Shown piece by piece: positions 1-64,000 of a stretch of DNA of 64,000 bases. Origin of the DNA: Monocercomonoides exilis PA203 (taxonomy: Eukaryota; Protista; Preaxostyla); the NCBI GenBank assembly GCA_001643675.2, contig LSRY02000001.1:1922001-1986000 (forward strand), in the 5' to 3' direction. Both the position numbers and the translations under genes were made by a program. Within the stretch, counting starts at the first letter, position 1. Every line of letters begins with the position of its first letter. Under the pieces are notes generated by a model that saw only the letters and a list, made by a program, of their open reading frames with translations, was not told the DNA's origin and ran no database searches.

Positions 1-642
1 TTTTATTTATCTGGTTAACAAAAAAATATTATTGTTGCTTGATTGTTAATTGGATCAAAGAATTGTAATTGTTCTATTAAAAAAGCTTCTCTTCTTTTCA
101 ATATTCACATTTGATATGCTTCTTTTTGATCCGTTCATCCGCAAATCAATCAGAATGTTTATTGAAATTAATTTTTTTTTTTGTATTTTTGAAAAGTTGT
201 TTGATTATTTGTCCATCAGCTGTGTGCAAAAGTGTTTTGCACATATTTTGCAAGTGCTAAAAATCTTGTGTTTTCTTTTTCTTTTTCTTATTTTCAAAAA
301 TACGCTATTGCTTTGCACGAGCATTTGTGTCATTTTCTGCTGTTGAAAAAGAATCCTTCTTTTTGATTCATCTTTTTAAGAAGTAATCAAAACGAAAATA
401 TTTTTATGTGTTTTTATTGTTCATATTTTCCAGATCACAACTTGTTTGCTGAACTTCGATAATTGTTTCAACTTTTTCCCTTTTTTGTTGATTTTGTAAT
501 ATTTAAACAAAATAATGTTTATTGAACCAAAATTGTATTTCTTTGTTGGATGATGAAATCGCATCTTGAAGTGAAAATAGAACTTGATGAAATCAAAATG
601 TAATTTTTGATCTTCAAGATATGTTTTGAATTTGAATAATTA

Positions 643-2372
643 CACCAATAATTATTCAACACCGAAAAACTTTCAATCAAAATCGAAAAACTTTCAACCA
701 AAGTCGAAAAACTTTCAAACGAAATCGAAAAATATTATTCAAAGTCGGAAAACTTTCATTCAGAGTCGAAAAACTTTCAATCAAAGTCGAAAAACTTTCA
801 ACCAAAGTCGAAAAACTTTCAATCAAAATCGAAAAACTTTCAACCAAAGTCGAAAAACTTTCAAACGAAATCGAAAAATATTATTCAAAGTCGGAAAACT
901 TTCATTCAGAGTCGAAAAACTTTCATTCAGAGTCGAAAAACTTTCAATCAAAGTCGAAAAACTTTCAATCAAAATCGAAAAACTTTCAACCAAAGTCGAA
1001 AAACTTTCAAACGAAATCGAAAAATATTATTCAAAGTCGGAAAACTTTCATTCAGAGTCGAAAAACTTTCAATCAAAGTCGAAAAACTTTCAACCAAAGT
1101 CGAAAAACTTTCAATCAAAATCGAAAAACTTTCAACCAAAGTCGAAAAACTTTCAAACGAAATCGAAAAATATTATTCAAAGTCGGAAAACTTTCATTCA
1201 GAGTCGAAAAACTTTCAATCAAAGTCGAAAAACTTTCAATCAAAATCGAAAAACTTTCAACCAAAGTCGAAAAACTTTCAAACGAAATCGAAAAATATTA
1301 TTCAAAGTCGGAAAACTTTCATTCAGAGTCGAAAAACTTTCAATCAAAATCGAAAAACTTTCAACCAAAGTCGAAAAACTTTCAAACGAAATCGAAAAAT
1401 ATTATTCAAAGTCGGAAAACTTTCATTCAGAGTCGAAAAACTTTCAATCAAAGTCGAAAAACTTTCAACCAAAGTCGAAAAACTTTCAAACGAAATCGAA
1501 AAATATTATTCAAAGTCGAAAAACTTTCAAACGAAATCGAAAAACTTTCAATCAAAATCGAAAAACTTTCAATCGAAATCGAAAAACTTTCAAACAAAGT
1601 CGAAAAACTTTCAAACAAAGTCGAAAGTTCGAAAAACTTCATATTTTCAAAAAGATGACAAAAATATACAAAAGTCAAAAAAACATTGTGATTGTTAAAA
1701 TATCGATGATATTTGTTATTTTAATATTTTTTCATCTTTTTTCTGATATTTTTCTTTGCTTTCTTTTGACCAATTACAAATTTAAAATTATGAGAGAAAT
1801 TCTGACATATTTTTATCTCATTTCAGTTGAAAGCACTCTTCTTCACAAAAAATTTTCTTTCGAAAATTTTAATTTTTTTCCTATTTTATGTAGAATGAAG
1901 AATTCATTATTGACTCTCTTATTTAATGTTTTTTCATCACAAACAACTCATTTCTTATTGAAGGAAACAAATGTTCTAAGATGTGTTTTGAGTTGATTTT
2001 TGAATTAATTTTGGTTCGAAATCTTCAAAATTTGCAGAAATCGACAACACAAACATTGCTGATAATATTTCCAAAAACAAAAGAATATTTTCATCTTTTG
2101 TGGAATACTTTTTATTTCACGTTTATTTTTTTTGTGAAATTTTCGACTTTGTTTGAAAGTTTTTCGATTTCGTTTGCAACTTTTTCGACTTTGAATAATA
2201 ATTTTCGACTTTGAATGAAACTTTTTCGACTTCGAATGAAAACTTTCGACTTTGAATGAAAGTTTTCCAACTTTGAATAATAATTTTCGATTTCGTTTGA
2301 AAGTTTTTCGACTTTGGTTGAAAGTTTTTCGATTTTGATTGAAAGTTTTTCCACTTTGAATTATTTTTGGTG
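643..2372. mobile_element. Non-autonomous foldback/MITE-type element (family A), copy 1: TIRs, subterminal 21-bp tandem arrays, ~520-bp non-coding core
   Basis: Left end TA|CACCAATAATTATTCAA (641-659) and right end TTGAATTATTTTTGGTG|TA (ends 2374). Arms are GTCGAAAAACTTTCAATCAAA-type units in opposite orientations. No transposase ORF. Confidence 0.75.
661..1625 (+). repeat. Tandem array of ~46 units of 20-21 bp with higher-order structure
   Basis: Consensus (G/A)TCGAAAAACTTTCAA(T/C/A)C(A/G)AA; five unit variants recur in an ordered cycle. Confidence 0.95.
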
Positions 2373-2374
2373 TA

Positions 2375-3447
2375 TTATTCAAAGTCGGAAAACTTTCATT
2401 CAGAGTCGAAAAACTTTCAATCAAAGTCGAAAAACTTTCAATCAAAATCGAAAAACTTTCAACCAAAGTCGAAAAACTTTCAAACGAAATCGAAAAATAT
2501 TATTCAAAGTCGGAAAACTTTCATTCAGAGTCGAAAAACTTTCAAACGAAATCGAAAATTGTTATTCAAAGTTGGAAAACTTTCATTCAAAGTCGAAAGT
2601 TTTCATTCGAAGTCGAAAAAGTTTCATTCAAAGTCGAAAATTATTATTCAAAGTCGAAAAAGTTGCAAACGAAATCGAAAAACTTTCAAACAAAGTCGAA
2701 AATTTCACAAAAAAAATAAACGTGAAATAAAAAGTATTCCACAAAAGATGAAAATATTCTTTTGTTTTTGGAAATATTATCAGCAATGTTTGTGTTGTCG
2801 ATTTCTGCAAATTTTGAAGATTTCGAACCAAAATTAATTCAAAAATCAACTCAAAACACATCTTAGAACATTTGTTTCCTTCAATAAGAAATGAGTTGTT
2901 TGTGATGAAAAAACATTAAATAAGAGAGTCAATAATGAATTCTTCATTCTACATAAAATAGGAAAAAAATTAAAATTTTCGAAAGAAAATTTTTTGTGAA
3001 GAAGAGTGCTTTCAACTGAAATGAGATAAAAATATGTCAGAATTTCTCTCATAATTTTAAATTTGTAATTGGTCAAAAGAAAGCAAAGAAAAATATCAGA
3101 AAAAAGATGAAAAAATATTAAAATAACAAATATCATCGATATTTTAACAATCACAATGTTTTTTTGACTTTTGTATATTTTTGTCATCTTTTTGAAAATA
3201 TGAAGTTTTTCGAACTTTCGACTTTGTTTGAAAGTTTTTCGACTTTGTTTGAAAGTTTTTCGATTTCGATTGAAAGTTTTTCGACTTTGAATAATAATTT
3301 TCGACTTTGGTTGAAACTTTTTCGACTTCGAATGAAAACTTTCGACTTTGAATGAAAGTTTTCCAACTTTGAATAATAATTTTCGATTTCGTTTGAAAGT
3401 TTTTCGACTTTGGTTGAAAGTATTTCGACTTTGAATAATTTTTGGTG
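2375..3447. mobile_element. Family A copy 2: core inverted, left terminus missing
   Basis: 2529-3284 is the near-perfect reverse complement of 1558-2313. It ends in TTGAATAATTTTTGGTG|TA at 3431-3449, and a further terminus copy lies at 3481-3499. Confidence 0.75.
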
Positions 3448-3933
3448 TAATTTTCGATGTTGAATAAAAGTTTTTCGATCTTGAATAATTTTTGGTGTAT
3501 TTTATCTAATTCAAAAGTCGAAATAAAATATAAAATTGTGTTTCATTTTGATATGAAAAAAGCATTCTTATGAAAAAAACTTTTCAGCTTTCTGTCAATC
3601 CTGACGCTTTGCAATAACTTGTTGAAAAGAAAATAAAAAGCTAGTTATTTATTATTTAGTAATAAAATTTTTTCAAATACGAATGATAGAAAATGTCCAA
3701 TTCTTCAACAAATACACAAAAAAAATAAAAAATAAAAAATAACAAAAACAAAAATTGAAAACTTATACGTTAAAAATTGAATCGAAGGTCTGATTCTATT
3801 TTTTATTTTCAAATTTATTGATACGAAATCACTCACTCAATTTTCCAACTAGTGATATGAATGATTGAATTCTGTTTGACGAAAACATTAAAACAAATTA
3901 GATAAAACTGTTTTAAAAATAAAGAGCAAAATA

Positions 3934-4309
3934 CAGATATCGCATTGAATACAGGACATCGCACAAAATACCGGACAAGATCAATATCTCAATTACCGCA
4001 AGAAGAAAAATTCTGACAAATTTCCTCAAAATATATCTCATCAATACAAACTCATTGGAAAAACAAGACTTCACTTCAGCTTTATTTGTGCTCAGTGAAA
4101 ATTAATTTTTGAAATCTCGGAGAAACTCAAAATCCAATTTTTCCGAGATTTTTAAAATAACTTTTTTCTGAGCTCTAACGAAACTGTCCTGAAAGTCTCG
4201 TTGATCAATTGAGTTCGTGTTGATGAGATATATTTTGAGGAATATTACCAGAATTGTTCCTTGCGGTTATTGAGAAATCGATCTTGTCCGGTATTTTGAG
4301 CGATATCTG
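3934..4309. mobile_element. Palindromic MITE (family B), Tc1/mariner/pogo-type termini
   Basis: TA|CAGATATCGC ... GCGATATCTG|TA. The arms pair imperfectly along almost the whole length (e.g. AAAATACCGGACAAGATC / GATCTTGTCCGGTATTTT). A related copy lies at 31752-32147. Confidence 0.8.
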
Positions 4310-5589
4310 TAGTTTTTATTTTTCTGTGTAAATAGGTATCTCATATAATCACAATCGGATATAGTCACTAAAAGTTGTGCAAAAACAGATGTGATTATAT
4401 CCAATTTTGACTAAATCTGGTCTTTATCAACTCTTTTCTTTGTTAAAAAATAAATGGATTTCTCTTTTTGGAAAATTGCAAACGTTTAATACTTGATATA
4501 ACATTAAAAAAAAAATATATCTTGATTAGATTATTGTTCCCACTCGCAAACATTCACTTGAATGGATATGATACCTTTGTTTATTGTGTATTTCTTTTCA
4601 ACTGAAATTTCTTGATTGGGAACAACAAAATTGTTGAAATATAAGATATTCATTTCATTTATCAACAAAACATATGCGAATTTTTATGAGTATTTTCTCA
4701 AACATCTCCATTTTGAATAATAATCATGTTTTGCACAATTGAATGAAGAATTTCTCTCCAAAGAAACAAACCCTTGAAGAATCAACAGTCCGAAAAAAGC
4801 TCGGATTTCAAAAAATAATCACACACAAATTTGGATAATATTTGTCTGTCTTCTATCGAAAAGACTCAAAATGTTCTTTAAATAAGAATCTCATGGAAAT
4901 ACAAACAAGTCTTTGATCACAAAATAGCAATAAAAAATTCGATGTCAACATATGATAATCAGCAAACAGATATTTTCCCCTTTGTCATGGAACAAAGTTT
5001 TGTTTTGAAGGTTTCAAGCTGTTAATCCATATTTGAAAGTTCAATCAAAAATATATATCACAAAAAATTTTAATATTAATCAGGTTCCAATCAACAATTC
5101 ACTTTGTTGAAATAGCACAATTTTAGAATATCAAAACATGAATTTCATTTCTCGAGAAAAAATAGCAGTCAAAAAAATAAAGTGATGCAAATGATTGTTT
5201 TGAAACTTTCTTCTCGAGGGAGCTGGTTATTAGTGTTTTTCAAAGATATTTTTCAAAAGGAGACTTTTCAAAGAAAGAATAAAAGCTTTGAGAAAAAACA
5301 AAATTTCCAAGAAAATATCAATTTTCAGCTTTTCCATTGAAGAAAAAAAGTCATTTCGTCGATTATCAAATGTGAACAACGAAGAAGTCAAATTGTATTG
5401 AGTGATTGTTTTGTGGTCATGTGATGTTTTGGAAGCTTCCGTTTCGAACTCACATGTTGAAGTCTCAAAAAATGAAAAATCGTTATTCTTCAAATATTTT
5501 GTTCACAAGCAGAGAAGTGATTCAAAAAATAAAAAAAGTCATTCAGAAATTGGAATTCAGAGAAATGAAATGAGAAGAGCCCCACACCC

Positions 5590-7007
5590 TCAGATATTCA
5601 CAAAATAATCATCAATGCTCAATGACAGTTCACAACAAAATTCATCGTTCAGAAAGGGAATCATTTCATGAAAGCTTGTGATGGCATCTTCATATCCTTC
5701 TTCTTCCATCTTTTCAACCACTTTCCTTTTCAACCCTTTTCCTTTCGCTTCACCAGCTTCATCATCTTTCGATTTCAATCGATCACAAACATTCATGAAG
5801 AACCTCAAGCAGTCATATGCCATTTCGTAATCCATTGTTGGCTGCTGAATTCCCTCCAAAACAGCATCATCTGCTCCACCTTTCAGCAACCCACCAATCT
5901 TCACTGCCCTCTTTTCTGATGCTGCTTTCAGCAAATCAATGCATCTCATGCTGTATTTCCTGTGATTGTCCTTCGCTGACAGAAACACCCGAACAATGCA
6001 GCAGACAAGCTCGGAATATTCGTCATCCCACAAGTGGCAGGAAAAAAAGAAATCGAACAATGTGAAGAGCCATCTCCTCAAAACAATTCCTTCTTTCACC
6101 CCCTTTCCTCCTCTTTCCTCTTCTTTTCTCTTCCAATCCACACACTTCGACTGCTCCTCCATTTCTCTTTTTGCCTTTTTCACAAAATGCAGCTCATCTG
6201 TCATCACTTTTTCCAATACTCCATTGAGAAATAATCTGTTCACCAAAAACTGCCAGGCAGACTGATAAGCAAGTGGAGTGAGGTTGTGATGATCCTGATG
6301 GTGTTGAATAATTCCTTTAATCTCACTCAAATACAATTCTTCTGGAATTTTCTGAAAAACAAATACAAGAATTATCAATCAATGATTATTCACAACACAA
6401 TTCCACACCGTGAGCATGCCAACACTGCTCAAAGTCAGCAGCGATGTTTCCACTTCATTCCCATCTCCCTCCTTTTCCCCTTTGTTCAAGCCAACTTCCA
6501 GAAGACAGGACACGCAGATTGAAAGCAGATTAAACAAGAATTTGTCTTTCAGCATGAGATAGCACTCGCAAAGATCAATCAGAAGCTTTTCATTTCTTTT
6601 TTCTTTTTTCTTTTCTTCCTCGACAATCATCTCTTCAAATCTCTCACCCAATGAAGAGTTTCCAAATCCATAGACACTCATGGATTTCAATGCATTCGAA
6701 GATCCAACGTGCTTCAACAACAGAAATGAATTCTCCAAAGTCAGTTTCTTTTCTTCAATCATTGTGTAAATTCCATTGAACACTTCTGCTGTGACCACAG
6801 ACTCAAGTTCTTCTTCGTGCATCTCGTCCATCACCTCATTCATTTTTTCAATTTTCTCTTTCTGTTCATCCTCGTCGCAATCTTCAAGCTCGGAAAATAA
6901 TTCTTTAATAAAAAAAAAAATAAAATCAAGAGCCACAATCACCAGAATTTCAAATGGAACAACGAATGCACACTGTTGTATCTTTCAGTGACGCTCAAAG
7001 TCTGCAT
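5590..7007 (-). CDS. Expanded-family helical hypothetical protein ('HQxHxNLTxLAYQSAWQFL' family), paralog 1; exons 7007-6974, 6902-6409, 6351-5590 (~429 aa)
   Basis: ORFs 6379-6942 and 5590-6378 join in frame through GT-AG introns 6903-6973 and 6352-6408. Clearly homologous to three other copies in the window. Start codon uncertain. Confidence 0.8.
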
Positions 7008-8940
7008 TTTTTTTGAAAATGCATTGCATCCATTTAACAACACAATTTTGATCATTCACATTGAATTCACATTTGTGTGAATTGATGACATCGATGAATA
7101 AAAAAAAGTCAAAAATGATAATTGCAATATGTGCATTCACACCTTCCTTTTTCGTCTTGGCATTTTTGGAAAGTGATTGCTGAGTGAAGAAACGCTTTTT
7201 GTTTTTCAATTCAAATTTGGTGTTATGGACAGTTTGATCGAAAATTTTTTTCTGAACTGGAATGATTATTGGCAAGATGAGGAACTGTGAATGAACAATT
7301 ATAATGGAATAAGATGAATTAACACTTGTCGAGGAAGCATGCAAAGATAAAGATATATTGATTATGAAATTTCATTCAGATGACTTTTGGAGATTGGATG
7401 ACAGATGAAACACAACAATTACATGAATAACACAAAAGACGTAATGTTTGCAATTTATATTGTTCAATTGATTGTGAAGATATTTCCGTCTGAAACCTCT
7501 CCAAAGTATGAGAAAATGAGTGATTGTTGAAATGGCCATTCTTCTCATTGGAGAGAATCACAATGAGGATGGAGCTGATTGTGCACAGCAATTTGGAAAT
7601 GAATGAAGTTATGGAAGAATCATGATTTTCACTATTTTTGATTGCTGCAAAAGATGAAAACAAATTCGACTGACATTTTATTGAATGAAGATTTATGGAT
7701 GGAATTGAATGGGAAACGAAGTGTTTGCAAAATAAAATAGTATTTTGTCATTTTATGCAGAAGAGTGGATTTTTGGACAAAGAAAGTTGCAAGCTTACCA
7801 AGGGAAGAACATTTATCACAAAAAATGACAAGAAAGCGTTGAAAGCAATTGGATTGGAACTTCGCACACAATTTCTCCATGAGCAATCGTTTGCCTGTGT
7901 GGAATCAGAGTGAGGGATTTGTATCCATGAATTTTGATTTTCCATTCAAGAAGAAGATCTGTTAAGCTTCAAAACAAAATGTGATTGGTGTGTGTGAGCT
8001 CTTCCCCAACGAAGCTATTTGATGGAATTCTCAATTTGTTTCATTCAAATCAAAAGTGATGCTATTTTTACTTTGTTTTTTTGGAGTCATGTCCAACACG
8101 AAGGAGCAACAAAGTTTCCATCTTGTGTTCAAAAGCATTCAATCTTCATCCAAATGAGAGTCACATTGCATAATCTCAGTTTTCTCATTCGTCCTCTTCG
8201 TTGTCTCCCTCCTGTGCCACATGGAAATTGAGTGTGTCTCTGTGATCAGATGGACTTCTTATTCGGCTGCAAGAACTTCTTGTCCCATTCCATGCATCCG
8301 ATTTTCTTCTTCTTTCTTCTTCTTCAAATCACTTGAAATCTTCCTCTTCTCTCATCTCCTCATCATCAATTATCCTGCCAATTCTTTTTCATTTTGCGAT
8401 ATTTCAGCAAATGATTCATCATAAATTTTGCTTTTGAACATATTTTTTTAAAACAAATCGAGCTATCCCAACAGAAATTCAAATGGGATTAACACTTTTT
8501 TGAAGATTTCAAAAATCAATTCGGATTCTAACTGTCTTCATTTCAATGTTATATGAATTTATAAATATAAAAGTTTTTCTTTTTTTTCAAATGAAATGAA
8601 TAAATAAAAAATATTTTGAAGATGAAAACCACTTTAAGATTTTCTTTCAATTTGCTGAAAAGAATTTCAGATATGATTCAAATTGATATAGAAAAAAAGA
8701 TTGCTTTTAAAGATTATTCTAACTGAACCATTACTGTTGCACAATCAACACTGTTCGTTGAAAACGAAGTTTCAAGTGGTTTTTACCAGAAAGAAAGGTT
8801 GCAAAAGATTGAATAAAAAACATTTGGGAAATTCACTTTCATTTTGTTTATTAACTGTTTTTGTGAATTCTCCACACATTGAAAAAAACAACAAATGTGA
8901 TACGTGGTGTTTGAAGCTGGATACAGCACAGCAAATTGAA

Positions 8941-10290
8941 CAAAACAAGAACAGACAACAACCAGGATGTTTCGTGTGCAAAATATCAAGGTTGATATTG
9001 ATAAATATTTCGAATATTTTGTTTTGAAGAAATGGTCGACAATCTGAAGAATTGCTCTTGTTCTTCTGAGCAGAAACAGAAAATATGTGAACTGAAGAAT
9101 TTCATTGAGGAGATGAGTGTGAAGGAATTGGGATGTGTGTTTGCAGGAAAAGCGTTTGAGAAGATCTTCGAAATGGTTGAAGGAGAGAAATTGGTGTTGG
9201 AAGATGGAATTATGCTGTTGAAGCATGTTGGATATTTCAAGGCTTTGTCAGACATTCATACTGACAACGATGGTGAATCTTCATTTCGCAAAAGGTTTGA
9301 AAGGAGGGTGATGAATGAAGAATGGAAAAAAGGGCCAAAGAAGGAGAAGATGCTGAATGATGTTTGTGAATGCTATGCCTTGTCATATGAACAGTTTGTG
9401 ACATTCAACTTTTCATTGGTTTGTGTTCCTCGTCTTCTGGGAGTTGCATCAAACAAAGGAGACAGCCAAGATGCACAAAAAGAAGTGGAAACTGCTTTGT
9501 TGGCTTTGAGCCACATCGGTGAGGATGAAGTCTGAAAATATTTCTTCTTCTTTTTTTTCGAATATTTTGTTTCATTTTTATTTTTTTTTCAACCCATTTA
9601 TTTGTCAGTATGTGGAAGAAGATGTGTTCATGAGCAGCATTGTCAGTGTGATTGTCCGTCATCAGCAGAATAGCAACCTTACGCAGCTTGCCTACCAATC
9701 AGCATGGCAATTTTTGATGAACAGAATGCACACAAAGGCACAAATGGAAAGTGCCATGTCAATGCATTTTGGTTTTGTGGAAGAGGGGAGGAGGGAATTG
9801 GCAGAGAAAGGAAAGGAGGGTGAAAGAGCTGAAATACATTCACACGATTCTGAGATGGCTGAAAACACTCAACAAGCATTTTGTGAACCATCAGCCATCG
9901 AGAGAGAGAAACACAAGATTGGCAGCAGTGGTTGTTGGGATTTGCAGAAAGGCGAGGGTTTGTTTTGGAGAACTGTCTTTGGAATGCCTGGTGCTGCTTG
10001 AGCAAATGAATGAGTCAGCATCGCTGAGTGTTTCTGATTTTGTGGAAATCGAAGCAGTTGATGTGTTTTTGGAGGAGATCACCCGATCGGTGATACACAG
10101 AATTCTTGAGTCGCTGCCTGGACTTCGTGCTTTTGGTGCTTGACAGATTGAGAGAGAAGGATGAGGAATCGATGAAACAGCAAGTTTTGGAGAAGTTGGA
10201 AAGGGAAGGATGGAGGATTTGGTGAACGGCTTCCTCAAAACTGCTCATTGTGAAAAGGTCATATTGACCTTTTTTGAATGATTGAATGGA
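8941..10290 (+). pseudogene. Paralog 2 of the same family, disrupted
   Basis: Has the family motifs (LLKHVGY, CVPRLL, EVETALLALS, HQQNSNLTQLAYQSAWQFL). Frameshift/deletion near 9800, in-frame TGA at 10141, and stops in the exon-1 region. Confidence 0.7.
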
Positions 10291-11415
10291 TTCTTCTGAA
10301 TTTGTTTCATTTGTGATTATTTGTTTCTTTTTTCAAACAATAAAATTCATGTTTGATATTGATGAGATAAGAAGATTTCTTTAATAATTGTTTTTTCACT
10401 CTTTCTTTCAAATGACATTGAAATTTTGATTGTTTTCTTTTCATTCATTTCACAAAAGAGAATAAAGAGGATGAGTTTTGCACACAAATATTCCAACGGG
10501 AATCTCAAATTTCCAGATTCTTTTGCAAAATGAAAAATGATATTTTGTGATTGAGAATTGAAAACATTAAAAAGAAACTTCAGGTTGTTTTGAATAACCA
10601 TTTAACCTTCACTTTCCGGAACAACATTAGAAAAAAATCATCATCAAAGACTTTTTCTCTTTTGAATCTTCTTTATTTCATTTTGAATTTAAAAAATGAG
10701 ATTAAAAAGATGATTGTCATTCATCATTTAACAGAAGAAACAAGTGAAGCGAATGAAGTGTTGGAATTCAAAGAGAAGATTGACGGCTGGGGAAAGAAAA
10801 AAATGGAAAACTTGGTGCGCAGAGGGGGATGAATGGCAGAAGACGGAAGTGGTAGAAAGAAATAGTGAATGATTATTTGAATCAACAAAAACATTTTATT
10901 GTTGAAAAAAAAATATCTTTTTTTTGTTGCATAAAAAAGAGGAGCAGAATATAAATAAATATCCTTCGCTCCGTTCCCCGAAAAAGTGAATCATATTGCA
11001 AAATGAAACGATTTGATCAAATGAAAAAATTTCGAAGCTTTCTTTTTTTTTTCAACAATTCATAATTATCAAATCATGAATTGGAATTAATGGAAAAGAA
11101 GAGAATTGATATATTTTTTATTCTACCAATTCCACAATTTGATGCACACTTTCTTTATTTTGCATTTGCGTTTCTCATTATTCAACAAAAAAAAAAAAAC
11201 ACTTTAAAGATAATCATAATGAAGATTCAAGGAATACTTTGTGAACGAGAAGATTAATTACGAAGTGTTATCTCGAATGTGTTTCAAATATTATTGAAAG
11301 CATGTTAATTGATATATTTCTATTTTCTTTGAAGTTAAGAATAAAAAATATTGAAATGATCATTCTCATTATATTTTATTTTTCGAAACAAAACTGATTT
11401 TTATTCTCGATAAGC

Positions 11416-14400
11416 ATGCATTTGTTCCTTTTAACATGTCTGATTCTGGCAGAGACATTTAAATCTCAAGTCATCTATGGAACATCAACATTAAGGAATG
11501 AAGGTATTTTTTCAAATATAACTTTTAAATATAACTGTTTATAATTTTGTCAAGGCAACTCAAATGATGCACAATTTCCCACAAGTGGCAATAATAATTA
11601 TTTATATGAACATGGGAAAGCATCAGGAACGAACAGATGGAAAACAGGAACATGCACAGCGATTTATTCATTTTTGCGCTTTTCCAATGCTTCAGTTGGA
11701 CTGAAGAATGTGGCAGTCGATTATTCTTCCTCTCCATTTATTCTAATAACAGATAAATCGGATGTGGTGTTGGATTCGTGTGTTTCCTTCCAAAAGTTGG
11801 AATCTCAGTTTCATTTGCGAAGTGGGACTATCTGCCTCACAAGCATGACTTTGATCCCCCAAGAGAGTCTTAACCCATCCAGCATCATATTTGCATCTGA
11901 TGATTCCAATTCAGCCATTTTGAGAAATTCCATCATTACAGACCTGGCTGTCTCATCTTCAGGCTATTTCCTGTTATCAGGAAAGAGCAAAAGCGAACAG
12001 ATTGATAATTGTGCCTTCAGGAACATGTCTGTGAAATATTCCTCGAATAGCGATCATTTTGTGGAACATTCATGTTTTCGAAGTTCTATGGAGAACTGCC
12101 TCATTTATTCGTGTGTGAATGCCTTTGAAGGAGGGATTTCGAGTGGATCATATTCTTCACATGAATTCATCTGCAAAAATATGACAATAAACTTCGGGAA
12201 AAGAGAAGCAAATGCTCTTCAGAAAAAGGGACAAATTAATTCAACGGAAAGCCAATCCTTTTCGTTGTGTGAATGGGAAGATTGCACAGCACCACAAGGA
12301 GGAGCTCTTTATGTTCATGGCAATGCAAGTGCTATTCTCACAGTTGAGAATTCTTCATTCACAAGATGCAACGCTTCCTCGACAAATGGTGGAGGAATAT
12401 ATGCTCAAAGAATAGCTGAATGCATCGTGCATCATTCAACATTTGATCAATGTTCAGCTGCAGCAACCAATGGATATGGAGGCGGAGGAATAATGGTCGA
12501 TAATGTTTATACCCAACCAGTGGTCGACGATTGTTTGTTTAATAATTGTTCTTCAGCTAATGATGGAGGAGCTATGTATTTTTATCAACCAAAAACTCAA
12601 AGACAGAAAGAATGTGTTGTAAATTCCTTTTTTGACAACTGTCAATGCAATTTTTCAATAAATGGAGCAGGAGGTGCAATTATTATTTGGGATCCAGTGA
12701 ATAAAGTTATCGTTTCAAATTGTTTATTTTGTCATTGCCATTCAATGTGTGGAGGTGGAGCTGCTTGCCAATTCATAAATACAAATAACAATGGAATTTT
12801 ATTTTATTTCTGTTTTTTCCATAATAACACGTGCATGAAAGGAGGACATGACATTGTTCTGCAAAACTCAACGTCAAATAATATTGATCCAAGTTGCTAT
12901 TCTACAAGGCAAACATCAAATAGAGTCAGCACAAATTATTATTCAATTGTTGACAAAAGTGAATGGCTTCGCAAAGATTTTGGAAATGTGAGATTTGTTT
13001 CTTCAACTGATTCGCAGCCAAAAGGCATTGACACATATGCATGTGGGCTGGATAAATCTTATCCATGCAGCACGATCAGCCGTTGCCTCACGCAACTCAT
13101 TCCAGACTTGGTTCCCAATGTGGAAGTATTTTCGGGAACGATAATCGAAACAAATAGTTTTGATTGTGGAGTCAATGCTTTCACTGTTTATGGCCAAAGC
13201 AATATGAGCACAGCAATCCAAACAGAATTTAAAGCGTCTGGGCTGTCTCTATTTTCAGTCTCGACAGGCACATTGACTGCCAGAGACTTTGTTCTTGTGC
13301 ATGACTCGATTCATCCGAATAACCGTGGGTCAAGGCTGTTTGAGATAAGTGGAGCAGGAGAAATGAGTATCAGCCGACTGAACATATCTTTTGGGAGCGG
13401 ACAATCAACAGAAACAGCATTTTCGACAGAACTGATAAATGTCCAGAATGGGATGTTGCAGATGGAACATGTGAACTGGGCAACAACGATTTCCACAAAT
13501 TCACTGTTTTTGCTTTCTTCAACAAATGAGATTTCATTGACACTTTCCGAGTGTGCCTTTGATGGGATTGAGAGAGCAACGAGCGGAGCAGCAGTGATAT
13601 CGTTTTCGAATGACAAGGTCAACATTGATGTGAATTCGAGCACTTTTGAAGGATGTGGAAGCAGAACATCGGCTGATGGAGGATCGATGATGCTGTGTGT
13701 TGGAAACGAAAATGAAGTGAAAGTGAAAGGAGGTAATTTTGATGGGTGCTTTTGCTCTGCAACATATGGTCTTGGGGGAGGAATTCTTCTTCGATTGTTG
13801 ACTGAAAATCCCAATTTCCTGATTTCTTCTTCATTTGGCACAAATACAGCTAAATGGGGAAGAGACATCTTTGTCATTTCACCCAATCTGGAAGAAACAG
13901 CAAAATCAGAAAACATCACATGTGTGACAGATTCATTGGATTCTCTTGAGAAAGTGGGGGGATATAACAACGGAAACACGAGTGTGGCCATTCCTCTGTG
14001 CATCTATCTCCTCCCCACCCCAGAAGAAATATATGTGAGCAATTCTGATGCATCCAATCACTCACATTGTGGAATAGTCCAATTCCCTTGTTTGACTGTG
14101 AAGCACTCCCTCACAAGACAAACAGGAACAAAGAAAGTTGCTGTGAGTGGAATGATTTTGATGAGTGATGAATTGTCATTTGATGAACAGAAACATGAAA
14201 TCCGAGGAAATGATGATCAGAGTGGTTGGACAATCTCTGATTCAAGTGAAACATCCAATTCATCCATGATTTCAGCCAGTGTTGAAACAGAATTATCAAA
14301 ACTCATCTTCTCTCTTCCATCTTCCCTTCCTCTTCACTCCACTTTCATTTCGTCATCTTCATCATCAATGGCCATTTCTCAATGTTCGCTTTCTCTTCAA

Positions 14401-17400
14401 AATCCATCATCAGAATTGACAATTCTGTTCTTGTCTGTTGGGTCAGGGATCCTGATAATCGACAAATTCTCAGCTTCATCAATTGATTTGAGTAGAAATC
14501 CATTGATCTCGTTGTGTGGAAGTGGAACAAATACCGAGTTGATGAGCACTCTGTGGTTGAACATGACGAAATGCAATTTCACAAAAATCGAAAGAACAGC
14601 TGGAAGTGGAGGGTGTATGAGCATTTACAACAGCAATGATGAAAATACAAACACACAAATAAATATTGAAGAGTGTGTTTTTGATGGATGTTCTGTGCTT
14701 GCTGATGAAAGCAGAGGAGGGGCCATTGATGGTCAGTTGAAAGGGAGCATTCAAATGAATGTTATCTCATGCACAATTACAGGATGCACAGCACCAGCAG
14801 AAGAACGGAAGATTGGGTTTGGGGGAGGGATGGCACTGAAGCTGATTGATGATGATTCTTCATTTGTGATCTCATCCCCTGTTTTTGAAACAAAAAAGCC
14901 AAATGTTGCGAGATATGGAAATGTCCTGTTTGTTGAATCACCTAATTTGACAAAAAGCATCACAAACACCTCCCTTCCATTTGTATCTGGGCATCTGGCA
15001 GATATTTCGTTGGATTCGATGAGAGGCTTTGATGGGAGTGACACAACGAATGCCATTCCACTGGTCAATTTCTGGCGAGCGATTGGATCAGAGATATTTA
15101 TTGGGAGCGAAGGTTGTGATGTGTGTGTGTGTGGATTCTCGGATTATCCGTGTCTATCGATGGATCATTCGTTGGATCGATTGCCTGATGGAAACGAAAG
15201 GAATGTCAGCATCAAAGGAAAAGGGTATCTTCGGAAGAGTGTTGATGTGAGTGGAATATCGGTGAAATCGGATGAGAGCAGCATGTGCTCATTGGAATGT
15301 GTCTCATCGCTTGAAGGAGCAGAAGGAGCAGCAATGAAGATTTGTGGCATTACCAATTTCGAACTGATTATGTTTGTGATTCCATCTTCATTTGCAAGTG
15401 GAGTGAATGTTCTGATGCATGTTGACTCAAGCGAGGGATCATTGACTGTGAAAGACTGTTCATTCACCAAAAAAGGAGATGAGAGAGAAGAATTGACAGA
15501 TTATGGGCTGATAAAGGCAGAAGGAGGGACAGTTGTGCTGGAGTTGGTGACGATGCAATTGTTGAGCTTTTCGCAGGATGTTATTTCTGTTTTGTCAACA
15601 ACTGTGCTGAATGCGAAAAATCTGACGATGAAGAATATTGAGGTGGAGGGAGCAAGTGGATTGAGGATATCAAAGGGATCAGCTGGAGAGAAGAGAGGGA
15701 GCAATGAAGGAGAACAAAACATTGTTATTGAGTGGAGTTTGTTTGAAGAAGTCACCCAAGACACAACAGAAAACATCTCGATCATTCGAAATGTGAATGA
15801 TGCGGCATTGAAAATGGTGATTCGGAACACAACGATGAAGAGATGTGGAGGGTTGAAGTGTGGAAAGGGAGGAGGGATGTTTTGTGAGTTGAATGAGGGA
15901 GGAAGTTTTGAGTGCTCATTTTGCAAGATTTCAGAGTGTTTCTGCTCGACTGCAGGAAGAGGTGGGTGGCTGTTTCTGGAATGCACCTCGACAGCTGAGA
16001 AGCCTCTGAATTTTGTTCTGTCGAACATCACATTCAGAGACAACTCAGCGTTCAGAGGAAGAGACGTGTATATTCGATGCCTCTCAATCGAAACACAAAT
16101 TGTTGATGAGCAGTTCTTGCTGGATTTCAGAGCGCCATTTGTGAAAGAGCTGGCGATGTGGGGTTGTTCAACAGACTCGTTTGTGGGGGAAGAGGATCTT
16201 CTGCTGAGGGTTATGAGATTCCAGAGCGAGACGATATTTGTGTCATCGGTTGCAGACAATCGCGCAGACAGCAAGCAATGTGGAGAGTTGGACACACCAT
16301 GCCACTCATTTAGCTTTGGAGTGCAGCACATCATTCCATCTCTGTACTCACAGCTGCTGGTCTTGGGGCAAACAGAAATTGTTGGGAAATGTGATGTTCT
16401 TGATGTGACCATCCGCTCATTGCAATCTCCCTCAGCTGCTTTGGTGCATCTGAACTCAACAATAACCAATGAGGGAAGTGTTATCACAACATCAGAGAAT
16501 GTTCGGATTGAAAGTGTGAAATTCAATTTTGGTCAGTTATTTTCATATTCGGGGAGTTCAATCATTCATGAAGCAAGCGGACAACTTTCTCTTTCATTTG
16601 TTGATTTTTCATCTGTTGGCCAATCAGAAAGCATTGAATCTATTGTTCTGAATTCAACATTGCTGAGCATCGAAAATGGAATTCTTCATGTTGATAACTG
16701 CTCAATATCAATGCTTTCATTCAAGAAGCCTTCATTTCTGCTAAATGGAGATGAGATCTCTGTCACAAATATGAAACTGGAACAAATTGAATCAACAACA
16801 GATGTGTTTGAGATTGGACAATGTGGAAGTGTTGTATTTAATGGAGTATCTGCAGATGGAGTGAAATTGTCTGAAGGTTGCGTCATTGCGATAAACGATT
16901 TATCATCAGGAACTGTTTCTATTGGAATCTCCTCATTCAACAACTGTTCGAGGAATTCAGAAGGAGCTTCTGTTTTCTCAGCTTCTTCAACTTATGCTCA
17001 AATCGTTCTTTCAAACTGTTCCTATTCAAACTGTGATTCTTTATCTGACAAAGGAAGCATAATGGAGATAAGCAATGCAAAGGATGTTTCGATGGATTTA
17101 TGTCAATTTATTGGAACGCAAACAAAAGAAAGTGAAAATGAGAGAAACAGCGATTTTGAAGAAATATGTGAATGGTATGGATCGCTTGTCCATTCAGCGA
17201 ATTCTTCATTAGAGATGAAATATGTGACAATAATGAATTCTTCACAAAGTGGATTGTCAGTGTCTGCTGGCAGCGTGAGGATTGAGAAAGGGGAGTTTAT
17301 GAACAACATTCCATTCATTGAAAAATATCCATCAGTGAGAAGAAACATCATTTGTTCAGATTCAGCGTCACTGACCATTTCCAGCTTGAAAGGTGGAGAT

Positions 17401-19194
17401 GGATTGATGCCCAATTCTTCTCTTTGGATTTTGAATGATGGATGCAGTTTGAAGGGGATAGCAGGAGAAAGGTCATCTCCATTTTTCATTCCCAGACTGG
17501 AAGATGTTTCAGTGAATGAAAATGGCAGCAATGTTGTTGTGAAATTCAGGGGATCTCTTTTTGTGCCATGTGATTTGTCATTCAGATTGATATTCAAAAC
17601 GGGGGATGTGGAGTTGGTTGAGACATATCCATTCGAAGAAGACAGTTTTGTTTCAGAAACAGAAGTGATTGGAAGAGTTCCATCAGAAAATGTTTCAACA
17701 ATTGTTGACGAAACAGAGGTGTCAGTGATGATTCTGTTTGGGAAGCAATTGGCTGCAACTTCTCCGCAGATTCTGAAGAACAAAACAGAACCAAAGACTG
17801 GAAATGAAAAAGTGGTTGAAGGTGGAAAAGAAGAAAAATCTGATTGGTTGTTAATTGTGATTATTATGGCAGTTATTCTTTTGATTGTTCTGATTGTTTC
17901 TGTTATTCTTGCAGTTCGATGGAGGAAATCTGAGAGACGAACAGAAGAATTGGAAGAAATAGTGAATGATACAGTGAAGAAGGATCCGAAGTTAATTGAA
18001 ATGGTGACGATGGAGATGTCTCCAGAGGAGCAGTGGAGGAGAGCAGAAAGGGAGGCAGAGAAGAAGAACGAAGAGAGGATAAAGAAGAGAGTGTACGAGA
18101 CGAATATGCAGCATTCTGAGTCATCGGAGCATCTTCTTTCTGAGAGTGGTTCCACTGAATACATCCTGGGAAGAGATTCAGATAAGATTCCTGATTGGGC
18201 ACTGGAGAAGGTTGAAGAAGAAGAGATTCGAAAGAGATCACCATCACCTTCTATCTCATCCACTTCAACAACAGACTCAGATTCAGATTCAACATTTGTT
18301 CGGGGTGAGGATCTGTGTCCAACCACCTCGTCCATGTCGAATCTGGTGGATGCAATGGCCTGTTCATCTCCATATGAGAAGTTGATTGTGGATTTGAGGG
18401 ATTCGCTGTTCATGCTGCTTTATGGAAAGAACAAGACAAAGGAGATGGCGATTGGCTCCTTGAAGGAGAGGGAGCAGACAGCTGCCCAGATCCTGTTCTG
18501 GGTGGCAAATCTGGCACTCCACTCGTTCAATGAAACGGACAATCTTCTCTCATCTCTTTCCAATCTCAGTCCACACGTTGTGCTGTTCTCGGAGCACATG
18601 GTGATCTGCATTGTTTTGCACTCCGACTTCTCATCAGACTCTGGCAGTTCATCTGTCTCTTCAAGCTCCACCATGGTCACATCTTCCTCTGATGTTTCAG
18701 TGATGAGCGAGAGATTCACCAAGTCGCCACCTCCATCATCAGCGTTTGAGGATGATGAAGATGAAGAAAGAAAAGAGTGTCTGAGATGGAAAGCACCAGA
18801 ACTGATGATGAACAAGAAGATGGGAGCAACAAAGGAATCTGTGGCATTCTCGATTGGGATGATGCTGTGGGAATGTTTGACCTTGGAGATCCCATTTGAT
18901 GAGTATGAGGGTGAGGTGGCAGGGCAGAAGATAGTGAACCACGAACGACCGAACATATCAGCTGTGAAGGAGTCGAATTTCTTTGAAATCATCCGAGCTT
19001 GCCTGTCTTCCCAGCCAGAAGACAGACTGAGCTTGGCAGGGCTGAAGCGAGAGTTCATCCAGCGGTTTCCTGCAGGAGCAGCAATTCTGACGATGTCAGA
19101 TGCGATTGATCTGGAGGAGACAACAGAAGATGGGGAACACATGACGAGTGTGAATTCTTCAGATATCACAGGAACTTTGCTGACTGAGAAGTGA
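11416..19194 (+). CDS. Giant single-pass receptor-like protein (~2575 aa): signal peptide, Cys-rich beta-helix/pectin-lyase-like (GGA/FxxN) repeat ectodomain, TM helix, degenerate TKL/TK-like kinase domain; exons 11416-11503, 11555-19194
   Basis: Exon 1 MHLFLLTCLILAETF... splices through intron 11504-11554 in frame into the 2506-aa ORF. Repeated GG(A/G)I/M and CG....PC modules. TM WLLIVIIMAVILLIVLIVSVILAV followed by RWRK. Kinase subdomain VIII-IX remnant LRWKAPE...VAFSIGMMLWECLTLEIPF. Confidence 0.85.
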
Positions 19195-19645
19195 ACGAAG
19201 AGTTGGTGATTGATATGCTTTGGATATGGATTTATTTCACAAATATATGAATAATAGTGTTTTTTTATTTTGACTCTATTCAACAATTCGACTTGTTTGT
19301 CTTCTTCTTTTTGTTTCCATGAATTGTTATGTTTATATCAATTTCAAACATTAATTGCTTCGAAAGCAGAATTGGTCTGCTTGTCATATGTTGTGTTTAT
19401 GTATTTGTATTTATTCGCTTTGTATGTATTGCTCATGTTGTTTCAGTTCACATCCTGAACACAAACTCATTTTTTATTTTATCTCTATTTCGAACTTTCA
19501 GTTCAATCTTTTCTTTTTGGCATATGTATTGTGATTTCACATTCTGTTTGGATTATGAGAGACTTCGATTTGTGTTGTTTGTCCATTTTTTTCACAATTC
19601 CTTTCTTTTTTTGTTTTTCACAAATAAACTTTTTCTTTGTTGGAA
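18913..19645 (+). repeat. 733-bp 3' cassette shared, in inverted orientation, with 57667-58399
   Basis: Same length and near-identical from GAGGTGGCAGGGCAGAAG to TTTGTTGGAA, including ~450 bp past the stop codon. Confidence 0.9.
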
Positions 19646-21457
19646 ACAATAACAACGTTGAAAACAAACAACAAATCAGTTTTTCGTTTGAAACTCAAAA
19701 TACGAAAATTATTATTCCTTCTCTAGCCACAACTATGTCAGTTGAGCCAACAAATTGCCAACTTTTTAATTTCCCATGTATTTCAATTCCTCCTGTAAAA
19801 TGTTTTGTTCTGTTTGATATGCATTGTGAAGGGGAAAATGGTTAAAGAAGGCAAAATAACGAATGCCGAATCTGACATTTCTTGAAGAATGTTTTCAATT
19901 GAAGTCCAAGTTTGTGATGGTCTCTCATGATTGTCTCAAAATCATTCAAATATGAACTGAGGAAGAAGAAGGGAGTGGTGTAAGAATGATAAGATCAGAT
20001 TCTATTCTTCATACAAAAATTGTGAATGTTGAAACACTACAATGACTCTTTTGAGAAGCGTTGTTTTCTTTATTCATTTCGATTTGAAACATTCTGTTAT
20101 TCATCTTTTCAGATGGAACACTGGTGCGAATTGACAAAATGAAGGCGAAATATATGAGAATATCTGTTTTGTTTATTCAGATGAAACAACATTAACAGTT
20201 GAGAAAAATCAATTCTGTATCAATTATTTTCACACGAAAGAATAATGGAAATGACATGAAGCATATGAAAACTTTCATGGATATGAAAGACGTCCCTATA
20301 TCTGTTGAAAAGCACTGAGATATTGACAAATCGTTTGACCAGTCCCTAATCCCAAAAGCTCGCCTCACATCAATATGAATATAAAAAGATTCTTCATTCA
20401 GAATAGTCTTTCAAAAACAATCATCGATTCATCCTTTTCAACATGAAAAATAATTCAAAATTTCCAAAGGAGCAAATTATTTGAAACAACAACGAACAAG
20501 CTGAGGAAACGACATACATCCCTCTTCCGAAAACAATAGTTGATGAACTTTTGTTGTGAATATGTCTGAATCCAGTTGTTTGTTTCTCACCAACAAATTC
20601 CTCTTTCCATTCCTTCAATGCAATGATTCCAATTTTGAAATTGGACTTCAAAAAACAAATTGGAGCCTTTCGCGAATGAGAATCGTTGATTGAGTTTTTG
20701 GTTTGCATTTCTGGCTTTTTGAGAATGATGAAACATTTGTTAATTGTCTCAATTATTGCTAAGTCCTTCAAACAAAACCCACTTGAAATATTGCTGTCTG
20801 AAAAATGAGCTAAACATCAAAATTCTTTGAGTTGATATTGGTTGATGTTGATGATGAAGAATCTTAAGTTTTTATGTTAACAAAGTCGTTGAAAGAAAAA
20901 AAGAAATGATAAAAGATCAGGAGATTTCACGGTTTGAAAGTGATTGTTGCTGAAGTCAACAGGGCTTCTTCAAAATGTTGAATAAAAACTGGATGGATGA
21001 TTTTCTTCATCTTGTTTGTCCATAGAAAAAGTTAAAGTTGAAATTATTTGGTTTGTGAGAAAGTGAAAAAGAAAAAATGGAAAGAAAGAAACAAATGCTT
21101 TGTCACAAATCTCGTTGAGCGATGTAGAAAACTTATCAAAGAGTTATATTTTTCTCATGAAAAAGTGAAACCATCCTTTTCATTGTTGGAAATGTATCGA
21201 CCAAGATTGGAAAAAAAATCGCTTTCAAGAATTCACTTAAACAGCATTCATAAAGAAAGGACGATGAAATCATTGGTGATATATGAAAATTCTGTTGCAA
21301 AAAACGGAAAATGAAAAAAAGAAAGCGAAAATGGACATTTTGATAAATTAAAAAAAGTTGTTGTCATCAATTTCTTTTATTTTCTCTTGATAAAAACTGG
21401 TTGAAGCAAGTTTCGATTTATTTCTTTGGATCTTTGAATTTTGTTCTCAAAGAAATA

Positions 21458-23787
21458 CCCTTGGTGGAAAAAGCGGGAGTTTGTGGAAAAGCCGGTAGTT
21501 TGTGTTTTTCAAAACAGTTTCAAAAAAGAAAATACCCGTTTGTTCGACTTGAAAACGATATTTTATATTCGTGAATGCCTTGTTCCTGTGATATTTGAGA
21601 TTTTGTTTCAATATTTTTAGTCACAGATGTTTGCTTTGAGTTGTGAGTTCGTCTGAAGAAAAATCAAAAACCACGAAAAAGAATAACAATAATATTAAGA
21701 AAAAACCTGATATTAATTTGAAAGATGGATTTATTCAAAAAAATTATCTAATTTTTAGTTTTCTATTTTTTTCAGACTTTGCAAAATGATCAATTCAATT
21801 TTTGATCAAAAACATAATGATGGAATCATCAAAAAAAATATCTTCAAATTCTCTTCATCGACTATTAGCAACTTCCGAATATCGTCAGTTTTCATCACCT
21901 TCGCAGAAAGTTTTCGAAATAAAGAAGAAATATCCTTTATCGTGGAAGGTTGCCGTGGGGTCGCGTGCAATATCCAATGGAGCATGGGCAAGAGGGATAG
22001 CTGCTATCAAAGCAAAGCGTCAAGTCGGAAAAGCTGGACGGCCAACGATAATAACCAAGAATCAACTTGAAAAGGTGGAGAATCAAACAATCGCTTTATT
22101 GTCTGAACAAAAAATAATTCGACTCAAGGATATACAATCGATGGTTTACAATCTTTTTAATTTGATTTTTTATTTATTTAGATTATTTAGATTCAAGAAG
22201 TGCTAGATTCTGAAGCAGTGAACGAAGAAGAAAAAAAGAAAGTCAATTCAAAATATTCATATGATCTAATTAAAAGAAGCTCCATTTTGAAAGCTTCTAT
22301 TTCAAGGCCAATGGAAATAGCTAAGATTTGTGCACAATCCCCGGAAACAATACGTGCGTGGTTTGAAAAGTTGTCTGCCATAATCACAGCTAATGAAATT
22401 AATTCAACAGATATCTACAATTTCGACGAATCTTCCATCCGAGTTGGTGATGGAACCACAAAACTTGTCATTTGTTTAAAGAATCAATTTCCTCCTGCTC
22501 CTTCATCTTTACCGAAAACTGAAAATGCAACAATTTGTGTTTGCATTTGTGCAGATGGGTCACATCTGCCATTCTTTTTAATATATCCACGAAAAAAGAA
22601 ACCTTCTGAATTTTCATTTCTTTCTTCGTTCAATGTGAATTATTTAGGATCCACATCCGGATGGATTTCAACGGAAATATTTCAACAAATAATGATAAAG
22701 GAGTGGATTCCTATGATAGCAGAAAAACGAAAATCATCAACATCAAAGAAATCACTCATTGTTTTGGACAACCATCGAACGCACCATAATTCAGAAGTCA
22801 AAAAGTTTGCAGAACAGAACAATGTGATCATCGAATATTTCCCCCCAAATATGACACACCTCCTCCAGCCCTGTGACAATTGTGTTTTTGCTAGATTGAA
22901 ACAAGTGCTACAAAACTCTTTCGTGAGACCAGTTAGTTTCTCAACTTCTTCGTTCAGAAAAGCCTTGGCAGACGTTCTGCCGGAAGCTTTGTCAGCAGCT
23001 ACATCTCCTTCCGTTGTGAAAACAGCCTTCCTAAATACAGGTGTTTATCCTGTGGCTGCTGCACCTGTGTTGCATCGAGTGCGCGGTGCTCCATTATCTT
23101 CAGAAAAATCGACGTCATTAAATATGTCCTCTCAAAACATGAAGAAAAGCTTATTCAAAGAATTTTCTCCAAAAGAAAATCGCCAAATGAAGGAGAAATG
23201 CAATGAAAAGCATGAGACTGAAATGAGGATAAAAGAAGAAATTAAAGAAAATTGTTCTATTAACAAAGAAGTTGAAAAAGAAGAACAGAAAGCGATTAAT
23301 GAACCACTTTGTGTGAAGAAAAAGATAATAAGGCAAAGAAGAAAAAAAGATAGATGATGATTTTATGTATGGTAATGAAATAAGTTGTGTATTCAATAGC
23401 GAAGAAACCGAAACAAAGGATTCCAGAGCCAAGCTGAGTTCGCTGAAAAGAAGAATTATAGACGATGATTCAAATTCAGAGGAAATGAAAAAGACTGATA
23501 AATAAAAACTGTTTTTTTCATTTTTTAAAATCCGACCTTAAAGTTCAATTTTTTCTGAAATTTGTTCTTTTATCAATCAAAACATTTAAACATTTTTTAT
23601 CAACAGCTTGCAATAATTAATACGTTATATCTGTTCGTTTTCTCTTTTTATAAACTCAAAAATTTGAAGAACGTAATCCAAATGGAATAAAAAAGGACTA
23701 TTGTTCCAGAACGAAGATAGAAATTTACGTTACAGAATGTTTTTCACTACCGGGTTTTCCACGACCTCCCGGGTTTTCCACCAAGTG
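21458..23787 (+). mobile_element. pogo-superfamily (DD35D) DNA transposon, copy 1 (2330 bp), TA target-site duplication
   Basis: TA|CCCTTGGTGGAAAAAGCGGGAG ... CTCCCGGGTTTTCCACCAAGTG|TA; ~42-bp imperfect TIRs; encodes a transposase. Confidence 0.92.
21817..23357 (+). CDS. pogo-like DDE_1 transposase; exons 21817-22143, 22191-23357 (~497 aa)
   Basis: Motifs IYNFDES, SGWI, LIVLDNHRTH and HLLQPCD, with 35 residues between the 2nd and 3rd Asp. N-terminal basic/HTH-like exon with GRP. A 47-nt phase-0 GT-AG intron (22144-22190) joins the two ORFs. Confidence 0.88.
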
Positions 23788-23984
23788 TAAATTTCTTTTT
23801 CTCTTTGTCTTCTTGTCACGAAAGAATTTGTCTTCTTTCATGATTGCAATTTCATCATCTCTCTCAAGATTATTTCGGAGGTTTGTGTTTGATATTTCTG
23901 TTGTTTAACAAATTCTTAATTTCTATTTCATTCATGAACATGTTTCTCATTGAAAAAATCATGAAATGAAAACGAACACATATA

Positions 23985-26312
23985 CCCTTGGTGGAAAACC
24001 CGGGAGGTCGTGGAAAACCCGGTAGTGAAAAACATTCTGTAACGTAAATTTCTATCTTCGTTCTGGAACAATAGTCCTTTTTTATTCCATTTGGATTACG
24101 TTCTTCAAATTTTTGAGTTTATAAAAAGAGAAAACGAACAGATATAACGTATTAATTATTGCAAGCTGTTGATAAAAAATGTTTAAATGTTTTGATTGAT
24201 AAAAGAACAAATTTCAGAAAAAATTGAACTTTAAGGTCGGATTTTAAAAAATGAAAAAAACAGTTTTTATTTATCAGTCTTTTTCATTTCCTCTGAATTT
24301 GAATCATCGTCTATAATTCTTCTTTTCAGCGAACTCAGCTTGGCTCTGGAATCCTTTGTTTCGGTTTCTTCGCTATTGAATACACAACTTATTTCATTAC
24401 CATACATAAAATCATCATCTATCTTTTTTTCTTCTTTGCCTTATTATCTTTTTCTTCACACAAAGTGGTTCATTAATCGCTTTCTGTTCTTCTTTTTCAA
24501 CTTCTTTGTTAATAGAACAATTTTCTTTAATTTCTTCTTTTATCCTCATTTCAGTCTCATGCTTTTCATTGCATTTCTCCTTCATTTGGCGATTTTCTTT
24601 TGGAGAAAATTCTTTGAATAAGCTTTTCTTCATGTTTTGAGAGGACATATTTAATGACGTCGATTTTTCTGAAGATAATGGAGCACCGCGCACTCGATGC
24701 AACACAGGTGCAGCAGCCACAGGATAAACACCTGTATTTAGGAAGGCTGTTTTCACAACGGAAGGAGATGTAGCTGCTGACAAAGCTTCCGGCAGAACGT
24801 CTGCCAAGGCTTTTCTGAACGAAGAAGTTGAGAAACTAACTGGTCTCACGAAAGAGTTTTGTAGCACTTGTTTCAATCTAGCAAAAACACAATTGTCACA
24901 GGGCTGGAGGAGGTGTGTCATATTTGGGGGGAAATATTCGATGATCACATTGTTCTGTTCTGCAAACTTTTTGACTTCTGAATTATGGTGCGTTCGATGG
25001 TTGTCCAAAACAATGAGTGATTTCTTTGATGTTGATGATTTTCGTTTTTCTGCTATCATAGGAATCCACTCCTTTATCATTATTTGTTGAAATATTTCCG
25101 TTGAAATCCATCCGGATGTGGATCCTAAATAATTCACATTGAACGAAGAAAGAAATGAAAATTCAGAAGGTTTCTTTTTCGTGGATATATTAAAAGAATG
25201 GCAGATGTGACCCATCTGCACAAATGCAAACACAAATTGTTGCATTTTCAGTTTTCGGTAAAGATGAAGGAGCAGGAGGAAATTGATTCTTTAAACAAAT
25301 GACAAGTTTTGTGGTTCCATCACCAACTCGGATGGAAGATTCGTCGAAATTGTAGATATCTGTTGAATTAATTTCATTAGCTGTGATTATGGCAGACAAC
25401 TTTTCAAACCACGCACGTATTGTTTCCGGGGATTGTGCACAAATCTTAGCTATTTCCATTGGCCTTGAAATAGAAGCTTTCAAAATGGAGCTTCTTTTAA
25501 TTAGATCATATGAATATTTTGAATTGACTTTCTTTTTTTCTTCTTCGTTCACTGCTTCAGAATCTAGCACTTCTTGAATCTAAATAATCTAAATAAATAA
25601 AAAATCAAATTAAAAAGATTGTAAACCATCGATTGTATATCCTTGAGTCGAATTATTTTTTGTTCAGACAATAAAGCGATTGTTTGATTCTCCACCTTTT
25701 CAAGTTGATTCTTGGTTATTATCGTTGGCCGTCCAGCTTTTCCGACTTGACGCTTTGCTTTGATAGCAGCTATCCCTCTTGCCCATGCTCCATTGGATAT
25801 TGCACGCGACCCCACGGCAACCTTCCACGATAAAGGATATTTCTTCTTTATTTCGAAAACTTTCTGCGAAGGTGATGAAAACTGACGATATTCGGAAGTT
25901 GCTAATAGTCGATGAAGAGAATTTGAAGATATTTTTTTTGATGATTCCATCATTATGTTTTTGATCAAAAATTGAATTGATCATTTTGCAAAGTCTGAAA
26001 AAAATAGAAAACTAAAAATTAGATAATTTTTTTGAATAAATCCATCTTTCAAATTAATATCAGGTTTTTTCTTAATATTATTGTTATTCTTTTTCGTGGT
26101 TTTTGATTTTTCTTCAGACGAACTCACAACTCAAAGCAAACATCTGTGACTAAAAATATTGAAACAAAATCTCAAATATCACAGGAACAAGGCATTCACG
26201 AATATAAAATATCGTTTTCAAGTCGAACAAACGGGTATTTTCTTTTTTGAAACTGTTTTGAAAAACACAAACTACCGGCTTTTCCACAAACTCCCGCTTT
26301 TTCCACCAAGGG
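23985..26312 (-). mobile_element. pogo-like transposon, copy 2 (2328 bp), inverted, TA target-site duplication
   Basis: Reverse complement of copy 1; TA|CCCTTGGTGGAAAACCCGG ... TTTTCCACCAAGGG|TA. Confidence 0.92.
24415..25953 (-). pseudogene. Frameshifted transposase of copy 2
   Basis: Two 1-bp homopolymer losses (T5>T4, A6>A5) near 25175-25195 split the ORF and account for the 2-bp length difference. Could be sequencing error. Confidence 0.65.
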
Positions 26313-26351
26313 TATTTTTAAAAACAATCAAAGAAGGGAACAAATTGTTGT

Positions 26352-27751
26352 TCACAAAAACAAATAAAACTCATTTTCTCTGATCGGATAGAACGAAATA
26401 TAATAGTGACGATACTGAAAAATCATCACCGAATTGAAGCTGATGATGGAATCCTCATATCCCGTTTCCTCCAGGAATTGAAACATTTCCTTTTTTCTTT
26501 CTTTCCGCTCTATCTCTTTCCCCTTGTCTTCCACCTTCTCTTTCATTGACAATGAAAAATTGTGAAAGAATAAAATGTTGTCAATCATGAAAATATCTTC
26601 CAGTGTTTGTCCATTCAGTTCCTCCAAAAGTGCGTTGAGCGCTCCTCCTCTCAGTAGACCATCAGCAAATTCAACACTGCCTTTCAACATGCTTCGAAAA
26701 ATACTAAAGATACAAATCTCAACGCATTTCCTTTTTTCTTTTGCAACTTTCGAGACTCTTGTCATGTGCTCAACCAACCCAACATGATCATCTTCTCTTT
26801 TCCTCATTTTTAGTTCAAAAAGGCTTCTCAGCGCCACAATCCATCTCATCGTTGCACACTCTTCTCTCCGGCTCTTCTCATCATCTTCCTTTCCCTCCCA
26901 ATCTACACATTTTGCCAATTCCCCCAATTCTCTTTTTGCTTCCCTGATTAAATGCAACTCATTAAAAGCAACGTTTTCTAATTCTTCATCAGCTTTTTCA
27001 TCATTCAGTCTGAACACGAGGAAATTCCAGGCAAACTGATATGAGAGTTGAGAAAGATTGTGATGCTCCTGGTGGTATTTGATGATTTCGCTCATCTTGC
27101 TCAGATACAGTTCTTTTGCAACTTTCTTTTGAAAAATTATAAAAGTCAATGAAAACAAGAAAATACTCAAATCTCACTCAAACCGTGTATTTGACAAAAC
27201 TCAAAGCAAGCAACGCCATCTCCACCTCTTTTTGTGTTTCTTTGTTTTCCACCTTCTTTGAGGCTTCTTTAAGAATAACTGGAATGATAATTGGTATCAA
27301 CTTTTTCAATGAATTGGAGTATAAAATAAGATAGCATTCACTGACATCAACCAGAAATTTTTCATTCTTTCCCTCCTTTTTTCCCCCATTCATCTGCAAT
27401 CAACTTCTCAAATCTCCCATACAACAAGGACTTATAATAAATGAAATGTGATGCATTTGTCAGCACACCTATATATCCCATGTTTTATCAACAAAAATGC
27501 ATTTTCCAAAGATAATTTCTTTTCTTCAATCTTTTTGTCGATTTCATCATAAACATTTGATGCATATATAGATTCAAACTGTTTGTCATTCACTTTATTC
27601 AACAGAGCATCTATTTCTGTGCAGATCCTCTTTTGTTCAGCCTTTTTGGTGTTTCCAAGTTCGTTGAACAACTCTAATGACAACAGTGAGGAAATGCAAA
27701 TACAAAAAAGAACAAGCCCAAAAGTTTTTCTGTCTGTTGAGTCTTTAACAT
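26352..27751 (-). pseudogene. Paralog 3 of the helical-protein family, frameshifted
   Basis: Motifs EIIKYHQEHHNLSQLSYQFAWNFL and QKEVEMALLALS. Exon 2 is split over three frames (shifts near 27480 and 27385). The first-intron donor appears to be GC. Confidence 0.7.
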
Positions 27752-29483
27752 TGTGATGGACCTATTTCAATGGAACAATACATTTATTTTTGTTGAAATC
27801 GGAAAGGAAAATATCAGCCAAAATAATTTCAACAAAGAAAAAACAAAAAAATAGATTGGCACACTTTTTCAAAAGAAGGATGCATCTTCTTGAAACAAAA
27901 GACGAGTGATGAAAATGAGAAAATATTCGAATTTTTCTGGACATAATGGTTGATGTTTGATCAATTCCAATAAAAAAGTACATCTTTCAGCAAATTGGAT
28001 TCTGCATTCATATTATGAGAGCCGTTGTGGCAATTGCGTGTTGTTGGATAAAGAAAATTAAAGCAAAAAGCTTTTTAATAATTATATCTTTCATTACAAA
28101 ACATTTGAAGAAAGAGAATATCAGTGAAAATAAAATTCTTTTGGAAGAGGTTAAAGCGAGATTGTAACTGATCATGCATATTTGATAATTCTTGATATTT
28201 TTAGAAAACAATTGTCCCAAGTTATTCGACTTTACGAAATTATTAGGTTGTCTTAATGTGAAAATGGTTCTCCTTCAATCTTATTAAGAATTTAAGAATT
28301 ATAAAATAACTTTTGATTGTTATTCATTTATCAGAAATTCACAACAAAAATGATCTTTATTTATCCTGATAGAAAATTTTTAAGAATAACTTCTCAAAAT
28401 TTTTTATAAAAGCAATTTTTATTCTTCCAGATAAATAATGTTTATGTTGAAAGTCATTTGATTCGCAAATTCTTGATGATTGCTGTTGTTTCATCGCTGT
28501 TGAAATGAGAGCAAATTATCTTTCCGAAATAATTGATCAAATAAATACGATAAAGGTGATTTCAATGCAATTAATGTATTAGATCAATATATTTTGAAGG
28601 TTGGAAATATGTAAAGAAATACCTTTTGACGATTTTTTTCACGTTAAATCGAATTTCATGCTTATGATCATTTTGCTTTATGTTAATGAAGGCAAAGGAT
28701 TAAAAACTGTTAATTGTTATTTTGATAAATACCGTTTTGATTCAAATTGGTACTGTATTACAAGGAAATGCAAAAGTGTGATGATGAAATGTGAATATTT
28801 ATTTTGATTTTATTATTTGATAAGATAAATGATGAAAATAAAATTTATCGCTACAAAATAGCGGATTTTTCAAATGACGATTACTACGTCAGTCTGATTT
28901 TATTTTTATTTTTTATTTTTTGTATTGTTTTATCTTTTTCTTTTGATCCTTTCAACTTTTCATTTTCTTCACATTTGATATTTATTTTTTTATTTATTTA
29001 TATGAATTTGATAAATTGATTTTATGTGTATATCTTTTTTGATATTCAGTTTTATATCTGATAAATCTGAAATTTTAATGATAAAAGCAAGTATTGAAGA
29101 AATGTTTTTTGCCTCTAGCAAAATTGGAGCGTGTTGCTGATATTTTTTATTTTTGGAATTTCCATTTTTACAAAATTGCAAAAATTGTTATTTCATTTAA
29201 CGTTAAATTTTTAATTTATTCCACTTGATGTTTTCATTTTGAAAGTTATCATTTTTTTCAAAAAAATAATATCAACATTTATTCAATTGTGATTAAAACT
29301 CAAGATGAAATAAATAAAATTCTTGCAAATGTGAAAATTTTTTGATTTAATTCGCGAAGGGTGAGCATTAGTGTAGTTCAAATCTTCAATTCTGATTCTC
29401 AATAAAAATTCTAAGAATAGAAATATGAATGCACCCATAATAAAATAAATATATTTAACCATTTTTAAAATTCATTTGTTCAA

Positions 29484-31343
29484 ATGTCTCGTTTTTCTTC
29501 AGGACCGCAAATGCCTTTATGTATTGCACCATATAAATACTGTGCACGTCATTGTGCTTACAAAACAGAGAGATTTGAAATGTCGAGAGAAGAGCTAAAA
29601 AGCATTTATAGTTTACCAAGAGGCCCTGTTGTACCGCAGCCATATCCTGCTTATTCCACAAAATGCAAGATTATTTTAGACACTGATCTGGGAACAGATA
29701 TTGATGATGCTTTTGCACTTTTGTATGCATTGCGTTCTCCTGAAATAGAAATTGTTGGCATAACAACAAATTGTGCAGTTTCTACAATCAGAGCAGAAGC
29801 CATCAGAAAGATTTGTAAATCTTATGAGCGGGAAGTTGGAAAAGCGAAAAATACTCCGATAGTTACAGGATCATCTCGACCTCTTGGAACTCATCGTTCA
29901 TTTCGATTAAGTGGAAATGAGGGATCTCCATTGTTACCTCGTGAATTTATTGCATCAAATGGAGTGAGGGAAATGAACGAGTTGGAGCAGTTTGAAGCAT
30001 CTGAATTCATGTTTGAAGTTGCAAAAGCATTTCCACATGAAATCACAATTGTATCAATTGGTGCTCCAACAAATATTGGACTTCTTTTAAAAAATCATCC
30101 TGAATGTTGCACCTTATTGAAAGAGGTTGTGATCATGGGATTAGGTGATCTTATAAGTGATGCAGATGCAGGAGGAGAAAGGGGTGAACGATTTGCCAAG
30201 AAGAGGGATTCCCAATCTGCAGCTGACCAACAGTTGTTTGATGGTCTTATTCGAGGGATGCCTACGCATCTTTCGCCAAATCACAATGTGTCGATGGATG
30301 TTCTAGCGACGCAATTGCTGTTTGGAGCGAAAGGCTTGAGGGTGAAGATTGTTCCGGCGAGAATCTCTTCTCAGTTCTGTTTGAGCGGTGAACCGCTAAG
30401 ACACATTCAATCAGCTGCGGAGCAGGCGGACCGCTTTGAAAGTTTTGTATGTTCTGGATCAAGCAGTTGCCCTACAGAGGTCAAGAGATCTGAGGCAAAG
30501 AGCAAGGGCGCAAGTGAGCAAAAGGAGAAAGAAGGAGAAGCAAAATTATCAAAGTTTGTGTATGTTCCTTCAGCTTCTCGCACAACTTCTGCTAAAACGT
30601 CACCAGAGGCAAAGCAAACGTCTGAGAAAATCCATTTACCAGCACAGCCTGCTGTGAAAGAGCCGAAAAGGGGTACAAAACCAGATAAGCAGCCATCAGC
30701 AGGCTCCATTCCGACTGTCGCTCAGACAACTCAACTTTCTCCAAAAGCCTCATCTGCAGCGTCTACACGTGCAGAGCAAAAAAAGCTGAATCGCATTGTC
30801 AATGCGCATCCGCTGTGGTTCCGTTCTCTTGCTCCGATCGTGCCCAAATATGCGTCTTGTTCTTCGACTGCGCTTGTTGGCTTGCTGTGGAAGCATTCGT
30901 GCCGCCGCTGGCCGCCCTTTTCGCACACGCCGCACGATCCACTGACGGTGCACGAGGCGGCTTTTCCTATCAGACAAGCAGCGCCTGTCTGTGAAACTGC
31001 TTCTGCTTCCGCTTCTGCTTCTGTGTCTGATGAATGTGCTGTAACAGCAGCAGCTACTTCGCTAACTTCGGGAAAGAAAGAAGATGTGTGTGCTGCCTCG
31101 TCCACAAGCTGTATTCTTTATGTTCCAGGCACAGTTGTTGTGCATGAATGGGCTGCGTTCACGACGTTTGTGCCACATCCTGCTGGAAATCATTATTTGG
31201 GAATATCATTAGCACCTTCTGCTTATTCAACTACGCATTTGTTGTCTTCAACCAGTTCTCCTTCTTCTTATTCTTCTCGTTCGAGCCCAACTGATAATTC
31301 ATTTTTTATGCAGAATCTTTCGCAAAAGCTGATGCAAGTTTGA
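29484..31343 (+). CDS. Inosine-uridine-preferring nucleoside hydrolase family protein with low-complexity insertions
   Basis: N-terminal Asp motif IILDTDLGTDIDDAFAL, then SIGAPTN, N..(M)D and HDPL. Single 619-aa ORF. Confidence 0.85.
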   Translation: MSRFSSGPQMPLCIAPYKYCARHCAYKTERFEMSREELKSIYSLPRGPVVPQPYPAYSTKCKIILDTDLGTDIDDAFALLYALRSPEIEIVGITTNCAVSTIRAEAIRKICKSYEREVGKAKNTPIVTGSSRPLGTHRSFRLSGNEGSPLLPREFIASNGVREMNELEQFEASEFMFEVAKAFPHEITIVSIGAPTNIGLLLKNHPECCTLLKEVVIMGLGDLISDADAGGERGERFAKKRDSQSAADQQLFDGLIRGMPTHLSPNHNVSMDVLATQLLFGAKGLRVKIVPARISSQFCLSGEPLRHIQSAAEQADRFESFVCSGSSSCPTEVKRSEAKSKGASEQKEKEGEAKLSKFVYVPSASRTTSAKTSPEAKQTSEKIHLPAQPAVKEPKRGTKPDKQPSAGSIPTVAQTTQLSPKASSAASTRAEQKKLNRIVNAHPLWFRSLAPIVPKYASCSSTALVGLLWKHSCRRWPPFSHTPHDPLTVHEAAFPIRQAAPVCETASASASASVSDECAVTAAATSLTSGKKEDVCAASSTSCILYVPGTVVVHEWAAFTTFVPHPAGNHYLGISLAPSAYSTTHLLSSTSSPSSYSSRSSPTDNSFFMQNLSQKLMQV

Positions 31344-31751
31344 AGTGGTTGATGTTGTTTTTGTATTTATCATACGCTGTCTCTCAGTCCATTTCTCGAA
31401 TTTGGAGAAATATTTCCTGTGGTTAAAAAAGATGGGAGTGGGGGGGGGGGGGGGGGGAAATGTGTTTTACAATAATTGGAGAAATTAGAATGAATATTAT
31501 AGATGAGATTTTGCTGGGAAGTTATTTGAATTTGGGACGAAATTTTTTGATTTATGAATTTTGTTCCGCACTGTTCTTTCAATTATTTTTCAAGACTTTT
31601 TGATTTTTCGATATTTAATATTGCACGGTAATGACAGAATAATAATTAAACAATTGCAGAAAATTTTTGGAACAAATCATTGAATTTTTCATAAATGCAA
31701 GAATTCTGTCCCATTTTTTATTTCACCATTTTGCGAAATGATAAAAATATA

Positions 31752-32147
31752 CAGTTTGTGCAAAAAATACCGGACATAGCAAAAAATACCGGACAAGATC
31801 GATATCTCAATAACCTCAAGAATAAAAATTCTGATAATTATCCTCAAAATATATTTCATTAATGCAAACTCATTTGATAAACGAGACTTACAAAACTTCC
31901 TCGTTTGTGCTCAGAAAAATATAATGATTGAAATCTCAAAAATACTTTAAATCCTATTTCTCCAATATTTAAAAATTTTTTTTCTCAGAGCACAAATGAA
32001 GCTGAAGAGAGGTCTTGTTTTTCAACTGAGTTTGTATTGACAAGTTGTGTTTTGAGGAAAATTATCAGAATTATTTCTCTTGCAGTTATTGTGAAATGGA
32101 TCTTGTCCTGTATTTTGTGCGATGTCCGGTATTTTTTACGCAAACTG
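31752..32147. mobile_element. MITE family B, copy 2
   Basis: TA|CAGTTTGTGCAAAAAATACCGGACA ... TGTCCGGTATTTTTTACGCAAACTG; homologous along its length to 3934-4309. Confidence 0.8.
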
Positions 32148-32400
32148 AATATCATATTTTTTTAGAAAAGTTCCTTCTGTTCAAAATTTGAAAAAAATTT
32201 CTATTTGAAAATTAATCAAATATGTGTTCCTTCTCTTGAAGCTTTTCTGGGAGAGAAATATGGGCAAATGGGTATGATACGACTAACAAAATTTTTTGGT
32301 TACAACGATTTGTTTTTCACATTCCTTTTGGATTAATCATTGGTTTAATGGAGATGAAGGTTTCATTTTAATTTTTATTTAAATTTTTTTTTAATTTTTA

Positions 32401-32433
<33 letters not shown>

Positions 32434-33049
32434 ATTTTTTTTTAAAAAAAAAAAGAAATTTATTAATTTTTTCAATTTTTGAATTATGATATGGGTTATT
32501 CTTTTTGAAAAGTCGCAAACGTTTAACTGATCTGAAAATTAGATCAAAAAATGTTGATCATTCCGTTCCCGTTATTGTTTTGAAAATGTTATATTTTGAA
32601 ATTTATTTCGCTTTTAAAAGAAAAACAGGATAGAAATATGTTGAAATTATATATATTTTTAACTTTATTTTGTGATACACTTATGTCAACATATTCATTC
32701 CAGCTATTTAAATAAAATGAATTAAATGTTTTTATTTCTTCATTTTCATTTCATTTGTTCGAATATTCATTATGAATTCATGGATAATTACTTTGTTTTT
32801 TATGATATTTTTGTTAAAAGATAAATACAATTTTATTAGCTTAAATTCTGGAATTTTTACATGAGAAATTATCAAACAGGAAAATTTTATTAAAACAACG
32901 CTTATAACAATCGAAAGATATTCGAAGAGTTGTAAACATTGAGCAATTATTTATATTATTTTTAAAAATTGAAGTTAGATATTTTAATTTTCAAAAAAAT
33001 CTCCATTTATTACAAACTCAAAAATGTAATCTCTTCAAATATAAATATA

Positions 33050-36000
33050 CAAACAGTTTGTATCAAACAATTTTCTTTCATCATCAGCACCTGCAATTGA
33101 TCCTTCGGATGCTTCTGCGTCATCAGCTTCAAACACGTCGGATGTGGTGTTGGACGACATCGAGAGGCGGCTGCGGATTATTGTGCCAGAGGCGGCTGGA
33201 GTGTATGGGCAGCACATTCCGCTGTCGCTGCAGCTGCTGCTATCGCCGTGGGAGCAGCAGGCACAACGGGAATATGTTGTGGCACGGTGTGTTGTGCTGC
33301 ATGTGGGTTCTTTGTGCGTGAGTACAATGTGGTGCTTTCGGCGACACTTTCTGCATCGCTGGTGGTTCAGTTTCCTTTTCTTGCAACTTCAGCTAGATAG
33401 AATTCCAGGAGCAAGCAAAGCTTTGCGGTGTTGAACATGACTGCGCTCAAATCTATCAATGAACTGCTTGATCCATCATTGATGTGATTGGAGATTGTGC
33501 GGCTGGAATCGTGATCGCTGCAGTCGAGGCTTGTGGCGGTGAAGTGATGGAGAGAGAGGATGAAGTGATGGGGCGAGGGGTTGCAGTGTGTGAAGCGGTG
33601 GAGATTGCGGAGAAGGGGCAGTCGGAGGCATGGCTGAGGAGAAGGATATGGTTCTGTCTCCAGCAGCGATTGCGTTGGCAGTTCCAAAGTGCGAGTTGAT
33701 AGAGAGGAATGTGATGGGAATGAGGCCAAAGGCGTGTATCCAACGACATACAGAGAGTTTGTGGAAAGAATAAAACAAAACCAGATGAAGCTGGAAGAAG
33801 CAATTGCGCTGCTGATTGTGGAGGCGCTTGGGCTGAGTCGGCTGAGGTTTGTGAAGGCGGAGACATGGATTGCGATTTTTTCAGAGAGTCGCCTGCAACA
33901 AATGCTGAACAATGCACTCACTTTGCGTGCCTGCTATGTAACATCGGAATTCGCGAGAAATAAGAATGTTTCAGCAGGAAAAGAATATGAGTGTTTGAGT
34001 ATTTCTTCAATGAAAAGTCGAATTGAAATAACTGGAGATGTGGAGCAGTTGTAAACATCAGTTGACCGTTTGACAATGATTGAGGAAAAAGACAAATTCG
34101 ATGAAAAAGTTGAGGAAGAAACTTGCTTTCTTTGTGCTGGGTGATAGGAAGAATAGGAAGAGGAAGAAGAAGAGGAATGGGGAGGAGATGTTGAGCGAAG
34201 GCAGAATAGAAGAGTGCTCGTTGTTGTTGAATCTGGTGGTGAGCTGAAGAGAAGTGTTCTGGTTTAACAAGGCAGTCAACGAATGATGTGTGTGATTTGC
34301 AGATAAGCGGTTTGTGACTGTGCTGGACGAACTGAACATGCTGCTACCAAGAAGTCGTACAGCTTCGTGAATCAACGAACGTAGATACAGCAGAAGCACA
34401 ACACCGAAGAAGCAGTTGTTTCTGGAGCCGTGCGAGATTTTGGTTCTATATTCAACAGGGGGGTGGCATGGATGAAGCAGACTATTGAAGAAGACTTGGT
34501 AAACAAGTTCTGTGCTCTTTTAAGAACGTTTCAGGTACAAAGCAGAGGAGCGCGAGTTTGCTTGTCGTATCTGCATCGTCAGGAAGGAGTTGATTCAAAT
34601 GCTTTGCATGCTTCTTGCAGCATATGCATATGCGATGCAATGACGTGGTAGCGCAGGTTGGAATGATACGTGGATGATTGGGAAAATGCTATGTCAAAAA
34701 CGGCGGAGTGTGTTGAAATGACATGGATACCAGAGAAGGAGCAGAAGCAGGTTATGAAAAGGAGATGCCGAGCAATTGCACGTTGATAAAGTGAGCTCAT
34801 GCTTTTGTAAGTGTGTTTGATGACCCGTCTGATGCGTAGACGCAGGTAACACGGTTGCATGAGTGGAGGCAGGCAGAGATGCAGACAGCAAAGGTGGAGT
34901 TGTCATTCTTCAATTTGGAAAAGAGGCTGGACACAGAAAAAGATAACTTCCATTTGTGGTTGAAGTCAGCAGCGTGGCTAAGGAATACAATGGATTAAAA
35001 GTCTGTACTGATGCATCAGGTTGTGACGAAGAAGACTTGGAGGATTGAGGCAAGCTCAGATGCATGGGATACGATCTGTGTCGGAGAAAGTGGAGGGATG
35101 ATGGCAGACATGATGGAGAGAATAAGGAAGAAGATGATGATGAACATTGTGATAGGAGAGGGAACGGGAGCAGCGCAGAACTGGAGGAGAAGCGTTTCAG
35201 ACTGGAAGAACATCAACTTTTAGGGGGTTTCAACAACAGTTGTGCTGAACGAAGCACCAAGGGAATGGAAGAGGAGGCGTGTGGTTATTTCGACGGAAGT
35301 GATTGCAGGGAAGGGGCAGAGCATTACCGTAGTGACAACAGCCGATGAGAGCGAGGAAGCGATGGTGATGGATGCGGATCAAGTTTGTGTCACGGAAGAA
35401 GGAAAATTGAGGGAAAAGAAGAAGGAGGAGGAGAAGGACGATTGAGTGAAATACGGCTGATGAATGTGTTTGACCCGAAGAAGCATGTTTTGCAGAAGAT
35501 GCACTCGGCGCTGATTCTGCCAGAAAAAGTACTGAGAAGCAGATGTTGGGAAGCAGAAGATGAGAAGGATGAAGAAAAGAAGGAAGAAAAGAAGGAACAG
35601 AAGGAGAAGGAGAAGGAGAAAATAAAATCATCGACATCAACATCATCAAGATGTGAAAGTGAATGTTCCAGATCAAATGGGAAGAAGACAGGAGGAGTGT
35701 CGTTGAAGATAGCATATCTTTCGAAATGTGTTGCGACGAGGAAGAAAAAAGATCTGTCGACATCTTCATATGAATGCTACAGTTGCTTTGGAGGAATTCT
35801 TCATCTGCTGAAGTGCGTGATGAAGGCGAAGACGAAGAAGAATGAGGGAGACGAGGCAAAAGTGAGGGCATTTGATGTGTGGTGTAATGCGTTTGAGGAG
35901 CTGTACAAGTTTGTTGATGAGGATGAGGATGAGGATGAAGATGAGGATGAGGATGAGGATGAAGATGAAGATGAAGATGAATATGAATATGAAGATGAAG

Positions 36001-38310
36001 ATGAAGAGAAAGAAGAAGAAATTCCAAGAGTTTTGCGATCAAGACAGCGAATTTACATATGAGCAGTTTCATGGTCTGATGTTCAAAAGTTCATCGAAAT
36101 ACTTTGCGAAAGCGATTCGGCCTAGTTGAGCAAGCAAAAATAAGAAGATAATTAACCACTATTTTCAGGGCTCGTGCGATGTGGGGATGTTTGAGGAATA
36201 CGCAGAGACAGCTTTGTGTGCTGGGCCGAATGCAGTGGAGCAAGTGCCTGTGCCGGCAAGACTGGTGGAGTTGGGGCAGAAGGCGAAGAAAAGAGGAGAA
36301 GGAAGAGGAGAAGGAAGAGGAGAAGGAAGAGGAGAAGAATTACTTAAGAGGAGTGTGAGGAAATGTGTGGTGCTTGTGGAGAATGTGAAAGTGAAGATGA
36401 AGAAGCAAGCGAGATATAAGAAAGAAGAGGAGAAGATGTTTGAGACAGTGCTTCGATCGGGATTGGATGTTGAGGGGTTGATTGAGGCAGAAGAAGAAGA
36501 AGTTAGAAGAAAGAGCAGTGTGAAAGGAGCATCGGCGCGAGCATTCAACGAAAGAAGGGTTTTGTCACAAGATGAAAGTACATATCAGAACGATGGAAGT
36601 GAAGGTGATTTGAGTTTGCGTTTCGAATGAGATGGCAATGATAAAGCTAATGGAGCTTGTGCAGAATAAAGAAGGGATTCTGCCTGACATGCAGAAGATT
36701 ATTTTCAACGATGTGCAGCTGAGTGACATGCGCGCAATGGGCGGGTGAAACATTCGGAACAATGACGAGCTGAAGCTGATGCTGTGTCTGCTTGGAGGTG
36801 CAACTGAAGCGAAATAGCAGATGAGGCAGACGAAGCAGATTGAAAGAGAGGTGAGGTTGAGTGGTAGAATGGCAATGTCGATGGTTGAGACGGCAGGAGC
36901 AGGTGCATTGGCAGTGCTGATGCTGATAACGGTGACGCAATCGAATGCAATACAGAGAATGAGCAAGCAGGAGCGATGCCTCGAAAAGCATTTCAGATTG
37001 TCCACTAATTTTCAGCGGATGTTCAGTTAAGTACTAAGAAGATGGAGAATATTGAAGCAGAGAATGAGCGTTATGACTTTGCATCTTCTTCTTGTGGCTC
37101 TTTTGCAGATAGTGGTGGAGGTGGTGTTGAGGAAGAAGAAGAGATAGCCAATTGTGAAGTTCCTGCAGGTGGAACATTCAAAGGAAGAGATGGAGAAATA
37201 ATATTATCGCGCGAAGACTATTCTGACTGCTCCAATTGAGTGGAGCCATTTCTATCTGGATGATGAGCGATATCTGCTTTGGGGAGCTGTAGAAGGGAAA
37301 GAATGCGATGTTTGAAGGTGCATGAAGGTTCTTCCTTTTGTGTCGGTGAATGTGATTGAAGGCACTGATACGTTTACGTCAGCAGCGTTTGTTGCCGCAC
37401 TGACAGATATTTGTGTGCGGCCGGTTTGTGTAGAAAAGGTATTAAAGACGATGAGATGAAGTGGAAGTTCTTCTATTTGAAGAATGAAAACAGCAGCTGT
37501 GTTGTTTGTGAAGGAGGTGGAGTGGTTTGATGAAAAAAAGAAGTGAAAGAAAAGGAAAGAGAAAGAAAAGGATAAAGGCAAACGATAAAACACAGATCGG
37601 TGTTGAACGGGCCAAGCAAATGCATGCACATGAAATCGGTAGTTGTGCAGGAGTTTGTATATGATGTGGGCTAAATGTGGGAAGTGAAAGAGGAAGGGTG
37701 GAAGGTGAGGAAGTATGTTGGATGGGAGAAGATGCGAGCAGGGTGTGTGTGTGTGTGCGATGCGGTTCTGACGAACACGAAGAGGTGCAGAGGTCTGTGG
37801 AGGTGCTGATGCAAGTGCCAGGAGGGTCGATTGTGCTGCAAAGGGGCAGTGCGACGAGGACACAGAGCGTTGTTTTGGGGGCGTATGGGACGAAGACGGT
37901 GTCGTATGCGTTCTATTTCCCGGAGGGTGGGGAGTTTGTGCACTATCCGGCGCAAATGGCAATGCGAGGGCATTTGATGTACTGCAGTCGAGAAGGACAA
38001 AGATACTTGTGGCAGAGCGCGTTGCTGCACAGCCAGAGCGAAGAGATTGGGCGTATGTGTCGCAGGAGGCAGAGATAATAGTGTTGCTGGAGTTTTAGGA
38101 GAAGGAGAATCTCCTCAAAGCGGATGAAAAATTTTCAATGATAATGTTATGGAGGGAGGAGAAGAATATGTTTGAGAGTGTGATTGTGTGATGTTTCCTG
38201 CGTGTGAAGATGACTGTGACGAAAGCAGATGTGTGTGCGCTTCAGTGTTGCCCGTTTATCAATGTGCGGACTTTTGTGTTAGGGAAAGAGTGCCAAAAAT
38301 GTGAATATGA
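33050..38310 (+). pseudogene. Heavily decayed large gene; C-terminal part resembles the Dictyostelium AbpF-like large conserved protein family (tentative)
   Basis: Coding-like higher-GC composition, with many short + strand ORFs broken by stops and frameshifts. Segments VLMQVPGGSI...LGAYGTKTVSYAFYFPEGGEFVHYPAQM and CPFINVRTFVLG recall that family from memory only. Confidence 0.5.
35918..36005 (+). repeat. (GATGAG/GATGAA)n microsatellite encoding poly-DE
   Basis: Read directly from the sequence. Confidence 0.9.
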
Positions 38311-39340
38311 AAAATCTTAAATAAAATTAAATATAAAAGAAAAAAAAGTTTCAAACCATCGGTTATAATAATTATTATGTTAATTTTTACTAGTAAAAGT
38401 CATATTTGATTCCACAAAAATAGATATTCATTCTGAGTTTAAAGAAAATCCGAATGAATTCAAACATCTGCAATAATCAGAATTCTTGCTAATTCATAAA
38501 AAAGAATCGATGCACACTATGAAAATTTCATGAATAAGCAATTACAAAATAAACTGAAAAACGCTATCACATATTTATCATTAATTCTCAATTTTTAATT
38601 TTGATCAAAAAAGTTGATACATAATTTTTTGAAAAATATATATCTTCTCATAAAAAAGTTTGTTATGAGCCTACTAACATCACTGTGTGAGTTTTATATT
38701 TTCATTTGTATTATGGTAACGGAGTGTTTTTTTATTAACTTTCATGGGACTAATTTTTGATCCATAGCGACTTTTCAAAAAGAATTACCCATATATAAAA
38801 ACCTTCATATTCAAACCCTGATTTCTTTAAAATGAAGTTTAAATGAAATTTCTTTTTTGGTTTTATGAAATTCATAAAGTTTTATTGTTAAAATTAGTCA
38901 CAAAAACTCAAAAACCTAACAGAAAAAATGATCAAATGCATTGATATTTTTGGTGTTATTATGTTTCATCGAGATAATTATTAATGTTGAAAGATTATTC
39001 TTATTTTGACAAGGGATTTATCACAGACTTGTGTTGTTGAGTACGTTAAGCTCTGTTTCGATTCAGTTTATTGATTTTTTTAAGGAAATAATCACAACTT
39101 GTTAAATGATACGCTTTTGCTTAAATATGAACTTTTCAATGCGACTTTAGTTATTCCTGTGAAACAACGAAAGTGGGAACAGAAATAAAATCAATATTAG
39201 GGTTTCTCTTTTTGAAAAGACGCAAATGTTTCATATCCGTCTGAAAGAAAAACAGACTTTATAAAAACATTTTTTGCTCAATATCCATCAAATTTCTCCG
39301 CAATGCACTTAATTTCTTATAAAAAATGATAGAATATGTT

Positions 39341-39543
39341 GCTGATCCTTTTTGAAATCATTCTTTTGTTCGAGTTTTGATCAAAATTTAAATCTCCATG
39401 GGATTTTTGAAAAATTGAACAAAACTGATAATATACGTTGTTTAGGATGTTGTTAATGCAGAAACAAATTTTTTTCTCAATCCCATTGAAATAAAAAATT
39501 TGATCAAATCTCGAACGAAAGAATGATTTCAAAAAGGATCAGC
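39341..39543. mobile_element. Short MITE-like inverted repeat (family C)
   Basis: GCTGATCCTTTTTGAAATCATTCTTTTGTTCGAGTTTTGATCAAA pairs with TTTGATCAAATCTCGAACGAAAGAATGATTTCAAAAAGGATCAGC. No clear TSD. Confidence 0.6.
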
Positions 39544-40076
39544 CATGTCTAAATTTTTTTGAAAAGTTCCTTTTGTTTTATTTGAAATTAAAACAAAAGG
39601 AACTTAACAAAAAAAATAATGACATATTCTTCTGTTCAAATACAAAAAGCTTGAAGTATTATTTGCTAAAGAAAATCGAAATAGTGTTATGATTCTATCT
39701 TGACCTTTTTTCGAAATCAAGACCCTTTCCTTTTTTGCCTTTCCAACAGCTAGACACAAGCCTGTTAAAAAATAATAAATAACCAGAACTGTTTATTATA
39801 TAATAATCAAATTATTAAGATATTTTTTTTCAATATTTCATATTTTATAAAAAGATCAAGGATTATAATAATTATATGTTTTGATCATTGGCTTGCAGTT
39901 TTTTCATCGAATACTTATCCACAGAAATTTTAAGCTTTCATATCACAAAACATCGTTTTTTTTATATTATTTAGTTGTTTGAAACATTCTCAACTAGTTT
40001 TTTTAAATATTTTTTCTCATTTCACACATTATTCAAAAAAACATGATTTCATAAATAAATGAACTTTTGTTTTGTT

Positions 40077-40783
40077 CACCTAAAATTATTCAAGATAGAA
40101 AAAGTTTAATTCAAAATCGAAAAAGTTTTAAACAACATCAAAAAATTTTTATTAAACATCGAAAATGTTTTATTCAAAATCGAAAAAAAAAGATAATTTG
40201 TTCAGAATTTCAATTCAAGTCAAAACCAAAATATTTTCATTAACACAAATGTTGATAATAACATATGTTTATTTATTGGAAATGTTTTTCTTTCGTTTTT
40301 GACTGCTGTTTTCTATGATAAAGACTGATATTCATTGATCCTTTTCTCATTTTGAAAATTGAAAATGTTATATTTTATCAGCTTCCAATGCAATAAATGA
40401 AATTCAAAACATTTTGTTTTGAAAAAATGACATAAATTTCTGTCTTTTTGCACAAAAAACAAGATCATGAACTATCTTATCACCTTTATTTTTTGCTCAA
40501 ATTCCTTGATATCACCTGAATACATGTGAAGAGTTTTATTATAATTCAGTTTTATCCTATTTCCACGATTTCACACAATCAAACACCAAAAAAAAAACAT
40601 CAAAATTTTTTTTCCAATTTGAATTAACAAATTTCTCAGATCGTGCTTCGAAATAAAAGAAACTGACATGAGCATGATTTTTTAAAATTTTTTCAGATTT
40701 TTTGATGATATAGAATTTTCGATGTTGAATTGAACTTTTTCGATTTTGAATTCAAGTTTTTCGATGTTGAATAATTTTTGGTG
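40077..40783. mobile_element. Older family A-related MITE with short 21-bp arms and a different core
   Basis: CACCTAAAATTATTCAA ... TTGAATAATTTTTGGTG|TA with 3-5 degenerate TCGAAAAA units at each end. Confidence 0.7.
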
Positions 40784-42336
40784 TAATTAAATGAAACGAA
40801 ATAATAATAAAATATGTCATGAAATGGGGTAAAATATATTTCTTCAAGCATTTTCATTGAAAAATTTTGCACTTTTCATTGACTTTTTGCGAAAAAAAAA
40901 CATTATGAAAATGGTTCTATTTTTTGACATTCGTGAAATGTTGGAAAACTTTATGTTTTATTTCAATGACACCTGTATACGGATATGAAAATCAAATTAA
41001 TTTCAAAATCTGATATAGTGAAATAAAGTTATGAGTGAAGCAATTTTTCAATGCCTTGTGCAAAAAAAAGCTTGAAAGTCCGTATTTTCCCCCAAATGAT
41101 TTCTTTAAGAAAAATCAACTAAACATCTATATATGGAAACTATTTTCGGATCAAAATATTATGTGTTCTACCATTTCGCATCAAATTCTTGTTCAATTCT
41201 TTTTCATTTCAGGATGAAACAAAAATATACAATTTAAAATACCTTGTTTTAATTTTTTATGTTCTAAAAAATTTTTTTGTAAAGTTCATTTTGATAAATT
41301 ATCAAATAATATGAAAATTTTATATTTTGATCAAATTTTTGTTTCCACTCACCAAATAACGCTGTCTTGAAAACAAAATCTTGACAATTTTTTATATCCA
41401 ATCAAGAAAAGTTTCGTGAGTGGGAACAGAAATTTGATCGAAATATGAAATTTTATCTTTATTTGAAAATTTAACAAAAAGAACTTTTCAAAAAATTTTT
41501 GACATGTGAACAAAAAATATAAATAATACAAAATAACTGAAAGTTGTGAATAATTTTGATTAAATTGTTTATTTGTTTATTTTTTGTTTCAAACTTTTGC
41601 TAAGCTTGAAAAAAGCTTCAGAAAATTTCAAAAAAAAGGTTGAGATTAATTTTTGAGGTCAAGATTAAACATGCACACTTGATTCAATTTTATTTGACAC
41701 AGAAATTAAGCATTAGTCGCTTTTCAAAAAAATGACCGATATGTATTTTTTTGATTTGTTTGCAATTTTGACAAAATGAATTTTCAAAAAAAATTATTCA
41801 CGAAAATAGAAATAAAGAAAACAATTTTAACAAAAAGCTCATTCATATACGATCAGGTGATTGATTAATAATGTTATTATAAAAATAGTCAAAAAATCAA
41901 ATTAGAAAAAAAAAATCAATCAAAACACAAAAAATTAACAATTTTCAGAAATATTTTTTTGTACAGTTTAAGGAATTGTGAATAAAGTTACAAATTAGTT
42001 TTTTGAAACCGAACTTTATTCTTTGTTGTTTCTTTTAAACTTTGGTTTCAATCATCGATTGATGGAATGAATTGTGTCCAAAAATAGCTTTTCAAGTTTG
42101 AAAAAACAAACATTTCAACCTTTCTTAAAGCTTGCATTTTTTTGAAGGGTAATTTTGAAATAAGAAATGAATAGAAAGAAAGAAAAGAACAAAAATGCGT
42201 TTGCCAAAACATTGATTTTCATTCTATTTTTATGCTATTTATAAATAAAAAAAAACCTCAATTTTTCTGGAAAAAAAAATTTACTGCTTCTTTGCTTTTT
42301 TAAATCGTATTATCTTTAACAAACATAATGAATATT

Positions 42337-44004
42337 TCACCTCCAACTTGTTGGTTTATCAGAAGAATTCTTTTTGAATGAAGGCTTCTTCATCTTCTTC
42401 ATCATCAAAAGAGTGCAAGTTCCGCCAACATGCCCAGCTCCGGCCTGAAGGAAATGAATTGTTAAAAAGATAAAGTTAAAAAATAAAAATAAATGAAAAG
42501 AGAAAATGAATATTAAAATTTTAAAAGAAGTTATAATAAATTCATAAAAATTTACGAAATTATTACATTAACCACGAAACAGTAACAAATTAAAAGCTCT
42601 AAAAATTTCAAATAATTTTTGAAAATAGTTACAAACAGCAAATCGAATCTTTTTTGGTATGTTAGTGTAATACACAGGCTGCCTCTTTCCGTTCAAATAC
42701 AAAAAGCACCTCCTCTTCTTCAAGTCAACCTCCATTCCAACTTTGTCTCCGTCGCTCCACCTCTCACAGCCGTAGGATGGCGAGGCGCACTGATAGCAGC
42801 TGCCCGCCGAGTTGTAATCCATCGACATCGAGTCATTTCCAAAGCAGGCACTGCCTGACTTGCACAGCTCAGAACAGATCCCCACCACAGGATTCCATGC
42901 CCCGCCGCGGTGGGACATCATCTGGATCACACAGTGCCAAATGCCCTTTGTGAAGAGCTTGTCCACAAACACCATTGTTCCTTCCCCAACCGTCCATGTC
43001 ACCACTGCCCTCTTCACGGAAATCCCCATAGACATCTTCTTTGACCAATAATATTGAACCTCTGTTTGTTAAGGAAGGAAAGCAGATTGGGGGAGGGAGA
43101 AAGGAGGATGAGTATTTGAATTGAAAAAATTTTCGATAAATAAAGTGATAATAATAATTATTTTATAAATTTCCAAAAAAATCTTTTTTCTCAACAAAAA
43201 CTTAATAAAATTCAATTTCTCCAACTTTTCTGAAAACATATGATACTTGCAATCAAAACATACTTCCTTTAACTGGGTACAATCCTTTTTTTGACGAATC
43301 TTCCGAGCTTGAAGAATCGTCATCATCTTCTTCATCTGATGATGACGAATCTTCATCACTTTCTGACTCTTCATCCGAAGTAGAATCATCGCTGTCATTT
43401 GACGAACTGGAATCCTCACTATCTTCTTTCTTCTTCTCCTCCTCTTCTTCAAGTTTTTTCTTTTTTGACTCCGCATCCTGAATTTGTTAAAAAAATTAAA
43501 TATTTCAAAATAAAATGATTCTTTCCTCAAAACAAGTTTAATACAACCATTGCACAACCTTAACAGAAATATTTTGTTCATTCAATTCAGATATAAATCC
43601 TGCTTCTGGCTTTAGGTTTTTCTCAATAAGCTTTCGAAACGTTGGCTGAGGAACAATAGCCTGACGAAGCTGAGGTGGAAGCTGTTGACCTTTTTCTCTT
43701 GAATGAGCAGCTGTTAAGAAAATAAAAAAGCAATTAGAAATTAACTTTATGTTTAAAATTACAAACAAAGCCGAATTGACATCTGCTCAGTAACTGCTGA
43801 AACTTGTTCTTCATCCATTTCAAAATTTGTCTTTAAAATATCAGAAACTTTTTGCTTAGCTTCTGATTTAATTAGGGATCTCAGCACAAGGCCAACCTGG
43901 CGAAGTGTAGAAATCATAGATTCTTTCATAGCTGCAAAAGAAGGAAGAACTTGAACTCCAAGTGCAACCAAAAGCTCGTCTTGATTTAATAGGTACTTCG
44001 TCAT
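42337..44004 (-). CDS. SPRY/B30.2-domain protein with acidic Ser-rich linker; exons 44004-43767, 43710-43559, 43477-43264, 43061-42637, 42444-42337
   Basis: SPRY signature GIWH...VVGIC...WSDGDKVGMEVDLKKRRCFLYLNGKRQP. All four GT-AG introns are phase-consistent. The 5' exon frame and start are uncertain. Confidence 0.7.
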
Positions 44005-44996
44005 GAATGTTATGAATCAATTTAGCACTTGCAATCCAGGTCTTTAAACAAAGAAAAAATTGATCAATCCCTCAACATTTCCATGTAAACAATGATCGAA
44101 AAGACGGGTTTGGCTTTTATTCATGAAAAATGTGTATACATACATTCAACAACGAATGAAAAATTTCATTAAAAAAGCTTGAAAGATAAACAATTGATTT
44201 TTGTTAGAAATTTCCAATTATTAATTATCATTCAATGAAAATAATTGTTATCCTTTGTTGATATTTCAAAGGCACCTTGAAAGATGCTATTTCAAAGCAG
44301 TTATTAAAAAGTTAACATTTGAGAAGAAGAAATAAAAAAAATATCAATGAATAAAAATATGTGAGTAATGCCAGCTCTTTCATTTTTTCAACACAACCAT
44401 CCAGGTTTATTATACATCTTTAGCAAAAGCAAACAAAAATTTTTTGACTTCATTTTTTTTCCCATTTATGTTTCTTGCAAGTTACATTTCTGGTAAGAGC
44501 AGAAGATAGGGGTATCAAAAATCTTAAAGCTAATCATTCATCCTACATAATAATCAAGCCACATGCTATTTATTAGATAAATAATAACAATTTTTTAGGT
44601 TTGGAGAAAAATTAGTGTGTATCAATGAATAAATCTTGAAAAAAAGAAACCCAAAATATTAAGTTAAAAAATAATTTTGAAGCATCACTGTTATCCTCAA
44701 CTTTAAAATCTTCTTTAAATGTGACACCATTGAAAAGCAAGATATTATGTCCTGTTTTTGTGTATTTAACGGTAATTATTAAACTTTTCCTTTTTATATC
44801 AAATTTATTAAATGGAACAAAATATTAAAAACCTTTAAAATGAATAGGAATATGAAATTGTTTGTTTCATTTTTCCTTCATAATTTTCTTATTTGACATG
44901 TAACTTATATGAAACACATGAATAAATGTGAATATCATTTTTATTACAAAATATTGCAAAACAATGAAAAAACTTTGGTACCCCTATTTTCTGCAT

Positions 44997-46227
44997 TTAC
45001 CACATTTCTTCATCTTCATCATCTTCTTCCCCATCTTCATCTTCATCCAAATCATTGTAATTATCTTCATCGTTATATTCGCCTTCATTTCCTTCTCCTT
45101 CTCCTTCTTCTCCTTCTTCTCCTTCTCCTTCTCCTTCTTCTCCCTCAATTTTCCTTTCTTCTGATTCATTTGCCTCATAATCACTAACATTCTCACCATT
45201 CTCTTCTGAATCCGCTTCTTCTTCAGCCATTTCATCATCATCATCTTCTTCTTCTTTTCTTTCTTCTCCTTCTTCTCTTTCCTCCTCCTCTTCTTCATTT
45301 CCTTCCTCTTTCTCTTCTTCATTTCCTTCTTCTTTTCCTTCTCCTCCTTCTTCCTCCTCCTTCTCTTCATTATGCTCATCATCTTCTTCTTCTCTTTCGC
45401 TTTGCCCATCAAATTCATTATCATGTTCATCATTATCTTCTTCCTCCTCTTCCTCTTCCTTCTCCCTCTCCTCTTCTTTCTCTTCTTCTTTCTCTTCTTC
45501 TTCTCCTTCTTCTTTCTCTTCTCCTTCTTCTTTCTCTTCTTCTTCTTCTTTCTCTTCCTTTTCTTCTTCTTCCTTTTCTTCTTCTTCCATTCTCTTCTGA
45601 TACTCCAGAAACATTTCTCTGTCTTTCTTTGTTATCCTCTTGTTCCCATCAACATCGAAACATTCATTTTTCTTCTGCTCTTTCGAAATATCTGCCTTTT
45701 TCATCGGCTTTTCTTCATTTTCTTTCTCTCTTTCTCTTTCCCTTTCTCTCTCTTTTTCTTCTTCATTGTCTTCTTCTTCTTCCTCTTTTATTTTCTTCTC
45801 CTTTGATAGAATCTCCAATGTTGGTATAACAGAATCAAAATCAATCTTTTTTGATTTTGCTTTTTCTTTTGCTTTTTCTTCTTCCATTGCTTCTTTTTCT
45901 TCCTTCTCTTTCTCTTTCTCTTTCTCTTTTCCCTCTTCCTCATTCTTCTCCTTCTCTTCTTTCTCTTCTTTCTCTTCTTTCTCCTCCTCTTTCTTCTCTT
46001 CTTTCTCCTTCTTTATTCCTTTCTCTCTCTTCTCTTTCTTCCCTTCTTTCCTCTTCTCCTTCTCCTCTTCCTCTTCCTCCTTCTCTCTTGCCATTCTCTC
46101 CAACATTTGTCTGCTTGTTTCTTCTTCTTTCTTCTCAACCGCCGGCAATTCTGAACAGAAAACGGGCTGCCACTCAAGCTTCATCACAGCCACGGATATG
46201 TTGTCTCTCTCTATTTTATCAGAGGAA

Positions 46228-46259
<32 letters not shown>

Positions 46260-48911
46260 AGAAGAAGAGGTGTCTGAAAAATAATAATAATAATAATAAC
46301 AATAACAATAATAAAGAATAGAGAAATTAGACAAAACACATTAAATGAAAAATGAAATAATAAAAATGAAAATATAATTCTAATAAAAGAAAAAAAAAAA
46401 GAAAAGAAAAATATTCAAAAAATTTTTTCTTTCTTTCTTCTTTTTATAATATACAAGAAAAAGAAAAAATGAACATTCTTCATTCAACAACACACTTTCT
46501 GCACTTTTATTTGTTTTTCCTTTGTTTTTGCTGTCATATCGCTTCAGTGCTTCAGAAAGCAAACAAGAAGATATTTCCTGTGCAGACGGATAAACAAGAG
46601 GAAATGTCACTTTAACATCTTCTTCTTCTTCTTCTCTTTCTCCTTCTCTCTTTTCCTCTTTTGTAGAAGAAGAAGAAGAAGAAGAAGAAGAAGATTCACA
46701 ATTTTCTCCTTTCTTCTTCTCTTTCTCTTTCTCTTTCTCCTTCTCTTCTTTCTCTTTCTCCTCTTTCTCCTTCTGTTGTGCCAACATATTTGCCATTGCT
46801 GCTGCTGCTGATGCTCTCAATGGCTGTGGAACAGAAGATTGATCAACAATTCGCAAACCTCCTGATTTATTTCCATTTGCTCCATATTGTTGGCTTTGTG
46901 AAGAAGAAGAGGGAGAAGAAGAAGAAGAAGAAGAAGAAGAATTATTCCCTCCTCCTCCTCCTCCTTCCTTTTGTGACGAATGAAGAATTGCGATTTCTTC
47001 CTTTGTGAGAATGGCATCGATGTCTTTGTATTGATCTGGGTGTGCTTTAGCCTGTGTGACCAGCTCTTCAGTGAAGATGGTGATGCGAGGAGAAGGAGAA
47101 GAGAAAGATTTAGAGGAAGAAGAAGAGAGAGAAGAGGAAGAGGAAGAAGAAGAAGAAGAGGAAGAAGAAGAAGATTTTGGTGATTTAGAAGAAGATTTTA
47201 TTGAAGAAGAAGAAGAAGAAGAAGAACTAGAAAATTCTTTTTCTTTGCCATCTTTCTCGTTCATTGGATGCTTTTTGTGAGTGGCGAGGTGAGGTGAGGT
47301 TGATACGACACTCACATTTATCCGCTTTGAAATGAGCATTTGACATTCTTCGGGTGAAATCACGTCCCACAACTGAAGAAGGAAATAATTAAATTAAATT
47401 AAATTATTTAATTAATTTTGATTTTGGTTTTTGGATTTGTTGGGAAGGGGGGTTAGATAAGAATAAATAAACAGATAGAAATAGAAAAAAATAGGAAAAA
47501 AAAAATAAAGAAGAAGAAGAAGAAGAAGAAGAATAAAAAATGAAAAATAAATTAATAAAAAATAAATAAAAATAAACAAAATAAAAAATTAAAATAACAA
47601 TCAAAAAACTCATTCATTTAACCAATCCATACCCCATCAGTCGCCACCACCACCCACAGAGGAGGTGGAATCAATCTGTCTGTGCCTTCTTCATCCAGCT
47701 CATCTGCTTCCACATCGTCTTCCTCCTCTTCTCCTTCTCCTCCTTCTCCTCTTCTTCCCTTCACCTTCATTGTTATTCCCATCATCCCCTTCCTCACTTT
47801 TGCCTTTGTTTTCACCACCCCTGTCATTTCTTCCTCTCTTTTCCTTCTTCTTTCTTCTTCTTTCTTCTCTTTCTCTCTCTCTTTCCTCTCCTCTTTCCTC
47901 TTCTGGAAATCCCACAATGCTGCTTCGTGTTCTTTTTTTCTCTGAATTAGCAGTTTTTTCAGTGCTTTTCCAAAGCCAGTGAAGGGAGTCAGAGCAAGGC
48001 GACTAACAAAAGGGGTGCTGATTGTCTGTGGAGAAGAGAAATCGCCTAGGGAGCGGGTGATGTGGAGGCCTGGAGAAAGAGAAAGAGAAAGAGAAAGAGA
48101 AAGAGAAAGAGAAAGAGAAAGAAAGAAAGAAAAATAAAACAAAACAAAACAAAAAAAAAAAAAAATAACACATTCAAAAAAAAAGAGAGAAAGAAATGCA
48201 ATAATATAATACCGTTTATTCTGTTGGCCATGATAGATCCGTCGTCTTCGCCAACAATAGCACCGCTGTTGACACAACGTTGTTTTTCATCTGTGTTTGA
48301 TGAATGATGAAACTCACTCATTTCAAGTGGAGGGTATGTTGGATCAGAGGAACTGGAGGAAGAGGAGGAGGAGGAGAAGGAAGGGAAAGAGGGAAAGAAA
48401 ATGAAAATAAAAAAAAATTAAAAATTAAAGAAGAAGAAGAAGAAGAGGAGGAGGAGAGAAAGGAATAAAGAAAGGAATAAAGAAAGGAATAAAGAAAAGA
48501 AAAGAAAAGGGTAAAAGAAAAAGTAAAGAAAAAGTAAAGAAAAAGATAAAAGAAAATGAAAAATAAAATAAAATAAAATAAAAATAAACAAACAATAGAA
48601 AAGCTTCAGAATCTCCGACGTTTGCGAAGAGCAGTTCTTTTGATTCGATTGGAGTGACAATCACATCGCGAAAAGAAGAAAGGCAATCATTTGAAGAGGA
48701 AGAGGAGGAAGAGGAGGAAGAGGAGGAAGAGGAGGAAGAGGAAGAGGAAGAAGAAGAATTTTCGTTATTGCTATAATTGCTATTATTATTATTATTATTA
48801 GAATTTATTTGAGTTTGTGGTGTTTGTGATTGCGATTGTGATAAAGATTCAGATTTCTCTGCTAAAGTTGAAGGTTCATTGGATGAAGGAGAAAGAGGAG
48901 AAGAGGAGGAG

Positions 48912-48946
<35 letters not shown>

Positions 48947-50636
48947 GGAAGAAGAAGAATTAGCAGAAGAATTCTTCAAGGGCCTAATTAGAACAGGAAC
49001 GCCAGCATTATTTAGAGAGTAAAGAGAAGAAGAAGAAGAAGAAGAAGAAGATGATGATGTGGAGGTGTTGTGGATAGCAGCAATGCTTGCGGTTGTTCCG
49101 GCATTGAAAAACACATCACGTGAGGTTTCTTGCATTAGTTGCTCGATTTCCTGTGAAAATAAAAAATGAAAAAATATTAATGAAAAAAATTAAATAAATA
49201 AATAAAAAATTATCAAATAATTTTATTTGTTTAATTAGAACAAGTAAATAAATACATAAACAATTACATTGGTTCAAAAAAAAAAAGACATAGAAGGAAT
49301 ATGAATGAATTAGTGAAAGAAAGAAAAGAAAGAAAAGAAAGAAAAGGAAAAAAAAATAGGAAAAATAAAAAGAAAGAAAATATATAAAAAGAAAATATTA
49401 AAAAAAAAATAATCCATGTTTAAATATAATGTCACACCGTAAACATGTTCTGGAAAGCCGACACAGCAGCTTTCTTATTATTTCCATCTTCCTCCTCTTC
49501 CTCCTCTTTCTCTTCTTTCTTCTCTTTCTTCTCTTTCTTCTCTTTCTTCTCTTTCTTCTCTTCCTTCTCTTCCTTCTCAAACTGCTGCAAAAGCAATGGA
49601 ATGCAGTTATTTCTCGCTAATTGTGATGCTTTTTTCCCGCTTTTTTGGTCAGACGAATGGCCATCAAAGACACAAACAGCTGCTTCTATTGGCTGCATTC
49701 CTGTGGAGCAGATACCGATTGAGTCGTCCTGAAGAGAAAAAAAAAAAAAAAATTATTTTTTTTTTTGTTATAAGAAGAGGGGAGAGGAAGGAGAAGGGGA
49801 AGAAAGGGAAATAAAATTAAAAATAGATATTTAACGTTTTATTTTGAATATTATAATAAAAACATATTTCAATAAAGAAATTTGACAAAGTTTAACAAAA
49901 AGATAAAATGGCATAAAAAATTACAAAAATAGATCTTAACCTCCATATTTATTTTGTTCCTATCGCTTGCCACAGACACCGTAGGAACCAGAATAACTGA
50001 TCCATCCCAAAACAAACTGCCCTGCTCTTCATTCGCCTCCCCCTTTCGATTTTCGCTTCCTTTCGCTCTTTCTTTCATTTTGACACGTATGTCAACTCCT
50101 GCTTTCATCTCAGCCATCCGCCGCGATTCTCTATTGATAACAATCGAAAGCATTTCATATTCCTTTTTTATCATTTCAATCTCTTCTTTCATCATTGAAG
50201 CTTTTCCTTTTTCTTTCAACAACAAAGGTGGGTAAGCGCGGTCCAACTTGCTATCCAATTTGAACATTCCTTTTTCTTGCTTTGCTGTTAATATTTGCTT
50301 TTGGGGTGAACCTTTTGCATTTAGTGTTGAACCTTTGATATTCTTGGAAGAGCTTGTCACATTTTGAGGCGAACTTTTTGCTTTTTTTGTTTCAAGTTTT
50401 GCTTTTTCACTTATCGCTTGCTTTCCTTTTGGAGGTTCAGTATTTTCACGCCCAAAACAATAATAAGATAATCTCGAAATGTCACCGTAAATTCTGTCTT
50501 TTTGAGCTGAAAACAAAAAATGATTAAATTGCAAAATTATTTTTGCAAACGTGGCTTAGCTTGTTCTTCGAGCTGCAGAGAAATAAATGTCTTTCGAGAT
50601 TGGGGTGTAAGCTTGTCTGGTGTCTTTTTGATTGGA
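44997..50636 (-). CDS. PP2C/PPM-family protein phosphatase with long poly-Ser and Glu/Lys inserts; exons include 50506-49941, 49728-49438, 49150-48594, 48352-48213, 48069-47633, 47372-46475, 46273-44997
   Basis: After splicing, the PPM motifs appear in order: RNKINMEDD, VFDGH, GTTA, ANVGDS, H...EKQR, GLHITRSLGD, ATDGLWD, DNISV. 5' end unresolved. Confidence 0.88.
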
Positions 50637-51291
50637 CTGAATGAAGAAATTTATAATTGTGTGTTAAAATCTAGAATAAAGAAAAGAGTTGCATAATACC
50701 TTTTCTCGTACTATAAATCAATATAAAAGAATACGATAATAGTCAAAAAATGATCCAATCATTGAAATGAACATCGAAATTTTTTGAAATATTATTAATG
50801 CTTGTTATAAGTTTTCAAAGAAAAGATAAACATTTTTAGTCCTTGAGTCTTGAGTTCCGTTTAAAGAGGAATTAAGAGACTGGTTGCTACTCATCGAATT
50901 GCTTATATTATCAAATAGAAAGCAAATTATTAATGATCGCAACCCTTAACAGCTTGTGATGAAATTTAATTTAAAACATCTTTTAAAAATGACTCATAAA
51001 AAGTGAATAGAAAAGATTAAAAATGCTTTTGAGAAAGAGTAAGTGGGTGACATGAAAAGATAAAAGCAAGAGAAAGCTGTTAAGAAAAAAACTGGGATGT
51101 GAGAAATAAATGAACAATACTTTTATCCATTAGAGTATGAATCTAAAAGAATATAAACTCTTCACAAGAACAAATAAAAATTAAAATGCAAATGAAACAT
51201 AAAAAATGTACTGTTTTCGTTGTTCATTTTTATTTTTATTTTATTTTTATTAATTTTTTAATATTTTATTTTTTTAAAACTTACCAAAATA

Positions 51292-52564
51292 TTAGACCTT
51301 CATCTTCTCCAGATCCACAATATACTTTTCAGGAATATTTTCCTGTCTCAACTCAGCCAGTTTCTTTGCCTTCAATCGCTCTAATCTTTGTTTTCTCTCT
51401 GCTTCTGCACGGCGCAGTGTTTCTCCTTCTCTCAGCTCAGCGTCTCTTTTGTCACGTGCTTCTTGACGCCGGGCTTCGATTTGCTCCTGTTTATGTGGAA
51501 GAGAAAGAAGAGAAGAGAGAGAAGAGAAGGAAGAAGAGGAAAAGAGAAGGAAAAAAGAAAAAGGAAGAAAAAGGAAGAAAAAAGAGAAAGAAAGAAAGAG
51601 AAGAAGAAGAAGAAGAGAGAAAGAGGAATGGAAATAGAAAGAGAAGGAAGAAGAAGAACGATGGAAAGAAGGAAAGAGAAAGAAGGAAAATGAAAGAGAA
51701 GAAAGAGAAAGAGAGAAAGAGAGAAAGAGAGAAAGAGAGAAAGAGAGAAAGAGAGAAAGAGAGAAAGAGAAAGAGATAGAGATAGAGAGAGCAAGAGAAA
51801 GAGATGAATGGGAAGGAAAAGTGAAGAAAGAGAAAGAGAAAGGTTAAATAAATAAATAAATAAAGAGAATTTTGAATAAATAAGAATTATAAAATTGTTG
51901 TCTCTTTGCTAAAAAATACTTAACTTTCTCACAATTAGCATTTTTTTCTCAAAAATTTTTGAGAGAATAAAAAATTTCACTCAAAATTCATTTTTTCCCT
52001 CTTCCTCCCCCTCTCCCTCTCTTCTCCTCTTTTCCTCTTCCTCTCCTCCTCTCCTCCTCTCCTCCTCTCCTCCCCTTCTCCTCTTCTCCTTCTCCACACC
52101 TTCAATCCGCTCAGATGCTCCTGTGACTTAAACGCCCTTGTCCTGATCATCGTCCTCTCCTTCTCGCTCTCTGCTTTTTCGACCTCCAAATTCCGCTCAA
52201 ATTCTTCTCTTTCTCTTTTTTCTGCGTCTTCCAGCAGTATCTTCTTCGCCATCACCTGCAAATCGCGCGCTTCTTTCGTCTCTCGCTCCATTCGCGCCCG
52301 TTTCTCCGCTTCTTCCTGTAAAAAGAAAAAGAAAAAGAAAAAGAAAAAGAAAAAGAAAAAGAAAAAGAAAAAGAAAAAAAGAAAAAAGAAAAAATAAATA
52401 AATAAAAGAAAGAAAGAAAAAACAATATATTAACGTTGTTATGTAATAATAATAATTATTCTTCGAATCTAAAATATATATAGAAATAAATAAATATCTT
52501 CACAAATATCAACCCATCTTTCTCTTCTCTTTTTTATTCACCCCTTCTTCTTCTTCTCTCTCTC

Positions 52565-52606
<42 letters not shown>

Positions 52607-52813
52607 CCCTTCTCCCTCCTCCAACACACTTTCTGCTTCTTCCTCCATGCCCTTTCCTCAGCCTCAGTTGCCCTCTTCGCATTCAGCTGGTCTTTGATGG
52701 CCTGCTCGTCGATCATCTTCTCCTGCATCGCCCTCAACCTGGCTGTCTCTAACTCCCTTTCTTTCTTCTTCCTCAGCTGCTCGGCCTCGTATGCTGCTTC
52801 TCGCTCCTGAAAT

Positions 52814-52847
<34 letters not shown>

Positions 52848-53011
52848 AAGAGAAAGAGAGAGAGAAAAAGAGGAAGAGAAAGAGGAAGAGAAGAGAAATA
52901 AAAATATTAAAAAAAAAAAAAAAGAAAATTATAAAGAAAGATGAGACAAAAGAGATATAAAAGAGAGATAGATAAATAAAAATAAATAAAGAAAGAAAGG
53001 AAATATTAAAA

Positions 53012-53090
<79 letters not shown>

Positions 53091-54323
53091 TAAGAGAAAA
53101 TCACAATAATTCTATAATTATTTTTCTTTTTCTTCTTTTTCTTCTTTTTCTTCTTTTTCTTCTTTTTCTTCTTTTTCTTCTTTTTCTTCTTTTTCTTCTT
53201 TTTCTTCTTTTTCTTTTCTATATTTATAAACAAACCGCTTTTGCTTTTTGATATTCAACAACTTTCAAATCTTCCAAGTGATCCAACTCAATTTGCCGTT
53301 TTTTCGTCTCCTGGAATCGGATGTTCTCCTTCACAATCTCTTCTTGAAGCGCTCTAATAACACACATCACACGAAGTATTGTTGAAATGCAATATATATA
53401 TATATATAAATATATTCATTTCATTAAATCATATAATTCCCAGTTAAAACAATATAAAAATGAATTCCTATTAAAAAAAAATAATTACAATGAAATTAAT
53501 AACCTGCTCTTTGCTGCTTTTATTTTTTGCTGCTCTATCTCTTCTTGTCTTTGCCGCTCCATATCCCTAAGTCTGGCTTCTCCTTCCCTTTCAATTTCAT
53601 CTCTTTGCCTTTCTTTCTCCATTTTTCTTTCCTGGATTTGTTGTACAACAACTTTTGCTCCTTCTCTTCTTTCAATAGCCTTTGCTCTCTCTTCTGCTTC
53701 TCTTTTTTCCAATTCTCGAACTCGCTCTTCTTCCATCAAGCGCGCCCAAGCCATCTCCTCTTCTCTTTCTTTTTGTTTTGCCATGCGTTTTTCTTCCCGT
53801 TGTTTATCTCTAACTCCAACAGTACGAGCATATTGCATCAAACTATCCATATATTTTGCTTCGTCAAGTTCTTCATCTTTCTGCTCTTCAGCAGCTGCAA
53901 CAAGTTGATCATGCTCAATTTTGTGCAGAGCATCAATGTCTGAAAGCTCAGTTTTGCTTTGTCGTTCCTTTTCCCTATCAAGTATTAATTGCTTTCTTCG
54001 TTGGGACGCGAGCATCTGTTGCTGTGTTGCTTGAAGTTTAAATTGTCTAGTTTTTTCCTTTTCTTCAGCATCTAACCCGGCAAGACCCTAATAAATAATA
54101 TGAAAAAGAAGAACACTATTAAGAAAATGAAGATAATTTGTGCAACCTTCATTCTCGCTAATTCTGCTCTTGTAAGAACAACAACCTTTCCATCATTTTT
54201 TATACCTCCCGAAAAACGAGTGCCCGTTCGTGAAGTCGACTGAAGGAGGAAGAGAAAGCAATTTTGAAATTTAAAAAAATATGCACGAAAACTCATATCC
54301 CGTATTACAATAAAACAAACCAT
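51292..54323 (-). CDS. CFAP45: Cilia- and flagella-associated protein 45 (TPH domain); exons 54323-54321, 54239-54147, 54087-53504, 53353-53236, 52806-52630, 52315-52100, 51486-51292 (~461 aa)
   Basis: Coiled coil with EELDEAKYMDSLMQYARTVGVRDKQREEK, LRAMQEKMIDEQAIKDQLNAKRATEAEERAWR and C-terminal IPEKYIVDL. Introns are phase-consistent. Confidence 0.8.
53015..53215. repeat. Intronic (ATA)n and (CTTTTTCTT)n microsatellites
   Basis: Read directly from the sequence. Confidence 0.9.
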
Positions 54324-54847
54324 CAAGAATTAAAAACGTTTAACTCTTCAGAAATATGGGTCAATAAATCAATTATTATTTGACAACGTGAGTTTAATGA
54401 AAAAATTTGGAAAAGAAGACAAACTAATATTACACAAGTGTGAAGTGATTATTATATAAACGTGTTCATTAAATCCGATGTTCGCTTTTTGAATAGATTG
54501 AAAAAAAAGTTAAAAAAAATTCAAAAAAAATATTTCAACGTACAAAGAAAAATCTTGTATCGAAACTTATTTTATTTTTGCATTTCAAATTTATAAAAAT
54601 TATTAACATTTTTATCAAAATGAAAATGTCGAATAGGAATGCATTTTTTTCGAGTTTGCATAATGAATGGTGAATATGCCTAAAAAAAGATAAAACAGAA
54701 ATTACATGGGGAAAAAAGATTCATATGTCTTTTCGAAGAGTTGTAAATTTCCTAATGAAAAGATATTTATTTAAATGAAATAAAATATATTGCATTTCAT
54801 AATTTTCCTCATTCATAAAGCATCAAGTCAGAATATACGCAAAAGTG

Positions 54848-56289
54848 TCACATAAACCTTCTCTTGAAAAGATGAAATACTTCACGAAAACTTGTGACTG
54901 CATCTTCATATCCTTCTTCTTCCATCTTTTCAAACATTTTTCTTTTCAACAGTTTTCTTTTCACTTCGTCCATTTCATCATCCTCTTCTTCTTTCCTTTT
55001 GTCTTCCTTTTTTTCTTCCAATCTTACTGAAATATTAATAAAGAACTCAAAACAAGAAAATTTTACCACGTTATTCAATGATTGATTCTGGATCACCTCC
55101 AAAACAGCATCAACAGCCCCTCCTTTCAGCAAGCAATTAACTTCCACAGATCTGCTTCTAACTGCTCTTTTAAATAAAAAGATACATTGATTGCTGATTT
55201 CTCTGCGATTATCCTTTGCTAATTGAAACACCTGCACAACGCTTTCGATCAGTCCGGAACATTCATCATTCCACAACTTGCACGAATCAAAGAAAGTGTC
55301 CAATGTTAAGAACCATTTCAACAAAACAAGCTCTTCTTTCGTTTCTTTTTCTTTTTTCTCATATTGAACTGTCCAATCCATAAATTTTGAAAGCTCTACC
55401 AATTCTCTTTTAACTTCCCTCGCAAAATGCAGCTCATTCACAATAACAACTTCTAATTCTTTTCCACTTTCCAATCTGTTGATCAAAAACTGCCAAGCAG
55501 ACTGAAATCCAAGTCGTGTTAGGTTGCAATGTTCCTGATGATGTTTGATGATCTCTAAAATTTCATTCAAATACAACCCTTGTTCCATTTCCTTATAAGA
55601 AATAACAAAAGTTTCAATAAATGGTCGGAAAACAATTCAAGAAATCAATAAACAAAACCTTATACTGCCCAATGTTGCTCAACGCAAGCAAAGCCATTTC
55701 CACATCCTCTTCAGCTTCCTCATTTTCCTCTTTGTTCGACACAAATCTCAGAAGACAAGGAACACAGATTGATAACAATTGGGGTGAAAAATATATGCAA
55801 AGAAAAAGATAGCATTCACAAAGATCAATCAGAAGCTTTTCATTTATTTTTTCTTTTTTCTGTTCTTCAACAATCATCTTCTCAAATCTTTCGTTCAAAG
55901 AAGATTCTGCAAAGATCCAAATATGCATAAATTTCAGCACAACGCAATATCCAACATGTTTCAGCATCAAGATTGTATTTCCCATTGAAAGTTTCACATC
56001 TTCAATCATAATTTTTATTCTATCAAACAGTTCTCTTGCGAAAACATAATAAAATTCTCCTTTGTCCATTTCCTCTATCAATTCATTCAATTTAAGGATT
56101 TTCTGTTTCTGTTCTTCTTCATTGTAATCTTCAAGTTCGTCAAACAATTCTTTAAAAATTTTGAAAAGATCATTATTTGCAAGAATTCATATGCAACTGC
56201 TATTGCACACCATTGAACTTTTTTGTGTTGTCTGTCTCCTGTATTTTTTTACAAAATATGACATCCAGAAAACAACATTCAAAAGCCAT
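54848..56289 (-). CDS. Paralog 4 of the helical-protein family; exons 56289-56211, 56149-55659, 55591-54848 (~437 aa)
   Basis: Same motifs and intron positions as paralog 1; introns 56150-56210 and 55592-55658 keep the frame. Confidence 0.8.
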
Positions 56290-57388
56290 TAAAATTGAAT
56301 TTGAATATGATTGAATTGAAGAAATCAGAGCAAAACATGAACTCAAAGCAACATGAGAACATCAGCTTTCACACCATATATCTTTGCACTTGCATTTTAA
56401 AGAAAATATTACAAGAAAAAAAAAGTTTAATCTTTTCAAGTTTGTCATAATGGATGTTGAGATCATCACATTTGAATGATCAAAAATATTCCTTTTTGAA
56501 GTGAGAATCGGTAAGACAATATTTTCGGTATTATGGAACTTAATGGTATTCACTTTAACAGATTTGAAACATAAAGCAATGTTTTTATTTGTCATTTCAT
56601 TGTTTCATGTTCATATGTCATTGTGCGGAAACGTTTTCTCATGAAGTTGAAATCATTAGAAAAATAAATATTATCAAATTGTAAATGGGATTAAACCAAA
56701 AAATAATTATTGCCAAAGATGCATAAAACAGATATGTAATGGTGCTTCAGATGAAAAAGCGTTTTAAATGATTATGAGGGTTATTGAGGTGATGGAGATT
56801 GTGAAAAGTTCATCAGTATATTTTATAAATATGATATTAGAATTACATCAAAATTGATATTGTTTATTTTTCATATTTTTTTTTGTTAAAAACAGATTTC
56901 TTCAAACATTTATCACATTGTTCGTTCTTTCTACGTCACTCACAATTAGAATTCTTTCATTCAGAGAATATTAATCAAACAATATATTATCTTTTGAATG
57001 AGTATCAAAAATGGACAATTGATGAGATTTTTTGCTTCGACAAAGCATCGAGATTATTCATTCAATATATATTCCTTTTCAAAAGAAAAATATTCATAAT
57101 TATTTTTCTTTCAATTTTCCAATATTATTTCATTTGAAACCCATAAAAATATGAAGTGGGAAAACACTGCATAAAGACATTAGAAGGGAAGAAAAAAAGA
57201 AGAATGTTTAAATTAATTTTTTCCATAAAAATATTAATGAACATGTAATTAATAAAGATACATACAAATACATGCAAACGAATATACAATTATTATCTTC
57301 CTTTCTCATTTGTGATTGGTGCGATCTATCATTTGTATCATACAGATAAAAAACGAATCTGTTTCTTTTCACAAATCCATCGAACAAT

Positions 57389-57666
57389 TCATCCTCTATT
57401 TGCATTTTCTCCCATTTTTGATGCTGTTGTTACTGTTGCTGTTGAAGTCGTTGCAGAAGTTGAAGAAGTGATGGTTGTATTTGTTGTTGTTATTAATTGA
57501 ATGATTGTCCCTTCCTTTTCACCATCTGACTCACTTTCTGAGCTCTCAGCATATGCAATTGCATCTGAGGCTGTCATCACAATTGCATTCTCTGGAAAGT
57601 GCGAAAACAACTCCTTCTTTATCTCAAACTGCCACATCCTCCTGCTCGCATTCTCTTCCCAGCAGC
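57389..57666 (-). pseudogene. Orphan C-terminal fragment of a receptor pseudokinase
   Basis: CWEENASRRMWQFEIKKELFSHFPENAIVMTASDAI aligns without gaps to CLSAQPEDRLSLAGLKREFIQRFPAGAAILTMSDAI, then has its own Thr-rich tail and TGA. Confidence 0.8.
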
Positions 57667-58117
57667 TTCCAACAAATAAAAAGCTCATTTGTGAAAAACA
57701 AAAAAAGAATAACATTTGTGAAAAAATGGACAAACAACACAAATCGAAGTCTCTCATAATCCAAACAGAATGTGAAATCACAATACATGTTCCAAAAAGA
57801 AAAGATTGAACTGAAAGTTCGAAATAGAGATAAAATAAAAAATGAGTTTGTGTTCAGGATGTGAACTGAAACAACATGAGAAATACATACATAGCGAATA
57901 AATACAAATACATAAACACAACATATGACAAGCAGACCAATTCTGCTTTTGAAGCAATTAATGTTTGAAATTGATCCAAACATAACAATTCATGGAAACA
58001 AAAAGAAGAAGACAAACAAGTCGAATTGCTGAATAGAGTCAAAATAAAAAAACACCATTATTCACATATTTGTGAAATAAAAGCATATCCAAAGCATGTC
58101 AATCATCAACTCCACAT

Positions 58118-61100
58118 TCACTTTTCAGTCAGCAAAGTTCCTGTGATATCTGAAGAATTCGCACTTGTGCTTTGCTCCCCATCTTCTGTTCTCTCCTCCA
58201 GATCAATCGCATCTGACATCGTCAGAATTGCTGCTCCTGCAGGAAACCGCTGGATGAACTCTCGCTTCAGCCCTGCCAAGCTCAGTCTGTCTTCTGGCTG
58301 AGCAGACAGGCAAGCTCGGATGATTTCAAAGAAATTCGATTCCTTCACAGCTGACATGTTTGGTCGTTCGTGATTCACTATCTTCTGCCCTGCCACCTCT
58401 GCTTCATACTCCCCAAACGGAATCTCCAGTGTCAGACATTCCCACAGCATCATCCCAATCGAGAATGCCACAGATTCCTTTGTCGCTCCCATCTTCTTGT
58501 TCATCTTCAGCTCTGGTGCTTTCCACCTCAGACATTCTTTTCTTATATCGTCGTCGTCTTCAAAGGCAGATGAAGGAGGTGGAGAGTCTTCGCTATCATC
58601 ACTGGCAGATGTCACAACAGTCGACGAAGAGATCGATGATGAGTCAGAATCATCATCAGAAGAGAAGTCAGAGTGCATCACAATGCAGATGACCATATGT
58701 TCTGAGAACAGCACAATGTGCGGACTCAGACTGCCCAGCGATTGCAGTGGATTCTCCATCTCGTCAAACGAGTGAAGTGCAAGATTTGCCACCCAGAACA
58801 GGATCTGCGCAGCTGTTTGCTCCCTCTCCTGAAGAGTGCCTATCGCCATCTCTTTTGTCTTGTTCTTTCCATGCAACAGCATGAACAGTGAATCTCTCAA
58901 ATCCACAATAAGCTTCTCATGTGGAGATGAACAGGCCATTGCATCCACAAGATTCGACATCGATGAAGTGGTTGGACACAGATCCTCCCCACGAACAAAT
59001 GTCGAATCAGAATCTGTTGTCGAAGTGGTGGAAGTGGATGGTGATGGAGTTCTCTTTCTCACCTCTTCCTCATCTTCAACCTTCTCCAGTGCCCATTCAG
59101 GGATCTTGTCTGAGTCTCTCCCAAAAATATATTCAGTCGATCCACTCTCACTCAGCAAATGCTCAGATGATTCAGAATGTTCCAAGCTTTTCTCACACAT
59201 TCTCTTCTTGATCCTCTCATCGTTCTTTTTTTCTGCTTCTCTTTCAGCTCTCCTCCACTGCTCCTCAGGTGATGGCTCCATCGTCACCATCTCAATCAGT
59301 TTCGGATCCTTCCTCACTGTGTCTTCCACAATCACTTCCAATTCTTCTGTTCGTCTTTTTTGCTTTCTCCACCGAACAGCAAACAAAATAAATCCAAACA
59401 GTACAATCAAAAACAAAACAACAAATATGATAGCAATTATCACAGCCCATGATGATTTTCCTTCTTTCCTTCCATCAACAAGTTTTTCATTTCCACTTGA
59501 CTGACTTTCACTCATGTTCTTAACAATAAACGGCTCTGTTGATGAAGGAGATTCTGCATTCCCAAACAGAATGCACACACTCACTCCTGTCTCTTCTCTC
59601 ACTTTCTCCAATTCCGAAGATGAAATAAATGTGTGAATCTCATTCTCTGATACAAACCCTTCTTCTTCAATTTCCTTTCTCACAATTTCTTCTTCATCCC
59701 CATTTTTCATGCTCATCTTCACTGACAAATCACATGGCAGAAGCAGCTTTCCCAAAATTATTAGATCCAAATTCCCATTCAATTGAGTTGAATTCTTCAC
59801 CTCTTCTAAAATGGGGATGAAAAATGATGATCCTCTTTCTGATGCAATCCCTTTCAACTTGCATCCTTCGTCCAATATCCACAATGAAGAATTGTCCTTC
59901 CATCCATCTCCCCCTTTCACACTCACAACATTCAATTCTCCACTCCCTTCACAAATCACATTCCTTCGAGTTGATGGATATCCTTCAATCTCGGGGTTGT
60001 TGTTCTCAAACTTGCTGTTTTCAATCTTCATACCCCCTCCACTCACCCACAGCCCTCCTCCCTTGCTCTTCATAATGATTGTTTCCCTCATCTCCACTTT
60101 GCTTTTCTCAATATCAACCAATGACCCATTCCATTTGCACAATCCTTCTTTTATCTTGTTTCCTTCATTGATAATTTCATCTTCTTTTTTTCCATCAAAT
60201 ACACATATCTCAATCCTCACATCCTTTGACTGCCTGATCTGCATCATGATTCCCTTGTCAACTGAATTCACACATTTTCCAAACGAGCAGTTCAGCACAC
60301 TCACCTCTTGTTCAGCATCATCCATCCCAATCGCACACCCCTCCAACAGCACAGTCATATTTTCAATGACCATCTCTTTCATCGCCACTTTCGCTTTCCC
60401 TCCAACACTCACAATATCTCCCTCACATTTGATGTTCAAAATGCTTGTTTCATCAATTGTAACATTCGATTCTTCATGGAATGAAAGAATTGATCTTGTT
60501 GAATGAATATCTCTGAATGTTGTTTCCGATATCTTTAGCTCTCCACTTTCCACGCTCACAATTGAACTGTTCAACTGCAACTCAACTGCGGTTGAAGAGG
60601 AGAAGAATTCACATTTCTGTATCTCCATTGAACCATTCTTCACTTTCATGATGTGGCTGTGAGTTGACTCAAAGGAATATTCAAACTCGAATGAGCACCT
60701 CTCCACTGAACATTCATTTATAAACTCCATGATGTAATCCTTCTCAAATGATTTCTCAATCTTGGAGTTCAACCTCACAATTGCTTGTGTCTTTTTCAAT
60801 GAATTCACAACCAGATCTCCAATCACACACTCCTTCGTCACAAACCCTTCCCCATCAATCAGAATCGCATTCATTACACCTTGCTCAACGTGGTCAACCC
60901 CACAGTTGATACTGAGACATGGATTGCTTTGAGATCCACACCTTCTGCCATCAGTTCCTGTTGCGTTCACAAACACTTGAAGCCCATAAAAATAGGTGAT
61001 TAGCGGAATCAGATCAACATCTCCCTCACTCTCAACATCCCTCCCACAGATGGAGTTGTTTGAGTTCAATGACTCCTGCTTATAGTTCAGGGCAAACAGC

Positions 61101-64000
61101 GTTTCGTTGATCTGTTGAGCAATCGAGTGGCATCTGACAAATATGTCTTTCCCTTCTGATGCCTCATTCATATAGAACAAAACGTTCACAATCTTGAAAT
61201 TCAGAGATGGAATCTGACTTTCATTTCCATAATTCGCATTCGGGTCAGATCCATCAATAAACAGCCCTCCTCCACACCCTGTTTCACTCGAACACTTGCA
61301 TATCGAAAACGAGCTGCCATTCACTTTCAACACTGATTCTCCTCTCTTCAACACCACTTTCATTCCCCCTCCTTCTCTGCTCAAACCACTCTTGCAACTT
61401 GACATCGAACACTCATCAATCACACACTCCATTCCATGCTCATATGATCCCACTTCAATAACATTTGCTTCATTCCCTTCGTTTGTGATATTGGCAAATG
61501 AACACCCAACAACCCTCAAAACTGGTCTGTTGCCATTTGAACCAGTATTCTCATCTCCGTTCATTTGATTCTCGTCTATCATCGAAATCAGGCTCCTTTC
61601 TATCACACCAGCAAATGAAATGTTCACATTCTGAACAGTCACCTCACCTGAACTTGGCCTGAACGCAATCAACCCTTTCAACTCTGAGATTAAACTCAAC
61701 GAACTCCTCTCAATCACAACACTCCCTCCATTCACTCTTATCATACAATATCCAGCTGTCTCTGTCAGCCCGGTCAATGAACCAAATGAACAATCAGAAA
61801 CAGTCAATAAGATGTTTGTTCCGGAGGATTCAATCAACACTTCATGATGAGTTGTGATGGCTGGCTTGGTGAATGACATATTCACAATTGACAAACTCAC
61901 ATTCGAGGATATCATTGAACCATCATCCAAATCATTCTCGTCTTCATCACTGATCGTCATCCCTGTCCCTTTCTTTGTCCCTTCAATCACCACTTTTGGT
62001 AACTCTACAACCGATGATGAAGAAAATGAAAATGATATGGAATGACTCAGCAACCCTGACCCCACAATGGCAATATGTGTTTCCCCTTCTCCAAATGTTG
62101 GATATCGAAGTGATATCAAGTGGTCAATCGATGAACATGGTGCTTCCGAATACCCACACCCACTGAAGTCTCCTCCTTTCTCTCTCGAAACAAATCCATT
62201 CCCACTCCAATTATCCCACAAATACACAACCAGTGGAATCACATATCCCTCCTCTCCTGTCGTCTTCCTTTCCCATCCACACAGTTCATCCAACGATCTC
62301 AACTCCTCAGAACTCATCTCCCATTTGAGGTGATCCTCATTTACAATCTCACTCAGATCCCATCCCGAAATAAACACATTCTTCCCTTTCCAGGCATCGC
62401 ATCCCTCAAATGACATTCCTTCCATCACAAATGTTACCATCTCGTCTGGCAGCTTAACAAACATCCCTCCTCCCATTCCTCTTCCTCCATCCTCCACATC
62501 CTCTGTTGGCACTTCACATCCTGAATATTTCACATTTTTCATTTCCAAACTCCCTCCCTTCCCCACTGATATCTTCATCCCTCCTCCTTTCATAACACTC
62601 CCTCCTGAACACACTGATGACAAATTGCATTCTTCAATATTCACAATCCCATTCACTCCCATCTCCACATTCAAGCATCCTCCTCCATTCCCACCTGTCA
62701 CTTCCACTCCACACATTCGGCTGTTATTCATCTTCAATTTCACTCCATTTGTTATTGCGATTGGCGATTTCCCATGCATCTTCAGTGTCACTCCCCCTTC
62801 CATCACAAATCCATGAACAACCAACCCTCCTCCCTCAATACAAATCACATTGTATCCAATCATTTCATCATTTCCAAACGAGACTGAACAGCTAGTAATT
62901 GTGATGATTGCTGATGAGGAGTGGATAAATCCATTTCTCTTCCCATTCATCTCTTCATTCAGCATTAGTGACAAATATCTCATCTCAAATGATTTTGTGC
63001 ACTCAATAAGGTTATTTTGAGCTGTCGATCCTTTATCTTTTACAATCACCCTCATCCCTTCTTCTTTCCCTGAAACACTCACTTCAAATGACGCCACTTT
63101 CATCTCATTCTTTATCCATGATCCCGAAACAACTTCGATTTCATTCACGTTGCTGCTCGCTCTCTTCTCAACACAATAGTCAATCGTCAAACACCCAAAC
63201 TCCTCAAACCCACAATGACTGAGATCCAACGCCCTCTCTCCACTACCATCAACTCTCAACTTTGTCCCAATTGAACACAAATACACAAACAGCGGAATCA
63301 CTTCCCCTTCTTTCCCATCCTCACTCCCACACAACTTCAGAATATCTGATGGAATTGCATCTGACTCAAAAAACTCAAATGAGCTTGCATTCACATTCAA
63401 CTCCAACAACACTCCTCTTTCACATTGAACAAACAAATCCTTCCCATATTGAGCTTTGTTATTTGCTCCAAACAAACCCTCTCTTCCAGGTTCCATTTTC
63501 ATTGAACCATCCCTGCTCTCCATCACAATCATCATCCCTCCCCCTCTCCCTTCACTTCCCTCTGAACCTTTCGCATCACATCCATCAATCACACAACTCC
63601 CATTCACAACAACACTTCCTTCCCCTTTCACTCTAACGCACATCCCTCCTCCTCTTCCACAAAGGCAACTGCACCCCTTCACAACACACGACTCAATCAC
63701 AATTATCCCATTCTTTCCCTCACCTCTTTCTGCTCCAACCACTCCACTCACCCATCCCCCATCTCCATTTCTCTTCTCAATGTTGTTCACATCACATCCA
63801 CAAAACACAACTGATTCCACTCCTTCACCAAACTCAATCAGTGAATGTTCTCCAAATGTCAAGGTCTCTGTGATAACCAATCCCTCCACTTTCACTTTTC
63901 CCCCAATTACATTCACAAAACAATATCCAATGGAATTCTCTGATGAACAAATAACAGAACAGTCTGTGAGTGTGAGGAGTGTGGAGTTGGATGAAATCAG
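58118..64000 (-). CDS. Second giant receptor-like pseudokinase (5' part outside the window)
   Basis: The frame is open to the window edge. Same GGG(M/L) and CG...PC modules, TM WAVIIAIIFVVLFLIVLFGFILFAV-RWRK, and a cytoplasmic region highly similar to that of the first gene. Confidence 0.88.
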   Translation of the reverse strand: MISSNSTLLTLTDCSVICSSENSIGYCFVNVIGGKVKVEGLVITETLTFGEHSLIEFGEGVESVVFCGCDVNNIEKRNGDGGWVSGVVGAERGEGKNGIIVIESCVVKGCSCLCGRGGGMCVRVKGEGSVVVNGSCVIDGCDAKGSEGSEGRGGGMMIVMESRDGSMKMEPGREGLFGANNKAQYGKDLFVQCERGVLLELNVNASSFEFFESDAIPSDILKLCGSEDGKEGEVIPLFVYLCSIGTKLRVDGSGERALDLSHCGFEEFGCLTIDYCVEKRASSNVNEIEVVSGSWIKNEMKVASFEVSVSGKEEGMRVIVKDKGSTAQNNLIECTKSFEMRYLSLMLNEEMNGKRNGFIHSSSAIITITSCSVSFGNDEMIGYNVICIEGGGLVVHGFVMEGGVTLKMHGKSPIAITNGVKLKMNNSRMCGVEVTGGNGGGCLNVEMGVNGIVNIEECNLSSVCSGGSVMKGGGMKISVGKGGSLEMKNVKYSGCEVPTEDVEDGGRGMGGGMFVKLPDEMVTFVMEGMSFEGCDAWKGKNVFISGWDLSEIVNEDHLKWEMSSEELRSLDELCGWERKTTGEEGYVIPLVVYLWDNWSGNGFVSREKGGDFSGCGYSEAPCSSIDHLISLRYPTFGEGETHIAIVGSGLLSHSISFSFSSSSVVELPKVVIEGTKKGTGMTISDEDENDLDDGSMISSNVSLSIVNMSFTKPAITTHHEVLIESSGTNILLTVSDCSFGSLTGLTETAGYCMIRVNGGSVVIERSSLSLISELKGLIAFRPSSGEVTVQNVNISFAGVIERSLISMIDENQMNGDENTGSNGNRPVLRVVGCSFANITNEGNEANVIEVGSYEHGMECVIDECSMSSCKSGLSREGGGMKVVLKRGESVLKVNGSSFSICKCSSETGCGGGLFIDGSDPNANYGNESQIPSLNFKIVNVLFYMNEASEGKDIFVRCHSIAQQINETLFALNYKQESLNSNNSICGRDVESEGDVDLIPLITYFYGLQVFVNATGTDGRRCGSQSNPCLSINCGVDHVEQGVMNAILIDGEGFVTKECVIGDLVVNSLKKTQAIVRLNSKIEKSFEKDYIMEFINECSVERCSFEFEYSFESTHSHIMKVKNGSMEIQKCEFFSSSTAVELQLNSSIVSVESGELKISETTFRDIHSTRSILSFHEESNVTIDETSILNIKCEGDIVSVGGKAKVAMKEMVIENMTVLLEGCAIGMDDAEQEVSVLNCSFGKCVNSVDKGIMMQIRQSKDVRIEICVFDGKKEDEIINEGNKIKEGLCKWNGSLVDIEKSKVEMRETIIMKSKGGGLWVSGGGMKIENSKFENNNPEIEGYPSTRRNVICEGSGELNVVSVKGGDGWKDNSSLWILDEGCKLKGIASERGSSFFIPILEEVKNSTQLNGNLDLIILGKLLLPCDLSVKMSMKNGDEEEIVRKEIEEEGFVSENEIHTFISSSELEKVREETGVSVCILFGNAESPSSTEPFIVKNMSESQSSGNEKLVDGRKEGKSSWAVIIAIIFVVLFLIVLFGFILFAVRWRKQKRRTEELEVIVEDTVRKDPKLIEMVTMEPSPEEQWRRAEREAEKKNDERIKKRMCEKSLEHSESSEHLLSESGSTEYIFGRDSDKIPEWALEKVEDEEEVRKRTPSPSTSTTSTTDSDSTFVRGEDLCPTTSSMSNLVDAMACSSPHEKLIVDLRDSLFMLLHGKNKTKEMAIGTLQEREQTAAQILFWVANLALHSFDEMENPLQSLGSLSPHIVLFSEHMVICIVMHSDFSSDDDSDSSSISSSTVVTSASDDSEDSPPPSSAFEDDDDIRKECLRWKAPELKMNKKMGATKESVAFSIGMMLWECLTLEIPFGEYEAEVAGQKIVNHERPNMSAVKESNFFEIIRACLSAQPEDRLSLAGLKREFIQRFPAGAAILTMSDAIDLEERTEDGEQSTSANSSDITGTLLTEK

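Follow-up and report, generated by a model that had tools for sequence, protein, structure and literature searches.

The window, i.e. the whole stretch of 64,000 nucleotides that was analysed, lies on contig C1 of Monocercomonoides exilis. It contains part of gene B on the minus strand, and the tail and 3′ untranslated region (UTR) of its paralog gene A on the plus strand. The following features (positions within the window) are discussed:

18913..19645, plus strand: tail and 3′ UTR of gene A, representing the donor type in intact form, with AAATAAA at 19622-19628
57077..57388, minus strand: 3′ flank belonging to the orphan tail, of C34 type, 76-81% identical to the E34a and E34b flanks, with AAATAA at 57130 and 57105
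57389..57664, minus strand: orphan tail of C34 type, putatively displaced and ending in its own stop, recognised by translation, with 61-72% amino acid identity to C34, C20 and C58 tails
57665..57675, minus strand: 3′ junction, where the donor-type UTR and the recipient-type tail codons (V)VGS share an exact microhomology of 11 bp (TTGTTGGAAGC)
57676..58117, minus strand: apparently copied 3′ UTR of the A/C/D type, 93.8-95.4% identical to A, C and D and shortened relative to them
58118..58377, minus strand: A-type tail coding sequence (VNHERPN...TLLTEK) apparently copied into gene B, belonging to the A-type clade, with its stop at 58120-58118
58378..58400, minus strand: 5′ crossover zone, the conserved EVAGQKI block, identical in the donor and recipient types in a 20-gene alignment
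58400..58418, minus strand: 19-bp island with six non-donor states in gene B (FGEYEAE, versus FDEYEGE in A-type genes)
58400..64000, minus strand: body of gene B, i.e. ectodomain, transmembrane segment and N-terminal part of the kinase-like cytoplasmic domain (ORF 58118..63916)

Gene B extends beyond the window to ~C1:1989300, with a stop-to-stop ORF up to C1:1987719 and a second ORF upstream, and is annotated as protein P0002 of 2978 amino acids. Its domain content and whole-length homology place it in the M. exilis family of giant receptor/tyrosine-kinase-like ('PTK') proteins. The Pfam domain PF07714 was detected in gene B (E = 9e-8) and in gene A (E = 1e-8), where it covers profile positions ~160-257, i.e. 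the C-lobe only. In total, 295 proteins were homologous to the gene B protein at E ≤ 1e-20, and among the matches listed all were from M. exilis. The family comprises ~1000 genes, with at least 940 tail candidates genome-wide. [quoted passage not shown] Its genes are intronless ORFs that are not arranged in tight tandem but separated by tens of kb. No Pfam domains were found in the neighbouring ORFs at 44997-56147.

The closest paralog of gene B lies on C1 at ~1.86 Mb (C1:1855000-1866000) and is probably MONOS_13775. Gene B is collinear with gene D over at least 13.4 kb, and its ectodomain is 87% identical to that of D and 90% to that of P0003. The ectodomain is nearest to the C21/C26 subfamily (85-87% nucleotide identity), versus 49-50% amino acid identity to the C34 genes. 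According to diagnostic sites and identity in the N-terminal part of the cytoplasmic domain, the upstream kinase-like region of gene B is 72-90% identical to every subfamily. This region is homogenised across the family, and hence does not tie the orphan tail to gene B.

The end of gene B strongly resembles that of gene A. Positions 58399-57667 of gene B (minus strand) and 18913-19645 of gene A are each 733 bp long and 94.7% identical, in agreement with the equal-length, near-identical match of the original prediction. This cassette consists of 93 codons plus stop (58399-58118) followed by 451 bp of flank (58117-57667), very close to the ~93 codons and ~450 bp of non-coding sequence that had been claimed. 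Its tail shares 94-96% amino acid identity with nine other genes on contig C1. Besides gene A, two further full copies of the cassette occur on contig C1, in genes C and D. The three copies outside gene B are 94.7-95.4% identical to it, of which C matches best overall (95.4%), while D is 100% identical across the final 46 bp. Gene A is thus not the best candidate for the donor, in line with the suggestion that this might be another paralog. The cassette of gene B is pieced together from C-, D- and A-like stretches, and therefore has no exact donor among extant single genes. Its private divergence is 1.8% (13/733). The inserted sequence is a contiguous copy of sequence present elsewhere in the genome.

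At the 5′ side, the EVAGQKI block is the final stretch of homology before the tail types part. The blastn homology to C34-type genes is lost at this same 5′ point in all A-type genes, in gene B and in gene D. Identity between genes A and B is 85-88% at 58464-58400 and 90-100% from ~58400 onward, and the six states of gene B within 58418-58400 are missing from 8/8 A-type genes. The identity step that had been predicted at the 5′ junction is therefore real, but it is not clean, because a second patch further upstream (58550-58470) again reaches 95-97%. In homologous coordinates, the 5′ switch lies ~20 codons upstream of the start of the orphan tail.

At the 3′ side, the match between genes A and B stops sharply at ...GTTGGAAGC. 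In A, C and D, the flank runs on beyond this end and remains shared between the three, such that the switch occurs in gene B alone, and the homology between B and D stops exactly at the junction. Of an 81-bp junction probe, bases 1-46 matched D at 100% and bases 36-80 matched eight C34/C20 genes at 91%. There is a single instance of this junction in the assembly. The predicted end of the match at GTTGGAA, followed by a different tail, could be sharpened to the exact 11-bp microhomology at 57665-57675. The number of k-mers shared by donor and recipient was dominated by T-runs, and we therefore used a junction simulation instead, in which an 11-bp microhomology at a random junction had a probability of 5.5e-5. 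The tract in gene B starts at the last conserved coding block and reaches 17-24 nt past a donor-type AAUAAA-like signal, and the stranded C34-type module also terminates near its own signal.

Beyond the junction, 93 open codons (57670-57392) and a stop (57391-57389) align without gaps to the kinase-like C-terminal part of the family. The orphan starts 27-28 codons past the cassette start, as compared with the ~29 codons originally estimated for this still-open C-terminus, and ~20 codons past the divergence point of the two tail types. Lying behind the new stop, it is untranslated as part of gene B. Outside this locus, its tail type was limited to eight genes, located on contigs C34 and C20; contig C1 contains no further C34-type sequence. 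Separate tail trees, suggested as a check, placed the orphan within the C34-type clade (support 100/100) and the cassette tail within the A-type clade. Synonymous distances (dS) of the orphan to the nearest C34 genes are 0.05-0.08. Private changes amount to 10 in 168 bp (6%), of which 9/10 are in nonsynonymous codons. No constraint is visible, and such a predominance of nonsynonymous changes is expected for untranslated DNA. Positions around the insertion are collinear, with ~20 codons absent, and the upstream lineage is blurred by the family-wide homogenisation.

Several candidate relationships were rejected. An assignment of the orphan to the subfamily of gene B's own ectodomain was dropped, since this ectodomain is closer to C21/C26 genes. 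The ORF downstream of paralog D showed no similarity to the family, which removed it as a tandem family gene that would favour a deletion. The downstream flank of D is not C34-like; the match was due to a dispersed palindromic repeat that also occurs at 39328-39546 of the window.

The locus structure, the microhomology and the relationships of the two pieces are directly observed. They are best explained by replacement of the tail of gene B through one-sided homologous invasion, copying of tail and UTR, and microhomology-mediated recapture, to which we assign a probability of about 0.68. The order of events, and whether the pathway would have been synthesis-dependent strand annealing (SDSA) with one-sided invasion or replication template switching, we infer from the sequence. 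A break or stalled fork within the former C34-type tail of gene B would have initiated the exchange, and the upstream end may then have paired with a paralog with an A-type tail through the EVAGQKI block at 58378-58400. About 700 nt were copied, consisting of 86 tail codons, the stop and ~450 nt of 3′ UTR. Past the block the tail types are probably too dissimilar to re-anneal, so that the new strand would have been recaptured out of register. The join lies at the 11-nt match between the donor UTR and the tail codons (V)VGS of gene B. As a result, ~20 codons of the old tail are gone, and 91 codons, the old stop and ~300 bp of old 3′ flank lie untranslated behind the new stop.

Local break repair predicts both that the 5′ switch coincides with the last conserved block and that the orphan resumes ~20 codons on; under the rival explanations this would be a 1-5% coincidence. 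Tail replacement is also favoured by the cassette occurring at 95% identity in four genes, of which gene B is the only truncated one. Against it stand the 5′ step, which is not clean, and the junction, which is known from the assembly alone. Furthermore, the ectodomain of gene B is nearest to C21/C26 and not to C34, so that a C34-type tail in its ancestor requires a prior swap. The higher divergence of the orphan (6%) than of the cassette (1.8%) implies either that the cassette was refreshed by later conversions, or that the C34-type piece was already dead before the cassette arrived. The core of the originally predicted mechanism (homologous entry, copying of tail and UTR, non-homologous resolution and displacement of the old tail) thus remains best supported, now with an 11-bp microhomology, but gene A as donor does not.

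The orphan might instead be what remains of the 3′ end of a distinct gene or gene fragment of C34 type. It would have been fused to a normal A-type UTR of gene B by a microhomology-mediated deletion, or the segmental duplication from which gene B arose would by chance have ended at this microhomology. This would agree with the precise termination of the B-D homology at the junction, with the mismatch between orphan tail type and ectodomain subfamily, and with an orphan that looks unconstrained throughout its private branch, a branch exceeding that of the cassette in length. We nevertheless consider it unlikely, because a breakpoint in a gene of ~8.5 kb must by chance have fallen ~60 bp past the donor-type switch of gene B. 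Moreover, contig C1 lacks other C34-type sequence, family genes are not tightly tandem, the ORF downstream of D is not a family member, and the private island at 58400-58418, missing in D, points to a 5′ boundary specific to gene B. Multi-template repair resembling microhomology-mediated break-induced replication (MMBIR) is quite improbable. Here the C34-type piece would never have served as the tail of gene B. Its source would be a C34-type gene located on a different chromosome, reached through a template switch that microhomology had primed, either during the cassette event or afterwards. The short (~600 bp), bounded C34-like stretch, the microhomology at the join and the small dS of 0.05-0.08 are consistent with this. 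However, an 11-nt primer has dozens of chance targets in 82 Mb, and it would be left unexplained why a paralog's homologous tail was hit, with the orientation preserved and at a distance of 20 codons from the entry. No second microhomology junction was identified distally, where homology fades at ~+250 to +380, as it also does among C34 genes.

It is very unlikely that tail and 3′ UTR modules are swapped as transcript-end units via RNA- or cDNA-templated repair. If they were, the locus would have built up from one transcript-derived tail replacement after another, and the process could account for intronless giant genes in an intron-rich genome. Even less probable is that this one event used cDNA or mRNA of an A/C-type gene as donor rather than genomic DNA. 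The AAATAAA motifs of A and C lie 17-24 nt upstream of the end point of the cassette in gene B, cleavage sites in M. exilis occur 20-30 nt past such motifs (PMC8767320), and the family genes are intronless. Yet the junction has no A-run, as ...GGAAGC is directly followed by tail codons. In addition, the last 46 bp of the cassette are identical to D, which has AAATGAG in place of the signal and whose genomic copy extends 70 bp beyond the point, and the microhomology suffices to explain the position of the junction. A chimeric join in the ONT assembly is hardly credible, even though the junction was seen once and in the assembly alone. Misassemblies occur within long repeats rather than at 11-bp matches, the orphan sequence is unique and carries private substitutions, and polishing of the assembly comprised Nanopolish and ten Pilon rounds (PMC8767320).

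Tail exchange is common in the family, since 15 proteins with ectodomains at least 78% identical to that of gene B carry 12 tail types, as seen by comparison of annotated proteins. Among such close ectodomain relatives, identity drops from ~0.9 to 0.3 within six residues after AGQKI, and locus L040 encodes a natural in-frame hybrid tail. The search proposed for orphan tails behind other family members recovered only that of gene B, i.e. one in ~40 loci checked. Candidates for tail fragments in short ORFs behind intact family genes are C51:430149, C75:52735, C21:647909, C10:376110, C36:1561277 and C12:1523922. Mixing of ectodomains with interchangeable tails and UTRs is therefore real, but there is no indication of a dedicated system behind it. 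At gene B, the boundaries are set by the margin of a conserved coding block on one side and by a chance 11-mer on the other. A repeated UTR 9-mer (TTCACAAAT) was rejected as recombination signal, because it showed no enrichment. The mixing of tails has the appearance of ordinary ectopic recombination where a conserved coding block ends, and the same type of exchange, mostly resolved cleanly, accounts for the uncoupling of tails and ectodomains in the family.

The locus is a rare tail exchange with its traces intact: one can still read the sequence of donor type, the two junctions and the tail that was replaced. These traces make visible how tails and UTRs may move between otherwise unrelated receptors, with entry at EVAGQKI and exit wherever re-annealing works. 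The predicted mRNA of gene B has a 3′ UTR of ~1 kb with a dead tail inside. It is expected to read through the UTR of the cassette, in which AAATAAA is mutated to AAATGAG, and to end about 20-30 nt past 57105-57130. Neither a novel mechanism nor a dedicated system of diversification emerges from the locus.

[quoted passage not shown] Gene B fits this model, with one homologous and one microhomology junction, a donor copy extending past the homology, and a net insertion by which part of the target was duplicated or retained. It differs in that dispersed paralogs of a multigene family in a protist were involved, in a natural and fixed germline event inferred from sequence alone. As in ectopic (interlocus) gene conversion in large surface-protein families, paralogs were copied non-reciprocally with mosaic products, and tails and 3′ flanks are common to genes with unrelated ectodomains. 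In canonical conversion, however, both ends are homologous and no duplicate is left, whereas the tract in gene B ends 3′ at an 11-bp microhomology in otherwise unrelated sequence, and the replaced segment therefore survives. The microhomology joint and ~700 bp templated from elsewhere on the chromosome recall MMBIR/FoSTeS and templated insertions, but the first switch in gene B used true homology in a conserved coding block, and one template is evident.

In segmental gene conversion of trypanosome VSG genes, variable surface-protein genes swap modules with conserved blocks as recombination boundaries. The gene B family is alike in its conserved-block boundaries and module exchange, although this is a resemblance only. 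No expression site, silent archive or dedicated repeat signal was seen in the gene B family, and the module exchanged is the cytoplasmic tail with its UTR rather than, as in VSG genes, the exposed part of the protein.

The window contains two giant intronless open reading frames (ORFs), the receptor/kinase-like genes A and B; the sole Pfam match of each is a protein kinase C-lobe at its very C-terminal end. All protein relatives found were annotated M. exilis proteins. The 'protein tyrosine kinase / TKL' family, to which A and B belong, is described as the largest of this genome (PMC6759080), and our searches of the 82.3-Mb assembly (101 contigs) yielded at least 940 tail candidates, with ORFs mostly of 2500-4100 aa. 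Between the two receptor genes, an ORF at 29484-31343 (plus strand) carries an inosine-uridine-preferring nucleoside hydrolase domain (PF01156, E=2e-26).

Genes, cassette copies and displaced tail (window coordinates unless a contig is named).
11674-19194, plus strand: gene A, ORF of 2506 aa
58118 to past 63916, minus strand: gene B, ORF
58399-57667, minus strand: cassette in gene B (A-type tail, stop codon and 3' UTR)
57389-57664, minus strand: orphan, a C34-type tail behind the new stop codon of gene B
C1:1886494-1887230: cassette copy of gene C, 95.4% identical to B
C1:2093151-2093888: cassette copy of gene D, 94.7% identical to B

As noted originally, A and B share a near-identical stretch of equal length: 58399-57667 (minus strand) matches 18913-19645 at 94.7% over 733 bp, spanning 93 codons, the stop codon and 451 bp of flank. 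The genome-wide search returned four full copies of this cassette, in A, B, C and D, every one on contig C1; the coding 297 bp alone are common to at least seven further genes (~94%). The four copies are mosaics of each other, with 11 sites grouping B with C, 8 with A and 4 with D, and 13 private to B. A donor other than A was thought possible from the start; no extant gene is the exact donor of the cassette.

Genes A and C are segmental duplicates (~90% identical across 17 kb) and belong to the A-type subfamily, which has 14 or more members on C1 with 91-92% ectodomain identity. B and D are collinear over at least 13.4 kb (~88% identity). Because their ectodomain is that of the large C21/C26 subfamily (85-87% nucleotide identity; nearest paralog on C1 at ~1.86 Mb, 93%), their tail A-type and their UTR A/C-type, we regard B and D as chimeras of a foreign ectodomain with an A-type tail and an A/C-type UTR. 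Relative to D and to P0003, an ectodomain relative, gene B has a 1-bp insertion (frameshift) at G000:C1:1987714 (L047), ~1.7 kb past the window end. The public annotation of B (P0002, 2978 aa) spans it with a 172-nt intron at a loss of ~57 codons, so that B may be a decaying gene or pseudogene. Six other A-type genes on C1 (L006-L011, e.g. C1:2631647-2631943) have the coding tail of A and C (~94%) but no similarity to A/C from ~15 bp past the stop codon onward, so that the 3' UTR has been exchanged separately from the tail inside this subfamily.

Sliding-window identity between genes A and B.
Ectodomain: 50-65%
After the membrane: 70-90%
Ser-rich low-complexity stretch: collapses
58550-58470: 95-97%
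58464-58400: 85-88%
~58400 to 57690: 90-100%
Past 57667: abrupt loss

The predicted identity step is thus sharp at the 3' end, and real but not clean at the 5' end. Homology to C34-type genes (blastn) ends at one identical point in every A-type gene, B and D, just past the codons of the conserved AGQKI block, and protein identity across subfamilies is ~90% upstream of this edge and 30-40% downstream. At 58418-58400 (19 bp), B has six states that neither D nor any of the eight A-type genes shows. It reads FGEYEAE, a common family state, whereas A-type genes read FDEYEGE, and it is A-type from 58399 on, which places the putative crossover within the conserved 22-bp block 58378-58399. The orphan indeed starts close to this junction, 27-28 codons after 58399 (~29 in the first count) and only ~20 codons after the conserved block in homologous coordinates; ~58 bp of old tail are replaced by ~700 bp. 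In D, the change to A-type states lies upstream of that in B (within 58463-58436, B coordinates), and its tract ends 70 bp further downstream. As the boundaries differ at both ends, B and D are not simple heirs of one tract.

Downstream of ...TTGTTGGAAGC, A, C and D share their continuing flank, for ~70 bp in all three and much further in A and C, and gene B alone departs from it. A different kinase-like tail resumes there, as noted originally, with 61-72% aa identity to C34/C20/C58 tails. The 367 bp past the junction match eight C34/C20 genes at 77-80% nucleotide identity and a weaker one on C58, and retrieved no C34-type sequence elsewhere on C1. Because the (V)VGSCW codons of C34-type genes read ...GTTGTTGGAAGCTGCTGG..., TTGTTGGAAGC is common to the two parents, and this 11-bp string (57665-57675) contains the switch. 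In an 81-bp junction probe, the left part (bases 1-46) is 100% identical to D and 93% identical to C and A, and the right part (bases 36-80) is 91% identical to the eight C34/C20 genes. The two parts overlap by 11 bp, and the assembly has a single instance of the joined form. Microhomology of at least 11 bp arose in 5.5e-5 of simulated random junctions between these two actual sequences.

In the tail tree, the orphan falls inside the C34-type clade (100/100 support, long branch) and the cassette tail inside the A-type clade. Over 56 well-aligned codons, the synonymous distance of the orphan to C34 genes is about equal to that among C34 genes (dS 0.14 and 0.115), and its nonsynonymous distance is 2.5 times higher (dN 0.116 and 0.047). 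The orphan has 10 private nucleotide changes over 168 bp, nine of them in nonsynonymous codons, including G-to-W and L-to-Q within a conserved motif. It is drifting as non-coding DNA; its frame is open, as noted originally, but this carries no information on function. Its own 3' flank extends ~270-310 bp, with AAATAA at +259 (AAATAAA at +250 in the C34-type gene E34a), and past this flank the sequence no longer resembles that around D, C or E34a.

A dispersed ~1-kb element at 55096-56158 (two minus-strand ORFs, 54848-55588 and 55614-56147, neither matching Pfam) recurs in differing orientations upstream of gene C (70%) and E34a (74-79%). A palindromic ~220-bp repeat (39328-39546, also ~40128-40775), which matches in both orientations, is likewise found downstream of D and C34 genes; flank homology of these genes at this site was rejected because the match is the dispersed repeat. 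Tail-like matches in open frames of only 95-207 aa (C51:430149-430295, C75:52735-52881, C21:647909-648076, C12:1523922-1524155, C36:1561277-1561543) may be broken genes or additional orphan tails.

In A and C, AAATAAA (19622-19628 in A), a consensus poly(A) signal in M. exilis, lies 17-24 nt upstream of B's cassette end, near the distance of 20-30 nt at which M. exilis cleaves past AAATAAA-like signals (PMC8767320), as a cDNA donor would have it. Such a donor is nevertheless very improbable, because B and D have AAATGAG at the same place (57684-57690 in B), the junction has no A-run, and D's genomic copy runs on past the junction point. The next AAATAA motifs of B follow the orphan tail, at positions 57130 and 57105, and B's mRNA probably reads through the orphan and ends via the old signal near 57105-57130.

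Pairwise comparison of 60 annotated relatives (1770 pairs) gives ~82% identity for the 340 residues that precede AGQKI, independent of ectodomain identity (Spearman 0.07), and ~40% for tails. Tails fall below 50% identity in 10 of the 17 pairs whose ectodomains match at 90% or more; in the opposite direction, some pairs whose ectodomains are 43-44% identical have tails 92-93% identical. The 15 proteins whose ectodomains share at least 78% identity with B have 12 tail types, and per-position identity falls from ~0.9 to ~0.3 within six residues past AGQKI. L040 (G000:C58:1975306-1978521) has an in-frame hybrid tail that switches type between ...RFP and ANA.... Its first half is of the ...LAGLKREFIQRFP type and its second half C34-type (ANAAVVTASDAIAYAESSES...), as would be the clean in-register result of a crossover inside the tail. 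Given this uncoupling, tail diversity and hybrid tail, the prediction of interchangeable tails holds in that exchange at the AGQKI boundary is common, but there is no sign of a dedicated system; the exchange looks like ordinary ectopic recombination in a very large family, with the boundary simply the homology edge. Orphan tails behind family members were also envisaged; in ~40 family loci whose available downstream sequence reaches 1.5 kb or more, a second tail fragment was found only behind B. Many family genes lie a few kb from another one in inverted, tail-to-tail orientation, the two tails scoring identically, and in several such pairs one partner has only a short open frame (e.g. C36:538892(+)/542505(-), C22:983111/988031, C10:368142/376110, C49:545713/558321, C58:2061295/2075070).

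Tail replacement in B by one-sided invasion with microhomology capture, close to the original prediction of non-homologous resolution and a displaced old tail, is our best explanation (probability ~0.68). During double-strand break repair or fork restart in B, the broken end would have paired, over the final homologous stretch, with a paralog carrying the A-type tail, and synthesis would have copied that paralog's tail, stop codon and UTR. Since the divergence of the tails prevents re-annealing in register, an 11-nt chance match inside B's existing tail would have captured the new strand, and the rest of that tail would have stayed in place. This single event would explain why the 5' switch falls at the edge of homology, and would also account for the microhomology, the small deletion and the collinear remnant. 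The weak points of this explanation are that the C34-type tail is not that of B's closest ectodomain relatives, a mismatch that loses force because tails are uncoupled from ectodomains family-wide; that the upstream kinase-like region is 72-90% identical to all subfamilies and so fits none specifically; and that the private divergence of the orphan (6%) exceeds that of the cassette (1.8%), which is visibly mosaic and can have been refreshed by later conversions.

A deletion or duplication endpoint hitting a separate C34-type gene is unlikely, and multi-template switching distinctly more so. Both would make the 60-bp closeness of the two boundaries a coincidence, and neither finds support at the paralogous D locus, where the downstream ORF is unrelated to the family. 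Misassembly is hardly credible.

The junctions and displaced tail of this locus are unusually easy to read. The outcome proposed for gene B, here read from genomic sequence alone, is the same as that known for SDSA and one-sided invasion in plants and other systems (Puchta 1998, cited in PMC9299229; PMC4888836).
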